A DNA stretch of 64,000 nt from a candidate division WWE3 bacterium (GTDB taxonomy: Bacteria > Patescibacteriota > WWE3 > UBA101185 > UBA10185), in the NCBI GenBank assembly GCA_014729135.1, contig WJKK01000001.1:593-64592 (forward strand). The letters are read 5' to 3'. Of this stretch, positions 1 through 64,000 are shown piece after piece. The position numbers and the translations under genes were made by a program. Positions within the stretch are counted from its first letter, which is position 1, and each line of letters starts with the position of its first letter. A model generated the notes under the pieces. It saw nothing but the letters and a program-made list of their open reading frames with translations. It searched no databases and was not told where the DNA came from.

Positions 1-3000
1 AATGGGAATGATGGAACTATTAGTGGTGCTACGTGGCAGGATGAGAGTATGTGTATTAGTGGAGAGTGTCTTTATTTTGACGGCACAGATGACAAAGTTG
101 ACAGCTTCAGCACTTCTCAAAACGCGCAGACCATATCGTTTTGGATACGCCCAATTAGCACAACAGATTCTTTCATAGATCTTACCGGAAGTATTTACGT
201 AAATGCTTCATCCGGAACTGTGACAGGAACAGGATTCACATCACCTACAGTCTACGTAAATGGAGAAACTTCCTCTACAATTACTGCTAACACGTGGCAA
301 TTTGTTACTATCACAACAGAAACTGCTTTTGACGCCAACGCAATTGTAATAGGGCTTGCAAACTCCGATTACTTCAAAGGCTACCTCGACGAAATCAAAA
401 TCTACCCCTACGCCCGCTCCGCCTCCCAAATCCTAAACGACTACGCCAAAGGATCCGCCAGTGCAGGATCAAACGCAGTTTTAGGCGCCAACTCCTTTGG
501 AGGCACCAACACCGCCTCCCTATCCGACGGGTTAGTTGGGTATTGGAAAATGGATGACGATTCATGGGCTGACTCTAGTGGCAACGGCAATGACGGCACG
601 GGATACAATGGAGTTACAACAGCTGCGGGGAAGTTTGGAGATGGAGGGAGTTTTGATGGGGTTGATGATTATGTGGAGATAGGAGATACAGACGTATTAA
701 GTTTTGGTAACGGAAGCATTGACACCGCATTTTCAATAAGTACATGGATAAAAATGGATAATGCAGCACAATTTAGGCTTCCTAGTAAATACGGAACATC
801 TAGCGGACAGGAGTATGGTCTATTTACAAATGCCTCCGGTAAGTTGGGTTTCTATCTATACGATTCATCTAGCTACATAGGTATACTTACAACAGAGGCA
901 CTTACTTCTTATGAGGGGAGCTGGACACATGTATCCGCAAAATATGATGGAACTCAAACCTCCTCCGCAATGTCACTCTACATAAATGGCAAACAAGCAA
1001 CCACGGAAGAGTCTAACAGCGGGACCTATATTGCAATGAGCAATACAAGCTCCCCATTTCTAATGGGGAAATACTATACAAGTTATGGAAACGGGTCCAT
1101 CGACGAGGTGCGTATCTACAACCGTGCCCTTTCCCCCGCCGAAGTCCGAGCCCTTTACGAATACGCCCCCGGCCCCGTAGCCCATTGGAAATTTGATGAT
1201 GGTACAGGAACTGAAGCGGCAGACTCCAGTGGAAATGGGAACACAGGAACTTTAACTAACGGACCTACTTGGACAGCAGGTAAATACGGCAAGGCGCTGA
1301 GTTTTGATGGGACGGATGATTACGTGACCAAAGGGTACACAGAAAATTTAAAGTTAGGTAACAACGGAACCATCGAAGCATGGGTCAACCCCATAAATAC
1401 TAGCAATAACACACACAGTATAGTAAGTTACGGAAACGTATCCGGTTACACCACGGGATATTTACTAAATCAATATGGCACTTCTTTAAGCCTATACTGG
1501 AAAACAGGATCTCCTATTGCTACTGTTAGCAATTTCTTCTCAAAGAACACCTGGACCCATCTAGCAGTTAAAAACTCGGCAGGGAATTTGGAAATATTCA
1601 AAGATGGTATTCTCGTAGCTACAGCTGACTCGGGAGGGGAAATAACTGACGACCATGCAACTTATATCGGGGGGGCTGTATCCAACTACTTTAGTGAGGC
1701 ACTCATCGACGACGTGCGCATATACAACTACGCCCGCTCCCAAAAACAGATCATCGAAGACATGAACGCAGGTCACCCCGCCGGAGGCTCCCCCGTTGGC
1801 AGCCAAGTAGGCTATTGGAAGTTTGACGAAGGTTATGGAGACACCGCCAACGACTCCTCTATTCATGGAAACAACGGTGATTTAGGAGGAAGTGGAGAGG
1901 ACTGCTCTGATGGAGGTACGGGTTGCCCTTCCTGGAGTAATGAAGGAAGGTTTGGCAAAGCGTTGGACTTTAATTCCTCCGAAACCGACAACGTGTCTAT
2001 CGGAGATCTCGGCACTAATATAGGATCGGTGTGTTTTTGGACTAACTTAGATTCAACCACTGAAAAAATTATTGATTTGGATGGAGGCACTCATTACATA
2101 CAAGCCTCCTCAGGAACAGTTACCGGAGAAGGATTTTCATCACCTACTGTTTACTTAAACGGTAAAGAAGGCTCTACTATAGATACTAATTGGAATCACA
2201 TTTGCATCACAACAGCTACATCCTTTGACGCCAATGCAGTTACTGTAGGAAAAGTAGGAAGCGATTATCTGGACGGTATGGTGGACGAACTTAAAATTTA
2301 TAGTTACGAATTAAGCGAGGATGAAGTACGCGTAGAATACAACCGCGGAAAAGCCCTCGTTCTAGGCGCCCAAGGCACAGACCCCTCCGATGGATCCACC
2401 TCCTCTAACTCCGATCTTTCTAAATACTGCGTGCCCGGTGACACCTCCACCTGTAGAGCACCTGTAGGCGAATGGCTTTTTGATGAAGGTACGGGTACTA
2501 CGGCTTATGATAGTAGTGGAAATGGAAATGATGGAACTTTGACTAATGGCCCTGTTTGGAGTGCGGGGAAGGTTGGGAAGGGGTTGAGTTTTGATGGAAG
2601 TGATGATTATGTGGAGAGTGATTCCCCGGGGATTATAGGTACGGGAGAGTTAACCGTAAGCACCTGGTTTTCAACTACGAATACCACCGCAAGTCACGCA
2701 AATACACTGATTAGCTGGGGAGCAGCCCAAGACGGGGAAGGCTTGGAAATAAACGTAGAGAATGGAACGATATGGGTACGTAACTGGTTAAATACGGCCT
2801 ACGCTGGGGAAAACTATAATGATGGAAAATGGCACCACGTTTCGGTGAAAAAAGAAGCAGATACAACAATCGCGGGATGGGAAATATTCGTAGATGGAGA
2901 GAAACTAGAAACAACTACAAGTGGATCGGATACTATCAGTCTGGGAAACACTTACACTGTTGCTATCGGGGATACCTATCATACTCAAAGGTACTACGAC

Positions 3001-3732
3001 GGGCTCATCGACCAAGTCCGCATATACGACTACGCCCGCTCCCCCGCTCAAATCGCCTGGGAATACAACCAAGGCGCTCCCGTAGCCTGGTACAAATTTG
3101 ATGAAGGTGAAGGCACTACTGCTTATGATGCAAGTGGTAACGGAAATAACGGAACTTTAACTAACATGGACCCTGCAACGGATTATGTGGATGGGAAGAT
3201 TAATACTGCGCTTGATTTTGATGGGAGTGATGATTATGTGGAGATTACTAACAATGATGAATTAAACTCAAAATATATAACGTTGTCTGCCTGGGTTAAG
3301 GCAGACGCTATAGGCACACATCCAAGAATAATTGCAAAAGATTCAGTAACAGAAGATGCCGGACAATCCTATCAGTTAATATTACATTCCGCAGGACAAA
3401 TTTTCTTCCGGGGATATGCAGGAAATGCATGGCGGGGAGGAGATTTTGAAACAACCTTTTCCCAAAACGGATGGGAACATGTTGTAGCAACATATGACGG
3501 TGAGGTTTTTAGGGTTTATGTAAATGGAGAACAATCCCCTACCACATACAACTATGTAGGTGCTCTCGATACAGAGGATACGGACAACCTATGCATAGGG
3601 AGCAAGTGTGATAATCCCACAGGATATCCCTTCACGGGACAAATCGACGACGTTCGTATATACAACTATGCACTAACCGACTACCAAGTCAAACAACTCT
3701 ACAACCAAGGCGTCGCCGTACACTTTGACTAA
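1..3732 (+). CDS. Giant surface protein, 3' part only (5' end lies upstream of the window). Repeated LamG/concanavalin-A-like lectin modules
   Basis: Open reading frame runs from base 1 in frame with the 49..3732 ORF. Repeated modules 'GxWKFDEGxGTxAxDSSGNGNxGTLTNGPxW...GKxGxALxFDGxDDYV' and '(D/E)xxRIYN(Y/R)A(L/R)S' are typical of Laminin_G_3/concanavalin-like repeats in large secreted proteins. A stem-loop with a T-run follows at 3769-3797. Confidence 0.8.
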   Translation, partial: NGNDGTISGATWQDESMCISGECLYFDGTDDKVDSFSTSQNAQTISFWIRPISTTDSFIDLTGSIYVNASSGTVTGTGFTSPTVYVNGETSSTITANTWQFVTITTETAFDANAIVIGLANSDYFKGYLDEIKIYPYARSASQILNDYAKGSASAGSNAVLGANSFGGTNTASLSDGLVGYWKMDDDSWADSSGNGNDGTGYNGVTTAAGKFGDGGSFDGVDDYVEIGDTDVLSFGNGSIDTAFSISTWIKMDNAAQFRLPSKYGTSSGQEYGLFTNASGKLGFYLYDSSSYIGILTTEALTSYEGSWTHVSAKYDGTQTSSAMSLYINGKQATTEESNSGTYIAMSNTSSPFLMGKYYTSYGNGSIDEVRIYNRALSPAEVRALYEYAPGPVAHWKFDDGTGTEAADSSGNGNTGTLTNGPTWTAGKYGKALSFDGTDDYVTKGYTENLKLGNNGTIEAWVNPINTSNNTHSIVSYGNVSGYTTGYLLNQYGTSLSLYWKTGSPIATVSNFFSKNTWTHLAVKNSAGNLEIFKDGILVATADSGGEITDDHATYIGGAVSNYFSEALIDDVRIYNYARSQKQIIEDMNAGHPAGGSPVGSQVGYWKFDEGYGDTANDSSIHGNNGDLGGSGEDCSDGGTGCPSWSNEGRFGKALDFNSSETDNVSIGDLGTNIGSVCFWTNLDSTTEKIIDLDGGTHYIQASSGTVTGEGFSSPTVYLNGKEGSTIDTNWNHICITTATSFDANAVTVGKVGSDYLDGMVDELKIYSYELSEDEVRVEYNRGKALVLGAQGTDPSDGSTSSNSDLSKYCVPGDTSTCRAPVGEWLFDEGTGTTAYDSSGNGNDGTLTNGPVWSAGKVGKGLSFDGSDDYVESDSPGIIGTGELTVSTWFSTTNTTASHANTLISWGAAQDGEGLEINVENGTIWVRNWLNTAYAGENYNDGKWHHVSVKKEADTTIAGWEIFVDGEKLETTTSGSDTISLGNTYTVAIGDTYHTQRYYDGLIDQVRIYDYARSPAQIAWEYNQGAPVAWYKFDEGEGTTAYDASGNGNNGTLTNMDPATDYVDGKINTALDFDGSDDYVEITNNDELNSKYITLSAWVKADAIGTHPRIIAKDSVTEDAGQSYQLILHSAGQIFFRGYAGNAWRGGDFETTFSQNGWEHVVATYDGEVFRVYVNGEQSPTTYNYVGALDTEDTDNLCIGSKCDNPTGYPFTGQIDDVRIYNYALTDYQVKQLYNQGVAVHFD

Positions 3733-3768
3733 CACTCCGTAAGGCATTAACTCCTCCTTAAAACAAAA

Positions 3769-3797
3769 AAGCCTCCGCAAAAGCGAAGGCTTCTTTA
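3769..3797 (+). terminator. Rho-independent terminator-like hairpin after the LamG-repeat gene
   Basis: AAGCCTCCGC-aaaa-GCGAAGGCTT stem (one mismatch) followed by TCTTT. Confidence 0.6.
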
Positions 3798-3828
3798 TCT
3801 CTGCTAGTACTCCAGGCAGAGCACCATC

Positions 3829-4009
3829 AGCGGAAGTTGATAGACAAATTGTACAACGCATATGCAACTATGTCAAGCACTTTCTAGGCACTTTCTGTGG
3901 TGGACGTAATGAGTTTCGAACTGCAAAGAAATGTATTACATTTCTTTGATGATCAAATGTTTCCGTAGGAAACATTTGCGCTCACCTAGCAGAGTCTCAA
4001 CTTCCGCTT
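3829..4009. other. Structured intergenic element: 12-bp long-range inverted repeat enclosing two adjacent perfect 11-bp hairpins
   Basis: AGCGGAAGTTGA (3829-3840) pairs with TCAACTTCCGCT (3998-4009). Inside are AAAGAAATGTA-tt-TACATTTCTTT (3927-3950), CAAATGTTTCC-gta-GGAAACATTTG (3954-3978), and the GCATATGC palindrome. Confidence 0.4.
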
Positions 4010-4197
4010 GCTCACCAAGAGCTACGCCCACACACATAACATTTATAGCAAGATTCGTTAGCACTTTAAATGGGGAATATTCTATTTAAAGTAGAGGATA
4101 TGCAGCGACACAGGATAAAGTCCTTTAAACAAGCCTTAGAAACACATCCAAAAGTTCTACCCATAATAGAAGGAGCTATTTGACATATCTTAAAAAG

Positions 4198-4395
4198 CCT
4201 AAGGATAATCCCTCCCCAAAACCGTTCGACACACTTTCAAGAAAGTAAGAAACGGGTGTCAAATCAAGGATAATCCTTCTCTCAAACCACGTATCACCCT
4301 CCAAAGAAAGGAAGAAACAACTCTTGAACCAAGGATAATCCTTGCACAAGAAACCAATCAAAAACTTCACGACACAAATCCCCTCCCCCAACCAC
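4198..4395. repeat. Degenerate 65-bp tandem repeat x3, each unit headed by the palindromic 9-mer GGATAATCC
   Basis: AAGGATAATCC at 4201, 4266 and 4331 (exact 65-bp phase). Unit bodies share '..caaagaaag(g/t)aagaaac..'. A related ACAGGATAAAGTCC lies at 4109. Confidence 0.7.
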
Positions 4396-4465
4396 GCCTC
4401 TCCCAGCAAATGACATACATTTACATATTGCAACAACACAAATTATAGATTAAAATATAATTACA

Positions 4466-4750
4466 ATGCACAAACAAAATTACGAAAGACACAAAAGACT
4501 GTTAAAAAAGTTTCACGACGACTACAAAATCCTGAATGAACTTTACGAAGAAGCAAAACCCGACCAAAGGGAACACTGGTACCAAAAAATGTGGGATGCT
4601 TTTTTTGTTTACTCAGAGGAGCTTTCCAAAGATGCAACTCTTTATGCAAAAGCTCAAACTGAGGAAACTTTAAAGGATCTAAAAGAACGAGTATTTCAAC
4701 TAGAAGTTGCTGTACACACCTCCCCAAAGACCGAAACACATCTCGTTTAA
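4466..4750 (+). CDS. Hypothetical small helical protein (94 aa)
   Basis: ORF only. No recognisable motif and no clear Shine-Dalgarno. Confidence 0.3.
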   Translation: MHKQNYERHKRLLKKFHDDYKILNELYEEAKPDQREHWYQKMWDAFFVYSEELSKDATLYAKAQTEETLKDLKERVFQLEVAVHTSPKTETHLV

Positions 4751-4972
4751 ACACTTAGGCACAAAGGCGTGTAAGACAAGGATCAAAACTATGTCTTGTA
4801 AAAATATAAGTCACCTTCTAAACGTCTTGTAAGAAACGCTTGACGAAGAGAGAAGCTTACAGTAAACTCCTTTTGTAGCCGTAGACAGCAAGGGCCTGAC
4901 ACAAATTGGGCTTAATCATCTTGCCGAGGTACCACAAGGTACGCAAGTATCAAGTTAAACTTTTCTAATTCT

Positions 4973-4997
4973 ACGGCACCGAGAGGTGCTTTTTTTG
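4973..4997 (+). terminator. Hairpin plus T-run in the rplJ leader region (possible attenuator)
   Basis: GGCACC-gagag-GGTGC followed by TTTTTTT, about 95 nt upstream of the rplJ start. Confidence 0.45.
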
Positions 4998-5089
4998 TAC
5001 CGGAACTATGACCTCCTAGGATAGGACATCATAGGATCGATAACGACACTTCTCCACGGAAAAAAGGAATAAAGAATATAAGGAAATTT

Positions 5090-5623
5090 ATGCCAAAACA
5101 AAAAAACATAGAAAAAGTTAAAAATCTCACAGAAAAGTTGGGCAAAGCAAAATCCGTGATTTTTGCCGAATACACAGGCTTGGATGCAAACAACATGAAC
5201 ATGTTGCGAAAAGAGCTTCGTGCTGAAGGCGCTGAAATCAACATTGCCAGAAACACTTTAATGAGGCTGGCCTTGGCGGATGCTGAAACAAGCAAGGAAG
5301 TAGCTGCAGACATGACAGAAGAGTTGTCAGGACAAATGATGACACTTCTTTCATATGAGGATGCGGTGACCCCGCTAAAAAAGCTGGTGGAGTTTGCAAA
5401 GGAGCACGAAACGCCTAAGGTAAAGCTTGGCCTCTTTGAAGGTCGTGTTTTGTCTGTTGCGGAGGTAGAGGAACTAAGTAACCTTCCTTCCCGCGAAGAG
5501 CTATTGGCGCGTGTTGTTGGAGGCTTAAAGTCTCCGTTGTCAGGTTTTGCAAATGTGCTGGGGGGTACGCAGAGAAATTTTGTGTATGCTCTTTCAGCTA
5601 TTGCTGACCAAAAGAGTGAGTAA
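5090..5623 (+). CDS. rplJ: 50S ribosomal protein L10
   Basis: 'SVIFAEYTGLDANNMNMLRKELRAEGAEINIARNTLMRLA' is characteristic L10 sequence. AAGGA lies upstream of the ATG. rplL follows. Confidence 0.9.
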   Translation: MPKQKNIEKVKNLTEKLGKAKSVIFAEYTGLDANNMNMLRKELRAEGAEINIARNTLMRLALADAETSKEVAADMTEELSGQMMTLLSYEDAVTPLKKLVEFAKEHETPKVKLGLFEGRVLSVAEVEELSNLPSREELLARVVGGLKSPLSGFANVLGGTQRNFVYALSAIADQKSE

Positions 5624-5667
5624 GCGTAAATAAACATAACTATTAAATAAAAAGGAGGTGCATTTTA

Positions 5668-6129
5668 ATGACAGATAAGGACACAAAGGAAGAAAAAGTA
5701 GAGGAAACAACTGAAGAGACGGCGGAGAAAACCTCCGTTAAGCTTAGCAAGGACGCCCAAAAAGTCATGGACATCGTTGAGAAGATGACCGTTTTGGAGC
5801 TTAACGACTTGGTCAAAGCTTTGGAAGAGAAGTTTGGCGTTTCCGCTGCTGCTCCTATGATGATGGCTGGAGCCGTTGCAGGTGCAGGAGGTGCTGAAGA
5901 GGACGCCGAAGAGAAAACCGAGTTTGACGTAGTGCTAAAAGAGATCGGCGACAACAAGATTGCCGTAATTAAGGCTGTGCGCACTTTGGATCAGTCTTTG
6001 GGCCTAGTTGAGGCTAAAAAGTTGGTTGAATCTGCTCCTAAGGCTGTTTTGGAGGCTGCTCCTAAGGAGGATGCTGACAAAGCAAAGAAGGCTTTGGAGG
6101 AGGCCGGCGCTAAGGTTGAGTTGAAGTAA
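5668..6129 (+). CDS. rplL: 50S ribosomal protein L7/L12, with a roughly 30-aa acidic/lysine-rich N-terminal extension
   Basis: '[24 protein letters not shown]...[31 protein letters not shown]' matches L7/L12. Strong SD AAGGAGGTG lies 7 nt before the ATG at 5668, so the extension is probably translated. Confidence 0.9.
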
Positions 6130-6256
6130 GTTCTACAAGTTTATTCGGGATTTTCGGAACAAAGGAATAAAGGGATGTCTAAAAAGATGTCCCCAAGTGT
6201 CGTTGAATATCCTCGGGAAGTCCCCAGGAAGTATGATACTCCCCAGTAATCAAGCT

Positions 6257-6280
6257 AAACCCCACTCTTGTGGGGTTTTC
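6257..6280 (+). terminator. Rho-independent terminator after rplL
   Basis: CCCCAC-tctt-GTGGGG followed by TTTT. Confidence 0.75.
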
Positions 6281-6305
6281 TTGTTCCCAAATTAGGGGGA
6301 AATTA

Positions 6306-7901
6306 CTAATTCATCATTTGGCGGAGTTTGACAGCACGTGAATAAAGATCTTTGTAGGCCTGAGCACTTTTATCCCAGCTAAAATCCTTTCTCATAGCAT
6401 TTTGACGCATGGTTTCCAGCCTGCTTCCACTCACATCATCAGTGCGCCAAAAAACACGCAAAGCACTCTCCACTGCTCTCGCCAAAGCCTCCGCCGAATA
6501 ATCCCTAAACACAAAACCCGTCACACCGTTTTCTACAGTATCTTTTAAACCGCCTGTTGCCCTCACAATAGGCAAAGACCCATACCACATAGCAATCATC
6601 TGAATTAATCCGCAGGGTTCGTATCTTGAAGGTACAAGCAAAAAATCACTTCCGGCGTAAATTTCCTTGGCTAATTCCTCATCAAAGGCCGTCACCACAT
6701 GGAGATTCTCGTACTCCTCCCCTAAAGCGCGAAACTTACCTTCCCAAATAGGATCTCCTTTACCTAAAATTACAAAATGAGGCATGGAATGGGCCATCTT
6801 AGAGGAATTTGTTTTCTTAGTTGTTTCTGTGTTGGCACCAGCCCCCGCATCAGACGCAATAGTAGAAACAACAGCTCCCGATAAATAGTCATCCAAAAAC
6901 TTATGCAAAATATCTAAGCCCTTTTGACCGGGATCCAAGCGGCCAATGTAACCAAAAACGGGAGTTTCCGAAAGAGCAGATGATTTTGATTCTTTGGAAG
7001 CTTCTTTTAAATTTCCGGAATTAGCCAAAACTTGCGGGTTCTCAGCGCTATCCGCAACATTAAAACCCAATTTTTTAGCCAACTTTTTCTTTGCAACCAA
7101 CTTGCCCTCAGTTACATCGTGCACGTCGTAATTTCTGGGAAACATGGATAAATCTAAACCGTTTAAAATACCTGACAAACGTCCGCTACGGTTACGCAAA
7201 ATGTCCGCAAAACCACCACCAAACTCCTTTGAAACAATCTCTTGAGCATAAGTAGGAGAAACAGTATTTATGTAATCCGCTGATGTTATCCCCTGGAGCA
7301 TCATGTTAATGTCGCCGTCCTCCAAATCCCAATCAATCAAGGGGTGCTGACCCGGAACAAAACCCGCTGCTTCAACCAAATGACGATCCCCGACTCCCTG
7401 ATACAAAATGTTGTGAATTGTTAACAATGTAGCAGGGCGGTTAGTAGGAATTTCATCTTTTAGCATATGAGTAATTAAACCGGTGTGCCAATCGTTGCAA
7501 TGCACTAAATCGTAAGTGTTAAATTGGGATTTTATGAACTCCACAACGGCTCTGTTAAAGAAGGCAAACATTTCCGTTTCGGTTTTGGTGTTTAGGAAGG
7601 CGGATTTACCACCCAAAGTGAAAAAGTCTGAATTCCTAAGAAGGAATGTGTCAACATCAGAATTAGGCAACTGCGTTTTGTGAACCTCTACCAGGTGATT
7701 TTCGCCATCAAAAGGAACATTTAACTCCAGAGCTTTGTAAATTTTTAAATCTTGAATTTTAGCAAGAGGATAAAAAGGAATTATGACATCAATATTCACT
7801 CCTTGTCGCTGGAGTGCTTTGGGCAGAGAGCCAATGACATCGCCCAATCCACCAAGTTTTACAATAGGTGCTGCTTCTGAGGCAGCCAGAAGTACTTTCA
7901 T
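6306..7901 (-). CDS. glgA: Glycogen/starch synthase (GT5), copy 1
   Basis: 'MKVLLAASEAAPIVKLGGLGDVIGSLPKAL' carries the GlgA KxGGLxDV ADP-glucose motif. Start chosen at the ATG at 7901. The ORF track extends to a GTG at 7964. Confidence 0.85.
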   Translation of the reverse strand: MKVLLAASEAAPIVKLGGLGDVIGSLPKALQRQGVNIDVIIPFYPLAKIQDLKIYKALELNVPFDGENHLVEVHKTQLPNSDVDTFLLRNSDFFTLGGKSAFLNTKTETEMFAFFNRAVVEFIKSQFNTYDLVHCNDWHTGLITHMLKDEIPTNRPATLLTIHNILYQGVGDRHLVEAAGFVPGQHPLIDWDLEDGDINMMLQGITSADYINTVSPTYAQEIVSKEFGGGFADILRNRSGRLSGILNGLDLSMFPRNYDVHDVTEGKLVAKKKLAKKLGFNVADSAENPQVLANSGNLKEASKESKSSALSETPVFGYIGRLDPGQKGLDILHKFLDDYLSGAVVSTIASDAGAGANTETTKKTNSSKMAHSMPHFVILGKGDPIWEGKFRALGEEYENLHVVTAFDEELAKEIYAGSDFLLVPSRYEPCGLIQMIAMWYGSLPIVRATGGLKDTVENGVTGFVFRDYSAEALARAVESALRVFWRTDDVSGSRLETMRQNAMRKDFSWDKSAQAYKDLYSRAVKLRQMMN

Positions 7902-8032
7902 AGTTCTTTTTAAGAATATCAAAAATTTAGGGGATTTAATAGCGTAAAAAAGGAAGGTGTCCACCGAAAAAAGGCTTCGCTCACAGCTATTTAAAAACAG
8001 CAGATGTTCGCTTTTCTTGTGGACACCTTCCT

Positions 8033-9655
8033 TTAGCTTCTTCTCTTCTTCCAGTCCTCAAATCCCTCTTTATCCAACTCCCCTACCTCCCCCGAAAAAG
8101 CCCTAAACTGCTCCTTGGAAAAACCCGAAAGCTCACTCCAATCATGCTCCAAAAAAGGCTTCAACTCAGGAATACTACGCGCACTCCACAACTCATCCAC
8201 CACATGCAAAACGTCATAAATATCCGTACCCTGTCGTAACTTTGTCAGAGCATCACGCCATTTGATAGCCAACTCAAAATCCCTATCATCAGCAGCTTTT
8301 TGCATCTGATCCTCAAATTCCAGGGCAATTTGGTTATACCATTCTGCGGGAGCACGCTCCTTAAAAGGTTTTTTCATAAAAGTGGAAGAATTATCCAAGT
8401 GTTTTTGCCTAATGTAACCGCTTCTTTGCCATTCAAAAGCCTGATCTAAAATTTTACGGTAGTAATTTTCAGCCTTTGTCATCTCGGAAGGAAGTTGTTC
8501 CTTATCAGTAAAAACCTCTCCGGAAGAATCCGCAAAACCACATAAAACAGCGGCAACCATCTTTAGTTGAAAAGCACCCTGTTCTATCATTTCTAGACTC
8601 CACCAAGGATTTGTGCTTGCCCACCAAAACTGATCCGATGCCAGAGCTTTGTCCATTAATTGGCGTGCTTTGTCCCAAGTAGCGGAGTCCAAGGTCTCTT
8701 CTTTTTCTTTTAGTAAACCCAAAACATAATTTACAAAATCCCACTGCAATTTGTGAATGGGATTAGTGGGATCGCGCCAAAGTATGAAGGATCTACCCGA
8801 AGTCTTCTTAGTGTGTTCTTTATCAAGCCAGAAGTCTTGTTCAGAGTTGGTCCACGTACTAGGCCGAATTTCAACCTCTTCTACCGACAAATTAGTGCCT
8901 AAAAGGTCTTTAGCAAGCACACTTTCTATTTGCGAATCATCCAGGAGGTCAAAAAGAAGTTTTTCATGACCTATACGATGATGTCCAAAAGTTTCAGCGT
9001 CCATTACTGTAAACCAATGACCATTTTCCCCGACACCACTCCCCCACAAATCTGTAGTTTCTTCTAGAAATTTCCCTGCCCGTCTAGTAGATGCGGATAA
9101 AATAAGAGAACTGACACGTTTATTCCTAAAAAAGATATCAATGTCACCATTAGAATCGACAAACAAACTCTTACCCATTAAATCCTTTTTCTCCGGAGGC
9201 AAGGCAACTTCGGAAGCACCAATCCACTTGTAACCCAACTCAGAAACTACATCTAAAACACGAGAGTTAATCCCCATTTCAGGAGAGAAAAACCCAACGG
9301 GAGAATACCAGTTCCCTAACACCTCTTTGTTTGCTGCATCATTCAACATTATTTGGCGCTTAATTTCCTCCTTTGGAATTAAGGGCAAAAAGGCATGATA
9401 CATAGCAGATCCCGTAAATTCAGCCCACCCTTCCTTCCCAAGAGTACGAAACCCTTCCAAAAGCTCATCATAACCCTCATCCGCCAACAAACGAACCAAC
9501 GCACCATTAATATTAATAACAGTTCTGGCCTTGGGGCGCTCCAACAATCCCTTAACAATAGGCAAATAACTTTCGTGAACAATTCTATTTAAGATGTCTT
9601 TCTGCTGATTATGCGGCTGATAAAAATGTAAAAAGTTCACCCATTTCATATACAC
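8033..9655 (-). CDS. GH57-family alpha-glucan-active enzyme (amylase / branching-enzyme-like), copy 1
   Basis: N-terminus 'FLHFYQPHNQ' and 'DAETFGHH' are GH57 signatures. Confidence 0.8.
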   Translation of the reverse strand: MYMKWVNFLHFYQPHNQQKDILNRIVHESYLPIVKGLLERPKARTVININGALVRLLADEGYDELLEGFRTLGKEGWAEFTGSAMYHAFLPLIPKEEIKRQIMLNDAANKEVLGNWYSPVGFFSPEMGINSRVLDVVSELGYKWIGASEVALPPEKKDLMGKSLFVDSNGDIDIFFRNKRVSSLILSASTRRAGKFLEETTDLWGSGVGENGHWFTVMDAETFGHHRIGHEKLLFDLLDDSQIESVLAKDLLGTNLSVEEVEIRPSTWTNSEQDFWLDKEHTKKTSGRSFILWRDPTNPIHKLQWDFVNYVLGLLKEKEETLDSATWDKARQLMDKALASDQFWWASTNPWWSLEMIEQGAFQLKMVAAVLCGFADSSGEVFTDKEQLPSEMTKAENYYRKILDQAFEWQRSGYIRQKHLDNSSTFMKKPFKERAPAEWYNQIALEFEDQMQKAADDRDFELAIKWRDALTKLRQGTDIYDVLHVVDELWSARSIPELKPFLEHDWSELSGFSKEQFRAFSGEVGELDKEGFEDWKKRRS

Positions 9656-9736
9656 AATGATATCGTATTAATAACCAAAAACCCAGTTAAAATCTGGATC
9701 GCCGGTTTGAGGGAACCTCCCCCTTTGACGAACTTT

Positions 9737-9885
9737 TGCAGCGTAAAAGTTTTACAAACTTTTACGACTCATCGATAATCCGTCAGCGACGGATTTCGAT
9801 GTAACTAACAAGTTGCAACGCAACTTGTTAAATATTATTTTTATCGAAAATACAATTGAAAATCTAAATAAAACGTGAGAAGAAG
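9737..9885 (-). promoter_or_regulatory. Roughly 150-bp three-hairpin element (copy A) about 70 nt upstream of GH57 copy 1
   Basis: Hairpins CGTAAAAGTT/AACTTTTACG (9742-9766), ATCGATAATCCGTC/GACGGATTTCGAT (9771-9800) and AACAAGTTGC/GCAACTTGTT (9807-9829). About 90% identical to copy B at 11723-11870. Confidence 0.6.
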
Positions 9886-9920
9886 GTGGGAGGCTCCTTG
9901 AAATGACAGGCCAGAATCAA

Positions 9921-9986
9921 AGGCACTCTCCTGTAAGAAAAAATTTGAACCGTACTCGGTGAGCTTTTTTCGTCAGGAGAGTGCCT
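9921..9986. repeat. REP-like palindromic element, copy 1
   Basis: 13-bp outer stem AGGCACTCTCCTG/CAGGAGAGTGCCT enclosing the conserved core TAAGAAAAAATTTGA...GAGCTTTTTTCGT. Copy 2 is at 13611-13676 and copy 3 at 54673-54740. Confidence 0.7.
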
Positions 9987-10062
9987 TTGAAAAAAAAGAT
10001 CTTGACCCCAAAGCAAGCCCGAGGGAATACTTTCGTCAGGATGACAGCGAAGGAATATCTCT

Positions 10063-11343
10063 TTAACCCTCTAAAAGCGTACGAATCCGTTCAATCTTCC
10101 CCATAACACGCTCAGCAACAACACCATTGTTATACATCCCCAACAAATGTTCAAAAACCGTCAACCCCTTCTTAACCATCCCAGGATCATACAAAACCTC
10201 GCCCGTCGGCAAACTCTCCTTTGAAGCCCACCAAAACTGATCGCTATTTAAACACTTCTGCATCAACACTTCCCGCGCAATCTTCCCCCGCAAAACAGGA
10301 TTGTCAATTCGCTTTAAACCTTCCGGATCCCACACAGGCAAAACAGCATACTCATCCATTTCTGAAAAGGCGTTATCTGTCGTATAAAGTGCTGACAATT
10401 CATTAACAATCTCCCATTGCAACTGATGAATCTCATTAGTGGGCGCATCCCACATTGGAAAAGGCACGCCTGAAGCCATATCCTCATCAGTAGCACCCCA
10501 ACTGGAGGTCTGCAAGCGCCGAATTGAAACGGTAGAAACACCTTCAATATGATCCGAAACCGTTACAATATCAATACCCTTCTTACGCACATAACTAATA
10601 ATCCTATTCAACAGCAAAAAACCTTGATCAAAATGGTGCCCAAAAAACTCCCCATCTAAAACTATGACAAACGATTCCTCTCTTGACTGATATTCATCAA
10701 TCAGTTGAGTAATTTCACCCATATCTAAATCACGTTTAAACGAGAGCACATTACTAAAAGCACGATTTCGAGCAATCATTTTAACGCCATAGTCCTTATA
10801 CCGATAAACTCCATGCTTCCCATACTTAACACGACTACCTCCAACAATATCCTCCTCCGGAATTGCCGTCTCATCCACAATCATCCATTTGTAACCCAAA
10901 TCATCCAGAGTTGCTAAAACATCCTCATTAACCGCTAGCTCAGGAGGAAAAAAGCCCACAATATTTTGCACCATAATTGCCGGGTCTCCCTCCAGATTTT
11001 GATGATCACCAAGGTAATAACCCAAGCCATACTCATTTAAAATAACCTCTTGTTGCACGAGTTTTTCAGATAACTTAGCCAAAATAGGATGATAAGCAGC
11101 GCTTCCAACTAACTCCACCTTCCCTACCCGCACCATGTCGCGAACATCGGAAATCCAGTCGCTATAGCCATAACGATCCATTTGTTCTAAAAGACTAAGA
11201 GGAATATCCAGGGAGACTTTGAAATTTTTGGTTCTACCAACCCGACGGATTAGAGGCTCATAAGATTCCTTGTACACACGGCGAAAAACCTCTTCCGATT
11301 GCGTCACAGGCTGATATAAGTGGAGCAGTATGGCTATTTCCAT
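10063..11343 (-). CDS. GH57-family enzyme, copy 2 (divergent paralog)
   Basis: 'MEIAILLHLYQP' aligns to the N-terminus of copy 1. 'DGEFFGHH' GH57 motif. Start placed at the ATG at 11343. The track ORF begins at a GTG at 11376. Confidence 0.75.
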   Translation of the reverse strand: MEIAILLHLYQPVTQSEEVFRRVYKESYEPLIRRVGRTKNFKVSLDIPLSLLEQMDRYGYSDWISDVRDMVRVGKVELVGSAAYHPILAKLSEKLVQQEVILNEYGLGYYLGDHQNLEGDPAIMVQNIVGFFPPELAVNEDVLATLDDLGYKWMIVDETAIPEEDIVGGSRVKYGKHGVYRYKDYGVKMIARNRAFSNVLSFKRDLDMGEITQLIDEYQSREESFVIVLDGEFFGHHFDQGFLLLNRIISYVRKKGIDIVTVSDHIEGVSTVSIRRLQTSSWGATDEDMASGVPFPMWDAPTNEIHQLQWEIVNELSALYTTDNAFSEMDEYAVLPVWDPEGLKRIDNPVLRGKIAREVLMQKCLNSDQFWWASKESLPTGEVLYDPGMVKKGLTVFEHLLGMYNNGVVAERVMGKIERIRTLLEG

Positions 11344-11497
11344 GAAGGAATTATAGAGGAGATATTGCAGTTTCACAACACACGAATAGGGGTATTAAGG
11401 AGGCCTTTTTGAAGGATGGCAGGCTTTTATTTATTCTGCTAATTGTTTAAGGAGTGTCTTGTTGAGGTGTTTTAGAAGGTATTTAAAGCACAAAAAA

Positions 11498-11580
11498 AGT
11501 TATACAGCCAAATCCGGGGAGGTAAAGCAGAGTCTCCTGCCCAAAGACTAAGCCACCTTCCCGGATTTCACCGTATAACT
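11498..11580. other. Long imperfect stem-loop (about 25-bp stem) in the GH57-2 upstream region
   Basis: AGTTATACAGCCAAATCCGGGGAGG ... CCTTCCCGGATTTCACCGTATAACT with an internal AGTCT...AGACT. Confidence 0.35.
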
Positions 11581-11722
11581 CTATGTTGTTAGTATAGCAA
11601 AATGTTATAGGCCTGTCAACCCGGGGGTGATTCGACCTAGAGTGGATCAAAGAGCTGCCCTGAACACAACTCCTTTTAACCTTTTCAGCTCATTGGAGGG
11701 ATTCTCCCACAAGAAAAAATTC

Positions 11723-11870
11723 TGCAGCGTAAAAGTTTACAAGACTTTTACGACTCATCGATAATCCGTCAACGACGGATTTCGATGTGGCTAACAAGTT
11801 GCCAAGCAACTTGTTAAATATTGTTTTTATCGAAAACACAATTGAAAATCTAAACGAAAGTGAGCGAAGC
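11723..11870 (-). promoter_or_regulatory. Roughly 150-bp three-hairpin element (copy B) between glgA copy 2 and GH57 copy 2
   Basis: Same three stems as copy A, with substitutions confined mostly to the loops: CGTAAAAGT/ACTTTTACG at 11728-11752, the second hairpin at 11757-11786, and AACAAGTTGC-caa-GCAACTTGTT at 11794-11815. Confidence 0.6.
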
Positions 11871-11908
11871 CTTTTTCGGTGGGAGAATCCCTCCAGAGAA
11901 TACAAAAG

Positions 11909-13453
11909 TTAAAAAACCAAATCCTCTACCTTGTGCACGTGAGGATTATCCTTATGTTTAAAAGAAATAGCCCGCTCATAAAGCTTCTCATACTCCTTTG
12001 CGGAATACTCCCAGCTAAAGTCAGCCTTCATAGCATTCTTCTGCAGAGCCTGCCAAACCTCTTTATTCTTGTACAACTCATAAGCACGGGCAATTTGGCC
12101 AAACAAAGAATACTGATCAAAATTCGTAAACACAAAACCTGTCCCCTGCTGCTTTAACGTATCAAAATTCCTGACAGTATCTGCCAAACCTCCCACCTTC
12201 CTTACAACAGGAATAGCTCCATATCGCATGGACTCAATCTGCACAATTCCACAAGGTTCAAATCGGGAAGGGTACAAAATACAATCGGAACCTGCAAAAA
12301 CCATTCGAGGCAAAGTGAAATTAGGCAAAGGATGAATCCCCACCTGATCAGGAAAATCACGCTTTAAGGCTTTCAACATCTCCGTTAAACCCCGGTCCCC
12401 TCCCCCAACCTGCACAAACTGCACGTTATAATCAGGAAAAACATGGCGCAAAGTGTTAACAATTAAATCCACACCTTTCTGATAATCCAAACGACCAACA
12501 AAACCAAACAACAAAGCGTCCTCATCTACCGGCAAATCAAACTCGCGCTGTAAACAAGCCTTATTCTTGATACGATCATCCAGATGGTCAATGTCAAAAG
12601 GATGCTCCACCAAATTGTCCTTCATGGGATCAAACTCGTCGTAATCAAGCCCATTAACGATTCCAAAAAGCTTTCCGCGAACCTCCATTAAGAGCTTGTC
12701 CAAGCCCTCGCCATACTCCGGTGTTAAAATTTCGCGGGCATACGTTTTAGAGACAGTGTTTACAACGTCATTAAACAAGATTCCACGGCGCATAAAGTTA
12801 AGATTGTTTAACCGCGGAGAGAAAAAGGGCGAAACAGCGGATTTGCCGTCGTCGTAGTCTAGTTCGGAGACATTTTTATGATCGAAATTGCCTTGATAAC
12901 GCAGGTTGTGAATTGTGAAAGCTGTTGCAATGTCTTTTAATATAGGGTCTTTTCGATAGGAGGTTCTAAGATAGTTGGCCAAAATGCCGGTGTGCCAGTC
13001 GTTTGTGTGAATAATGTCGGGCACGAACTCCTCCGTTCGAATGAATTCTATGGCTCCCCTTGATAACAGGGCGAACCTAGTAGGATCGTCAACATAGCTG
13101 TAAACATTGGCTCGCTTTTCGTAGTATTCTTTGTTTTCTAAAAAGTAGGTGATGACGTCGTGGTCGTTTTTTGTGTATTTGACGTTGCAGATTAGGTCTT
13201 TGTTGGTTTCGTCGTCTGTAGGAACTTTTAGACCTTCATGGAGCATTTTTGTCTCGTATTCGTCTTCATCAATAAAGCCGTATTTTGGCATGAATAAGCG
13301 AACGTCGTGTCCTAGGGCTTTTAATTCGCGGGATAAGTATGCGAGGACTGCGGAGAAACCTCCAACAGTTGCATAGGGAGCGACTTCTGCCCCGACGATT
13401 AGGATTTTAAATGGCGGGGTTTTTTCTGCAATGTTGCTCTTTTTTGCGGACAT
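11909..13453 (-). CDS. glgA: Glycogen synthase-like glycosyltransferase (GT5), copy 2
   Basis: 'KILIVGAEVAPYATVGGFSAVLAYLSRELKALGHDVRLFMPKYG' has GlgA N-terminal architecture. Confidence 0.8.
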   Translation of the reverse strand: MSAKKSNIAEKTPPFKILIVGAEVAPYATVGGFSAVLAYLSRELKALGHDVRLFMPKYGFIDEDEYETKMLHEGLKVPTDDETNKDLICNVKYTKNDHDVITYFLENKEYYEKRANVYSYVDDPTRFALLSRGAIEFIRTEEFVPDIIHTNDWHTGILANYLRTSYRKDPILKDIATAFTIHNLRYQGNFDHKNVSELDYDDGKSAVSPFFSPRLNNLNFMRRGILFNDVVNTVSKTYAREILTPEYGEGLDKLLMEVRGKLFGIVNGLDYDEFDPMKDNLVEHPFDIDHLDDRIKNKACLQREFDLPVDEDALLFGFVGRLDYQKGVDLIVNTLRHVFPDYNVQFVQVGGGDRGLTEMLKALKRDFPDQVGIHPLPNFTLPRMVFAGSDCILYPSRFEPCGIVQIESMRYGAIPVVRKVGGLADTVRNFDTLKQQGTGFVFTNFDQYSLFGQIARAYELYKNKEVWQALQKNAMKADFSWEYSAKEYEKLYERAISFKHKDNPHVHKVEDLVF

Positions 13454-13610
13454 GTGAAGGGATTATAGCATATTGGTGTTTTGGTGGATGATTTCCCAGG
13501 TTTCCGCAAATCTGGAGTAGCAAAGGCGAAAGCAGAAAGCTACCTCCCGACGAAAAATTCTGTTCTTGCCCTTTCTCATCCGCGCCCTCACCTAAAGAGT
13601 TCTAGACCAA

Positions 13611-13676
13611 GGCAATCTCCTGTAAGAAAAAATTTGAGCCGTACTCGGTGAGCTTTTTTCGTCAGGAGAGTGCCTT
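13611..13676. repeat. REP-like palindromic element, copy 2
   Basis: Near-identical to copy 1 (AGGCAaTCTCCTG ... CAGGAGAGTGCCT). Located just downstream of the 13690 CDS stop. Confidence 0.7.
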
Positions 13677-13689
13677 GGAAACTAAATCG

Positions 13690-14598
13690 TTAGACTATTT
13701 CCTCAAGCTCATCAGCAAGACCCATCATCGCAAAATCCTGATTTAGCTGTGAGTCTGCAACTACGAAAAGACCATGCTTCTCCTGTTTGTCAGCAAAAAC
13801 TTCGGAGTCGTCGGTTAGCAAAAGACAAAGTTGGGCATTCTTTTCCGTGGTTTCCTCCAACTGAAGCATCTTGATGAAAAGATCTTCGGAGTCAGCCGGG
13901 ACATAGGTGTGCAAAACGGAAAACGGCTTTTTCAGGGGCTTCTCCAGGGATAAACCGGCATAAAGTGTGAAAGCATAATCAACTCCGGCCTTTCGCCCTA
14001 CTTTGTCAATGTTTTGCGCAACTTCTTTTAAACCGCCTAGCATGCTTTTATAGTATTTTATTGAAGTTTCTGAGGAGGCTTCTTCGCTGTCGTTAGAGGT
14101 TAAAGCGCTCAGTGTTTCTTTTTCCACGCCTTCATCCTCTTGTACGGAAACTGCCTGTTTTTCGGCTTTTTTGGAAGGGGCTGCCGGAGCTTTGAATTCT
14201 TCTGCAGCTGCTTTAAATTTGGAGAGCCAGTCGATTTCCTCTTCTTCTGAGGCTTCTTCTTCTGCTATTTCTTCTGTTTCCGCAGGAGTTTCTCCCTCCT
14301 CTTCAACATCTTCGGATTCCTCCACTTCCTCTTTTTGAGAAGGTGCTTTTGGTTGCTTCTTAGATGTTGTGGACTTTCTTCTCGAAGAATCTTGACTTGA
14401 CTCCCCTATGGAGTCCTCGTCACCATCAGGATATAAAAAGTTAAGAATGTCCTGCTTTGTAAAACGAAGTCTTCCTGTGGCAGTTTTTATCTCAGCCTCA
14501 AGCTTCCCTTGTTCCAAATAACGATATACGGAGCGTAGGCTAACGCCTAGCACGTCAGCTACTTCTGTTGAAGTATATAATTTTTCTTCTAAGTTCAT
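13690..14598 (-). CDS. HTH (excisionase/MerR-like) DNA-binding protein with an acidic linker and a C-terminal domain of unknown function
   Basis: N-terminus 'YTSTEVADVLGVSLRSVYRYLEQGKL' is an HTH_17-like helix-turn-helix. A long E/D-rich low-complexity stretch follows. Confidence 0.6.
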   Translation of the reverse strand: MNLEEKLYTSTEVADVLGVSLRSVYRYLEQGKLEAEIKTATGRLRFTKQDILNFLYPDGDEDSIGESSQDSSRRKSTTSKKQPKAPSQKEEVEESEDVEEEGETPAETEEIAEEEASEEEEIDWLSKFKAAAEEFKAPAAPSKKAEKQAVSVQEDEGVEKETLSALTSNDSEEASSETSIKYYKSMLGGLKEVAQNIDKVGRKAGVDYAFTLYAGLSLEKPLKKPFSVLHTYVPADSEDLFIKMLQLEETTEKNAQLCLLLTDDSEVFADKQEKHGLFVVADSQLNQDFAMMGLADELEEIV

Positions 14599-14713
14599 GA
14601 CTTCATATTATATAGTGCGATCACATATGTCAATGGTTTCCTTGCTCTTCGCAAACACCGAATATGATACTTGATAACTGAGTCATTTTTAACTGTAGAA
14701 AAAGGAAAAAGTG

Positions 14714-15619
14714 CTATCTAGAAAGAGTGTCATACTTGGAAGTGAGGAGAACTTCGAGTGGAAAGATGAGAAATGACGTGACAATTCTTCTAATGCGCCA
14801 AGGTTGTGTGACTAGTCTATAAAGCCACTCTAAATGAACTGCTTGTATCCACTTGGGTGCCCATGATTTTTCTTTCGAAATGTAGTCAAATGTTCCCCCC
14901 GCACCAACTGCTAAACGAGCGGGAATCTTATTAGCATTCCTTTGTATCCATTTTTCTTGCTTTGCATGTCCATAACATACTATTAGTATGTCAACTGACC
15001 CAACACCTGAATCCTCCATAGCCTCTTGAATATAAGTCACTGTTTCCTCATCATCCTCTTGGCGGTAGCTAAACTTAGAAGTAGCCCCCACCAAATTTAG
15101 ATCCGGATACATTTGCTTTAATTCCTCCCCTGCTTTGCTTGCAAGATCATACCCCGGATCCTTAATAGGGCGCCCCAGATAATCCGTTGGCCAACCCCCC
15201 AAAAGAAACACAGAATAATTTTCACGCTCAGCTAAAGCACACAAATCATAAACCAACTGCACTCCCGGGACACGCCCACCCAAAGGCTTCTTGAAATTCC
15301 CTTTTAGAAGACCATTAAGATAGTAGTTTGCATACAAAACACCAACACCGTCAGGGACTGACAAAAAAGACGTATTGATAATTTTGCGAAACTCCGAATC
15401 CTTTTGAGCTGTCATAATAAATTCGGGATTAGTGGTGCTTACCAAAGCGGTCTCTTTAAAAGGTTCCTCCTCTAGATAACGCTCTATGCGATTTAAAACC
15501 TCAGAAGAAGATAAGAAGTCAACACGAACACCAAGAATAGAATTTGACTCCGGTTGTAACGGATAGCTCGGTTGCCTCTTTTGAGATGTTTTTTCTTTAA
15601 TACCTTTATTAGATTTCAT
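14714..15619 (-). CDS. WecB/TagA/CpsF-family glycosyltransferase (GT26)
   Basis: 'ILGVRVD...TTNPEF...DGVGV...VDILIVCYGHAKQEKWI...LAVGAGGTFDYISKEKSWAPKWIQAVHLEWLYRL' matches WecG/TagA architecture. Confidence 0.75.
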   Translation of the reverse strand: MKSNKGIKEKTSQKRQPSYPLQPESNSILGVRVDFLSSSEVLNRIERYLEEEPFKETALVSTTNPEFIMTAQKDSEFRKIINTSFLSVPDGVGVLYANYYLNGLLKGNFKKPLGGRVPGVQLVYDLCALAERENYSVFLLGGWPTDYLGRPIKDPGYDLASKAGEELKQMYPDLNLVGATSKFSYRQEDDEETVTYIQEAMEDSGVGSVDILIVCYGHAKQEKWIQRNANKIPARLAVGAGGTFDYISKEKSWAPKWIQAVHLEWLYRLVTQPWRIRRIVTSFLIFPLEVLLTSKYDTLSR

Positions 15620-15758
15620 AATTACCTAATTATCCAATTGCCAAGGCACTCTCCTAGTCACTTATAACTTTCCAAATTACCCCTAAAACACACCGCCTAA
15701 AAACCGCAAGCCATGCGATACAACTGTCACAAAAAAGCGCTGTGACAAAACTAAACAA

Positions 15759-16763
15759 TTAGCGACCTATCATACTTTTACTAAACATTTCCAAATGATC
15801 TAGCACTTCTCCCAGTCCTTTGACAACACATAAAATGGGCTCATCAGCAACATGAACAGGCACTCCTATGTAACCGGAAATGTATTTGTCAATGTTTTTC
15901 AGTTGCGAAGTCCCCCCACTTAAAACAATCCCTTTATCTAAAATGTCCGAAGACAACTCAGGGGGAGTAGATTCTAGCACATCCTTAACCGCCATAGCTA
16001 TGCGCTCCAAATCCCTTTCCATACAGGCATTAATCTCGGCGGAAGAAACCTCCACAATTCGAGGGAAACCTGTCACAGAATCGCGCCCTTTGACTTCAAT
16101 AACATCAACAGAACGTGCTCCTATAGCACTTCCCAGATTAATCTTAACTCCTTCGGCAGTTTCAGAACCAATAACTAAACCGTGCTCTCTACGCAAATGC
16201 TGAACAATTGCATCATCAAAGTCGTTACCACCTACACGAGTACTTCCATGAACAACAATGCCATACAATGAAACAACAGCGATTTCAGTAGTGCCTCCGC
16301 CAATGTTTACAATGATGTTTCCGGAGGGCTGCGAAACAGGAAGACCTGCACCAATTGCAGCAGCTAAGGGTTCGGGCACCAAATAAGCTTTCTTAGCTCC
16401 GGCTGAATATGCAGCCTCCAAGACAGCACGCGACTCCACAGAGGTGGCCCCGGCGGGAATAGAAATTACAACATCCGGCTTAATAAAACGGGATTTGCCA
16501 ATAGCACCTCGAATAAGATACTTAATTAAAATCTCAGTAACACGATAATCCGCTATTACACCACTTCGCAAAGGCCTCAAGGCTACAATGTCCTCAGGAG
16601 TTCGCCCCAGCATCTTTTTTGCCTCACTGCCTACAGCCAAAATACTGTCCCCCTCCTCTGAAACCGCTACAACAGTAGGCTCCATTAAGCTAATACCTTT
16701 ATTCTTAACATAAACAATAGAGTTAGCAGTTCCCAAGTCAATGGCTAATTTTTTAGTTAACAT
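15759..16763 (-). CDS. mreB: Rod-shape-determining protein MreB
   Basis: 'KLAIDLGTANSIVYV...', 'NIGGGTTEIAVVSLYGIV' and 'LSGGTSQLKNIDKYISGYIGVPVHVADEP' match the actin-like MreB. Start placed at the ATG at 16763. The track ORF begins at a TTG at 16781. Confidence 0.85.
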   Translation of the reverse strand: MLTKKLAIDLGTANSIVYVKNKGISLMEPTVVAVSEEGDSILAVGSEAKKMLGRTPEDIVALRPLRSGVIADYRVTEILIKYLIRGAIGKSRFIKPDVVISIPAGATSVESRAVLEAAYSAGAKKAYLVPEPLAAAIGAGLPVSQPSGNIIVNIGGGTTEIAVVSLYGIVVHGSTRVGGNDFDDAIVQHLRREHGLVIGSETAEGVKINLGSAIGARSVDVIEVKGRDSVTGFPRIVEVSSAEINACMERDLERIAMAVKDVLESTPPELSSDILDKGIVLSGGTSQLKNIDKYISGYIGVPVHVADEPILCVVKGLGEVLDHLEMFSKSMIGR

Positions 16764-16799
16764 ACAAAAATTATATAACAATGATAAAATACATGAGCT

Positions 16800-17987
16800 A
16801 TGGAAAAAAACTACTTATTAAGAACACTTATAACAGCATTTATAATATTATCTGTCAGTACTTTACTCTATTTATATACTGCGGGCTACAGACTCCAAAA
16901 AGAGGAGGAAGATCCTGTGGATATCCGCGTTACAGGAATGATTAGCGCTAAATCAATTCCTGAAAGTGCCAGCGTTTACCTTGACGAGGAACTTGTAACT
17001 GCCACAAACGACTCTATTCCCGGAATTCCTCCCGGAAAATACACGCTAAAAATCACAAAAAATGGCTTCACCCCTTGGGAAAAAGAAATTGAGGTCTTTC
17101 CGGAACTTGTTACAGACATCACAGCGGTGTTAGTTTCAGAAACTCCAAGAATAGAGCCTTTAACAAACACCGGAGCCAGAAGCCCACGAATGTCCCCTTC
17201 CCTAAGCGCCCTTGCCTACTTTTCTAAAGACCCCGAAAAACCGGGCGTCTGGGTTATGCCCTTAACTTACAACCGATTAGACTTTTTCAGCTCGGCGCCT
17301 AAGGTGGTTTTAGAGGACACCGCTTATGTAAATTTCTCTGAGGGCCTAGACATTCAATGGTCGCCTAAAGAGGATCAGTTGCTTGTTCAACAGGCGGAAA
17401 ATAGCTTTTACCTGGTGGATTTGGTATCAGATACTGCTAAAAGTGTGACAAATTATGAGGAAATCCAAGAGGAGTGGGCTGCAAAAATTGTGGAAATGCG
17501 CAAGAAACATTTAGAGAAGGCTCTGGAATCTAAAGAATTTGAGATGAACGAGAACTTACAAGAGTCTGCGCTAAAGCCGGAAACTTCTTGGGCACCGGAT
17601 GACAAAAAGTTCCTTTATGTAACAAAAGGTACTCCTGAAAATGGAACAAATGGCCTTTTGGAATATCGAGTGTTTAACATGGAAGATCCCTTGCCTGTTG
17701 GAGAGAAAAGGGATAACTTGGTTTTTACTACTAATCCGGCAGATCCGCAGCCAAAACTAACTTGGTACTCGGACAATTTTCACTTAATTATGCTGGAAAA
17801 GGCCCCGGAGGAAAACAGTGGAGTGGTTTCGCTGATTCGAATTGATGGAACCAATAAGAGGGAGCTTTATAATAATGTGATCTTTTCGGATCGTGTTTTT
17901 AGCTCTCCCGGTGGGGATAAGGTGGTTTTGCTGACTTCTTTTAGAACGGAAGGCGAAACGAATTTGTACACAGTGAGTGTGAGATAG
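16800..17987 (+). CDS. Membrane-anchored PEGA-domain protein
   Basis: N-terminal transmembrane helix, then 'IRVTGMISAKSIPESASVYLDEELVTATNDSIPGIPPGKYTLKITKNGFTPWEKEIEV' (PEGA-like fold) and a beta-rich C-terminal region. Confidence 0.6.
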   Translation: MEKNYLLRTLITAFIILSVSTLLYLYTAGYRLQKEEEDPVDIRVTGMISAKSIPESASVYLDEELVTATNDSIPGIPPGKYTLKITKNGFTPWEKEIEVFPELVTDITAVLVSETPRIEPLTNTGARSPRMSPSLSALAYFSKDPEKPGVWVMPLTYNRLDFFSSAPKVVLEDTAYVNFSEGLDIQWSPKEDQLLVQQAENSFYLVDLVSDTAKSVTNYEEIQEEWAAKIVEMRKKHLEKALESKEFEMNENLQESALKPETSWAPDDKKFLYVTKGTPENGTNGLLEYRVFNMEDPLPVGEKRDNLVFTTNPADPQPKLTWYSDNFHLIMLEKAPEENSGVVSLIRIDGTNKRELYNNVIFSDRVFSSPGGDKVVLLTSFRTEGETNLYTVSVR

Positions 17988-18012
17988 GGGGTCCTTTCCT
18001 CAAACACTCTAC

Positions 18013-18765
18013 CTAGCGCACTTCTACCAACTTTGCTGTCACAACAAGCCTATTCAGCGTCGTTCCGGGAGGATCACAAGTTTGCAACGTCAGCAAAGGC
18101 TCCAAAACAGGCCGCGTAATAGGATATGTATCAAAGCCCTTATATTTTTCATTATTTATCACCTTATAAACATAATTGTCACCTTCATAAAACACATGAA
18201 TAGTATCCCCCACTCTCAAATGGCGAAGTAAATTAAAAACTGTCGCATATTTTCCTAGTTTCCAAAAATTAAGCGAGGCATGGGCAAAAATGTAGACGTT
18301 ACCGGGCTCCCTGGAAGGATAATCAGAAACCAGAGCATGTGCCACTCCTTTGGAAAGGGCTTCATTATAAGCTTCCTGATTAGTAACCGAAACGTCCTTT
18401 ACTACCGGGACATTTACACCGATACGCTCAATCACCAGACCGAAGTTTTTATCGACAGGTTCCAAGGCAATGGGTTTTGTGGAGATGAGGCGCGCAAACG
18501 GACTGTCAGACACTGTAGCAGAAGGGTCTGCAACTGAAGAGTCTTTGGAAGCTAAAGTGAACCGCTGATTTTTTAACTCTTTCCAATAAAAGAGTGCTTC
18601 TTGACCAACAAAGGGAGCAACTGAAATTAGGATAAAAATTATACCCAATATTAAAAGTGTGTTTGAAATTTTTGCAAGAATTTTTTCTTTCCTCGACTCA
18701 CCGGATATGAGGGGGCGCGACTTAATTCGCTGAGGTTTCCCCTTTTTCATTATGCGGGCAGACAT
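18013..18765 (-). CDS. Sortase-family transpeptidase (copy 1)
   Basis: N-terminal transmembrane helix and a C-terminal 'LTLQTCDP' TLxTC active-site motif. Start at the ATG at 18765. The track ORF begins at a TTG at 18771. Confidence 0.75.
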   Translation of the reverse strand: MSARIMKKGKPQRIKSRPLISGESRKEKILAKISNTLLILGIIFILISVAPFVGQEALFYWKELKNQRFTLASKDSSVADPSATVSDSPFARLISTKPIALEPVDKNFGLVIERIGVNVPVVKDVSVTNQEAYNEALSKGVAHALVSDYPSREPGNVYIFAHASLNFWKLGKYATVFNLLRHLRVGDTIHVFYEGDNYVYKVINNEKYKGFDTYPITRPVLEPLLTLQTCDPPGTTLNRLVVTAKLVEVR

Positions 18766-18784
18766 GTGCAAAGTATAACACGAA

Positions 18785-18848
18785 GGGACAGTCCTCTCCG
18801 AGGACAGTCCTTCGAGGGGACAGTCCTCTTAAAGGACTGTCCCCTTTT
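18785..18848. promoter_or_regulatory. Cluster of GGAC(A/T)GTCC palindromes, including a perfect 12-bp-stem hairpin plus TTTT, about 20 nt upstream of sortase copy 1
   Basis: GGGACAGTCCTC (18785), GAGGACAGTCC (18800), and GGGGACAGTCCT-cttaa-AGGACTGTCCCC (18816-18844) followed by TTTT. The same motif lies upstream of sortase copy 2 at 57095-57120. Confidence 0.55.
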
Positions 18849-18916
18849 GAAGTGCTCTGGGTTGAGTTACGAAGCCGGCTAAAAGGGCATCCAAAGTGCT
18901 TTGTTAAGCAAAATGG

Positions 18917-21900
18917 ATGGGGTTGAATATGGTCGTCCAATGGGGTACTATAATTACAATGCCCGAAAACTTGCCCAATATATCTGAAAATTCATCCAAA
19001 AAAGCGACACCTGACAAAACAGGTCAACAACCCTTAAGCACCTCAGATGCAGCTAAAGAACTGGGCATCTCCCCTACTACACTAAAACGAATCCAGAAAA
19101 AATTTAAGCTGAATGTTCCACGCGATGAAAATAATTATCGTGTTTTTGATCAGGAGACTTTGGCAAGTTTTAGGGAGGCACTAGAAATTCACGAGGGAGG
19201 TGGCGCGGCGGCGGAAAAGAATGATTCCGGATCGGGGTCCAGAATGACAGTTTTTTCTCGTCATCCTGACGGAAGTCAAGATCCAGGATCCCGGATCAAG
19301 TCCGGGATGACAGATGGAAATAGGATGACAACACCTGGTCTCGAAATGACGAAATTTCGTCATTCTGAGCTTGACTCAAAATCTGCAGCGTCGATGAGAA
19401 GTGCAAGTCCTGCGGACATTGCACATCGGAATGACAGAAAGGGTGAAACAACCGAGGATCAGAAACTAACAGAAAACGCACAACTCTCCAAAGACCGCGC
19501 AAAACAAAGAGGAGCACTCACGCGAGAAAAAACACAACAAAAACTACTCAAAACCTTACCACTCCCCCTACTTGCAAGCACATTTGCCATGTTCTTTTTA
19601 TTCGGGCTTTTCACTCTTGGAGGCGCTTACTTCCAAAACGCCTCTAAAATAAAGGCAAAAACCCAAAATGTTAAGGCCCTGTTAGCCCACAACCTCAACG
19701 CGCCAATTCAAAATGCTTTTTCTCGCATAGAAAATGAGGTGTCAAATGATGTCAGCGGTTCTTCAATAGAGAATCTTGAAATGACAACAACGCATCATTC
19801 TGACGGAAGTCAAGATCCAGGATCCCGAGTCAAGCTCGGGATGACGGGGGGAAACGGAATGACTACGCTACTCTCCTCCCTAATCAAAAACAAAAAAGAC
19901 CAGCCCGGAGTACTAGCAACCGCCGTACTGGGCAGAAGAACAACTCGCCCCGACTTCGAACTCGACATCAACGTCCCCACAACAATCCGCGACAGCCTCA
20001 CCGTAGAAGGCACCATCTCAGCACGCACCTTCGCCACTCTCGCAGGAGGGCTCTCCACGGACAACCAAGACATAGATGCAGGCACCGGCACAATCACCGC
20101 GGGAACCATCACCGCAACCACAACAAACACCGGAACCCTCAACCTTACAGGACCGGCCACAATCAACAACCTCCTGACAATTGATGACGTCACTCAAACC
20201 ACCTTAGAAGAAGCGCTGGAACTCGCCGGAGACCTGGAAGGCACCTTAAACGCAGCCACCATCGTCACCCTCGGTGGAGCCGACGTTGGCGACATAGACT
20301 CAGGCGAACTTTTAATATTAGACGGCAACGAAATTACATCAGGTGAAATCACCGATTTAGACACAACAGCAATAACAGAACTGGGAACAATTTCAACCGG
20401 AACCTGGACAGCTACAGAAATAGGCCCGACTTATGGAGGCACAGGACTCACAACATACACAACAGGCGACCTCCTCTACTCCTCCGCTTCAAATACACTA
20501 GCCGCCCTCAACATAGGCACATCAGGACAAATGCTGACAGTTGCCGCAACAGGAATCCCACAGTGGCAGTCAGTTCAAGAAGCCGTTGGAGGCGCAGCAT
20601 TTTTACAAGAAGGAAACTCACTTGGAACCACAGCAATACTAGGAACCAATGACGCCTACAACCTAGTTTTTGAAACCAATAACACCGGTCACATGGCACT
20701 AACCTCCTCCGGAAAACTGGGCATTGGAACAACAGATCCCGGATCAGGGTCCGGGATGACAGTCATGGGAGGCAACGTTGGAATTGGCACAACCACCCCC
20801 ACTTCCCTACTCCACGTAGCAGGAGCCGCAGACATTGAAGGACAACTAACCGTAAACGAAGTCCTAATAACCCAAAACGGTATCGACAACTCAAGTGGAG
20901 GTATTACAAATGCCGGACCCATAACCGGAGCAACCGGCTTCACATCAAGTGGAACCATCACACTTAGCGACCTCTCCACAGGAGTGCTAAAATCCTCTGT
21001 TGGGGGCGTAATCTCATCCTCCGCCATAAACCTAGCCGACTCCGGAACCGACTACATCACAGGAACACTAACCCCAGCAAAAGGAGGAACAGGCCTAGCC
21101 TCCTACTCCATTGGCGACGTAATCTACGCATCCGCAGCAGACACACTAGCAGCTTTAGGCGCCGGCGGAGAAGGAGAAGTGCTAACAATAGACTCCGGAC
21201 TCCCCTCTTGGGGAAGCGTCACAGGCGACGGAGGCATCTGTACAAACTGCCTAGTAGACGATCCCGGAAGCACCCAAACCATAACCCCGACAAACGCAAC
21301 CGCCACCGGACTTTCTATAAAACAAGCCGACTCCGGAACCGCGGACGTCTTTAATGTACTGTCAAACGATGGCAATACTACTTTTTTTAAAATCGACAAC
21401 AGCGGAAACGTCGTTTTAGGCAACACCTCCTCCGCAGAATTTACCGTATCACCAACAAGCACCGATCCAATAGCTATTTCACCGGTTGCACAAGGCTCTA
21501 ACGCCTACACAGGAACCATCACCAGCTCCGACTTAACAGCAGCCAGAACATGGACTTTCCCCGACGCCACAGGAGCCGTTTGTCTTGCCACCGGAAACTG
21601 TAGTGGAGTCGGCGCCAACTTGGGAGGTGAAGGAGCACAATACTACATAACCCGCTGGTCAGGACAATACACACTTGAAAACTCAAACATTTGGGATGCC
21701 GGCTCAGGAGTTGGCATAGGCACAACAGACCCAAGCTATGATCTGGATGTAGCCGGAACTTTTAACACCTCAGGTGCAGCTACGTTAGGCAGCACTCTAG
21801 ATGTAACAGGAAACACGAGCCTAGCTGGAGAACTAGACGTCACCCAAGCAACAACACTAAACAGCACACTAGAAGTCACCAGCGCCACCACCCTCTCCTC

Positions 21901-24900
21901 CACCTTAGATGTCACCAGCAACGTAACCACCGGAGGACGTTTGGCAGTAAATGGCGCAAGTGATTCTTGGGTAGACGGCAATTTAGGCCTTGGCACAACC
22001 GACCCCACAAAGCAACTGCATGTTTCAGGTGGCGACGCCCTTTTTGAAGATGATGTTTATTTAGGCGATTCCACCGGTGTTTCAAAAGTTTTAAATGCTA
22101 ACGCAGGATCAACAGAGGGAGGCTTTAGCGTGCAAAATTCTACCACTAACCTTTTAGCCAACGGGTCCTTTGAATCGAGTACTTTTAGTGCAGGGTGGGA
22201 TATGGATGGGTTTGTGTTTGATCAGGATGAGGTTACGTTTACAACTGCCATGGCAAAAAGGACGGGCCAAGGGCCTTTTGCAGCAGCGCCTATTGTGCAA
22301 ACAAATTGGGAAGACGACACAACCAATGGGGATAGAATCAACTACAGCATTAGTGACACCCTGTACGAAGGGTTTTTTCCTGAATTTGATAGCGAACAAG
22401 GAACAATTGTTATGTGGGTAACCCCCGAATGGAACGGAACAAGTACAGAAACTCACACTTTTTTAAATGACCAGTATGACAGATTCAGATTGTACTTTGA
22501 CAATGGTAACCTATATTTTAAAGGGGCTGGAGGTGTTGGAAGCACGGGAGTATCTACAGACGTCTCAGATTGGACTGCAGGAAGCACTTACCTCATAACG
22601 GCTCGCTGGGACAGAACCAACGAGCTTGAGGGAGCAAACCACGCCTCTTTGACAGTAGAAAATGCAGCACCCACATTCGGCGAGGAAACTCCGGGCATAT
22701 GGAACGCTGGTAATATCTATATAGGAAATGATATATCCAGCACGCCTACCAATGCCATTATAGAGGGGCTTACCATCTACCGCCGACCATTATATGACGG
22801 AACCTATGGTATTGATGTCGGTAACGGCGATGAAATCGCTGCTATATACAACTCGGGCAGCGGAGAAGATCCTACCCTAACCACCGGTTCCTGGGATGTA
22901 GTCTTTGCCCTCCCCACCAACGCCTCCATCGGAGCACTTTCTACAGGCACAGGCGAGGCCTGGACCCATCCACATGCTTCTAACGTCCTTTACACCGATA
23001 CTGATAACACCGGGGGTTTTATGATGAACGGCACTTACACTTCAGACGGATGGTCCGATGAGGGCTCCCCTACTTCGGTAGCAGCACTTGCAACAGACGA
23101 AAAGATTTTTGCAGGAGGATACAAAACCGTAAGTGATGCAGCAAACGAAGGTATTAAATACAGTTTAAGCGGGCTTTCAGCAGGAGAAAACTATGTTGTT
23201 AGAGCACTTGCCCACTCCGATGGAACATCAATCCCCAAAATTCAAATTTGGGATGCTACTAATGGAGCCGAAATTACGCAAATGACAGCAGATGATGCAA
23301 CTTCAGACCGAGATACACCGGAGGTGTTTTTGTTTACGTTTGAGTTACCAACAGTTGCTAGAAATGGAGTTGCAAGTGATTGTACCTCTATAGAGGTGCG
23401 GCTTTTGAACACACAAGCAAGTGGGACGACTTACTGGCATCAAGTGGAACTACTAGAAAACTATATTGATAACCCTTCACTTGAAACAGGTTCGGGCGAT
23501 CCGTGGATCCCGGATGGGTGGAGCAACTCCGGTTTAGATACAACGGAAAGCGCTGCGGAAACAGGCACTTACCACACAGGATCAAACGCCATTAGCTTAA
23601 ATCCCGATGCGGGAAATGAAGGCACTACCACTAATGATATTGGTCCTTTAGCTGCTAACGCATACATTGCAGTAGGAGGCTGGTCAATTTCTACAAATTT
23701 AAACCCAAAACTAATGGGGGGAATAGGTATTGAAGAGCAAGATGGCTCTCCCGAAGATTATGCAGGACCTTATTTGAGCGGAGATACAACCTGGGAAACA
23801 GAAGCCAGAGTCCTTCGCGCTGACTTCTCAAGGCCTACAAGTGAGTTCACGCTAAGAGACCCAGCGGCAGTGAACGCATATAGTGGTATCTTTGATGATA
23901 TCTATGCGTATGATCTAACCGATGTCTCTCTCACAGTCACCCCCGCCTCAGAAGCCAACTCCACAGAAAGTACGGGACTTAGAGTAGATGGAAGGGATAC
24001 GGCTACACAAACCATAAGTAATATTACAGCAACAGAAGGAAGAATACGGTTTAAATGGACACCTAGACATTCAGCGGGGAACGCTAATACATATCAAGGA
24101 GGAGATAGGACCACTATCGCTTACTTTTTCTATGACTACTCAAACTATATCATTGTGCGATGGTGGTCGGACAGTACAATAAGATTAAGTATAAAAGACC
24201 CAAATAATCTCGACGGAAACAGTTGGGATGCAACAGGAAGCATAAGTGCGGGCACAACTTACGATATGGAAATCATTTATAATGAGAACAGAGCAGCGCT
24301 AAATATAGATGGCAATGAAACTAGTGTTATTGAGGAAGGAACCAATTTTGACAACACACCAGATGAAGCCTACTGGGCAAGCTGGAGTGACGGAAGATTT
24401 AATGGCGACGCCACATTCGCCTCCCCCGACCCCTCCACCACAGCAGAAACAGCCAGCGCCAACACCTACCTCGGCAAAAAAGCAGCCGAAATAAACGCCT
24501 CCGGAAACTACTCCGCAGAACTAACCCAAAGTGTTGACCCCAACTCCACAAGCACTCACACCCTATCCGCCTACATAAAAATGAGCGACGCAAGCGAAGT
24601 CACCTCCTCAAAAGTAAAACTCATCTGGGAGGGAAGCCTAGTAACTCCCGATTCTTACACCCAAGTAGGCTCAACCGGATGGTACCGATTGTCATACTCT
24701 GCAGCCACAACCGATGCCTCCAACGACTACGGAGTCTACGTGGAAAACGGCTACACGGCTTATGCAGATGGCGTTCAACTGGAGGCTAGCGCCTTTGCCA
24801 CCAACTTTGCCGACAATAATTTGGCGCGGGTTGCAGGAGCCAGCATTGCGGATAACGATTTAATTGGCCGTACTTTGGGGGTTTATGGCCAAAGCACTTT

Positions 24901-27900
24901 CTTTGGAGATTTGATTCCGGGTTACAGCGACGTTTATGATTTGGGGTCTAGCAGTTATAAGTGGAATAATTTGTATTTAGCTGGTGATATTAATTTGTCA
25001 GGGGAGCTGTTGTTAGCGGATGGAACTGCCGCCCTTCCTTCGTTGGCTTTTTCTAGTGATGCCAATACGGGGCTGTACCGTTTGGGAGATGATCAGCTTG
25101 GATTTAGTACGGGAGGGTCTAGTAGGGTTGTGATTGATGAGAGTGGATATGTGGGGATTGGGACGACGGATCCATCCTCTGCACTGAAAATTGAGAATGG
25201 AAACATTGAAATAGGGGGTGATTATAACCCAGGGTTAAAAATATATTCCTGGGAAACCACCCACGGAACAGGTAGTTACGCGCAGTTAGAGAAAACGTCT
25301 CTTACAGTAAGCTCAAGATTCTCTTATGGGGATTTTTCAGTAAAATCGAGAGACAACAGCTTAGATCAAACTAAAACATCCTTGAAAATCCTGGGAGATT
25401 CTGGAAATGTTGGTATTGGAAATAGTGACCCCGAAGAAGCTCTTCATATCCAGAATCCCGCAGGAGCCTACATCAAACTCCAAACAGCTGAAAGTATAGA
25501 TTCCGACTCAGAAGGTTTGATATTTTCACACTATAACCATTCCGGTAATTCTTGGGAGGAAGCCAGCGTATTTTACGATTGGTGGGGTAGAACAGGATTG
25601 AACTACAAATCTAACGGCAGGGACGGTGATCACGCCGACCACAGGTTTTTGGATAATGAGAATAACGTACATATGCTCATAACAGATGCGGGACTTGTTG
25701 GAGTGGGAACCACCGCCCCCGCCTCCACCCTCGACGTGGCCGGTACCGCCTGGCTCCGTGGTGACACGGGTGATAACGGGCTTTTTGTTGAAGCTGGAGG
25801 GAATGTAGGCATCGGAACCACAGACCCAAGCGAAGAGTTAGAAATTAAAGGAAACGGAAGCGCTGATTTAATTTTAAAAAGAAATAATGATGTAACAGGA
25901 GAACAAGGAAATCTCATATTCCAAACTTTCAATGGTACAGAAATGGCAAAAATAACAGGCAACCGCGTGGGCGGAGATGGAGAGCTTAATTTCCATACAG
26001 ATGGAGCCCTAACGATGGTTTTAGACAGATACGGAAGAATTCAGAGCGGCCAAAATATCGACGGCACCCCCAGTAGCTGGCTCGAAATCTACAGACATTC
26101 CCCATCAGCAAATGAGTCTTTGCTCAAGCTTGCAACAGGAAGCAATGATAATTTGTTTAACATTGATAGCGAAGGTGATGCATATATTTCTAATACATTA
26201 GGTATCGGCACCACCTCCCCCACCTCCACCCTCGATGTTGCAGGTACCGCCTGGCTCCGCGGTGACACGGGTGATAACGGGCTTTTTGTTGAAGCAGGAG
26301 GAAATGTAGGTATCGGCACCACCAATCCGGAAAGCCTTTTACACATCGAATCCGGAACAGAAGAGGCATTCAAAATTAAGAATGCGGGTTCTGACCCCGT
26401 TATAAGTTTAGGAAACAGTGGGGGGAACGGCTTAATTAAAGGAGGCCTAAATAACAGTCTATTTATTAGATCTCTAGGAAACTCAAACTCCGAGGGTATA
26501 TCTTTCCAGAATGACACTAGTGATGGAGGGTCACCCACCACTCTGATGCATTTAAATAGACTGGGATACTTAGGTATAGGAACTACTGCTCCTAGTGGAC
26601 AACTCCACTCCACCGGCACTGTTTTCTTTGCGGGGGTTTATGATGATGATTTAAATGGAGGTACTTATAGAGACTTGCTGGTACAAGACGATGGTCAGTT
26701 AGGCTACGACTCCTCCTCTATTCGCTACAAAACTAATGTAATTGACATGGAGGATACCTCATGGATTTATGATTTGCGACCGGTTAACTATGAATACAAA
26801 CAGAAAGATGAAAATGGGAATTATTTAGAAACCGGTACGGGAGTTATGAAGTATGGGCTTATTGCTGAAGAGGTTGAACAGGTTAATGATAGCTTTGTGT
26901 TCTATAACGTGTTGGATGACGGATCTAAACAAGTGGAAGGTGTGCAATATAGAGAACTAGTCACTCCAATTATCCAAGCCGTTCAAGATCAAAAAATAAC
27001 GTTAGATGAGCATGGAATAATCCTTAAAGATCTTGGAGCTGTGGATGAAACCAGCCCTACCCTTTTAGAAATGGAAGACAACATAGCCTCTTTGCAAGCA
27101 GGGCTTGAAACCACAAACACAGAAATCGCAGACATGAGGATGATCCTCGATGAAATCAGCACTTCAGTCCTTGAGAGCAGTGAATCTTTTGGACTGGAAG
27201 AAGGATCATCCTTAACAGAAAGTGGGGTTTTAGAGTCAACAGAAAGCACAAGTAGCACTTCGAACAAGGATGATCCTTCATTAGTTTTGATGGAAATCGA
27301 ATCCGTTTATGATGAGTTTAAAGAATTTGTGGCAGCACTTGGCCTTTCCGTAAACACAGAAACCGAAACTCTAATAGCAGAAAGCAACTTTACAGTAATT
27401 GGACAAACAACCCTGGCTGATACAACAATCACAGGAGATTTGGCGGTAGGATTGCTGACAATCGACTCCATGGAAAACTCTATTGGAATTACAGGGCCCT
27501 CCTGCTATTCAGAAATAACAGGCGAAACAAATGAAGCACTTTGCAAAACGGGAACTCTATATTTACAAAAGAACCTGGCAGGTAATTTGGATATATTCAA
27601 TGGCAAAATCGTCCTCTCCCCTGATGGTAATTTAGAGGTTGCAGGAGCAGTAGCAGCTTCGGCTATAAGGGTAGATGAAAATGGAGGTACTATAGGATCG
27701 GGCATGCTAGAGGCAGGGGAAACTTCTCTAATAGTTGCAAGTGCAGAGATCACTAGTAAGTCCAAAATTTTCGTAACCCCAACAAATTCAACAGTCGGCC
27801 AAACACTATGGATAGGAGAAAAAACCGAGGGGGAAAGTTTTGAAGTTAAAATAGACTCTCCGGTAGATTCTGACATAACCTTTGACTGGTGGATTATAAA

Positions 27901-27904
27901 TTAG
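18917..27904 (+). CDS. Giant (2995 aa) membrane-anchored surface protein: N-terminal HTH, transmembrane helix, tail-fibre-like GIGTTDP repeats, lectin-like region, S74-type intramolecular chaperone/autoproteolysis domain, C-terminal coiled-coil and beta domain
   Basis: Single ORF. aa 40-90 'LSTSDAAKELGISPTTLKRIQKKF...NYRVFDQETLASFREA' is HTH_17-like. Transmembrane helix 'LPLPLLASTFAMFFLFGLFTLGGAYF' at about aa 215-240. Repeated '(L/V)GIGTTxPxxxL(H/D)V(A/S)G' tail-fibre motifs. 'YDSSSIRYKTNVIDMED...YGLIAEEVEQV' at about aa 2595 matches the SDxRxK...GLIAQEVE core of peptidase S74 / endosialidase C-terminal chaperone domains. Confidence 0.85.
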   Translation: MGLNMVVQWGTIITMPENLPNISENSSKKATPDKTGQQPLSTSDAAKELGISPTTLKRIQKKFKLNVPRDENNYRVFDQETLASFREALEIHEGGGAAAEKNDSGSGSRMTVFSRHPDGSQDPGSRIKSGMTDGNRMTTPGLEMTKFRHSELDSKSAASMRSASPADIAHRNDRKGETTEDQKLTENAQLSKDRAKQRGALTREKTQQKLLKTLPLPLLASTFAMFFLFGLFTLGGAYFQNASKIKAKTQNVKALLAHNLNAPIQNAFSRIENEVSNDVSGSSIENLEMTTTHHSDGSQDPGSRVKLGMTGGNGMTTLLSSLIKNKKDQPGVLATAVLGRRTTRPDFELDINVPTTIRDSLTVEGTISARTFATLAGGLSTDNQDIDAGTGTITAGTITATTTNTGTLNLTGPATINNLLTIDDVTQTTLEEALELAGDLEGTLNAATIVTLGGADVGDIDSGELLILDGNEITSGEITDLDTTAITELGTISTGTWTATEIGPTYGGTGLTTYTTGDLLYSSASNTLAALNIGTSGQMLTVAATGIPQWQSVQEAVGGAAFLQEGNSLGTTAILGTNDAYNLVFETNNTGHMALTSSGKLGIGTTDPGSGSGMTVMGGNVGIGTTTPTSLLHVAGAADIEGQLTVNEVLITQNGIDNSSGGITNAGPITGATGFTSSGTITLSDLSTGVLKSSVGGVISSSAINLADSGTDYITGTLTPAKGGTGLASYSIGDVIYASAADTLAALGAGGEGEVLTIDSGLPSWGSVTGDGGICTNCLVDDPGSTQTITPTNATATGLSIKQADSGTADVFNVLSNDGNTTFFKIDNSGNVVLGNTSSAEFTVSPTSTDPIAISPVAQGSNAYTGTITSSDLTAARTWTFPDATGAVCLATGNCSGVGANLGGEGAQYYITRWSGQYTLENSNIWDAGSGVGIGTTDPSYDLDVAGTFNTSGAATLGSTLDVTGNTSLAGELDVTQATTLNSTLEVTSATTLSSTLDVTSNVTTGGRLAVNGASDSWVDGNLGLGTTDPTKQLHVSGGDALFEDDVYLGDSTGVSKVLNANAGSTEGGFSVQNSTTNLLANGSFESSTFSAGWDMDGFVFDQDEVTFTTAMAKRTGQGPFAAAPIVQTNWEDDTTNGDRINYSISDTLYEGFFPEFDSEQGTIVMWVTPEWNGTSTETHTFLNDQYDRFRLYFDNGNLYFKGAGGVGSTGVSTDVSDWTAGSTYLITARWDRTNELEGANHASLTVENAAPTFGEETPGIWNAGNIYIGNDISSTPTNAIIEGLTIYRRPLYDGTYGIDVGNGDEIAAIYNSGSGEDPTLTTGSWDVVFALPTNASIGALSTGTGEAWTHPHASNVLYTDTDNTGGFMMNGTYTSDGWSDEGSPTSVAALATDEKIFAGGYKTVSDAANEGIKYSLSGLSAGENYVVRALAHSDGTSIPKIQIWDATNGAEITQMTADDATSDRDTPEVFLFTFELPTVARNGVASDCTSIEVRLLNTQASGTTYWHQVELLENYIDNPSLETGSGDPWIPDGWSNSGLDTTESAAETGTYHTGSNAISLNPDAGNEGTTTNDIGPLAANAYIAVGGWSISTNLNPKLMGGIGIEEQDGSPEDYAGPYLSGDTTWETEARVLRADFSRPTSEFTLRDPAAVNAYSGIFDDIYAYDLTDVSLTVTPASEANSTESTGLRVDGRDTATQTISNITATEGRIRFKWTPRHSAGNANTYQGGDRTTIAYFFYDYSNYIIVRWWSDSTIRLSIKDPNNLDGNSWDATGSISAGTTYDMEIIYNENRAALNIDGNETSVIEEGTNFDNTPDEAYWASWSDGRFNGDATFASPDPSTTAETASANTYLGKKAAEINASGNYSAELTQSVDPNSTSTHTLSAYIKMSDASEVTSSKVKLIWEGSLVTPDSYTQVGSTGWYRLSYSAATTDASNDYGVYVENGYTAYADGVQLEASAFATNFADNNLARVAGASIADNDLIGRTLGVYGQSTFFGDLIPGYSDVYDLGSSSYKWNNLYLAGDINLSGELLLADGTAALPSLAFSSDANTGLYRLGDDQLGFSTGGSSRVVIDESGYVGIGTTDPSSALKIENGNIEIGGDYNPGLKIYSWETTHGTGSYAQLEKTSLTVSSRFSYGDFSVKSRDNSLDQTKTSLKILGDSGNVGIGNSDPEEALHIQNPAGAYIKLQTAESIDSDSEGLIFSHYNHSGNSWEEASVFYDWWGRTGLNYKSNGRDGDHADHRFLDNENNVHMLITDAGLVGVGTTAPASTLDVAGTAWLRGDTGDNGLFVEAGGNVGIGTTDPSEELEIKGNGSADLILKRNNDVTGEQGNLIFQTFNGTEMAKITGNRVGGDGELNFHTDGALTMVLDRYGRIQSGQNIDGTPSSWLEIYRHSPSANESLLKLATGSNDNLFNIDSEGDAYISNTLGIGTTSPTSTLDVAGTAWLRGDTGDNGLFVEAGGNVGIGTTNPESLLHIESGTEEAFKIKNAGSDPVISLGNSGGNGLIKGGLNNSLFIRSLGNSNSEGISFQNDTSDGGSPTTLMHLNRLGYLGIGTTAPSGQLHSTGTVFFAGVYDDDLNGGTYRDLLVQDDGQLGYDSSSIRYKTNVIDMEDTSWIYDLRPVNYEYKQKDENGNYLETGTGVMKYGLIAEEVEQVNDSFVFYNVLDDGSKQVEGVQYRELVTPIIQAVQDQKITLDEHGIILKDLGAVDETSPTLLEMEDNIASLQAGLETTNTEIADMRMILDEISTSVLESSESFGLEEGSSLTESGVLESTESTSSTSNKDDPSLVLMEIESVYDEFKEFVAALGLSVNTETETLIAESNFTVIGQTTLADTTITGDLAVGLLTIDSMENSIGITGPSCYSEITGETNEALCKTGTLYLQKNLAGNLDIFNGKIVLSPDGNLEVAGAVAASAIRVDENGGTIGSGMLEAGETSLIVASAEITSKSKIFVTPTNSTVGQTLWIGEKTEGESFEVKIDSPVDSDITFDWWIIN
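19259..19313. repeat. 55-bp palindromic element inserted in-frame in the giant gene (copy 1); a related 24-bp unit lies at 19227-19250
   Basis: GTCATCC...GATCCAGGATC...CCCGGA-tcaag-TCCGGG...GGATGAC. Encodes 'HPDGSQDPGSRIKSGMTDG'. Confidence 0.6.
19793..19847. repeat. 55-bp palindromic element inserted in-frame in the giant gene (copy 2); a further short relative lies at 20735-20763
   Basis: About 87% identical to copy 1. The internal stem is CCCGAG-tcaag-CTCGGG, a compensatory change relative to CCCGGA/TCCGGG. Confidence 0.6.
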
Positions 27905-28246
27905 AAGAAAGACTTTGCTTGTTATAGGACAACTGCCTTCTCCAGTCATTTCCTATGGGATTTCTATTCAAATCCGTCTGCAAGACACTCACCTGATTCT
28001 ATGGTGTGTAAGTATATGAAACTTATGATCTGTGGACGACGGGATCTTAAGACGCAGGTGGATAAAAAGCCTTCTTTTTTGAAGAGACACTCGCCAAGGT
28101 TCGTGTTGGAATACCCATAAATTTGTTCGCAAAGGTCCTCCAGGGTCGGACACTTTGCGGTGTAACAAAATGTTGCGTTTGAGCAGTGATATTCAAAAGG
28201 AAAACTTACATTTTGTTAAACATTTTGAAAGCTTCGCTTATCAAAA

Positions 28247-28323
28247 TGGTCGGGGTGGTGGGACTTGAACCCACGGCCTCACGAACCCGAATCGTGCACT
28301 CTAGCCATCTGAGCTACACCCCG
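28247..28323 (-). tRNA. tRNA-Pro (anticodon CGG)
   Basis: Reverse complement folds as CGGGGTG / D-arm / CACGA-TTCGGGT-TCGTG / GTGGG-TTCAAGT-CCCAC / CACCCCG-A-CCA. Confidence 0.9.
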
Positions 28324-28355
28324 CTAAACATATTCGGGTCTCTCCGCGACACGAA

Positions 28356-28430
28356 TGGCGGCCCCGACAGGAATCGAACCTACATCTCACCCTTAGGAGG
28401 GGCGCGTTCTATCCGTTGAACTACGGGGCC
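28356..28430 (-). tRNA. tRNA-Arg (anticodon CCT)
   Basis: Reverse complement GGCCCCG-TA-GTTCAACGGATAGAAC-G-CGCCC-CTCCTAA-GGGTG...TTCGATT...CGGGGCC-G-CCA. The T-stem has two G.U pairs. Confidence 0.8.
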
Positions 28431-28493
28431 CTGCTACTCCTTAGCCACTTCTCCCTGCTCCACTTTCGCTGCTCTTGCTCCTGCTCCTCGTGG

Positions 28494-28814
28494 CTACTCT
28501 CCCTCTTCAGCATCAAGCTTCTGAAGGCCCAAACCCTTAAACACAAAATAAACAACTCCCGCAATAATAACAAAATCCAGTAAATTTGACACAAAACTTC
28601 CTACTTTAATTGTGGAGCTGCCCACCGCCACCGTAAAATCCTGCAAAGCCTCCACCGGGCCCAAAACTAATCCAATAATAGGGTTAATGAGGTCGTTTAC
28701 AAGTGAGTTGACGAGTTTGGAGACGGCGCCCCCAAGGAGGAATCCTATTGCCAAGCCTACTACGCCTTGTTTGCGGATGAATTCGATGAATCCTTTGGTC
28801 TTTTTTTCTATCAT
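28494..28814 (-). CDS. mscL: Large-conductance mechanosensitive channel MscL
   Basis: 'FIEFIRKQGVVGLAIGFLLGGAVSKLVNSLVNDLINPIIG' is the typical MscL TM1 region. 106 aa. Confidence 0.85.
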   Translation of the reverse strand: MIEKKTKGFIEFIRKQGVVGLAIGFLLGGAVSKLVNSLVNDLINPIIGLVLGPVEALQDFTVAVGSSTIKVGSFVSNLLDFVIIAGVVYFVFKGLGLQKLDAEEGE

Positions 28815-28881
28815 GGAGGTATTTTAGCACGTGGTTTTGCTTGAAACTTCTATGTCGCAGCTAAATTTTTCTTAAAACCCT

Positions 28882-28969
28882 TCACAAGTTGAGTACAACT
28901 TGTGAGGCAACAAACAAATGTTCGCACTCACTCGCATTTGCTTGGCCCAGAAACATTCGCGAAGCGAAT
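28882..28969. repeat. tRNA-trailer repeat element (copy near tRNA-Ser)
   Basis: TCACAAGTTG-agtac-AACTTGTGA hairpin plus 'GGCAACAAACAAATGTTCGCACTCACTCGCATTTGCTTG' and an ATTCGC-gaa-GCGAAT hairpin. This is the reverse complement of 44596-44661 downstream of tRNA-Ala. Confidence 0.65.
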
Positions 28970-28975
28970 AGTTTC

Positions 28976-29063
28976 TGGCGGAGGGGGTGGGATTCGAACC
29001 CACGTGTCCGTTAAGACGCATGGTTTTCAAGACCAGCCAGTTTGACCGCTCCTGCACCCCTCC
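28976..29063 (-). tRNA. tRNA-Ser (anticodon TGA), type II with long variable arm
   Basis: Reverse complement GGAGGGG...CTTGAAA anticodon loop...long variable arm...GTGGG-TTCGAAT-CCCAC-CCCCTCC-G-CCA. Confidence 0.85.
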
Positions 29064-29191
29064 AGACTCTTCTCTCCTAATGCATGTAAAAACTGGCGAC
29101 ACAAGTATAACATTCCTTTAGTAATGAAAAAAAGTTACAGAAGCTACCTGTTAAGCAGTAGAAGCAAAAAGCAGCTGAGCTCACCTAATAC

Positions 29192-29827
29192 CTAATAATG
29201 ATAAACATCCTCATCCGCGCGGCGATAATCCAAAAGCTCCTCCGAAGAAAACCAAATCGAAATCTCCTCCTGCGCCTCCTCCACCGTCCCCGAAGCATGA
29301 ATCAAATTCAACAAAGCACGCTTCTTCTGCATGCTCATGACCGCAGAATCCAGACCATAATCACCCCTAATCGTCCCCGGGGGAGCAGCATCCGGATAAG
29401 TAGAGCCAACCAAAGTCCTTACTTTTTTAACCGCATTAGGACCTTCAAAAACAAAAGCAAACACGGGTCCCTCATCAAACATGGAAAAAAGCCACTCATT
29501 AACCTGACTGCCAATTTCAGTCGGATCCGTGGTTCCAAAAATCTCCATGGGATCCACATCCAGATCCTCACAATCCTTTAAATTGTACTCACCAACCTTT
29601 TTGTGCCAAGCAGCATCCTTTTTGTAGTGCTTCTGAGCAACTCCTCTGTCGGCCTTAATTAGCTTTGCACCAACAATCTTAAGTCCCGTTTGCTCAAAGC
29701 GGTCAATAATTTCGCCGGTGATTCCTCGCTTAACTGCATCTGGCTTCAACAAGATTAGAGTGCGCTGTTTCAAGTTAGTATTAATAAATTTTGCGGGTTT
29801 TGTGTTGCCGGAATTTTGTTTATTCAT
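29192..29827 (-). CDS. ndk: Nucleoside diphosphate kinase (with an internal insertion)
   Basis: 'RTLILLKPDAVKRGITGEIIDRFEQTGLKIVGAKL', 'NLIHASGTVEEAQEEISIWF'. Confidence 0.85.
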   Translation of the reverse strand: MNKQNSGNTKPAKFINTNLKQRTLILLKPDAVKRGITGEIIDRFEQTGLKIVGAKLIKADRGVAQKHYKKDAAWHKKVGEYNLKDCEDLDVDPMEIFGTTDPTEIGSQVNEWLFSMFDEGPVFAFVFEGPNAVKKVRTLVGSTYPDAAPPGTIRGDYGLDSAVMSMQKKRALLNLIHASGTVEEAQEEISIWFSSEELLDYRRADEDVYHY

Positions 29828-29917
29828 GTAATCATTTATAACAAAGGAGCGGAACTAAAACAACTTGGGAGTAATTTTTCAAGAATTTTTTGGGTGGTTT
29901 TTGTAATTTCTTAATAA

Positions 29918-31027
29918 TTACAAAACGACTTCGGTCACGTCGTAATATCCAGAGGCATAGATTTTCAGGATTGCATACCGCGAAGACTGCGGATTTCTTA
30001 AGCTGTTTTTGTTGCTGATTAAAGCACCAATAACTATGTGAGCTAAGCTTTCTCGAACGGGATCTTTGTTAATGCTAAAAAAATGTTGGTCCGCTGCAAT
30101 TATTGCTTGAGCATTTGATTCTTGAATTGTTTTTAAGATTTCTTCTGCTTGTAACCGAACTGTGGAAACTACATCGCCATCCACCTTCCCCATTACACGT
30201 GGATTAGTGGGATGATATAAAGGCTGTGAAAGTATGACAAAGTCTGTGTCTTTGATTTCGGTGCTAAACCATGTCAAGTCTTCTTTGGAGACTTTGGTGT
30301 AGTTGGCACTGTTATCCAAAAGGAGGAACTTGTGTCCCTCACTTTCGTGGACTTGGTTGACATTTCCAAACACTTCAATGAAACCGGAGCGTCCTGACAA
30401 GTCACCTCTTGTCACAGATTGAGCTAAATCATGATCTCCCGGCAATACTAGAAACTTTATGTCACTTGATTCCAAAATTTGCCTACCTTTCTGCAAGTCT
30501 TCAATACTGCCGTATTGTGTCAAATCTCCAAGGAAAAACGCTGTTTCTACTCCCAAATCTTCCAAACCTTTTACTGCTTTTTCTAAATTTTCCCAGTCTC
30601 CTTCAGAGTCAGCCAACAAACCAATTTTTAAAACAACGTCTTCTTCGTTGCCTAAAACTTTACGTAGTTTTCCAACAGATATACCGGGAGAGTTACCAGC
30701 GGTTTTATCAGCATCATTAGATTCTCCGGAACCGGAAGCGGAATCACTTGAAGGATCCACAGCTAAGATCTCTTCCACACCGTGCTCATTTTTTAAGCCT
30801 TCTAGCACGTCTGACATTTCTGAAAGACCTAGAAAAAGTAAGACAAAAGATCCGCTGAGAATAACAACGGCAATAATTCCGGTGAAGACGCGTCCAAAAA
30901 TACCGCTCCCCTTTCTTCTTTTGGCACTTCTTGAAGATTTTCTCCTGGAATAACTTCGCTTTTTAGTTGACCGCCCTCTTTTCGACTTTCTTCCTCGACG
31001 AGTTTTCCTCCTTCGACGAGCACACAT
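29918..31027 (-). CDS. Calcineurin-like metallophosphoesterase, with an Arg/Lys-rich N-terminal tail plus transmembrane helix (true start uncertain)
   Basis: 'FFLGDLTQYG', 'LVLPGDHD' and 'HIVIGA' phosphoesterase motifs. Confidence 0.65.
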   Translation of the reverse strand: MCARRRRKTRRGRKSKRGRSTKKRSYSRRKSSRSAKRRKGSGIFGRVFTGIIAVVILSGSFVLLFLGLSEMSDVLEGLKNEHGVEEILAVDPSSDSASGSGESNDADKTAGNSPGISVGKLRKVLGNEEDVVLKIGLLADSEGDWENLEKAVKGLEDLGVETAFFLGDLTQYGSIEDLQKGRQILESSDIKFLVLPGDHDLAQSVTRGDLSGRSGFIEVFGNVNQVHESEGHKFLLLDNSANYTKVSKEDLTWFSTEIKDTDFVILSQPLYHPTNPRVMGKVDGDVVSTVRLQAEEILKTIQESNAQAIIAADQHFFSINKDPVRESLAHIVIGALISNKNSLRNPQSSRYAILKIYASGYYDVTEVVL

Positions 31028-31032
31028 ATCGG

Positions 31033-33021
31033 CTACATCCTTTCTACTGTCTCAATACCTAGCAAATCCAGACCAACCTTCAAAACCACACCTACTGCAT
31101 TAGAAAGACAAAGCCTGAAGTTTCGTAACTCTACATTTTCAGCTTTTAAGATTGGCGCTCTAGCATAGAAACTGTTAAACAAACCGGCAAGCTCATGCAG
31201 ATAGGTACACAGATAACTTGGCATTAATTCCGTAGAAGATTTTCTCACTATTTCATTAAAATGAGTCAACTTTCGCAATAACAACGTTTCTTCTTCCTGC
31301 AAAGCACCGTCAAGATTTTCCAAGCTAAAATCATCCCACTTAAAATCAACCTGCTCAAGAATTGAAAACACCCTCACAAAAGTATATTGCAAATAAGGGC
31401 CCGTATTTCCGGTTAATTCCAAGGATTTAGTGCGATCATACACAATGTCCTTCCCTACTTGTTGCTTCAAGAGAGCATACTTTAAAGCACCTACAGCAAT
31501 TTTACGGGCAGTATCTCTTTTTTCCTCCTCCGAGAAATGCTCTGGGTTAGTTGCAGCTGTTTTTTCATAAGCCATTCCTGCCAATTGATACACAAGATCA
31601 TCAGCTGCTACAACATTTCCTGTTCGGGAGGACATCTTTCCTTCAGTTAGGCGCAACATGCCATGAGAAACATGATGGGTTTTTTCAGCCAACTCTGGGG
31701 CAATCCGGTTAAGCGCTGTTAAAACCACATCAAAATAGGCATCAATTTCATTTCCGGTGACAATATATGAAAGATCGTAAGCATAGTCCTCCTGCTTAAC
31801 AAAAGCCAATCCCAGATCCTTTGCTTCATACGTTGGAAGCCCTTGTGAATTAATAAACACACGCGTATGTAAACCATAGTCCTCACCTTTGAAAATCACA
31901 GCCCCCTTGTCCTTTTCAAACACACCTTGTCGCAAATATTCCTGAACAATCTTAAAACCATACTCCCCTGTTTCACTTTCAAAGTAATAAAAATCAAAAT
32001 CAGTTCCTAGAAGTTCGTAAACAGTTTCAAAATACTCTAGGCTCCATTCTCTTCCCGCCTGAAATAATTCCTTAACCTTGCTATGGGTTTCTTCGGGGTT
32101 AGTAAGCTTAGACAGATGCTGGCGATAATCCACTTGAGGTTCCCACCCTTTAGACTCCTGCAAGTTTTCCTGAGCGGATAAAAAGACTAAATAATTGTAG
32201 TTTTTAATTTTTTCTGCTGCCGAAGGATCCTCTTTATAAGCCGTGGCTCCGAGCGAATAACACTCCCCTAAAAAAGTAACTTGCTTTTTCGAGGACCAAG
32301 TGCTGATCTCGCCCAAAGTCAAACCGGTCTCTTCCAGCTTTTTTTCCATGCCCCAAATGGATTTAGCCACATGCATTCCCGCATCTCCCTGATAACTGGC
32401 ACGCTTAACTTCCCCACCGCAATATTCAAACAAACGCGTAAAAGATTCGCCAATTGCATTAGGCATAAGATGGCCAATGTGAAAGAGCTTAAAAGGGTTA
32501 GGATCTGTATACTCCACCGTGATCTTTTTCCCGGCTAAAAGCATATCAGAAAGCTCAATTTCCTCTCTCCTATAGTTTGCATGGTTTTTAGAGATTTCAT
32601 TGAGTACAATTTGTAACCAATTATTGGACATCTTGAAGTTAAGAAAACCGGGACCTGCCACACTAACAGACCATGTTTTTAAGGCCTCCGGAGATTTGTC
32701 AGCCAACTCATTCATCCTATAAGCAACTTTTTTAGCAATCTCATGTGGATTCTGCTTAAGCTGTCCTGACAACTGCAGACATAAATTAGAGGTATAATCA
32801 CCCCATTGAGAGTCATCCGGAACCGTAACTTCAAAACCGGAGAATTCAAGATCATAAAGGTCTTTAACGGCACTTATTAAGGATTCCTTAATAATCGAGG
32901 GTACATCTTTTTTTAAACCGGAAACTGTCGAATCCCCAGTCTTTCCCTTTTGTGGATGGGTTTTTGAATCACGGAATTGTGTTTTTTTAGCACTTTGTGA
33001 AATACGGCCACGGTTACTCAT
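31033..33021 (-). CDS. argS: Arginine--tRNA ligase
   Basis: Class I 'FHIGHL' motif with ArgS N-terminal domain architecture. 8-bp overlap with the downstream MBL-domain gene. Confidence 0.85.
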   Translation of the reverse strand: MSNRGRISQSAKKTQFRDSKTHPQKGKTGDSTVSGLKKDVPSIIKESLISAVKDLYDLEFSGFEVTVPDDSQWGDYTSNLCLQLSGQLKQNPHEIAKKVAYRMNELADKSPEALKTWSVSVAGPGFLNFKMSNNWLQIVLNEISKNHANYRREEIELSDMLLAGKKITVEYTDPNPFKLFHIGHLMPNAIGESFTRLFEYCGGEVKRASYQGDAGMHVAKSIWGMEKKLEETGLTLGEISTWSSKKQVTFLGECYSLGATAYKEDPSAAEKIKNYNYLVFLSAQENLQESKGWEPQVDYRQHLSKLTNPEETHSKVKELFQAGREWSLEYFETVYELLGTDFDFYYFESETGEYGFKIVQEYLRQGVFEKDKGAVIFKGEDYGLHTRVFINSQGLPTYEAKDLGLAFVKQEDYAYDLSYIVTGNEIDAYFDVVLTALNRIAPELAEKTHHVSHGMLRLTEGKMSSRTGNVVAADDLVYQLAGMAYEKTAATNPEHFSEEEKRDTARKIAVGALKYALLKQQVGKDIVYDRTKSLELTGNTGPYLQYTFVRVFSILEQVDFKWDDFSLENLDGALQEEETLLLRKLTHFNEIVRKSSTELMPSYLCTYLHELAGLFNSFYARAPILKAENVELRNFRLCLSNAVGVVLKVGLDLLGIETVERM

Positions 33022-33913
33022 ATTGAGTTAAATTGTAACGTATTTTCACAGTTCCGGCCACATCTGTTCTTTTTACTACGGCTTTTTCGCTTTCAAAGAA
33101 CTCTAAAACTTCCGGTGAAGGGTGTCCAAAGTCGTTTTCCTTCCCTACTGAAATAACGGTGACTTCCGGATCTAAGCTTTTCCAGAGAGATTTGTAAAGA
33201 CCGTTTTTTGAGCCGTGATGAGAGGCTTTATACACTTCTAGTGGCTTTTGCAGGATTTGTTGGGGTTTTGATAAAGCCGGTACCCCGCCGGAAAAACCTT
33301 TATCTATAGCAAAGTCGGAATAAATTTCCGAAAGAGCTTCTACCTCGGCATCGCCTGTTAGCAAAGCCTCAAAATCGCCATAGTCCAAAAGCAAAACTAA
33401 AGAAGAGTTGTTAAGGTTGCTAAAACCGTTAGGGATATCCTTTTGATAAGGCCACAATGCGTAAAAAGTAACACCATCTACTTGAAACGCCTCCCCTGAG
33501 ACCAAAGATTCCACCACTAAATCCTGCGAAGAAAACAAACCCTCCGTAAAAGCTAGCCAAGCATCATAAAGCCCGCTATCATAAGAAACCGCATTAAAAA
33601 TCACGCGCTCCACCCGGCAATGTTCCAAAGTTCGCAACAGCCCCTCCAGATGATCAGCATGCGGATGCGTTAAAACCATAACCTCCAATTTGCAGTTGTT
33701 TAAGGGGAAATATGCATCCAAAGCTTGCCCAACCGAATAGCCTTCCCCACCGTCAATAAGAATGTGCTTTTTTTGTGGAGTCGTTATGAGGATTGCATCG
33801 CCTTGCCCAACGTCTAAAAAAGCAAGTTCCAGATATTGCCCGCGGGAGTTGTTGAAGGCCAAAAGCAGCTTAAAGATTGTGACGGCTATTAAAAGAAATG
33901 TTTCTGATTTCAT
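33014..33913 (-). CDS. comEC: ComEC/Rec2 C-terminal metallo-beta-lactamase-fold domain protein (separate ORF with its own N-terminal hydrophobic segment)
   Basis: 'FLDVGQGDAILITTP...ILIDGG...VLTHPHADH' is MBL-fold as in the ComEC C-terminus. Confidence 0.75.
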   Translation of the reverse strand: MKSETFLLIAVTIFKLLLAFNNSRGQYLELAFLDVGQGDAILITTPQKKHILIDGGEGYSVGQALDAYFPLNNCKLEVMVLTHPHADHLEGLLRTLEHCRVERVIFNAVSYDSGLYDAWLAFTEGLFSSQDLVVESLVSGEAFQVDGVTFYALWPYQKDIPNGFSNLNNSSLVLLLDYGDFEALLTGDAEVEALSEIYSDFAIDKGFSGGVPALSKPQQILQKPLEVYKASHHGSKNGLYKSLWKSLDPEVTVISVGKENDFGHPSPEVLEFFESEKAVVKRTDVAGTVKIRYNLTQYE

Positions 33914-34000
33914 AGTTTGTCCTACTATAGTTGTCTTTCTGCAATCTTCTTTTTTCTATTAACAATTTCCTATTGTAAGGGAGTCTTTTAAGAACGCGCC

Positions 34001-35161
34001 CTAACTTTGCACTAAAACAGGCTCTTCCGACTTTCTCCAAAGCTTAAAGGCAATAACAAACAAGACCAAATAATAAGTAACCAAAAACACAGGCGAAATC
34101 TTTACCTCAATTTGCGCAAAAGGAAATCGTGAGAAAAACGCAACCGTATCAGCAAAAATATCCGCCGGAATATAAACCAAAAACGCCAAGATTTTCGACA
34201 AAAACATAAAATCCCCCACAAAAAATAGCAGCAAAAACACTCCTCCTAAAACCGTGGCTAAAGGCACCGTCCACAAAACAAGCGCATTAACCAGCAAACT
34301 AATTAAACTCACACGACCAAAATAAAACGAAATCAGAGGCCACACCAAAACTTGGGCAGCTACTGTAGCAACAAGATCTTCCTGTAAAAATGCGGGAACA
34401 CGCGTGGCAAAGCCCAAATTTTCAATAGGCGCCGAAAATAAAACCAAACTTAACGTAGCCATAAAGCTCAGCTGAAAGCTTAAACTAAATAAAAACGCCG
34501 GCTGCCATAAAACCATAGCCAAACCCGACACCACCGAAACGCGCAAAGTCGGGAAAGATCTTCCATAGTACTTGCCCAAATAAGCAATTGACCCCATTAT
34601 CCAGGAGCGAATCACCGGAGGATCAAAGCCCGACAAGAAAGCGTAAAACAGAGCCACAATTGCACCAACAATTAAACGCGTCCGATTATAAAAGGAGCCC
34701 AACAGCGCCCAAACTAAGGTGTAAACCAAGCTGATGTTGTAGCCGGAAACTACAACCACGTGAATTGTTCCCGTTTTTAAAAGCATTTCCTTAAATTTTG
34801 GCAATTTATGAAAGTGATCAATTCCTATGGTCATGCCCAATAGCAATTCGCTGGCAGGACTTGGAAGATATTTATGCGCTCGCGTAATTGCTGAGTTTCT
34901 TATTTGGTTAAGGGCTTTTGCAAATTTGGGAAACTTTTCTTCAATTGTTTTTTCGGTTGCTAAGGAGTTTTTGAGTTTTTGTTTTTGGCTTGAGCAAGTG
35001 ATAAAATCGCCATCGCAAAATGTGCGTACTCGCAGGAAGGTAAAAATTATTAGGAGTATTAAGGGGAGTTGCTGGCGCAACAATGAGACCCCTCCCCTAG
35101 TGGTTTCCGTCTTGGTGGAATCGTCTAAATTGTTTAAGTTTTTGCGCAAATTATTAAGCAT
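34001..35161 (-). CDS. comEC: ComEC/Rec2 membrane 'competence' domain protein
   Basis: Polytopic membrane protein. 'LLLGMTIGIDHFHKLPKFKEMLLKTGTIHVVVVSGYNISLVY' matches the ComEC competence-domain core. Confidence 0.7.
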   Translation of the reverse strand: MLNNLRKNLNNLDDSTKTETTRGGVSLLRQQLPLILLIIFTFLRVRTFCDGDFITCSSQKQKLKNSLATEKTIEEKFPKFAKALNQIRNSAITRAHKYLPSPASELLLGMTIGIDHFHKLPKFKEMLLKTGTIHVVVVSGYNISLVYTLVWALLGSFYNRTRLIVGAIVALFYAFLSGFDPPVIRSWIMGSIAYLGKYYGRSFPTLRVSVVSGLAMVLWQPAFLFSLSFQLSFMATLSLVLFSAPIENLGFATRVPAFLQEDLVATVAAQVLVWPLISFYFGRVSLISLLVNALVLWTVPLATVLGGVFLLLFFVGDFMFLSKILAFLVYIPADIFADTVAFFSRFPFAQIEVKISPVFLVTYYLVLFVIAFKLWRKSEEPVLVQS

Positions 35162-35243
35162 ACCTATTCGTTTTCTTGTTCTTGAACAAAGCCTTCAGAC
35201 CTGAAAGCCATGCTTCAAAGCCCTACTAAAGAGCAAGAAGCTA

Positions 35244-35999
35244 TCAAAAACTTATTAAGCCCTTGATTTTCTCCAACGTACTGGCATAAACTCCCGCCTT
35301 CTCCCCCAAATCAGCAAGCTTCGCATAAGGACGGTTTTTGATAATCTTTTCGGCAAAAGCGTCGCCAATTCCGGGCAGCTCTTTTAGTTCTTCAGCGGAG
35401 GCTTCGTTGACGTTTATAAGATCACCGGAGGAATCTGTGGGGGCGCCTGCTGCGCTCGTGTCCTCACCGGAAACATCCCCGGAATCCTTAGAAGTGGCGC
35501 TTTTAGAGCTCTCATTTTTTCCGGAATCCTCTTCTGTATCGTCGGATTCGTCATCACCGGCCTCCTCGCTGGGATCCGCTGCAGCAACAACCGGATCAAA
35601 CTCCAAAGTTTTCAGCTTATACTCGGGAGCCTCCGGCGCAACCTCCCATTCAAACGGAATGTAAATCTTCTGCTGATCTCGCAAGAAAGCGGAAAGATTT
35701 AAATTGTGCGAGAGCCACTTTTGCGACACCTCGCTGGTTGCACCTCCTGAAAGTGAAATTAAATCCGCTAAACGGGATCCTGCATCCAAAGAATAAATCC
35801 CGGGGCGATCCACAGCTCCGGATAAATCCACCGTAATTGAATCGGTTTCTTTAGATTCTTTAGGCACCTTTATCTCCCCCGAAGAGGCGGACAAAGCCTC
35901 TCTGTTGTAAAAGTATAGGTATGTGATTAAACCCGACACTAAGGCAATTGCGCTAACAAAATAATATAAGTTTTGGAATATGAAATCTTTTATGATCAT
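35244..35999 (-). CDS. comEA: ComEA-like DNA receptor (SLBB plus helix-hairpin-helix)
   Basis: N-terminal transmembrane helix. C-terminal 'INVNEASAEELKELPGIGDAFAEKIIKNRPY' is a tandem HhH motif. Confidence 0.8.
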   Translation of the reverse strand: MIIKDFIFQNLYYFVSAIALVSGLITYLYFYNREALSASSGEIKVPKESKETDSITVDLSGAVDRPGIYSLDAGSRLADLISLSGGATSEVSQKWLSHNLNLSAFLRDQQKIYIPFEWEVAPEAPEYKLKTLEFDPVVAAADPSEEAGDDESDDTEEDSGKNESSKSATSKDSGDVSGEDTSAAGAPTDSSGDLINVNEASAEELKELPGIGDAFAEKIIKNRPYAKLADLGEKAGVYASTLEKIKGLISF

Positions 36000-36406
36000 G
36001 ATTTATTTTTAATACATTTCAGTGGAGGTTGCAAGAACCAATATTCTAGTTTAAATAGAATATTGGTCAAAAATGGATGGTTCTTTGATGGATTTCCGCA
36101 TATTTCCCGCAGGTTTTGGAGACATGAATTTTTTTGTGGATAAGTGGATTTCTTGAAATTATTTCCCGCATATTTCCTGCAACAGTGGATTTTTGCCCTT
36201 AACACGAGGACTTTTCGGGAAGAAAGAGACACCCCCTTTTGAGCGAATTTTGAGCGAAGCGAAACCTGAGCGAAAAAGGGGGTGTCCTTTCTGACCTAGC
36301 TCTGTTAAATCTAAAAACAAAAAAGGAGGTGCTAAGCACCTCCCTTTTTCAAAAGGCTAGGCAAAACCTAACCTCTAAAAACTTCACTTAAATCACAAAT
36401 ATAAAA

Positions 36407-36703
36407 TTATTCCTTCAAAGCCTCCTCGATAAGTGACCGAAAAGCAGGATATTCACTGATTGACTTTACCAAAGAAACAAAACGGCGTTCGTTCAAGCGG
36501 TAAAACACCTGACGCCCTTTCTTCTTGTTCTTCAAGAAGCCAAGATCAGCTAAAACCCGCAAGTGGTGAGAAGCCAAGTTCTCCTCCACCCTAAGATTTT
36601 CAGCTACCTGAGAAACGTTCTTCTGTCCGTCACTCAAGAACTTCAAAATTTTTAATCGGTTATTATCCGAAAAAGCCTTTGAGACTTTTGTTAATTTAAC
36701 CAT
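36407..36703 (-). CDS. ArsR/SmtB-family transcriptional regulator
   Basis: 'NRLKILKFLSDGQKNVSQVAENLRVEENLASHHLRVLADLGFL' is a winged-HTH ArsR signature. Confidence 0.8.
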   Translation of the reverse strand: MVKLTKVSKAFSDNNRLKILKFLSDGQKNVSQVAENLRVEENLASHHLRVLADLGFLKNKKKGRQVFYRLNERRFVSLVKSISEYPAFRSLIEEALKE

Positions 36704-36762
36704 GCACCAATACTACAACATAAATTATACAAAGTCCAATCAATATTCGTTGGAATACTCAA

Positions 36763-38442
36763 TTACTTTTTATTCCTGTACTGTAGGGCTTCTGCTACAT
36801 GCGTCTCCTTAATTTTTTGCGAATCCGACAAATCTGCAATAGTTCGCGCCACTTTTAAAACCTTGAAATAAGATCTTGCAGAAAGATTAAAAGTATTTCC
36901 TGCCCTTTGGAGGAGTCTCTCTGCTTGCAAATCCGGCTTACAAAACTTTTTAATATGCTTGTTTTTCATTTCGGCGTTTAAATATATGGACGCCTTTTTT
37001 AGGCGTTCTCCCTGGATTTTGCGGGCACTCACTACTCTTTTGCGTATTTCGTTGGAAGTTTCTATATTTCCTGCAACAGTTTCTTTTGTAGCACCTGCAA
37101 AATCAAGAGAATCCGGACTACACACTCTGCCAATAGCTGCTGTCTTAACTTTGGAGTCTGCAGCCTCTCCCGCAAAACGAAGCTTTTCAGTATCAACGGG
37201 ACGAACACGACAAAATAAATCAATGCGATCCAGAATTGGACCCGACAACTTCTTCTTATAACGCCGGATTTGCCCGGGAGAGCAAGTGCAAGTTTGATTC
37301 GAGCCAAAAAACCCACAAGGACAGGGATTTCCTGCAGCAATTAAAATGAACCTGCAAGGAAACGTGAAACTCCCTAAACTGCGCGATATTGTCACCTTCC
37401 CCTCCTCCAAAGGTTGGCGAAGCATCTCTAAAATTGACCGCGGAAACTCAGGAAACTCATCCATAAAAAGCACGCCCCTATGCGCCAAACTAATCACGCC
37501 CGGCTGCGGAACACTCCCCCCACCAACCATGCCTGCATAAGAAATCGTATGATGAGGCGCTTTAAAAGGCCTTTTGCGAATTAAAGAGCCTCCCGGAGGA
37601 ATGGATCCAACAGCCGAATAGATCTTTGTAACTTCAAGAGATTCATTGTTTGTCAGTGGAGGTAAAATTGACCGAAAAGCCTTGGCTAGAAGGGTCTTTC
37701 CTGCTCCGGGAGGGCCAATCATTAGAAAGTTATGCCCACCTGCAGCTGAAATTTCTAGGGCTCTTTTTATCTTTGCTTGTCCTACAATGTCAGTCATGTC
37801 ATATTCAAATTTTGTTGCTTTTGTTGGAGGGTTTTGGTCTGTCTTGGGATTGTGAATGTACTTGGTAGTGGAATCTTGGGAATCCCCTTCCCCACTGGAA
37901 GAACAGGAAACTGAGAGAGGCCTTTTAACCGAGCCTCCCTTTAAAATTTCAAAAAGATCTACTAAATTTTCTATAGAAAAAACCTCCAAGCCAGGCACTG
38001 CAGAAACCTCGCGGACATTGGATTTAGGCACAAAAACCTTTTTATAACCCTTCTCCTTGGCAAAAAGCGCTAAAAGGAAGGCTCCCTTGGAGTGACGCAA
38101 ACTACCATCAAGTGACAACTCTCCAAAGAAAAGCGCCTTCTTAGGAATTTCCAGACCATGAATAAGCGCCAAAAGCCCTACAGCAATGGGCAAATCGTAA
38201 AAAGACCCGTGTTTAGGCACGTCAGCGGGAGCTAAATTCACTGTTATTCTTTTCTTGGAAGGAAAATCTAAGTCCAAATTCACCAAAGCCGTTTTTATGC
38301 GATGTCTACTTTCAGTAGTGGCCTTATTGGGAAGCCCCACAATATCAAACGAAGGCAAACCCCTACTTGCAATATCAACTTCCACTGTAATGCCTAAACT
38401 TTTCAGGCCAACAGGAGCAACTGAATCGACTTTAACTAACAT
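36763..38442 (-). CDS. comM: YifB/ComM-family Mg-chelatase-like AAA+ ATPase
   Basis: Lon-like N-terminal domain, Walker A 'GPPGAGKT', C-terminal ChlI-like region. Confidence 0.85.
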   Translation of the reverse strand: MLVKVDSVAPVGLKSLGITVEVDIASRGLPSFDIVGLPNKATTESRHRIKTALVNLDLDFPSKKRITVNLAPADVPKHGSFYDLPIAVGLLALIHGLEIPKKALFFGELSLDGSLRHSKGAFLLALFAKEKGYKKVFVPKSNVREVSAVPGLEVFSIENLVDLFEILKGGSVKRPLSVSCSSSGEGDSQDSTTKYIHNPKTDQNPPTKATKFEYDMTDIVGQAKIKRALEISAAGGHNFLMIGPPGAGKTLLAKAFRSILPPLTNNESLEVTKIYSAVGSIPPGGSLIRKRPFKAPHHTISYAGMVGGGSVPQPGVISLAHRGVLFMDEFPEFPRSILEMLRQPLEEGKVTISRSLGSFTFPCRFILIAAGNPCPCGFFGSNQTCTCSPGQIRRYKKKLSGPILDRIDLFCRVRPVDTEKLRFAGEAADSKVKTAAIGRVCSPDSLDFAGATKETVAGNIETSNEIRKRVVSARKIQGERLKKASIYLNAEMKNKHIKKFCKPDLQAERLLQRAGNTFNLSARSYFKVLKVARTIADLSDSQKIKETHVAEALQYRNKK

Positions 38443-39364
38443 AATAACGATCTCCTTCTTCTTTAATTAGGCCACGCAAAACCAAGGATGTAAGTGAGGA
38501 ATTTAAGCTGCTTATTGAAACCTGTTTGCCGGCTGCAACTAAAGCTTGGTTTAATTCATCGGCTGTTTGGGCGTTTGCTTTTAAACAAGATAGTATTTGC
38601 TTTTCTAAGGGGTCTAAATTGGGCAAACTGTCAAACAGATTTGCTGATGCACCGGATTTATTTTCCGGCAAACAAACTCCCGTATCCAGACCGACTTTTC
38701 CTCCCGCTTCCTCACCACGTTTTTCATAAAAAACCCTAATATCAAAAGGAGAACCAACTGCTCTAGCACCTTCCCGTAATAACTGACAAATGCCTTGAAA
38801 ATTATCAGAAAACACGTTTCCCGGAGCCACAAAAACTTGCCGCTTGTTCTTTTTAGCATAACCAGCCGTAATTAAAGTACCACTCCCCTTGCCGGCCTCC
38901 ACAACAAAAACAGCCTGAGATAACCCTGCCACAATGCGATTTCTTTTAGGAAAAGTCCATTTTTGAGCATGAGTATCCCCGGGATATTCCGAAACCACAA
39001 GACCACCCGAATCCAAAATTTCACGATGCAACTCCTTTTGAAAGCCCGGACAAACTCGATTAATTCCACAGGCCATAACTGCAATTGTCCTTCCTCCTGC
39101 TGATAAAGCTGCCCTATGCGCCTCCGCATCTACACCATACATAAAACCGGAAACAATAGTTATTCCTCTAGCTGCAAGGTCATAGACAAACTTTTGAGTA
39201 ACTCTTTTTCCATAAGGAGTCATTTTCCTGCTCCCTACTACAGCCAAACACGCCTTAAAAATTGCAGGATTGTACTCACCTCTTATATACAATTTCTCCG
39301 GGGGATCTCTTATTTCCCCAAGTAATGAAGGGTATTTCTTGGAATTTAAACTGATTACGTCCAT
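38432..39364 (-). CDS. dprA: DNA-processing protein DprA (Smf)
   Basis: 'AVVGSRKMTPYGKRVTQKFVYDLAARGITIVSGFMYGVDAEAHRAALSAGGRTIAVMACGI' is the DprA Rossmann core. Confidence 0.85.
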   Translation of the reverse strand: MDVISLNSKKYPSLLGEIRDPPEKLYIRGEYNPAIFKACLAVVGSRKMTPYGKRVTQKFVYDLAARGITIVSGFMYGVDAEAHRAALSAGGRTIAVMACGINRVCPGFQKELHREILDSGGLVVSEYPGDTHAQKWTFPKRNRIVAGLSQAVFVVEAGKGSGTLITAGYAKKNKRQVFVAPGNVFSDNFQGICQLLREGARAVGSPFDIRVFYEKRGEEAGGKVGLDTGVCLPENKSGASANLFDSLPNLDPLEKQILSCLKANAQTADELNQALVAAGKQVSISSLNSSLTSLVLRGLIKEEGDRYYVS

Positions 39365-39425
39365 TGTACTAATTCTAACTTGGATCTAATTTTTCTCCAA
39401 GGACCAAAATTCTAGTTAAACTAGA

Positions 39426-39893
39426 ATGTTATACTTTTTTTATATGAAAAATGAAAAATCATTAAGACTTTTAAGTGTGGATCAAGTTATAGAATTAGCA
39501 CAAAAACAAGGAGTTGACTTTGGTAAAGGCAAACCCTACAACCGATTACGTTACTACACAAAACTCGGATGGCTTCCTAATATGCAACGTAAAGGTAAAA
39601 ATGGTGAGGGGCATTATCCGCATTGGGTAATAAATCGACTCAAATTAATCCAAAAGCTTAAAGATAAAGGGTATTCTAATGAAATTATTGCCGAAACCAT
39701 TGAGAAAAGAGAAAAAATTCGAAGTCTTTTTGCACCTCTTTTAACATCAAGATTTCAGCGGAAACTGCTTTTGGGTGGAATCTCTTTGCTACTAGGGTTA
39801 ATCATTTTAAGTGAACTGGACATTATTCCAATTGGAAAGTCTAAAAAAGAACCGTTACCTTTAATACAACCCGAAACAAGTGTTTTCCCGTAA
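39426..39893 (+). CDS. MerR-like HTH protein with a C-terminal transmembrane anchor
   Basis: 'LSVDQVIELAQKQGVDF...NRLRYYTKLGWLP' MerR-type HTH. C-terminal 'LLLGGISLLLGLIILSEL' hydrophobic helix. Confidence 0.5.
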   Translation: MLYFFYMKNEKSLRLLSVDQVIELAQKQGVDFGKGKPYNRLRYYTKLGWLPNMQRKGKNGEGHYPHWVINRLKLIQKLKDKGYSNEIIAETIEKREKIRSLFAPLLTSRFQRKLLLGGISLLLGLIILSELDIIPIGKSKKEPLPLIQPETSVFP

Positions 39894-39962
39894 CGGGAAA
39901 TTGAATTTCTACCAAAAAACATAGCGCTTGACGAATGCTTGTGAACCTGCTTGAATTGATTT

Positions 39963-42251
39963 ATGAAGAAAACTAACAATCAAATTCAAGAAGCTATTAA
40001 ATATTTAAGTGCACTGGTAGCTTTTTTGCTCCCGGTCTTTTTCCTCCCCATTACTCCGGAAAAATTTGCTTTCAATAAGTTAACCCTTTTAATAGGAGCT
40101 ACTTCTGCGATGCTGATCCTCTGGGTAATTGACGTCATTAAAACAAAAACATTAAAAATTGCGAAAACACCTTTTAATCTCCCCGGAATACTATTTTTAG
40201 CCGTGATTTTAATTTCAGCAATCTTTTCAATGGATAAGACTTCAAGCATCTTCGGAGTCCAGGGCCGATGGTTCCCTTCTCTAACAGCTCTAATAACATT
40301 GGGGGCTTTTTACCTTATATTAACGTCAACAATAACTGCAAAAAAAGACATTAAAATGATTCTTTATTCCTTTGTTACGGGAAGCACTCTTGCAGCTATT
40401 ACAGCTTTAGTAAGCTACTATGGAGTTGAGCTTTTAACCGGCTCAGGCCCGTTTTTCAATACAACCGGAAGTCTGCTAACACTTGGGTTTCTAGCTGCTA
40501 TCTCTAGTACAATTGCAATTTACGAACTAATAAAGGGAGAAAACTTAGGTTTAAAAACCTTTGCAGGTGTGGTCTTTTTTGTGAACTTTGCCTATGTTGC
40601 GCTCTACAACAAGGCCGTAATCTGGATCTTTTTAGGAGTGGGCTTAGCAGGTCTTTTAGCCACAACAAAAACCGAAAAAATTAAAGAGCAAAAGCTGCCC
40701 CTTATAATAACAGGAATTTTAGCTACAACAATATTGGGACTAACTCTAACTCCTTTAACAAAGCCAATTTTTGTGCGAAACACCTATCCTAATCCCGCAC
40801 AGCTTAACTTCAGTGAATCCTGGGACATTGCAATTTCCACCATGCGCGACTATCCTCTAATAGGAACAGGCCCATCCACTTTTTACCTCAACTATCCGCG
40901 ATATAGATCAGCAGCAATGAATCAAACCGACTACTGGAATAGCCGTTTTGACAAGCCCTTTAATCAGGCTCTTTTAGTTGTGGGAACCCTGGGAATAGTT
41001 GGAATCTTGGCAGCCGCTTACCTAAACATTGAAATCATTAAAACTGCCATTAACAACCTAAAATCCGGAGATAAACCGGAAGAAACTAAGTTAAAGCAGC
41101 TTTTGGCACTACTTAGCTTGTTACTGCTAGGAAGCATGTTAGTAACTTCAACCACAGCGTTAACCGGATTTACAACAGTAATGGTAATAGGCCTTTTTGC
41201 GAGTACAATTAACTTAGAAACACAGAAATATCTTGTCTTTAGCACTGCAGAAAACTCTGTTAACGACTCTGAAAACGCCCTAAAATCGCTAACAAACGCC
41301 TCCGATGAGAACAGCGCCTTCCTAACAGTCTTAATGGTACTCCCCTTCTTAGCGCTCTCGGGAATGGGCTTTTTGGCAATCTACAAAATGTACCCTTCGG
41401 AATACTACATGCAAAAAGCTGTCGACCTAATTAATACGGATGCTGCTAAAAGCTTTGAATACCAGGCTAAGGCCATTCGCAGCAACCCCAACAGGTCAAG
41501 CTATTACAACACCTACGCACAAACAAACTTAGCCATGGCCGTGAACTTATCAAAAAAGAAAGAGCTTACTGATGCGGAAAAGCAGGGTTTTCAGGATCTT
41601 GTTTCTACTGCAATTCGCGCAACTAAGATCAGCACAGAAACGGTTAACCCGTGGAACCCAGCAAACTGGGAAGTGCGATCCAACGTTTACAAGGCCATTA
41701 GAGGTGCGGCGGAGGATGCTGACACTTGGGCAGCACAAGCGCTAGAGCAAGCTATTCAGTTAGATCCCAATAATCCGAGATTGCGTGTGGAGTTGGGAGG
41801 CCTTTACTTTGCCCGAGAAGATTATGCAACAGCTGCCGGATACTTTAGGCAGGCCACAAACTTGAAACCCGACTATGCCAATGCTTACTACAACTTTGCT
41901 CAGGCGGTGAAAAACCTGCAGAATTACGCTTCAGCCAAGCGAGCCTTGGAGTTGACGTTAAGTTTGTTACCGCAGGATTCCGAGGATTATGCCCAGGTTG
42001 AAAAGGAGATTGCGGAGTTGGCGGATTTATTGGCTACTGCAGAAGGAGCCGTTGAGGATAAGCCTACTGTGGAGGAACTGGAGCGTCAGGCGCAAATTGA
42101 GGAAGCTGCTGAGGAGGTTACGGAGCAGGAGCCTTTGACGGTGGAGGGTGAGGAGGAGGTTGTAGCTCCGGTGGATTTGGATGCTGTTGATGAGGAAGTG
42201 GATTCTGAGGCTGAAGAGGACGCCGAAGTCGAGGAAACCGAGGAGGAATAG
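39963..42251 (+). CDS. Polytopic membrane protein with O-antigen-ligase-like domain and C-terminal TPR repeats
   Basis: At least 10 predicted transmembrane helices. TPR-like 'AYYNFAQAVKNLQNYASAKRALELTL'. Acidic C-terminal tail. Confidence 0.6.
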   Translation: MKKTNNQIQEAIKYLSALVAFLLPVFFLPITPEKFAFNKLTLLIGATSAMLILWVIDVIKTKTLKIAKTPFNLPGILFLAVILISAIFSMDKTSSIFGVQGRWFPSLTALITLGAFYLILTSTITAKKDIKMILYSFVTGSTLAAITALVSYYGVELLTGSGPFFNTTGSLLTLGFLAAISSTIAIYELIKGENLGLKTFAGVVFFVNFAYVALYNKAVIWIFLGVGLAGLLATTKTEKIKEQKLPLIITGILATTILGLTLTPLTKPIFVRNTYPNPAQLNFSESWDIAISTMRDYPLIGTGPSTFYLNYPRYRSAAMNQTDYWNSRFDKPFNQALLVVGTLGIVGILAAAYLNIEIIKTAINNLKSGDKPEETKLKQLLALLSLLLLGSMLVTSTTALTGFTTVMVIGLFASTINLETQKYLVFSTAENSVNDSENALKSLTNASDENSAFLTVLMVLPFLALSGMGFLAIYKMYPSEYYMQKAVDLINTDAAKSFEYQAKAIRSNPNRSSYYNTYAQTNLAMAVNLSKKKELTDAEKQGFQDLVSTAIRATKISTETVNPWNPANWEVRSNVYKAIRGAAEDADTWAAQALEQAIQLDPNNPRLRVELGGLYFAREDYATAAGYFRQATNLKPDYANAYYNFAQAVKNLQNYASAKRALELTLSLLPQDSEDYAQVEKEIAELADLLATAEGAVEDKPTVEELERQAQIEEAAEEVTEQEPLTVEGEEEVVAPVDLDAVDEEVDSEAEEDAEVEETEEE

Positions 42252-42347
42252 AACACAGGGCTCTCCTCATCCAAATCCACTTGGTTACCCCAAAGATTTA
42301 GAGAATCCAAATTTGGAAGCGGAGCAGCAAAAGTGTAAAATAACTAC

Positions 42348-42620
42348 ATGAAAGTCCTCAAATTTGGCGCAATCTGGTGCTCCGGCTGCCTCGTCATGAA
42401 ACCCAGATGGCAAAAAATCGAAAAAGAACATCCCGTATTTGAAAGCGAATACTACGAATACGACGACTGCCCCGGAAAGATAAAAAAATACGGCATCGAA
42501 GAAGGCTCCCTCCCCACTTTCATTTTCCTTGACAAAAAAGGCAACGAACTTGAAAGAGTAACCGGTGAAATTTCCGAGAAAAAAATCCTGGAATTAGTTG
42601 AAAAATACAAAAGCAAGTAA
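42348..42620 (+). CDS. Thioredoxin-family protein (CxxC)
   Basis: 'FGAIWCSGCLVMKP' WCxxC motif. 90 aa. Confidence 0.7.
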   Translation: MKVLKFGAIWCSGCLVMKPRWQKIEKEHPVFESEYYEYDDCPGKIKKYGIEEGSLPTFIFLDKKGNELERVTGEISEKKILELVEKYKSK

Positions 42621-42626
42621 TTTCAA

Positions 42627-43994
42627 ATGAAAACTCGCAAACCCCTCAATAAATTTTTAATAATCTGTGGAGTCGCTTTTGCTGCAGTTTTTGGCAAGGT
42701 TTATGCTGCTGATTTGTGGAGTTTGAGTAGGACATTTGTCAGTGTTGTTCATGCACAATCCTCTGAACCAAAATCTGAACTCGAACCTAAAACAGAAACG
42801 CAGTTCTCTGACGAAACGGAAACACCAGAAACACAGTCCTCTACAGAACCAACACCCACCACCATAGAAATAGAAGTCTTTTGGTCAATTGGATGCCCTC
42901 ACTGTGCGGAGGAACGCAGATTTCTAAGCAAACTGGAAAAGTGGGATGAAAATGTTGCAATTAAAGAATACGAAATCAGCCGAAACAACGAAAACCTCCG
43001 GCTTTTTCAAAGTTACGACGAAAAACTAAATGCAAACGTTTCCGGAGTTCCTTTTACTGTAATCAACGAAAAAAAATATGTTCCGGGATTTGATAAAGCA
43101 GAAACAACAGGTCTGCAAATAATAAACGAGCTTCAAAAAATCCGTGGGGCAGACATCTTCTCCACATATAAAGAAGCTGAAAACTTTTATACCAAAGCCC
43201 CCGCAGAAAGCCCCCAACAAAACCAAGAAAACAACGCTATAACTCAAGAAAAATTCTCCTTTTTATTCTTCAAAGACATCAACTTAAAAACCGCATCACT
43301 CCCCTTGCTGACATTTGTCCTTGCATTAGCAGACGGATTCAACCCCTGCGCAATGTGGGTCTTGTTATTTTTAATAAGCCTTTTAATTGGAATGGAGGAT
43401 AAAAAGCGTCGCTGGATAATAGGCGGGACTTTCATTTTAGCCTCGGGCTTAGTGTACTTTTTGTTTCTTACAGCCTGGTTAAAATTCTTCCAGTTTTTGG
43501 GTTATGTTTCCTGGGTTCGCTACATCATTGGTGGAGTAGCTTTAACAGCAGCCTTTATCTACATTAAAGACGTAATAAAAGATCCGGGAGGCTGCAAGGT
43601 TGTGGGAGGTAATGAGAACCGCAAAAAGGTATTTAGCAAACTTCGAGAGTATGCGCTAAGAGACAATCTTCTAGTTGCTCTAGCAGGGATAACTCTGTTG
43701 GCGTTTGGCGTAAATTTAGTGGAATTCTTTTGCTCTGCCGGACTCCCAGCTACATTTGCTGACATCCTAGCCATGAACAACTTAAACCCCTTTGCCTACT
43801 ATGCCTACATGGTTTTTTACGTTGTGATTTTTATGATAGATGATTTTGTGGTTTTTGCTATAGCAATGATTACGTTGAAGGCTACGGGAATTGAGTCAAA
43901 GTATGCCAGATGTGCTCATTTAGTGGGTGGAATTTTGATGCTTTTTATTGGGCTGGCGCTGATTTTACGCCCTGATTTGTTGATGTTTGGGTAA
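42627..43994 (+). CDS. Thioredoxin-fold domain fused to a DsbD/CcdA-like transmembrane disulfide-transfer domain
   Basis: 'FWSIGCPHCAEE' CPHC motif. Membrane part has 'ALADGFNPCAMWVLLFL' and 'FFCSAGLPATFA', matching the conserved Cys-containing helices of CcdA/DsbD. Confidence 0.7.
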   Translation: MKTRKPLNKFLIICGVAFAAVFGKVYAADLWSLSRTFVSVVHAQSSEPKSELEPKTETQFSDETETPETQSSTEPTPTTIEIEVFWSIGCPHCAEERRFLSKLEKWDENVAIKEYEISRNNENLRLFQSYDEKLNANVSGVPFTVINEKKYVPGFDKAETTGLQIINELQKIRGADIFSTYKEAENFYTKAPAESPQQNQENNAITQEKFSFLFFKDINLKTASLPLLTFVLALADGFNPCAMWVLLFLISLLIGMEDKKRRWIIGGTFILASGLVYFLFLTAWLKFFQFLGYVSWVRYIIGGVALTAAFIYIKDVIKDPGGCKVVGGNENRKKVFSKLREYALRDNLLVALAGITLLAFGVNLVEFFCSAGLPATFADILAMNNLNPFAYYAYMVFYVVIFMIDDFVVFAIAMITLKATGIESKYARCAHLVGGILMLFIGLALILRPDLLMFG

Positions 43995-44107
43995 AAACCG
44001 GACAGACAGAGGGCTAATCCCTATGGAAAGGCTTTAAAACAACCAAAACAGCCTCAAAGCAGCTAAAACTGGCCTTCAACTAACAGTACTTCACCCAAAA
44101 CAACCAA

Positions 44108-44136
44108 AATATTCCATTGACAGTGGAATATTTTTG
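44108..44136 (+). terminator. Rho-independent terminator after the DsbD-like gene
   Basis: AATATTCCA-ttgacag-TGGAATATT followed by TTTTG. Confidence 0.65.
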
Positions 44137-44403
44137 TTTAAAGAGTCAAATATGTCAGTGGGAATGGAATATTTTAGGGATTTGTTATAATCGGGAAGCG
44201 GTTTTGTTGAGAATAATGGAATGAGACATAACAAAGCGCGAATGAAAGGTTTTCTTTTCAAAAACCTTTCAGGCAGCAAACAAACGCCTGTAACATCTGC
44301 CTTGAGATAACAAGTCGCTTTCAGCGACTTGTTAGGTGTAACAAAAAGCTCACTCACGATCGCTTTTTGTTAAACCAAATAAAATTGCTACGCAATTTTC
44401 TTT

Positions 44404-44480
44404 GGGCCGTTAGCTCAGCTGGCTAGAGCACTACGCTGGCAGCGTAGGGGTCGGGGGTTCGAATCCCCCACGGTCCACCA
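44404..44480 (+). tRNA. tRNA-Ala (anticodon GGC)
   Basis: GGGCCGT-TA-GCTCAGCTGGCTAGAGC-A-CTACG-CTGGCAG-CGTAG-GGGTC-GGGGG-TTCGAAT-CCCCC-ACGGTCC-A-CCA, with the G3.U70 Ala identity pair. Confidence 0.95.
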
Positions 44481-44661
44481 TTAAAGTGCCTTTGGCACTT
44501 TAATGCGCTTGTCAAAATGCAAAGCATTTTGACATGCCTGCAAAGTCTCGCCGAAGGCGAACTTTGCATATTTATTCCGCTCCGCGGAACTTTTTGGCTC
44601 AAGCAAATGTGAGCGAATGCGAACATTTGTTTGTTGCCTCACAAGTCCGAAGGACTTGTGA
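44481..44661. repeat. Hairpin-dense tRNA-Ala trailer: three perfect hairpins plus the tRNA-trailer repeat element (copy 2)
   Basis: TTAAAGTGCC/GGCACTTTAA (44481-44503), GTCAAAATGC/GCATTTTGAC (44511-44533), GCAAAGT..ACTTTGC (44540-44567), then 44596-44661 'CAAGCAAATGTGAGCGAATGCGAACATTTGTTTGTTGCCTCACAAGTCC-gaa-GGACTTGTGA', homologous to 28882-28946 in inverse orientation. Confidence 0.65.
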
Positions 44662-44755
44662 ACCAAAGGCGGATTGAGTATTTTGAAACTACGCGGAACT
44701 TTTTAGCAAATACATTTCAAAAAATAGGCAAGAGCCTTTAACTTCAACAACTGAC

Positions 44756-44971
44756 TTACTCCTCTTCGCACACCTCCTGTCCCCTGTTCAAGAGGACCAC
44801 AAGGAGAAGGAGCACCAAAATGAGGCCAATATCATCCACCCAACCCGCCAGAGGCAGGGCGTCGGGAACAGCATCGAGAGGCCATGCGGCATAGCCTCCT
44901 CCGAGTATTGCCAACACCCAACTAAGGGGGTGAACTTTTTTTTCGTTATCGCCGCTAACATTCTCAGACAT
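44756..44971 (-). CDS. DUF1232 (YkvA-like) small membrane protein. First gene encountered in the GC-rich island, last in its operon
   Basis: 'LDAVPDALPLAGWVDDIGLIL' DUF1232 signature. Strong SD (AGGAGG) 8 nt upstream of the ATG at 44971. The track ORF extends to 45073. Confidence 0.65.
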   Translation of the reverse strand: MSENVSGDNEKKVHPLSWVLAILGGGYAAWPLDAVPDALPLAGWVDDIGLILVLLLLVVLLNRGQEVCEEE

Positions 44972-45082
44972 AGAAAACCTCCTAATCTTCCTAGATACAC
45001 AAAAGAAAAGACCCTCGCGTGACCTCACCGGAACAACTCCGATGAAATACCTGCGAGGGCCTCTAAACAACAATCTTGCTGA

Positions 45083-46552
45083 TCATGGCACTATCCTGCC
45101 ATGGAGAACCATGGAGTTTGCGTAAATCTCAACCCGTAGTTCCACATCCTGGGGATAGGGACCAAAGGTGAGATCCGCAGAGCCAGATTCAATAACAACG
45201 GACTCATCCCGAGAGAAATGAGACCCGTCTGCCTTGGATATGGGAACATAGACACCCCCTGCACTCTGCAGCACATGCGGTGCCCTTTCTGTGGGAATCC
45301 CCAGATCCATCAGTACGGCGTTATACAACGTAGCGACATTGCAAGCGCCCGCGCCGATGATGTAACCACCGGAACTTCCCTTATTGTAGATGTAATCACC
45401 CGAAGTAGTCGCGTAACCGCTTGGGTGACATCCATTGAAGCTCCATCTAGTGCCTGCGGGCACGTAAATGGTATCCACACCATCCCCTCCGCAGGAAGGG
45501 GTCTCACGCTCCACCATCTCCTGCACGGTCATGATCATGTTATGCTCGAAAACCGGCATGATTAGCAGAGTCTCGCAGGTATCGAAACCTTCCCTGGGAT
45601 AGCAGGAGGTTATCGACTCCCCACGGGTGGGCTGGTCTTCCAGTTCGGCCAAGTAGGGCTCCCACCAAGCAGCTTCATACTTGACCATGACACGATTGGC
45701 ATATGTGTCATACGGCCCGGACCCGTTATAGCAACCTAGGGTCCCACGGATGTCTCCCGGATGAGCCTTCCAACACTGATCCGCCACCATAAAGGCAGCA
45801 CGTTGGTTGCCCTGCCAGGAGCCTTGAGCCATCTCCATCTTATCGGGGTGCCACCTGTCGTTGATCTGACACATCCCCCAATCGATGGAGTCTCCATTAT
45901 CACCCTGAACCAGGTCCCCATTGTCGTCGTACTGACGACTCCCGCCTGATTCGTACTCGCAGATAGAGAGTACAACCTCGGCAGGGATGGAAAACTGTGG
46001 CTCAGATTCCAGGAGGTAGGCATGTTCGACGATTGCTCGTCTAGACGGGTTGCCTACCTCGTCACGTGTCTCCCCCGTAAACGCACCCGTCAGCGGAGGG
46101 GGGTCGCGCGACCCACTCGTATCGGGGAAGAGATAGTTCCAGTCAAAACGCCCCTGCTCGACCGCTGTCCAGACAAGCTGAATACGATCTACGGGCGTTT
46201 GAGCGGCTGCATAGCGCCCTGCCGGAATCCAGCGACCCGGGAGAAGGAGTAGAAGTATGATGGGCAGGAAAAGCCATACAACTCCCAGAAGAATCGCTCC
46301 TTTGAGGAGGAACTCTATCTGGGCCACCCGCTTGTTTAGCCGGGCAATCATGTGCTCCGCAATCTCCCACCGCTGCGAGGGCGATAGGAAATCCGTGGCG
46401 CTCATTTGGCGCCGGGCACGATTAGCTGCTCCCGAGATGGCCCCGTAGGCAGCAACTCTGTCGTAAAGAACTTCGACATCCGTTACCAGCTCAACCCACT
46501 CCTGAACATCTTTTTCTGTAGTAGGCATGGCGCGCTTACTCACGTACATCAA
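45083..46552 (-). CDS. Membrane-anchored lytic-transglycosylase (SLT/lysozyme-like) domain protein with an uncharacterised C-terminal domain
   Basis: Transmembrane helix 'ILLGVVWLFLPIILLLLL'. 'ICEYESGGSRQYD...IDWGMCQINDRWH' resembles the E-S...G(L)MQI(N) catalytic core of family-1 lytic transglycosylases. GC-rich codon usage. Confidence 0.6.
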   Translation of the reverse strand: MMYVSKRAMPTTEKDVQEWVELVTDVEVLYDRVAAYGAISGAANRARRQMSATDFLSPSQRWEIAEHMIARLNKRVAQIEFLLKGAILLGVVWLFLPIILLLLLPGRWIPAGRYAAAQTPVDRIQLVWTAVEQGRFDWNYLFPDTSGSRDPPPLTGAFTGETRDEVGNPSRRAIVEHAYLLESEPQFSIPAEVVLSICEYESGGSRQYDDNGDLVQGDNGDSIDWGMCQINDRWHPDKMEMAQGSWQGNQRAAFMVADQCWKAHPGDIRGTLGCYNGSGPYDTYANRVMVKYEAAWWEPYLAELEDQPTRGESITSCYPREGFDTCETLLIMPVFEHNMIMTVQEMVERETPSCGGDGVDTIYVPAGTRWSFNGCHPSGYATTSGDYIYNKGSSGGYIIGAGACNVATLYNAVLMDLGIPTERAPHVLQSAGGVYVPISKADGSHFSRDESVVIESGSADLTFGPYPQDVELRVEIYANSMVLHGRIVP

Positions 46553-47513
46553 TGCCGGACCTCATCGCAGCCTCGTCGGCATCAACAATAGTCGTGGTCC
46601 CATCGAATTTTTCGGCGGCCAAGTGGCCGCGTTTGCCCTCGCGCTTATAGTGAACTGCCTTTAGCTGCTCCGGTGCAACTCCCATTGCCCGGAGACCAGA
46701 GCGAAGCTGAGTCCACTTGTTGGCGGGAAGGGTCACCCAGTCCGCGATAGCACCCATACCCTCCGCCTGCACACGTGCCACCAGCTCTTGGCTCAAGTGC
46801 GGCGTCGCTATGCTCACCGTTTCCTTGACCATTTTCTCGTACACCTTGAGACCGTGCACGAAGTTACTCTCCATGACGAGGGCCAAGAGTTCTTCGCGAT
46901 CATGCGTCTTAGAAGCCATGGCCGGAAAGATGAGGAAGGCACCCACCGAGGCGAGAGTCAACGCGCCCAAGACCAACATGGGTAGCTGAACCGAAAAGCG
47001 GGGCATGAGAAACTGGAGCCAACCGCGAATGCCGAAGAAGACCAGGATAACCCAGAGGGACGCGGCACCGGCACCAAGCATGATGAAGAAGATACGCGCA
47101 GGGGCTTTGAAGATGTAGCGCCGAAACGCCATACCCTCGCGCACACTGATAGAAAGACTGAGCGTACCCACAACAAACCTCACGAAATGCTCCGTGAGAG
47201 CCTGAAAGAACTTGATGGTGAAGCAGAGGCCCAGCACGATTCCGAACCACTCGACGGCGGGACGCGCACCTTCCCAGGGGGCGCCAACGGTTTCCCAGAG
47301 AGACACTAGGTGTGTCGCCTCCACGATGTTCTCGACGCCGGGGATACGCAGCCCCAGCAGAATTATGCCGAAACCTACCAGGGCAAAGAAGACCATACCT
47401 GCGTGCATGGCCTTCATAGCCGAAGTGGCTGTCGTGCCAAAGCGGGCTTCTGCCGCTGCCTTATCAAGATCTTTTAGATAGTCGGGGGGTTCGAACAACC
47501 TGATTTTACTCAT
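46536..47513 (-). CDS. Hypothetical polytopic membrane protein (island)
   Basis: ORF with about 4 hydrophobic helices. Overlaps its neighbours by a few bases, suggesting an operon. Confidence 0.5.
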   Translation of the reverse strand: MSKIRLFEPPDYLKDLDKAAAEARFGTTATSAMKAMHAGMVFFALVGFGIILLGLRIPGVENIVEATHLVSLWETVGAPWEGARPAVEWFGIVLGLCFTIKFFQALTEHFVRFVVGTLSLSISVREGMAFRRYIFKAPARIFFIMLGAGAASLWVILVFFGIRGWLQFLMPRFSVQLPMLVLGALTLASVGAFLIFPAMASKTHDREELLALVMESNFVHGLKVYEKMVKETVSIATPHLSQELVARVQAEGMGAIADWVTLPANKWTQLRSGLRAMGVAPEQLKAVHYKREGKRGHLAAEKFDGTTTIVDADEAAMRSGIDVRE

Positions 47514-47528
47514 CTTTTCTCACTCCTT

Positions 47529-48023
47529 TTATTGGGGCGGAGGAATTCTTAGTTCCTGCCCCACGTATAGTGAACTGCTGAATGACAGGCCATTTTCAGT
47601 AGCAATAGCTCGAGCGAATTCTGCCAAACTCAAACTACCGCGCGGATATTGGCGAGCAACTGCGTAAAAACCCTCACCGCTTTGAACGATATGAATAGCC
47701 TCCTCCCCCGACGAGGAAGGAGTTGGAGTCTGAGTTGGTTCGGATTCAGGTTCAGAAGGCTCCTCCGTTTCGGAAGGAGGGGCAATCGCGGACGAGGTCG
47801 GTGTGGCAGTAGGCGCAGGTGTCATGTCCTCATCCTGCACAGGCTCCGACGTCTCCTCGGGTTTCCCCATAGGAGTCGCCGGCGACGTGGCGGTGGGCGT
47901 AGGGGGCATGGCGGTTAAAGCCATGTCCTCCGGCACTAGCGCCACGTCCTGCTTGAGCAGGAAGAAAACGGCAATTAGCGCGAGCACCCACCAGTACTTC
48001 TTAAACAACTTGATTGGGTTCAT
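47529..48023 (-). CDS. Secreted/anchored Pro/Thr/Glu-rich protein with C-terminal LysM domain (island)
   Basis: N-terminal transmembrane or signal segment. C-terminal 'HIVQSGEGFYAVARQY...LAEFARAI...YVGQELRIP' is a LysM signature. Confidence 0.65.
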   Translation of the reverse strand: MNPIKLFKKYWWVLALIAVFFLLKQDVALVPEDMALTAMPPTPTATSPATPMGKPEETSEPVQDEDMTPAPTATPTSSAIAPPSETEEPSEPESEPTQTPTPSSSGEEAIHIVQSGEGFYAVARQYPRGSLSLAEFARAIATENGLSFSSSLYVGQELRIPPPQ

Positions 48024-48115
48024 CGTTTTTACCTCACTTTCGATTCACTTTTGATTATTAACAAGCTAAGAGGCGGAGTGACCGCTGGGATACACCCCGC
48101 CTCAAGATTTGCACT

Positions 48116-49510
48116 CTACAGCGTCCCCGTCGTCATGACGAGGAGAACGAGTCCGACCAGAGAGGCCCCCAACACATCCCAGGGCTGCGGGAGCTGCGCT
48201 CCCATAAACCACTCAAACTTCATAAGGGGCGACTTCCAGTAAGGGGATGACTTACTCCCCCCTCCGAGAGACACGACCATGAGTCCCATGAAGATAGTGA
48301 AAACGAACCAGAAGGTTCGCCACGCAAGACCCAGGCCAAGAAACCGGAGCAAGAAGAATACCAGGCCAGCGCCGAAAACAACAAAGATAGAGAGAGCGTC
48401 CTTTCGACGCCACATATCGCTCAAGTAGAGGAGGAAGCTGAGGAGGAAACAGAAGTAGATCACCAGGGAAAAGATAGCCCCCTCAGGAGTCTCCCCCATC
48501 AAGACGGCGTAGGCGGCCTCACCAACCAGCACGGGTTGACGAGCATCTACGGTAAGTCCTAGAGTCTGAGACCATAAACCCAGGATTCCGTAGATCAGCC
48601 CGACAATCCCGTGCAGCTGAAAGTACCAGCTCCAGGGAGACAGGTCGAACTGCGGAAAAACGGAGACGAGAACCATGATGATGAGGTTGAGGAGAATCCA
48701 CCAAAGCGCCGAAACATTCCCTTGAAACAGGAAATTATCGACGGCCCCCGCCCGAAAGACAAACAGGTTGAAACCGGTCAAGATGACTGGCACCAGGATG
48801 TCTTGGGCCCACTCACCGCGAGCGTTAGCCTCGAGCGAGGACGAAACAACAAGGATCAGCAGTATGACAAAGAGAGCTACATGGAGAGGCTCCAGGGAAG
48901 CCAGGCGAATGGAGATCAAGCGCCCCTGCAACTCAAGATAGACGCCGGTGCCCTCGAAACTGGGAAGCTCGGGAATGACACCGTTGTTTACGGCCACCCG
49001 AACCCCGATGAGAGCTACTGCGACAGTGATGAGTATGATAAGGGTGCCGACGAAGGGAGCAGCGGTTAGGAAGTCTCCTGCCTTACTGCCCTTCTTCTTG
49101 TCACCATCTTTCTTGCCCTTCTCGCCTCCTTCCTTACCTTTGTCACCGTCCTTTTTGGGCTTTTCCTCTTTGGGCTCATTTTGCCCTTTGGATCCGCCAT
49201 TGCCACCGTTCCCCTTCTCCTCCTCTTCCTTATTCACTTCCTCCTCCTCAGAGGCAACGGCCGCGGGTGCAGCTGAGGGCTGCGGCGCCGGAGGCGCAGC
49301 AGTGGATGCATGAGCCTTCTCATAAGCCTCCTGGATACGTCCGGCTACGATTGCAGTATTCCGGGCGCCGTCGAAAAACTTCCGCAATTCTCCCACCCCC
49401 CTGTTATAAACCCAAACTACCTGCTCAGGGGACAGGGCCGCCACAATACCATGCTCATAGAGCTTGGTATGCAGCTCCTCCAGCGTATAATCACTCAACT
49501 TCTTAGCCAT
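48116..49510 (-). CDS. Hypothetical protein: N-terminal soluble domain, K/E/G-rich low-complexity linker, roughly 10-helix membrane domain (island)
   Basis: ORF with GC-rich codon usage and a 'KGKEGGEKGKKDGDKKKG' low-complexity stretch. Confidence 0.55.
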   Translation of the reverse strand: MAKKLSDYTLEELHTKLYEHGIVAALSPEQVVWVYNRGVGELRKFFDGARNTAIVAGRIQEAYEKAHASTAAPPAPQPSAAPAAVASEEEEVNKEEEEKGNGGNGGSKGQNEPKEEKPKKDGDKGKEGGEKGKKDGDKKKGSKAGDFLTAAPFVGTLIILITVAVALIGVRVAVNNGVIPELPSFEGTGVYLELQGRLISIRLASLEPLHVALFVILLILVVSSSLEANARGEWAQDILVPVILTGFNLFVFRAGAVDNFLFQGNVSALWWILLNLIIMVLVSVFPQFDLSPWSWYFQLHGIVGLIYGILGLWSQTLGLTVDARQPVLVGEAAYAVLMGETPEGAIFSLVIYFCFLLSFLLYLSDMWRRKDALSIFVVFGAGLVFFLLRFLGLGLAWRTFWFVFTIFMGLMVVSLGGGSKSSPYWKSPLMKFEWFMGAQLPQPWDVLGASLVGLVLLVMTTGTL

Positions 49511-49922
49511 GATCTTCTCCTTTTTTGGCTATAACGAACACTACTCCACTAAAAACGAATTTTTGAAATTTCAAGGTGCTGGGCAGCACCTTTTTTGAGG
49601 TGCAGGCAATATATCAAAATCTATGGGATAAGTCAATCTAAAGTATGTGTGACAATGATGCGGGTTTTTGGTTTTTATAGGAGTCAAATACACACAGAAC
49701 TTAGCACTCTTATTTTAAATTTTTGAAAGCTATGGGTAGAAATTCTCTATCTCTAATATAAAGCCCAAATCAGATATAGTTGCGGGCATATACGAGAACA
49801 GAATGCCCTGGAGTCTGGACTTCACCCACGCAACTAAAGTTGCGAGCTATAAGTACAAGGGGATATAAAAACCTTCCTCCTAAAACCAGAGCATTTAAAA
49901 AACTAAAAACCCCCGGGGACCC

Positions 49923-51125
49923 CTACCCCTCCTCCACAACAGAACCACCAAAAACCACCCGCCTATTAGGCAAAGTCCGCAAATTATAAGTCTTCACAAC
50001 CTCCTCCGGAGTAAAAACCCGCCGCTCCGGCAACGTAGGCAAAACCTCCGCCAAACGCCACTGCAAAGCCTCCACACCCTCCCCCGTTACTGCTGAAATC
50101 CCCAAAACGTCAACCCCCTCCGCTGCAAACTGCTCCACAATAGCCTCAAACGACTCCTTAACCTCCGTAATATCCAACTTGTTAATCACAACTATTTCCT
50201 TTTTCTGAGCCAATTCCTTGCTGTAGTCGGCCAACTCCGCCCGAATAGTCTTGTAAGCATCCCAAGCAGCGGTTGCTAACTCTTCAGGAGCGCCTATGAC
50301 GGTTTCTGCGCCTTTCTCAAAGTCAATTCCCCCAAAAGGATCTATCACATGCACCAACAAGCGCGTTCTTTCTACGTGGCGCAAAAATTCGTCTCCAAGG
50401 CCTTTGCCTTTACTGGCGCCTTCTATTAATCCGGGGATGTCGGCTATTAGGACGGAGTTTACGGATCCCTTCCCCAAACCGCCCGCCGGCAACTCCAAAA
50501 CCCCCAAATTAGGACTTAAAGTTGTAAACGGATAGCTTGCAGTTTTTGCATTAGATTTAGTTAATTGATTAATTAATGTACTCTTTCCGGCATTGGGGAG
50601 CCCCACCAAGCCAATATCGGCTATCATTTTGATCTCTAAAAGAAGCTCTTTTTCCTCGCCTTTAGTACCTTTTGTAAATTGCCTGGGGGCTTGATTTGTA
50701 GAACTCCTGAATCTCCAATTTCCTTTACCGCCAACGCCTCCCCTACAAATGAGTAAGCTTTGTCCACTTTCTACTAAGTCGCCTACCAAAAGCTCACCAT
50801 CTTTACCTTTTTTTCCATCTTCTCCCCTGCGCGCCTCATAAACCAAAGTCCCAACAGGAACCAAAATCTCCAAATCCTCCCCATCTTTACCGGAGCATTT
50901 CTTTTTACCGCCACGTGCGCCATCGCCTGCTTCATAAAGAGGCTTGGCTCTAAAATCCCGTAAAGTTGCCATATTATGCGTAGCCACAATGTAAACATCT
51001 CCTCCGTCGCCTCCATCGCCTCCATCAGGGCCTCCCTTGGGGATAAATTTGGCGCGTTTAAAGGAAACGTGACCATCTCCGCCATCGCCGGCTTTAACTT
51101 GTATTTTTGCTTTGTCTATTAACAT
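49923..51125 (-). CDS. obg: GTPase Obg/CgtA
   Basis: N-terminal glycine-rich Obg fold 'VKAGDGGDGHVSFKRAKFIPKGGPDGGDGGDGGDV'. G1 motif 'GLVGLPNAGKSTL'. Confidence 0.85.
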   Translation of the reverse strand: MLIDKAKIQVKAGDGGDGHVSFKRAKFIPKGGPDGGDGGDGGDVYIVATHNMATLRDFRAKPLYEAGDGARGGKKKCSGKDGEDLEILVPVGTLVYEARRGEDGKKGKDGELLVGDLVESGQSLLICRGGVGGKGNWRFRSSTNQAPRQFTKGTKGEEKELLLEIKMIADIGLVGLPNAGKSTLINQLTKSNAKTASYPFTTLSPNLGVLELPAGGLGKGSVNSVLIADIPGLIEGASKGKGLGDEFLRHVERTRLLVHVIDPFGGIDFEKGAETVIGAPEELATAAWDAYKTIRAELADYSKELAQKKEIVVINKLDITEVKESFEAIVEQFAAEGVDVLGISAVTGEGVEALQWRLAEVLPTLPERRVFTPEEVVKTYNLRTLPNRRVVFGGSVVEEG

Positions 51126-51577
51126 ATAAATTTAACTGAGGTACTCTTTTGAGAAGAAGCCTCCTTGCGAAAAGCTTTATCAAAAGTAACCAAATAAGCA
51201 ACCTCGTTTTTTTCAGCAATTACAAAATGGAAGGCATCACGAGGATCGAGCTTAATTTCAGTCATCAAATCAAGATATTCTAACATATTCACCATTCCGG
51301 AGGGCAACGGGAGAATTGTAGCTGCGCTAAGAACTATAAATGTAGACAATAAAACGGCTATGCTTTCGCGGGAGTGCTTGTATGTACGTAGAAGGACGTA
51401 GTAGACCTCATCAAGTGTTAAGGCGCTTAAGATTAGTTCAGCCTGTTTTTTACAAAAAGTTGCGTAGAGCTTTTTTGCCCTTTTATGATCGGGATGAGGC
51501 TTAACAAGATAAGCTATTATTACATTGGAGTCAAAGTAGACGGTTGAATTTTCCTTTATTAAAGGTTCTTGATTCAT
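51119..51577 (-). CDS. PIN-domain (VapC-like) toxin
   Basis: 'YFDSNVIIAYL...', 'D..HFVIAEKN.VAYLVTFDKAF' PIN acidic residues. Confidence 0.65.
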   Translation of the reverse strand: MNQEPLIKENSTVYFDSNVIIAYLVKPHPDHKRAKKLYATFCKKQAELILSALTLDEVYYVLLRTYKHSRESIAVLLSTFIVLSAATILPLPSGMVNMLEYLDLMTEIKLDPRDAFHFVIAEKNEVAYLVTFDKAFRKEASSQKSTSVKFIC

Positions 51578-51643
51578 CTTTCAGTAATTGATTAAAGGTT
51601 TACAAGCCCACCGGTTAGTGCCTCCAAAGTTTGGATGAATCCG

Positions 51644-51997
51644 TTAGAAATCCATAGAGGTATAACGTGTCCGTTTAATGACTCCTAAAATCTCCTCACG
51701 AGAAAGCTTAGGGCCATATTTAATAAGTCCGGCCATACCTAAAGCACCCGCCATACCCTCCCCTAAATGAAAGGTAACCCATTTTTGTCGGCTTGATTTG
51801 GTCTCCTGTGGAGTTTCCTTTGCGTTAAAATCTGCCGTCACTGCAACCCCTTTAAAATTCGAATTATCCTGCTCTAAATAAGAAGAAGCTGAAGGTGAGT
51901 TGAGACGGGAAACTTCAAGCAGACCTAGCTTCTTAGCTATATCAAAAGGAACTTTTATTGAGAGAGAGTCTTTGATTCTACTAATTTTCACCACCAT
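51644..51997 (-). CDS. AbrB/MazE/SpoVT-like swapped-hairpin DNA-binding protein (candidate antitoxin for the PIN protein)
   Basis: 'VVKISRIKDSLSIKVPFDIAKKLGL' resembles the AbrB/MazE N-terminal fold. 66-bp gap to the PIN gene. Confidence 0.45.
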   Translation of the reverse strand: MVVKISRIKDSLSIKVPFDIAKKLGLLEVSRLNSPSASSYLEQDNSNFKGVAVTADFNAKETPQETKSSRQKWVTFHLGEGMAGALGMAGLIKYGPKLSREEILGVIKRTRYTSMDF

Positions 51998-52150
51998 ATG
52001 GACATTGTAGTATTAAAATTCAATTATTTCAATACCTGTTTGGCTTAATCCGGGAATTTCTTGAAACGCTTTCAAAGCTTCCTGCTAAAAACCACTTACG
52101 CCTTTATTACCGAAAAGCTCCCATTAAAGACTCCCCTTAAAGACTAAAAA

Positions 52151-53230
52151 TTAAACCTCACTAATAACATCAAAACCCTTCAAACTCCCCGTAATAGCAA
52201 GGCCAAAAACCTTCCCTGAAATCATCTCCCGTGCCTGCAACAGCCCCGCAATCTCATTAATTGTAGCCCCCGAGCCCACCGCATCATCAATTATTAAAAC
52301 ATTTTTATAACGAGCCTTCTCCCCTACAGCAAAAGTACTTCGGGCATTTTGGATACGATCCTCCAGCTTACTTAGCGTCTTTTGCGGTATTTGAATTGGC
52401 GTTTTTAGCTTAAACACCGGAATTCTGGGCACGTCCGGAGCCAACTCCTTTTCCAACTCATCCATAAGCTGAACCTCCCTTTTCACTGTAGGAGGAACAA
52501 AAACCACACCATCTATTTGTTTCTCTCGAATAATCTCGTTAACATGCGGATTAATTTCCCGGGCAAGTTCCCGAATAAGCTTCTTATCCTGTCCCTGTTT
52601 GGCATACAACAATTTCTGCCCCAGCTTTGTCTTCCCAAATATCTCAATGCTGTAAAAATCTATGTAATAAAGCGCATCCACGTTAACCTGCTTAAACGTA
52701 CTTTTTAGCTTTGCGGTGCTGTCTATTAGGCCTTTGAATTCGCCGGATTCTTTAATTTTGCGATATTTTTTGATGAGGGAGGCGTATTTTTGCGCCATTT
52801 CCTTGTAGTTGAGGCTTCTTTGGACGCACCAATGAGCAAATCCCTTGGCCCCCTCCAGCACTTCTCCCAAAGGAGTAATTGTCATAAAGTTTTCATCTAT
52901 GATTTTTTGGGTCTGCGTATCTACTTGCGTGTCCAAACTAGCAAGTTTTGCCCCTTCCGGAGAGGATTTTCGCATGGAGGGGCTAGCCACTACTCCACCG
53001 GGTGCGGAAACAGCAGTTTGATAAAAAACAATTGGCGGCTTTCCTATTTTATGCAACTCCCCCGTTTCCAAAAGATCCTTAAGATGCTTAAAAACCGCCC
53101 TCGAACTAATTCCCAAATACTCCGTCAACTCCTTTGGAGAGGCGTTTCTGTTTTTTTCTATATAAGAAAGTATTTGCTGTTTTGTACTTTTTTTGTTTTT
53201 TTGTGGAGTTTGCGAGTGTTCCATGTTCAC
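52151..53230 (-). CDS. PurR-like regulator: N-terminal winged HTH plus C-terminal type-I phosphoribosyltransferase domain
   Basis: 'ILSYIEKNRNASPKELTEYLGISSRAVFKHLKDLLETGEL' HTH. 'VLIIDDAVGSGATINEIAGLL' PRPP-binding motif. Confidence 0.6.
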   Translation of the reverse strand: MNMEHSQTPQKNKKSTKQQILSYIEKNRNASPKELTEYLGISSRAVFKHLKDLLETGELHKIGKPPIVFYQTAVSAPGGVVASPSMRKSSPEGAKLASLDTQVDTQTQKIIDENFMTITPLGEVLEGAKGFAHWCVQRSLNYKEMAQKYASLIKKYRKIKESGEFKGLIDSTAKLKSTFKQVNVDALYYIDFYSIEIFGKTKLGQKLLYAKQGQDKKLIRELAREINPHVNEIIREKQIDGVVFVPPTVKREVQLMDELEKELAPDVPRIPVFKLKTPIQIPQKTLSKLEDRIQNARSTFAVGEKARYKNVLIIDDAVGSGATINEIAGLLQAREMISGKVFGLAITGSLKGFDVISEV

Positions 53231-53322
53231 ATTATACCATGTAGTGTGAACTTACGTGGGATACGGCAAGAAAAGAGCATTTGGATGACATCGAATTTTT
53301 ATCTAACACGACAGCGCACAAA

Positions 53323-54552
53323 CTAGCGCATGTAATTCAACGGATTCTGCGCAACACCGCCATACTTAACCATAAAGTGAACATGCGGACCTGTAGAACG
53401 CCCCGTATTCCCCAGTAAACCAATCATCTGACCACGACTTACACTTTCGCCATAACCCACATCCAGGCGGCTCATATGCCCATAAACCGTTTCGTAGCCA
53501 TTACCATGGTCAATTCTAATATGCAGACCAAGGCCCCAAGGATCCCAACCGGAGCGTGTCACCACTCCCCCCGTACAAGCAAACAAAGGAGGCATTGCCG
53601 TACCTGCAGGGCTGGCGATATCTATTCCATTGTGATACCACGTAAAATACTGCGTAATAATGCGCACAGAAGTTGGCCAAACACAATAAGTAGAGCTTGG
53701 AGTTGGCGCTGGCGTAGGCGTTGTGGTTCCCGGAACTGTCCCCGGAATGGAGGGGGTTACAGGCACAACCGGAGTCGGTACAGAAGCTCCGGGGATGACT
53801 AGCTCTGTGCCTAAAGCCAAAGATGACGTGTCCAAAATGTAGTTGAAATCAGCAACAGCCTGCGGAGGAACGTCATACTTTTGCGCAATTGAGCTTAAAG
53901 TGTCGCCGGATTCTACTGTGTGAATTAAGCCGGAAACAGGTGGAATTGTGATTTCATCCCCTACTGAAAGGATAGAGTTGTCGGTTAAGTTGTTGACGTA
54001 TTTTAAAGCGTCTACTGAAATTTTAAATCGGTTACCTATGGAGGAAAGTGTATCACCTCCTTGAACCGTGTAAGCAAAGGATTCTGCACGTTTTCGGCTG
54101 TCGGGAACTGTAGTTAAAGCGGTGTTTTTTCTGGGAATTATGTCGGTTGTTGAGGCCAAATAGTCGGGGTTTAGCTCTTGGCTGCTGACAAATCTGGTGC
54201 TGTTGAATACTTCGCCAAATGTGAAAACTATGAAAGCTGCTGACATGACAAAGAATGTTGCAATGGGGCGGCCTAGACGTCCTCGAGACCAGATTAGTTT
54301 GGCGGTTAAAAACTCCTTGGAAAGGTTGACTAAACGGATGGATCCGGTGAAAAGACTGAAAAATGCTTTTATCAGCTGATGCATTTTAGCGACAATATAG
54401 GTTCCGCAGGCTTTCGTAAAGAGCTTAAGGGCGTTTAGCATTTTATTAAACTGGTTAGTTCCTTCAGGTGAAAAGCCCTCAAATCTAAGCTGAAAGTAGT
54501 TGGGAGAGTTTGAGGAATCCCTTAAGGAAGCGTTTTTCCTGTAAAAAGGCAT
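53323..54552 (-). CDS. LysM (x2) plus M23-family metallopeptidase
   Basis: 'YTVQGGDTLSSIG...', 'HTVESGDTLSSIAQKY' LysM repeats. 'HNGIDIA', 'YGHMS' and 'GNTGRSTGPHVHF' are M23 zinc-ligand motifs. Confidence 0.8.
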   Translation of the reverse strand: MPFYRKNASLRDSSNSPNYFQLRFEGFSPEGTNQFNKMLNALKLFTKACGTYIVAKMHQLIKAFFSLFTGSIRLVNLSKEFLTAKLIWSRGRLGRPIATFFVMSAAFIVFTFGEVFNSTRFVSSQELNPDYLASTTDIIPRKNTALTTVPDSRKRAESFAYTVQGGDTLSSIGNRFKISVDALKYVNNLTDNSILSVGDEITIPPVSGLIHTVESGDTLSSIAQKYDVPPQAVADFNYILDTSSLALGTELVIPGASVPTPVVPVTPSIPGTVPGTTTPTPAPTPSSTYCVWPTSVRIITQYFTWYHNGIDIASPAGTAMPPLFACTGGVVTRSGWDPWGLGLHIRIDHGNGYETVYGHMSRLDVGYGESVSRGQMIGLLGNTGRSTGPHVHFMVKYGGVAQNPLNYMR

Positions 54553-54672
54553 ATGTTGCAGTAAAGTTCTGCAAGACTCATTTTACCATGCCCCCTCCCA
54601 CATCTCATCCAAAGTTTTTGAAAGCGGTTTCAGAAACGGCGGGGTTAATACGTGCTTTTCCTCAAAGCACGC

Positions 54673-54740
54673 GGCACACGTCGTTAAGAAAAAATTTGAG
54701 CACTGCGAAGCAGTGCGAGCTTTTTTCGTACGACGTGTGC
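54673..54740. repeat. REP-like palindromic element, copy 3 (diverged outer stem, conserved core)
   Basis: GGCACACGTCGT-TAAGAAAAAATTTGAGC-[GCACTGC gaa GCAGTGC]-GAGCTTTTTTCGT-ACGACGTGTGCC, immediately downstream of the rho stop. Confidence 0.7.
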
Positions 54741-54768
54741 CAAGTGCGCTTAAGATTTAAGATTAAGA

Positions 54769-56028
54769 TTAAGCCTTATTCAGCGAACCCAAAAACTCCT
54801 CATTCGTCTTAGTCTTTCGCAACTTATCAAGCACCAACGAAGTCGCCTCACGATCATCCAACAAATCCACCATCCTACGCAACTTCACAACCGACTTCAA
54901 AGTATCCGCATCATACAAATGCTCCTCATGACGCGTACCACTTGCTTTAATGTCAATTGCCGGATAAATTCGGCGCTCCGCTAAACTGCGATCCAAACGA
55001 AGCTCCATGTTACCTGTACCCTTAAACTCCTCAAAAATCACATCGTCCATGCGGGAACCGGTCTCAATTAAGGCCGTAGCTATAATCGTCAAACTGCCAC
55101 CCTTTTCAAAGTTTCTAGCTGCACCAAAAAAGTGTTTAGCCGGATACAAAGAGGAAGGGTCTAAACCACCGGATAAAGTGCGGCCTGAAGGCGAAACCAC
55201 TAAGTTATAAGCACGTGCCAACCGCGTCAAAGAATCCATTAAAATCACAACATCGTCGCCTGCCTCTGCTAAGCGCTTAGCACGCTCCAAGCAGACCTCC
55301 GCAATCTTTGTCTGATGCTCAGCCCTTTGGTCAAAGTTACTGGAAAAAACCTCGCCATCTACACTACGACTAAAGTGAGTAACCTCCTCGGGACGCTCTC
55401 CTATCAGAGCCACCATGAGTTTGACATCAGGGTAGTTTGTGGTTATACCGTTGGCAATATCCTTCAAAATCCAGGTCTTACCTCCTTTGGGAGGGGCCAC
55501 TATCATTGCACGCTGGCCTTTACCTATAGGAGAAACTAAATCCAACACACGAGTAGTTAAAACATCGGGAGTGGTTTCCAGTTTCATCCATTCTTCAGGG
55601 AAAATTGGAGTTAATTTGTCGAATCTGGGACGCTTCCTAGCCTCGCCAGGAGCCATCCCTTCAATTTTTTCTACTTTTAATAGGGACAAATACCTCTCCC
55701 CCTCTTTTGGAGGCCTGGCAAGCCCCGTAATTTCATCTCCCACTCGCAATCTAAACTTTTTTATTTGGGATTGGCTGATGTAAACGTCTTTAGGGAGGTT
55801 TTCGTTTGCTACCTCTCCTTCTTCTTGGCGAATGACGCCGTAATCAGGCAAAATTTCTAAAATCCCTTTTATGGGAACTGTTTTGGAGGTGATTTTTAGT
55901 TCTCCGTTTTCTCTTTTGATATCGGATCCTCTTTGGGAGGTGCCGTTACCATTTTTGTTTTTGGCACCGTTTTTGGAGCCGTTGGCATTGTTTGACATGT
56001 TTTTTATTTTTTCCTTTGGAATGTACAT
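54769..56028 (-). CDS. rho: Transcription termination factor Rho
   Basis: 'VAPPKGGKT' P-loop. 'RLARAYN...SGGLD' and 'GTGNMELRLDRSLAERRIYPAIDI...SGTRHEE' match Rho. Confidence 0.85.
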   Translation of the reverse strand: MYIPKEKIKNMSNNANGSKNGAKNKNGNGTSQRGSDIKRENGELKITSKTVPIKGILEILPDYGVIRQEEGEVANENLPKDVYISQSQIKKFRLRVGDEITGLARPPKEGERYLSLLKVEKIEGMAPGEARKRPRFDKLTPIFPEEWMKLETTPDVLTTRVLDLVSPIGKGQRAMIVAPPKGGKTWILKDIANGITTNYPDVKLMVALIGERPEEVTHFSRSVDGEVFSSNFDQRAEHQTKIAEVCLERAKRLAEAGDDVVILMDSLTRLARAYNLVVSPSGRTLSGGLDPSSLYPAKHFFGAARNFEKGGSLTIIATALIETGSRMDDVIFEEFKGTGNMELRLDRSLAERRIYPAIDIKASGTRHEEHLYDADTLKSVVKLRRMVDLLDDREATSLVLDKLRKTKTNEEFLGSLNKA

Positions 56029-56251
56029 AAGTAATTACTGAAGTCTTAACTTCTAAAGTAGGAAGGTAGCCACTGCCCCGTGCTACCTTCCTGCTTTAAT
56101 AGTTAAAACCAGCCCCACTTTTTGAACTTTTACGTTGTGCTGCTTCCCGTCTAAAATCCGGCTTTATGTTGCACATTTATCATTCGGAAAAGTGGTTTTC
56201 GGTGACTTTCGAAGCTTGCCGTTGTAGTTCTAAAGAATAATTAGGAAAAAT

Positions 56252-57082
56252 CTAAATCCTCTTAGCCTTAACCACAAAACGATTGTTATAAGTCCCCTCA
56301 GCGGGCACCCAAACTCCTCCGCAAGTCACAAGCGTTAAAGAAACCCCCTCCCCCTTCAAAACTCTTTCCACACGATCATCGTCAAAAATACTCACATAGA
56401 AAGTTTCGGTGATTTGATAGGCGAAAGTTCTTCCAAACGAATCAACTAAGTAGACTTTATCATTTACTTTTAGGCTTTTCAAGTTGTAAAAAGCAGCCGG
56501 CAATCCTTGCGCGTTGTCATAGTGCCCGTTAATTACAATGTTGCCTTCCTCGCCTGCTTTGGCGGAGCGCCTGTACCATCCGGCTTTGCTCCACTCTGTA
56601 GGAGTTTGCATTTGCCCGGCGGAGTTTACGTCGACTTTTTCCAGGGCGGCTTCTATTAACTTTTTTTCAGAGACTTTGCCATCGTTGTCGACTTTTTTGG
56701 CATAGATTTTCACAGGATCCTCGTATATGGGAGTTAATTTGCTGCCAAAGGCTGACGGTTTTTCTTCTGTAGAGTCAGCGTCGCTTGTGGATGTTTTGGA
56801 GGCGTTAGCCCCTCCTGTGGAGACGCCTAAAGCGTTAAGTGCTTTTACTCCGGAGGATTTAAGCTGCGCGCCTGCCTCCCCTAGGAGTTGCGCTGTTTTG
56901 CTGCCAAAATCGGATAAATTTAGTTCTATTGAAGGTAATTTTGGCACAGATACAGATGAAAATGTTTTGCTAAGAAGTTTGCTGTTTGTGTTTATTTGAG
57001 TGAAATAGATCAGTACCACACCTACAGCGATGCTTGTGCTTACTAATATTCCGGTTGTCAGATGCAACATTCTTTCTTTCAT
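56252..57082 (-). CDS. Sortase-family transpeptidase (copy 2)
   Basis: N-terminal transmembrane helix. 'LTLVTCGG' TLxTC motif. Confidence 0.75.
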   Translation of the reverse strand: MKERMLHLTTGILVSTSIAVGVVLIYFTQINTNSKLLSKTFSSVSVPKLPSIELNLSDFGSKTAQLLGEAGAQLKSSGVKALNALGVSTGGANASKTSTSDADSTEEKPSAFGSKLTPIYEDPVKIYAKKVDNDGKVSEKKLIEAALEKVDVNSAGQMQTPTEWSKAGWYRRSAKAGEEGNIVINGHYDNAQGLPAAFYNLKSLKVNDKVYLVDSFGRTFAYQITETFYVSIFDDDRVERVLKGEGVSLTLVTCGGVWVPAEGTYNNRFVVKAKRI

Positions 57083-57094
57083 ATCCTATAAAAA

Positions 57095-57120
57095 GGGACT
57101 GTCCTCGTAGAGGACAGTCC
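57095..57120. promoter_or_regulatory. GGACTGTCCTC-gta-GAGGACAGTCC palindrome/hairpin 13 nt upstream of the sortase copy 2 start codon
   Basis: Perfect 11-bp inverted repeat. On the mRNA it is followed by UUUUU, a weak SD and the AUG. Same motif family as 18785-18848. Confidence 0.55.
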
Positions 57121-57452
57121 TTTAAGAAGCCTGTCCCTTTTCGAGAGTAGTTAACTATATGTTATATAGCACTTAGGCCGGAAACAGATTAGCCGCGTAA
57201 GGACAATCCAAACCCAGCTAATCTCTTCCCGGCCCAAGATACTAAGCTTTATCTAAGCCACCAAGACTAGCTTGGTAACCAAGACAAAACCTAAAACCTC
57301 CTCCAGCCAATCCGCTTGCAACAGATTACCAATACAAGAAAGGCCCACCCACAATAAAGCGGGCAGGCCTTCTTGTAAATAATAACCAACTAATGGCTTC
57401 GTCAGTTAAAGTCAGGCGTAAACAAAGGCTTAAAAGCCCTCATTCACCCCAC

Positions 57453-58049
57453 TTACTTTCGAGACCTCTTAATCAAAGCACCTACCACCATCAAACCAAG
57501 ACCCACAGGAATCATAGTAGTTGCAAAACCGGTCTCAGGAAGCTCCGTCACCTCCACATCGCCATAGCACACAATAGCAGTATCAGCTCCCTCAAAGGCA
57601 TCATCGTAATACAACTCAGCCTTATTCACTACACACTTATCAAAGTTTTCATTGTCAAACTCGTCCTCATCAATCTTAGCGTCAATATAGAAGGTCACAA
57701 CGTCACCGGGCTCGAAATCATCGAAGTACTCGGTTAGACCATCGCCACCCACTCTATACATCTCTTCAGGCAAAAAATCCTCCATTTTCATGTCATCAGT
57801 TTCCACCTCGCCTACATTTTCAATGCGGACTCTAAACTCTATAATCTCATCAGACTCGTCAGAATCAAGCACCAGCTTGTCCTCAAAGTCTCCTTCGTCC
57901 TTTATGCGGACTTCTTTTTCAATGCGGAAGGACTTGTTTTTAATGTCCTCTCCATACTGATCGGCATACACTTTCCCATTAGCATTTATGCCTAGGAAAG
58001 CTACTGCCGCTATAGATACTATTAAGTTTTTCATGAACTTTTTATTCAT
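57453..58049 (-). CDS. Secreted acidic protein with C-terminal LPETG sorting signal (sortase substrate)
   Basis: Signal peptide. C-terminus 'ELPETGFATTMIPVGLGLMVVGALIKRSRK' is LPxTG plus a hydrophobic span plus a basic tail. Confidence 0.8.
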   Translation of the reverse strand: MNKKFMKNLIVSIAAVAFLGINANGKVYADQYGEDIKNKSFRIEKEVRIKDEGDFEDKLVLDSDESDEIIEFRVRIENVGEVETDDMKMEDFLPEEMYRVGGDGLTEYFDDFEPGDVVTFYIDAKIDEDEFDNENFDKCVVNKAELYYDDAFEGADTAIVCYGDVEVTELPETGFATTMIPVGLGLMVVGALIKRSRK

Positions 58050-58592
58050 AGCTTATATATGTACCTTCCCTACTAATAACTATTAATAGGAAAATATACG
58101 TCTTTCTGGCAGGAAATTATATAACGCCTTGCTATCAGTCTTAATGTCTTACGCCTTTATATAGGAGTCTCTTGGAGGCTCTTATTAAAAGGATGTGTGC
58201 ATGTGCGGCAAAGCAACTTGCACTCTCAAGCGAAATGCTTTACATATCGCTTTTGGTAAGGTTTCAAACCAACAGAAGGACTAAGAAAGAGGCCGTATTT
58301 GGCCTCTCAACTAACAATGTAATTATATCCCATAATTCACAAGGTGTCAAGTCTATGGGACATTAGAACTTTGTTATGTTGGTTATTATAGGTTAATACT
58401 AAGGTTTTGTCAAGTGCTATGGGATAAGTGCACTGGAGCTACACTTTACGACCCTCCAACACGACTACATCACAAAGTAGCCTTCTTAAAAGATAAAAAT
58501 TAAGATGCATAATATACTATGCGCTTTTTGCAAAAAGTGCATATTATACTTAGCACTCAAGCGCTGCACCAAAAAAAGAATTGGCTAACTAA

Positions 58593-59060
58593 CTACTCCC
58601 TCAAAGTTGGAACAATAACCTCGATTCCCTCCTCGGAAAACAACTCAAAATCCGTGGAGTTAAAAGTTACAACCCGATGAATGTCATTTGTTAGCATAGT
58701 GGCCACGAGATAAGCGTCAAAAACCATGTTAGATTTTAAATCGTATTTCGTAATAAGCTCACTAACAATGCGCCAAGAATGATATCCGGGATGAACAATA
58801 CGACAAAGACTTAAAACGGGAGCCATGCGCTCAAGAGCTACAGAAGGACTTAAGGTCTCTTTATACTTACCGTGAGTTAAAACTCGTGTTGCTTCTAGGA
58901 CATTCTGGTGTGCAACAATACCTTTAAATAGTCCTAACTCTAATTGGTTATAAACCTGAAGAGCTTCACCATGAAAATCAGACTTAGCATTAACAGCATA
59001 AACCAAAACATTGGAGTCTAGAAGAGCCGCGCCTGTTATTTCCTTTAGATACTTAGTCAT
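58593..59060 (-). CDS. PIN-domain VapC-like toxin
   Basis: 'LLDSNVLVYAV...', 'DAYLVATMLTNDIHRVVTFNSTDF'. Start placed at the internal ATG (MTKYLKE), overlapping the antitoxin stop. The track ORF extends to 59105. Confidence 0.65.
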   Translation of the reverse strand: MTKYLKEITGAALLDSNVLVYAVNAKSDFHGEALQVYNQLELGLFKGIVAHQNVLEATRVLTHGKYKETLSPSVALERMAPVLSLCRIVHPGYHSWRIVSELITKYDLKSNMVFDAYLVATMLTNDIHRVVTFNSTDFELFSEEGIEVIVPTLRE

Positions 59061-59271
59061 AAAGTTCAGCACGATCAAAATTATCCATAGCAGGATCCAA
59101 GTCAACGGGCTTTAAAGGCTGCCGCAATTCCTTCAAAGGAACTCCTAACAAACCCTCATATAACACCTTGTTAAACATATCCTGAAGAGTGCTATCCCTC
59201 TCCAGAGCCAGACGCTCCAGTTCTTTTTTTAGATCTGCATCTATTTTTACTGTGGTTTTTATTTTATTCAT
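59053..59271 (-). CDS. Ribbon-helix-helix (CopG/VapB-like) antitoxin
   Basis: 'TTVKIDADLKKELERLALERDSTLQDMFNKVL' RHH N-terminus. 72 aa, overlaps the toxin. Confidence 0.6.
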   Translation of the reverse strand: MNKIKTTVKIDADLKKELERLALERDSTLQDMFNKVLYEGLLGVPLKELRQPLKPVDLDPAMDNFDRAELYD

Positions 59272-59523
59272 ATGAGAATTTTACCATTTAGATGGAAATA
59301 TGGCAAGATGGCAGATAATCCACAAAGTAGCCAAATAAGGAGTGGAAGAAAGCAAGTCTAAAAGTAAAAGCAGAAGATGTAATAAAAGAACTAAAAAGAA
59401 AATAAGATCAGGTACTCTAAGAGCCTAGGGTTGGTTAACATTCCTGCCGAAGTTGCAGGAGGCCCCCAACCATCCCGATCTTTAATACATACATTATAAC
59501 CCGGATTAACTAGTTCTGCAAAT

Positions 59524-60858
59524 TTAAATCTCAGAACGAGGGGTTAACAACAACACCCACACCGGAACCGTTAAAAAATCCTCGGAAGAATCATCAAAGA
59601 CGTTTCTGGTCAACAACAAACCGGTCTTCAACTGCTCCTTTAAAGAAGAAAACAAACCAAGGGAAGAAACCTCGGCTACACCATATTCCCTCTCAGAAAG
59701 AAGATCTGTATAACTAACACTCACAGGATAAAATGTACGCTCCGGACGCGTCACTAGGAAATCTATATCCACCCCATCCTCCTCTAAATAATTCACCTCA
59801 TTACCTCTAATAAAATGTAAAAAGACTGCATTTTCCACCAGTTTACCTACATCATCAAAAGGCTTAGAATAAAAAAGACTACGTAAACCGGGATCTATCA
59901 CATAGGGGCGCTTTGCTGCGCGCACACGATTCTTAAACTTGAAAGAATATTTTTCCACCTCAAAAAAAAGGTAGGATAGCGCAAGCGCAGAAACATATTC
60001 CTTAGCGGAAGTGTCCGTAATTCCCACATTGCGAGCCAAGGAACGATAACTATATTTATTCCCCAAATTTGTAAGCAAATAGTAAGCAAGCTTTTCCAGC
60101 TCCTCGGCACTTCTAAAATCGAAACGCGGAACTATATCCGTATAAATAACGGCGCGAATGTAGTCGCGTAAATAGCGAAGGCGAATTTCGGCATCATTAG
60201 AAGCAAGCGCTTCCGGAAAACCTCCCTCAACAAGATATTGCTCAAAAAGGCCCAAAATAATGGGTGCTTCCTTTAAATTAGACAAATATGTTTCTCGGAG
60301 TGTCTCCCCGGAGAAGTGGGGCTGACCTTTAAAAAGAAGATATTCCCGGAAGTTAAACGGAAAAATCTCAAAGGAAAGCGTTCTACCGGTCAATTTCGTT
60401 GCTAACTCAGAGGAAAGCAAACGAGCGTTGGAGCCTGTAATGGTTATGCGCAAATCCTCACACGTGTCATATTTTGTCCTAATCCACTGCTCCCAGGAAG
60501 GAACATTTTGAACTTCGTCTAGAAAAACATATTTATCCCCTTCCGGGCGCTTGAGAGAAAGATACTCTCTAAACAAAGAATCCAGCAACTCTACACTTGC
60601 AGAATTTTTAACAAAAAAAGGATCTTCAAAGTTTAAATAAAAAATGTTTTCAGAAGGAATGCCTTTATCCAAAAGACCATTGATAAGCTGAAAAACCAAC
60701 ACAGACTTCCCTGCTCTCCGTACTCCCATAAGAGCAAGGACAACGCGACTTGTTGTAAGCGCCTTAAAAACTTGAGGAAAAATATCGCGAGGAACGTACT
60801 TCTTAAAGCCTTCGTCCCAGTGTTTGTTCTGTTGTTGTAGTAAATTCCTTAGGTGCAT
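59524..60858 (-). CDS. COG1373-type AAA+ ATPase (AAA_14 plus DUF4143)
   Basis: Walker A 'GVRRAGKS'. Walker B 'VFLDEVQ'. C-terminal DUF4143-like region. Confidence 0.7.
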   Translation of the reverse strand: MHLRNLLQQQNKHWDEGFKKYVPRDIFPQVFKALTTSRVVLALMGVRRAGKSVLVFQLINGLLDKGIPSENIFYLNFEDPFFVKNSASVELLDSLFREYLSLKRPEGDKYVFLDEVQNVPSWEQWIRTKYDTCEDLRITITGSNARLLSSELATKLTGRTLSFEIFPFNFREYLLFKGQPHFSGETLRETYLSNLKEAPIILGLFEQYLVEGGFPEALASNDAEIRLRYLRDYIRAVIYTDIVPRFDFRSAEELEKLAYYLLTNLGNKYSYRSLARNVGITDTSAKEYVSALALSYLFFEVEKYSFKFKNRVRAAKRPYVIDPGLRSLFYSKPFDDVGKLVENAVFLHFIRGNEVNYLEEDGVDIDFLVTRPERTFYPVSVSYTDLLSEREYGVAEVSSLGLFSSLKEQLKTGLLLTRNVFDDSSEDFLTVPVWVLLLTPRSEI

Positions 60859-61040
60859 TTTATAATATGCATAAACTCAATATTATGCCTAATTATAATA
60901 TGCAGAAGAGATTAAAGCAATAAATAGGCGTTAGATAAAAGATAAGATAATAGAAAAGCTTCTTTGATGACATGAATTTTTATCTAACAAGGCTAAAAAC
61001 TCCGGGCCAGAAATCTCAAGAAACCCGGAAAACCGTAAAA

Positions 61041-62273
61041 TCAACTACTCATAAGAAACCCCAACATGTACAAAGGCACAACCTTACCGGAAGCGTATTG
61101 AAGACCATCCTTTAGCAAAAAGCCCCTTCCCTCCTCCACAGAATCAAGCTGAGAACTTCCCTTATTGGGACCCCCCACCTCCAAAACATAATCATTCAAA
61201 GCAAAATCCCCTTTATCAGAGTAAAAAGGGGTGTAGCTGGCACTATCCAAGGCAGCAACCGCAAAGGTCTCCCGAAGGTTTCCCTTGCCCACAGGCTTTC
61301 CCAAGGAAAAACCAACAGCCCACAACATATTGGGATTTGCAATGTAAATCTTTTCGGCATTTCGCACCAAAGCATGTCCTAGTTTGTCAGGCATTAAAAA
61401 GCTCAACAAACCGGTATCGCGTAACATCTGCAAGTAAGAAGCAATTGTAGCATTGTCCTTACCTACGCTTCCGGCAAGCTTGTTAATACTTAAACCTCCC
61501 GGAGAAGAAGTTGCAAAAAAATACAGGAGCTTCTTTAAGGCTTCCAGATTTTGTGTTTTCAAAGAATAAAAAGAGCTAATATCCTCGTAAATTGTCTTGT
61601 CTATTACATTGTTTAAACTCTCAACAAAAGCAGTTTCATCCTCAAGCTCAAAGGAGGTGGGATAGTAGCCAAACTTCAAGTAATCCTCAAAGTGACCAAG
61701 AACTCCACGGATCTTCTCAATTTCCCGAACCTGAGGAGTCTTATCCCCGCTCAACAACTCCTCTAAAGTAAGTGTGGGAAACTCCTTCTTTAAAGTTACC
61801 TCTAAATATTCACGAAAAGAAAAACCAAACATGTGCCGTAAAATAACTCGACGGGACAAGTCATACTTACTTCGAACCAAATCAATGCTGGAACTTCCCG
61901 AAAATAGAACACGCAACTCCGGATAACTGTCATATATATTCTTAAGCTCCCTACTCCAATCAGAATAGCGGTGAATCTCATCAATAAGGAGCAGTTCGCC
62001 CGAATGATATTTTATGAAATCCCCTGCCAAATCAAACAGTGTATTTTTAGAAAAGTAGATGTTATCGGCTGAAACGTAGAGGGCTTTTGTGCTGTCCGCG
62101 TAATTATTGTGCAGGTAATGAAGCATAAAAGTAGTCTTTCCAACTCCACGAGGGCCTACAACTCCCATGATGCGATTTACGAAATCAAAGTTGCGGTAGA
62201 AGTTGCGGACGTAGATGTCCCTTTTGTTGAGACCTTTTAGTAGGTTTTCTTGAATCTGAAAGAGTGTGTCCAT
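61041..62273 (-). CDS. COG1373-type AAA+ ATPase paralog (AAA_14 plus DUF4143)
   Basis: Walker A 'GPRGVGKTT'. Walker B 'LLIDEIH'. Same architecture as 59524..60858. Confidence 0.7.
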   Translation of the reverse strand: MDTLFQIQENLLKGLNKRDIYVRNFYRNFDFVNRIMGVVGPRGVGKTTFMLHYLHNNYADSTKALYVSADNIYFSKNTLFDLAGDFIKYHSGELLLIDEIHRYSDWSRELKNIYDSYPELRVLFSGSSSIDLVRSKYDLSRRVILRHMFGFSFREYLEVTLKKEFPTLTLEELLSGDKTPQVREIEKIRGVLGHFEDYLKFGYYPTSFELEDETAFVESLNNVIDKTIYEDISSFYSLKTQNLEALKKLLYFFATSSPGGLSINKLAGSVGKDNATIASYLQMLRDTGLLSFLMPDKLGHALVRNAEKIYIANPNMLWAVGFSLGKPVGKGNLRETFAVAALDSASYTPFYSDKGDFALNDYVLEVGGPNKGSSQLDSVEEGRGFLLKDGLQYASGKVVPLYMLGFLMSS

Positions 62274-62622
62274 GGTTTGTTTTTGTTGTTGTCTAGGCGG
62301 TACCGATTACTTCGGAGGTGGCGCGGTGGAGGGGCTCCCAGCCGCGCTTTCCGGAGTGTACTCCAAGCTTTTGCACTGTTTTCTAGAGTATACTCCAAAG
62401 TTTCGGGAATTGCAACCTTACCTATCCTAGTTGTGTTGGATAGTAATTTTTAGACCGGAGGGAGTTTCTAATGCTGAGTGTATTCTTGTGACGTGGGATT
62501 TTACGGAGCAGGTGAAGTTTAAAGATGAGGTTTTTGAGGCGTTGTCTCTGCTGGAGTTTTTGGAGAAAAATTCGCCGTAGTTATCCGGCAAAGTTCTGAG
62601 AAAACCCACACAAACAAAAAAC

Positions 62623-63450
62623 CTAGACTCTAGAATGAAAGGCAGCGGCAGAAACATAATCACAATGAGCCCCTACAGAAGCCTTTAAAGCCGGTTGAAC
62701 AGCTGAATAGTCCACCTTCATCAACATAAACTTAAGTTTTACAAGCTCTACAAGGACTTTTAAAATATCCTTTAGTCCCCCACAGGTAGAAACACCATAA
62801 GCACGTTCAAAGTGATCTACACCGGTTTGCACATAGTCATACCCCGTACGTACAGCCCTTAATAAAAATTCAGTGGAAACTAAGTTCCCCTTTGAATTAA
62901 GAGGCAAAACACTCTTTACCATGTCTTTACGTAAAAGCTTAAAAGCACAGTCTATATCTTTAATATCTGTGGGAAAGCCTAAAATAGCCCTATTTAAAAA
63001 CTTCATTCCATTGGCAAAAAGAGCCCTCTTAAAGCCTTCAGCACGGATTTTTCTGAACCCAAGAATCATTTCTTTATCAGGATTTTCCACGGCTAACTCA
63101 ACAAATCTATATAGTTCGTTTAAATCAAACTGTAAATCGGCATCCGTAAAAAACACCCAATCGTACTGAACGGCCTTAAAGCCCGTATTTACAGCACCAC
63201 CATACCCCTGATTCTTCTGATCTACAACCTTAATCTGAGGTATTTTTTTGGCATATTCATGAGCTATTTGGGAAGTTTTATCCTTACTACCATCGTTTAC
63301 AATGATTATTTCATATCTTATAGCTACCTTGGGTATGATTTCCAAAGCTTTTTCTATCAATAAGGGAAGATTCTCCTCCTCATTGTAACAAGGAAAGAAT
63401 ACAGAGAGTTCATTTAATTTTTTTGTTTGAAGTATGGTAGACATACCCAT
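62623..63450 (-). CDS. Family-2 glycosyltransferase (dolichyl/polyprenyl-phosphate sugar transferase-like)
   Basis: 'SVFFPCYNEEENL...IIIVNDGSKD...FFTDADLQF' are GT2 DxD-region motifs. Confidence 0.8.
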   Translation of the reverse strand: MGMSTILQTKKLNELSVFFPCYNEEENLPLLIEKALEIIPKVAIRYEIIIVNDGSKDKTSQIAHEYAKKIPQIKVVDQKNQGYGGAVNTGFKAVQYDWVFFTDADLQFDLNELYRFVELAVENPDKEMILGFRKIRAEGFKRALFANGMKFLNRAILGFPTDIKDIDCAFKLLRKDMVKSVLPLNSKGNLVSTEFLLRAVRTGYDYVQTGVDHFERAYGVSTCGGLKDILKVLVELVKLKFMLMKVDYSAVQPALKASVGAHCDYVSAAAFHSRV

Positions 63451-63599
63451 AGTATACTATGTAAAAAGAGGTTTGTCAACATTATAGGGTATTGTTAAAC
63501 ACCCCAATCAAAACCATTATAGGACACTTTGAAAAGATTCGGGTATTATAGACAGGATACCCCATAGGTGAAGGCGCCCAAATAAAATTAGATACATAA

Positions 63600-64000
63600 A
63601 TGTATAATAGAACTGTGAAAAAAACAACGAAATTCTTAAAAAACTCCCCGGGTTTAACAATACTAATTGCAGTGCTCCTATTTATAAGCATTTCCACGCT
63701 CAAACCCTCTTTTGACTTCATCGGCTGGGATAATTATTCATCCTACCTAAAACCGGCGCTAGCCTTAAAGAGAATCACGTTATCCATGTGGAGGGGACAT
63801 AGGGGCTTAGGAGTACCCTCAGACTCGGAAATAACGGACCTTCCAAGAGTCGTGATCTTCATGCTTCTAAACCTTCTACTGCCAACTAAGATATTGGATC
63901 AGCTGTTTTACCTAATATCACTATGGTTAGGGACTCTGGGAATGTATTTCTTAACAAAATACCTCTTGAAAAACTCCAATAACAAAGGATTCCTAAAAGA
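63600..64000 (+). CDS. Hypothetical membrane protein, 5' part only (runs off the window end)
   Basis: Open frame from the ATG at 63600 to the window end with hydrophobic helices ('LTILIAVLLFISI', 'VVIFMLLNLLLP'). Divergent from the GT2 gene. Confidence 0.35.
   Translation, partial: MYNRTVKKTTKFLKNSPGLTILIAVLLFISISTLKPSFDFIGWDNYSSYLKPALALKRITLSMWRGHRGLGVPSDSEITDLPRVVIFMLLNLLLPTKILDQLFYLISLWLGTLGMYFLTKYLLKNSNNKGFLK

Follow-up and report, generated by a model that had tools for sequence, protein, structure and literature searches.

The block between obg and the tRNA-Ala gene of this WWE3 (Patescibacteria) chromosome is a horizontally acquired insertion, a self-contained operon that brings a promoter-like site and a terminator-like end of its own. 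It extends from ~44.72 to 49.64 kb (~4.9 kb) of the window, which is the whole analysed stretch of 64 kb. The gene content upheld the original prediction of an operon for peptidoglycan remodelling and membrane proteins; the underlying observation was confirmed, while the interpretation given to it is partly supported. Somewhat in favour of this reading, we regard the island as an acquired envelope-breaching module that would be analogous to the VirB6/VirB1 pair of monoderm T4SS. The region comprises the following features:

44404..44480, plus strand: tRNA-Ala(GGC), a backbone landmark outside the insertion (ARAGORN; Rfam 64.9 bits)
44481..44700, plus strand: tRNA-trailer array of six near-perfect hairpins (RNA fold z = -8.85)
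44717..44737, minus strand: weak hairpin resembling a terminator, AGGCTCTTGCCT and then a T-run, just past the DUF1232 stop codon (sequence reading)
44756..44971, minus strand: DUF1232 (YkvA-like) membrane protein, 71 aa (Pfam DUF1232 4.4e-8, 33.2 bits vs cut-off 23)
45083..46552, minus strand: predicted bifunctional wall enzyme, 489 aa, GF360_00170 (Pfam SLT_3 and VanW, both below cut-off)
46536..47513, minus strand: membrane protein, 325 aa, GF360_00175 (3-5 predicted TM helices, then ~120 soluble aa at the C-terminus)
47529..48023, minus strand: membrane-anchored LysM protein, 164 aa (Pfam LysM 23.3 bits vs cut-off 20.9)
48116..49510, minus strand: polytopic membrane protein, 464 aa, GF360_00185 (8-10 predicted TM helices)
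49608..49636, minus strand: promoter-like site, TTGACT, 17 nt, TG-TATATT (consensus scan, 10/12 matches)
49895..49922, minus strand: putative obg terminator, GGGGTCCCCGGGGG followed by a T-run (sequence reading)
49923..51125, minus strand: obg (GTPase), a backbone landmark outside the insertion (Pfam GTP1_OBG 6.7e-53)

From upstream to downstream, the island genes are spaced by 92 nt, 15 nt, a 17-nt overlap, which turns into a 7-nt gap under the NCBI start of the 489-aa protein gene (GF360_00170 with 481 aa, start 46528), and 111 nt, presuming ATG 44971, with an AGGAGG site 7 nt before it, as the start of the DUF1232 gene. The ORF of this gene as called mechanically reaches TTG 45073. The promoter-like site, a type of match whose number in the region is not above chance, is located ~100 nt upstream of the first island gene and is followed by a 5' UTR hairpin (49570-49598) and an AGGAG ribosome-binding site. 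At the other side, the hairpin at 44717-44737, unreported by the consensus scan, is the probable operon end.

A GC-rich island of ~4.8 kb with abrupt composition edges and with G/C-rich codons unlike those of other window genes had been predicted, and windowed GC, GC3 and tetranucleotides bore this out. The GC content rises from about 0.36-0.45 to 0.51-0.61 in the block (~44.75-49.5 kb) and drops to 0.34-0.38 right of it at 49.5-49.8 kb. The five minus-strand genes (44756-49510) have GC3 values of 0.57, 0.60, 0.68, 0.56 and 0.66, compared to a mean of 0.408 (sd 0.061, maximum 0.526) for the 40 other ORFs of the window, which corresponds to z = 2.6-4.4 and p = 8e-7 (Mann-Whitney). The tetranucleotide distance between the island and the remaining window was 0.45 and lies ~8 SD outside the values of other 4.8-kb windows (0.167 +/- 0.035, maximum 0.27). 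Host membrane-protein genes in the window show ordinary GC3 (0.40-0.48); therefore, the shift in the island cannot be put down to membrane-protein genes in general. The sole other GC bump at 20-22 kb lies inside a 2995-aa gene and stems from second codon positions (GC2 0.57, GC3 0.46).

About 20 WWE3 genomes share the backbone sortase / rho / LysM-M23 / obg ... tRNA-Ala ... Wzy-TPR, and synteny of obg extends to more than 20 WWE3 loci. The tRNA-Ala gene adjoins obg in 16 related loci, and the distance between the two is below 200 bp in 13 of 17 related loci and only 107 bp in L005. Given this syntenic backbone and the short spacing in relatives, the block is an insertion and not a chimeric join, which had been considered in the original prediction; on either side of the insertion point, the gene order agrees with that of relatives. 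L004 and L005, which with obg identities of 70% and 64% are the closest relatives available, lack the operon, as do ~18 further WWE3 genomes. With conserved flanks and with sites that are empty or otherwise filled in about 20 related WWE3 loci, the suggested horizontal acquisition is supported. Variation at the obg/tRNA-Ala spacer recurs in the WWE3 lineage, with different cargo in L004, L006, L007 and L001. Partial relatives of the cargo with milder GC excess occur in L001, at the same site, and in L003 and hence the donor cannot be named.

The 489-aa enzyme consists of a cytoplasmic N-terminus (aa 1-85), a TM anchor (aa 86-106; 46235-46297), a lytic-transglycosylase-like domain (aa ~160-300; 45653-46075) and a VanW-like domain (aa 313-489; 45086-45616). 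The lytic-transglycosylase-like domain contains E201-S202, DWGMCQIND and CYNGSGP..YA. E-S, GLMQ-type and AYNxG-type motifs, in this order, define lytic transglycosylase family 1, and like its Slt70/MltE-type members, the enzyme family has E-S, G-[LM]-[CM]-Q-[IV] and Y-N-G-x-G in canonical order. E201-S202, G226-M-C-Q-I and Y275-N-G-S-G are kept across 18 family members (alignment A1); Asp replaces the catalytic Glu in two members. Unlike family 1 enzymes, no member reaches the Pfam SLT cut-off (best score 25.9 vs 27 bits; SLT_3 match of the 489-aa enzyme 16.9 bits, cut-off 27), and only 35 relatives were found among 1.84 billion representative proteins. The enzyme had no sequence match in the PDB.

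Its C-terminal part, described in the original prediction as a large unknown domain, appears to be a divergent VanW-like domain with conserved Cys, His and Asp. The VanW match is 16.5 bits compared to a cut-off of 27. Weak matches were obtained in six family members, the relatives scoring 13.5-19.3 bits, and P0021 from the same SLT family is the sole member above the cut-off with 39.1 bits. The subfamily alignment (A2) shows C404 and the Asp residues 442, 449 and 460 as invariant and H426 as conserved, which makes C404, H426 and D449 a candidate Cys-His-Asp triad. VanW domains are L,D-transpeptidases/carboxypeptidases with such a triad (PMC11348318). As in the VanW L,D-transpeptidases of Clostridioides difficile, Ldt4 and Ldt5 (PMC11348318), the domain has an extracytoplasmic position in a membrane-anchored protein. 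The Cys (GAGAC404N), His426 and Asp449 kept in its subfamily, which also gives weak, repeated PF04294 matches, may correspond to their triad. The enzyme differs from Ldt4 and Ldt5 in that the domain is below the cut-off, is fused to a lytic-transglycosylase-like domain and not to PG_binding_4 or G5, and gives way to an M23 endopeptidase in sister modules. This exchange points to a domain that cuts or trims rather than one that cross-links.

The order of a large polytopic TM protein, a small secreted or peptidoglycan-binding protein, a ~300-aa TM protein and an anchored SLT-like enzyme, the latter fused to a VanW-like or M23 domain, was kept in all eight contexts examined (L003 and L108-L114), with L114 bridging two flavours of the module. 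It is a rare, conserved envelope module, of which the WWE3 island is one version, with LysM in the small wall-binding protein and a cytoplasmic tail on the ~300-aa protein. True homology across the module was found for the enzyme (alignment A1), for the 325-aa protein (alignment A8) and weakly for the 464-aa protein. A VirD4/TrwB-type coupling ATPase (TrwB_AAD_bind 30.4 bits vs cut-off 20.5; DUF87 28.8 vs 23.2) is located beside the module in L108, L109 and L110, that is, in only three of the five loci with enough upstream sequence. These comparative data point towards the cell-wall-channel or secretion-assisting cassette that had been suggested before. VirB4 was found neither in the 64-kb window nor in the related module loci examined, and the island and the window contain no ATPase/coupling protein, VirB4, relaxase or pilin. 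The enzyme had no match in 72,556 plasmid records.

The 325-aa protein has homologues in the same gene position in L003 (59% identity), L114 (28%, E = 3e-39) and L113 (27%, E = 8e-25) and is a conserved partner of the 489-aa enzyme, with no match in Pfam, NCBIfam or PHROG. The 464-aa protein has a helical N-terminal domain (aa 1-68) and a Lys/Glu/Gly-rich linker (aa 69-144). Among 5.8 billion proteins searched, it only matched itself, and it is colinear with, and 26% identical to, the product of the truncated L113 gene that precedes the one for the mid protein (E = 6e-4 against a small local database). Neither of the two proteins matched Pfam, NCBIfam or PDB families, VirB6/TrbL included, and comparisons at sequence and profile level detected no similarity between them and the proteins that hold the equivalent positions in the ATPase-linked loci. 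Their structure models were unusable (pLDDT 47 for the 464-aa and 42 for the 325-aa protein). The LysM protein has a TM helix (aa 12-30), a Pro/Thr/Glu-rich linker and the LysM domain (aa 111-161) and shares 45% identity with the L003 LysM protein that is encoded upstream of the 319-aa gene. The DUF1232 protein with one predicted TM helix and a GC3 of 0.57 is specific to the WWE3 window copy of the module.

Patescibacteria have monoderm-type T4SS (PMC12102498), and monoderm (MPF-FATA) VirB1-like hydrolases with VirB6-like partners have been summarised for them (PMC12102498). Their VirB1 homologues often contain M23 or LysM domains and are often encoded far from virB4, most of their T4CP genes are orphans, and in some classes VirB6 has diverged beyond detection (PMC12102498). 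The MPF-FATA hydrolases and partners PrgK/PrgH (pCF10), TraG (pIP501) and CwlT/ConG (ICEBs1) served as comparators. Like MPF-FATA VirB1-like hydrolases, the island enzyme combines an N-terminal anchor, a lytic-transglycosylase/lysozyme-type domain and a domain predicted to act on peptides, a likeness that is confined to architecture. As in those systems, its gene directly follows that of a polytopic membrane protein. Sister copies of the module carry M23 and LysM domains as do Patescibacterial VirB1 homologues, and the coupling ATPase of the three related loci is a further likeness to monoderm T4SS. In contrast to the MPF-FATA hydrolases, the second domain is VanW-like and not CHAP or NlpC/P60. 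The module also differs from monoderm T4SS as no VirB4, VirB3, VirB8 or relaxase was found with it, no similarity of its membrane partners to VirB6, PrgH or TrbL was detected, and the window copy is devoid of an ATPase in cis. Since the membrane proteins are dissimilar to their ATPase-linked counterparts, the proposed link to secretion is based on gene order and the shared enzyme family. In the proposed mechanism, the 464-aa protein, which occupies the position expected of a VirB6-like protein, and the 325-aa protein would define the site at which the wall is opened. There, the lytic-transglycosylase-like domain (E201-S202) of the anchored enzyme would cut glycan strands and the VanW-type Cys-His-Asp domain, replaced by an M23 endopeptidase in sister modules, would remodel stem peptides. 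Wall opening restricted to this site would let a trans-envelope complex insert, which the LysM protein may tether to peptidoglycan. An energising ATPase in the WWE3 source genome, if any, would be encoded outside the island.

It is rather unlikely, though worth serious consideration, that the genes serve stand-alone wall remodelling without any link to secretion, be it in growth, division or turnover of the own wall or in an attack on the wall of a host bacterium at contact, with the membrane proteins as regulators or anchors. The missing ATPase in the island would fit, as would a secreted SLT-M23 relative that adjoins valS without the module (L002) and the module copy of L112, where an IS30-like gene but no ATPase was seen alongside. 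The host has its own LysM-M23 enzyme (53323-54552), and most VirB1-like genes of Patescibacteria lie away from virB4 (PMC12102498). However, a strict four-gene order is held across very divergent copies, the adjacency to coupling ATPases in three loci would be left unexplained, and genes missing from about 20 related genomes are accessory and not part of a core growth function. It is highly improbable that the block is what remains of a prophage lysis cassette composed of an endolysin, a LysM protein and a holin-like membrane protein. With its peptidoglycan hydrolase, LysM protein and membrane proteins, the block bears a superficial resemblance to such a cassette and DUF1232 matches an uncharacterised PHROG (1.4e-7), but tblastn of the enzyme, the 325-aa and the 464-aa protein gave no match in 50,697 phage records, and IMG/VR contained no relative of the 325-aa family and only distant SLT matches. 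Phage structural, replication or integrase genes are not present, and the 85-aa cytoplasmic head and stable TM anchor of the enzyme are unlike endolysins.

That the island genes are ancient residents whose composition results from selection, e.g. on expression or membrane insertion, is improbable, although related modules have a GC3 above that of their flanks in every host, exceeding even neighbour genes within the same ATPase-linked element, and the related genes at the same site in L001 show a mild GC excess. A simple single recent transfer fails to explain a module that is richer in GC3 than its flanks in all hosts. Still, the absence of the operon from L004, L005 and ~18 more genomes, the ordinary GC3 of host membrane-protein genes and the deviating tetranucleotide signature speak against long residence. 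Abrupt composition steps without a mobility gene could also stem from a GC-rich fragment of another organism that was joined into the WWE3 contig during assembly or binning. This is hardly credible as the conserved WWE3 gene order continues on both sides, so that two chimeric junctions would have had to restore synteny exactly; moreover, the operon-like ends of the block fit the host spacer, relatives hold other cargo at the obg/tRNA-Ala site and related modules are found in lower-GC DNA, too, in five independent assemblies.

Deviant composition, a tRNA neighbour, accessory envelope genes and absence from relatives are shared with tRNA-associated islands of the integrase type. In contrast to these, integrase and direct repeat of the tRNA 3' end are lacking and a native 220-nt hairpin array parts the island from the tRNA. 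As predicted, no integrase, phage or conjugation gene was found attached to the island within the 64-kb window; profile searches detected no recombinase domain in any island ORF or neighbour, and 44200-50000 contained no direct repeat of the tRNA 3' end and no meaningful flanking repeat of at least 11 nt. With no recombinase or att site and with comEC, comEA and dprA in the window, the island was probably taken up by natural transformation and recombined in through the conserved flanks. The 275 nt that separate the island from tRNA-Ala are the native hairpin array and not island DNA, which is not the arrangement of a classic tRNA-integrated island. The insertion site is better called a variable spacer between two conserved genes than a tRNA-integration site. 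Its left limit of host DNA is the trailer hairpin array, with homologous hairpins 3' of tRNA-Ala in L005 and L006, and the obg terminator would mark the right limit. A 74-nt copy of the trailer hairpin array adjoins tRNA-Ser at 28898-28970.

In a 1-kb profile, the GC content was 0.54–0.58 at 45–49 kb versus 0.36–0.48 nearly everywhere else in the window. With a 200-nt profile, steps were located at ~44.7 kb and ~49.5 kb and an AT-rich trough (GC 0.34–0.38) was seen at 49.5–49.8 kb. The five island ORFs had GC3 values of 0.56–0.68 (z = 2.6–4.4; Mann-Whitney p = 8e-7) compared with the 40 other window ORFs of ≥90 aa (mean 0.408, sd 0.061, maximum 0.526), none of which reached the GC3 of any island gene. 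The tetranucleotide distance between the island and the rest was 0.45, compared with 0.167 ± 0.035 for other windows. The compositionally distinct block of ~4.8 kb described in the original prediction was confirmed. The host genes for membrane proteins (Wzy/TPR, DsbD-like, ComEC and MscL) have GC3 values of 0.40–0.48, and the shift is therefore not a property of membrane proteins. A GC bump at 20–22 kb is a separate phenomenon that stems from the second codon positions of a gene for 2995 aa. This ORF (18917–27904) carries, close to the C-terminus, a Peptidase_S74 (endosialidase chaperone) domain; its N-terminal part matches a MerR-like HTH.

The block is a foreign operon with promoter-like and terminator-like signals of its own. 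Its features are as follows, on the minus strand and with the obg side first:

directly after the obg stop codon: probable obg terminator, a GC hairpin with a T-run
downstream of the obg terminator: ~300 nt of AT-rich DNA
49636–49608 (−): promoter-like TTGACT-17-TG-TATATT, followed by a hairpin and an AGGAG site
(−): 464-aa polytopic protein: N-domain helical, linker rich in Lys/Glu/Gly, 8–10 predicted TM helices
(−): LysM protein, TM-anchored
(−): 325-aa protein with 3–5 predicted TM helices and a soluble tail
(−): 489-aa protein: cytoplasmic head, single TM helix (aa 86–106), then SLT-like and VanW-like domains
(−): DUF1232 protein, last in the operon, most likely 71 aa from the ATG at 44971
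44737–44717 (−): weak hairpin and T-run, probable end of the unit

Exact matches were GF360_00170, GF360_00175 and GF360_00185 from candidate division WWE3. Judged by their sequences, four of the products are membrane-anchored and one contains a peptidoglycan-binding domain. The proposed operon for peptidoglycan remodelling and membrane proteins is supported. The spacer of 412 nt that precedes the operon had no relative anywhere and no special fold.

Outside the island, the window is an ordinary Patescibacterial chromosome with L7/L12, a glycogen gene set, MreB, sortases, ArgRS, NDK, ComEC/ComEA/DprA, Rho and Obg. An Obg scan with one genome per species yielded ~20 WWE3-type loci whose obg genes are 50–70% identical. 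They share the order sortase, rho, LysM-M23, (PIN and others) and obg, followed by tRNA-Ala(GGC), then (DsbD-like, thioredoxin) and Wzy-TPR. None of the island genes occurs in these ~20 loci, so that the presence/absence comparison at tRNA-Ala agrees with an insertion. The distance between obg and tRNA-Ala was <200 bp in 13 of 17 loci; in L005, one of these relatives, it is 107 bp with the tRNA oriented as in the window. A chimeric contig join, the alternative that had been raised for the GC steps, is not supported by this gene order. As the flanks are syntenic with relatives, both sides of the block belong to one conserved neighbourhood, and an artefact would require two junctions that each restored synteny. 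The finding is real and not an artefact; with high confidence, the island is a genuine acquired insertion.

The 220 nt immediately after tRNA-Ala (44481–44700) contain six near-perfect hairpins (fold z = −8.85). The related loci L005 and L006 have homologous hairpins behind this tRNA, and 74 nt of the array occur again beside tRNA-Ser (28898–28970; 85% identity), which indicates that the array is native. The left junction was therefore placed at ~44.70–44.75 kb; the right one lies between 49.51 and 49.90 kb. The array resembles a tRNA-trailer element that is specific to the lineage and may serve in termination or processing. The tRNA was the only RNA family detected at the site. No att-type repeats were present there, and the island was free of integrase genes, as predicted.

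The spacer between obg and tRNA-Ala is a variable, lineage-specific hotspot. In other WWE3-type loci, it contains a 136-aa membrane ORF (L004), 0.8 kb of additional DNA (L007) or a 4.5-kb GC-enriched cassette on the obg strand (L006; GC3 0.46–0.61 vs. 0.31–0.38). The L006 cassette encodes five small membrane proteins (11545–14403; 311, 150, 92, 226 and 141 aa) without a Pfam match or a recognisable VirB2-type pilin and is followed by an AbiEi-like gene. In L001, a separate 281-aa SLT-type gene and a 275-aa VanW-like gene, inverted and with a mild GC excess, adjoin obg (9–1694). This VanW-like protein is 49% identical to the C-terminal domain of the window's enzyme. Single-gene GC-rich islets for secreted proteins without Pfam match were also observed in related WWE3 genomes (L004 4023–5147 and L010 1021–2040; GC 0.55–0.57 in genomes of 0.39–0.43). 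On the other side of the window's obg, a PIN-domain gene and the obg start share 7 nt, and a small AbrB/MazE-like ORF lies before the PIN-domain gene (51119–51997). The same pair adjoins obg in L001, as does the PIN gene in L006; the pair is absent in most other WWE3 loci.

The 489-aa enzyme belongs to a rare family with 35 relatives in 1.84 billion representative proteins. It was not found in 72,556 plasmid and 50,697 phage records (tblastn), and a metagenome scan returned distant SLT proteins only, without the module. Its alignment revealed the motif series E-S ... DWG[ML]CQIND ... CYNGSGP..YA, which we take to be typical of family 1 lytic transglycosylases, and none of the members passed the Pfam SLT models. 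The domain after the SLT-like domain alternates between Peptidase_M23 (members P0003, P0009 and P0012–P0016) and a VanW-like domain. PF04294 matched six members weakly, and the member P0021 passed with 39.1 bits. The C-terminal domain of the enzyme, previously described as large and unknown, is hence VanW-like. A Cys-His-Asp triad and a function as L,D-transpeptidases/carboxypeptidases were assigned to VanW domains in 2024 (PMC11348318). C404, H426 and D449 are kept in the subfamily of the window's enzyme and may be the corresponding residues. As the single TM helix precedes both wall-directed domains, these should face outward. PDB sequence and profile searches with the enzyme and its C-terminal domain gave no match. 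The fusion of SLT-like and VanW domains provides a further context for an enzyme family that had no assigned activity before 2024.

In every retrieved context of this family, the enzyme gene is preceded by the same order of genes for a 465–505-aa polytopic protein, an 88–144-aa secreted or lipoprotein-like protein and a 288–380-aa membrane protein.

Module proteins in related loci (aa; big polytopic, small secreted or wall-binding, mid membrane protein, enzyme)
L108: big 204 + 104, small 124, mid 290, enzyme 457
L109: big 465, small 97, mid 306, enzyme 478
L110: big 505, small 98, mid 288, enzyme 481
L111: big 470, small 104 + 135, mid 296, enzyme 489
L112: big 471, small 88, mid 380, enzyme 628
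L113: big truncated, small none, mid 340, enzyme 424
L114: big 485, small 144, mid 314, enzyme 413
L003: big not seen, small LysM, mid 319, enzyme truncated

The 325-aa protein has homologues in the mid proteins of L003 (59%), L114 (E = 3e-39) and L113 (E = 8e-25), and the 464-aa protein gave a colinear alignment to the truncated L113 big protein (26%; E = 6e-4, small database). In L108–L112, the big and mid proteins belong to separate families, for which blastp, hmmsearch and hhalign revealed no homology to the window's two membrane proteins. L114 pairs a big protein of one flavour with a mid protein of the other; the module is therefore a single evolutionary unit whose parts can be exchanged. 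The four module genes exceed their neighbours by 0.15–0.25 in GC3 in L108, L109, L110, L112 and L113, and even within one ATPase-linked element their GC3 is higher than that of small soluble genes. The copies in L113 and L114 (GC 0.52–0.59) resemble that of the window. Given the GC3 excess of the module in every host, a single recent transfer is insufficient as explanation.

The island cargo includes two membrane-protein families without annotation. PDB sequence and profile searches with both proteins returned nothing. For the island proteins, NCBIfam and PHROGs gave LysM-type matches and nothing further. No match was obtained with three island proteins in phage and plasmid collections (tblastn) or with the 325-aa protein and its family profile in IMG/VR. 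The 464-aa protein matched only itself among 8000 word-sharing candidates, in a search whose sensitivity may have been blunted by the low-complexity linker. AlphaFold2 models of the 464-aa (single sequence, pLDDT 47) and 325-aa proteins (two sequences, pLDDT 42) were unusable.

In L108, L109 and L110, a gene for a 735-aa ATPase lies 2–5 kb from the module in divergent orientation. The protein passes the Pfam cut-offs of TrwB_AAD_bind and DUF87 and matches the TraD/VirD4 models of NCBIfam, which identifies it as a type IV coupling protein. These ATPase-linked elements adjoin rpsB-tsf. The recorded calls split the gene in L109 (591–2762); it is intact according to tblastn, and its product shares 75% identity with that of L108 over 727 aa. 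In L112, an IS30-like transposase fragment (3–836; host GC 0.33) is located 416 nt upstream of the module and hints at another mobility route. The remaining module contigs are too short to judge ATPase adjacency.

According to a 2025 survey, Patescibacteria have monoderm-type type IV secretion systems, their VirD4-like genes mostly lie far away from virB4, and their coupling-protein ATPases are common and mostly without a linked channel (PMC12102498). VirB6 is too divergent to be found in some classes, and VirB1 homologues, which are two-domain enzymes in monoderms, often carry M23 or LysM domains in Patescibacteria and are seldom beside virB4 (PMC12102498). The window's operon resembles this picture in its architecture, a polytopic protein with an anchored two-domain hydrolase. 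An ATPase gene is lacking in cis, and only the enzyme architecture ties the operon to type IV secretion families. The cargo can be regarded as a novel version of the channel and wall-hydrolase pair of monoderms, with an SLT-VanW fusion. A secretion-assisting role is conceivable, though we consider it somewhat less than an even chance; the main rival is a stand-alone function in remodelling the own wall or attacking that of a host. We regard as unlikely the wider idea that the module is the envelope-spanning partner of orphan VirD4-like ATPases in a VirB4-independent translocation of DNA or protein, swapped by transformation at hotspots such as obg/tRNA-Ala without integrases.

In a secretion-assisting complex, the enzyme would locally open glycan strands and trim or re-link stem peptides, the LysM protein would keep the assembly on the wall and the two polytopic proteins would constitute the membrane portion of a complex that spans the envelope. 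The coupling ATPase may feed this complex in some genomes; here, an ATPase, if used, would be encoded elsewhere. Patescibacteria rely on host-cell contact and, to our knowledge, the transport of material across their own wall is little understood. A conserved, mobile module that combines uncharacterised membrane proteins with a two-headed wall enzyme, sometimes beside a coupling ATPase, is a concrete and testable candidate.

Since competence genes are present and recombinases absent, the island probably arrived through uptake of DNA that then recombined within the conserved flanking regions. It differs from familiar genomic islands in the lack of a recombinase and in its position at a lineage-specific hotspot and is otherwise of a familiar kind. 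The obg/tRNA-Ala site is a clean case of recombinase-free cassette turnover in a reduced genome with competence genes. The DNA-uptake set at 33014–39364, which bears on how such cassettes could arrive, comprises a ComEC split into Lactamase_B and Competence ORFs and, beside it, ComEA, a ComM-like Mg-chelatase ATPase and DprA. Two AAA_14/DUF4143 ATPase genes lie side by side at 59524–62273, and a member of this family also adjoins tRNA-Ala in L006 (15951–17237). The gene at 49–3732 encodes a probable surface adhesin of 1227 aa that contains six Laminin_G_3 (concanavalin-like lectin) repeats.
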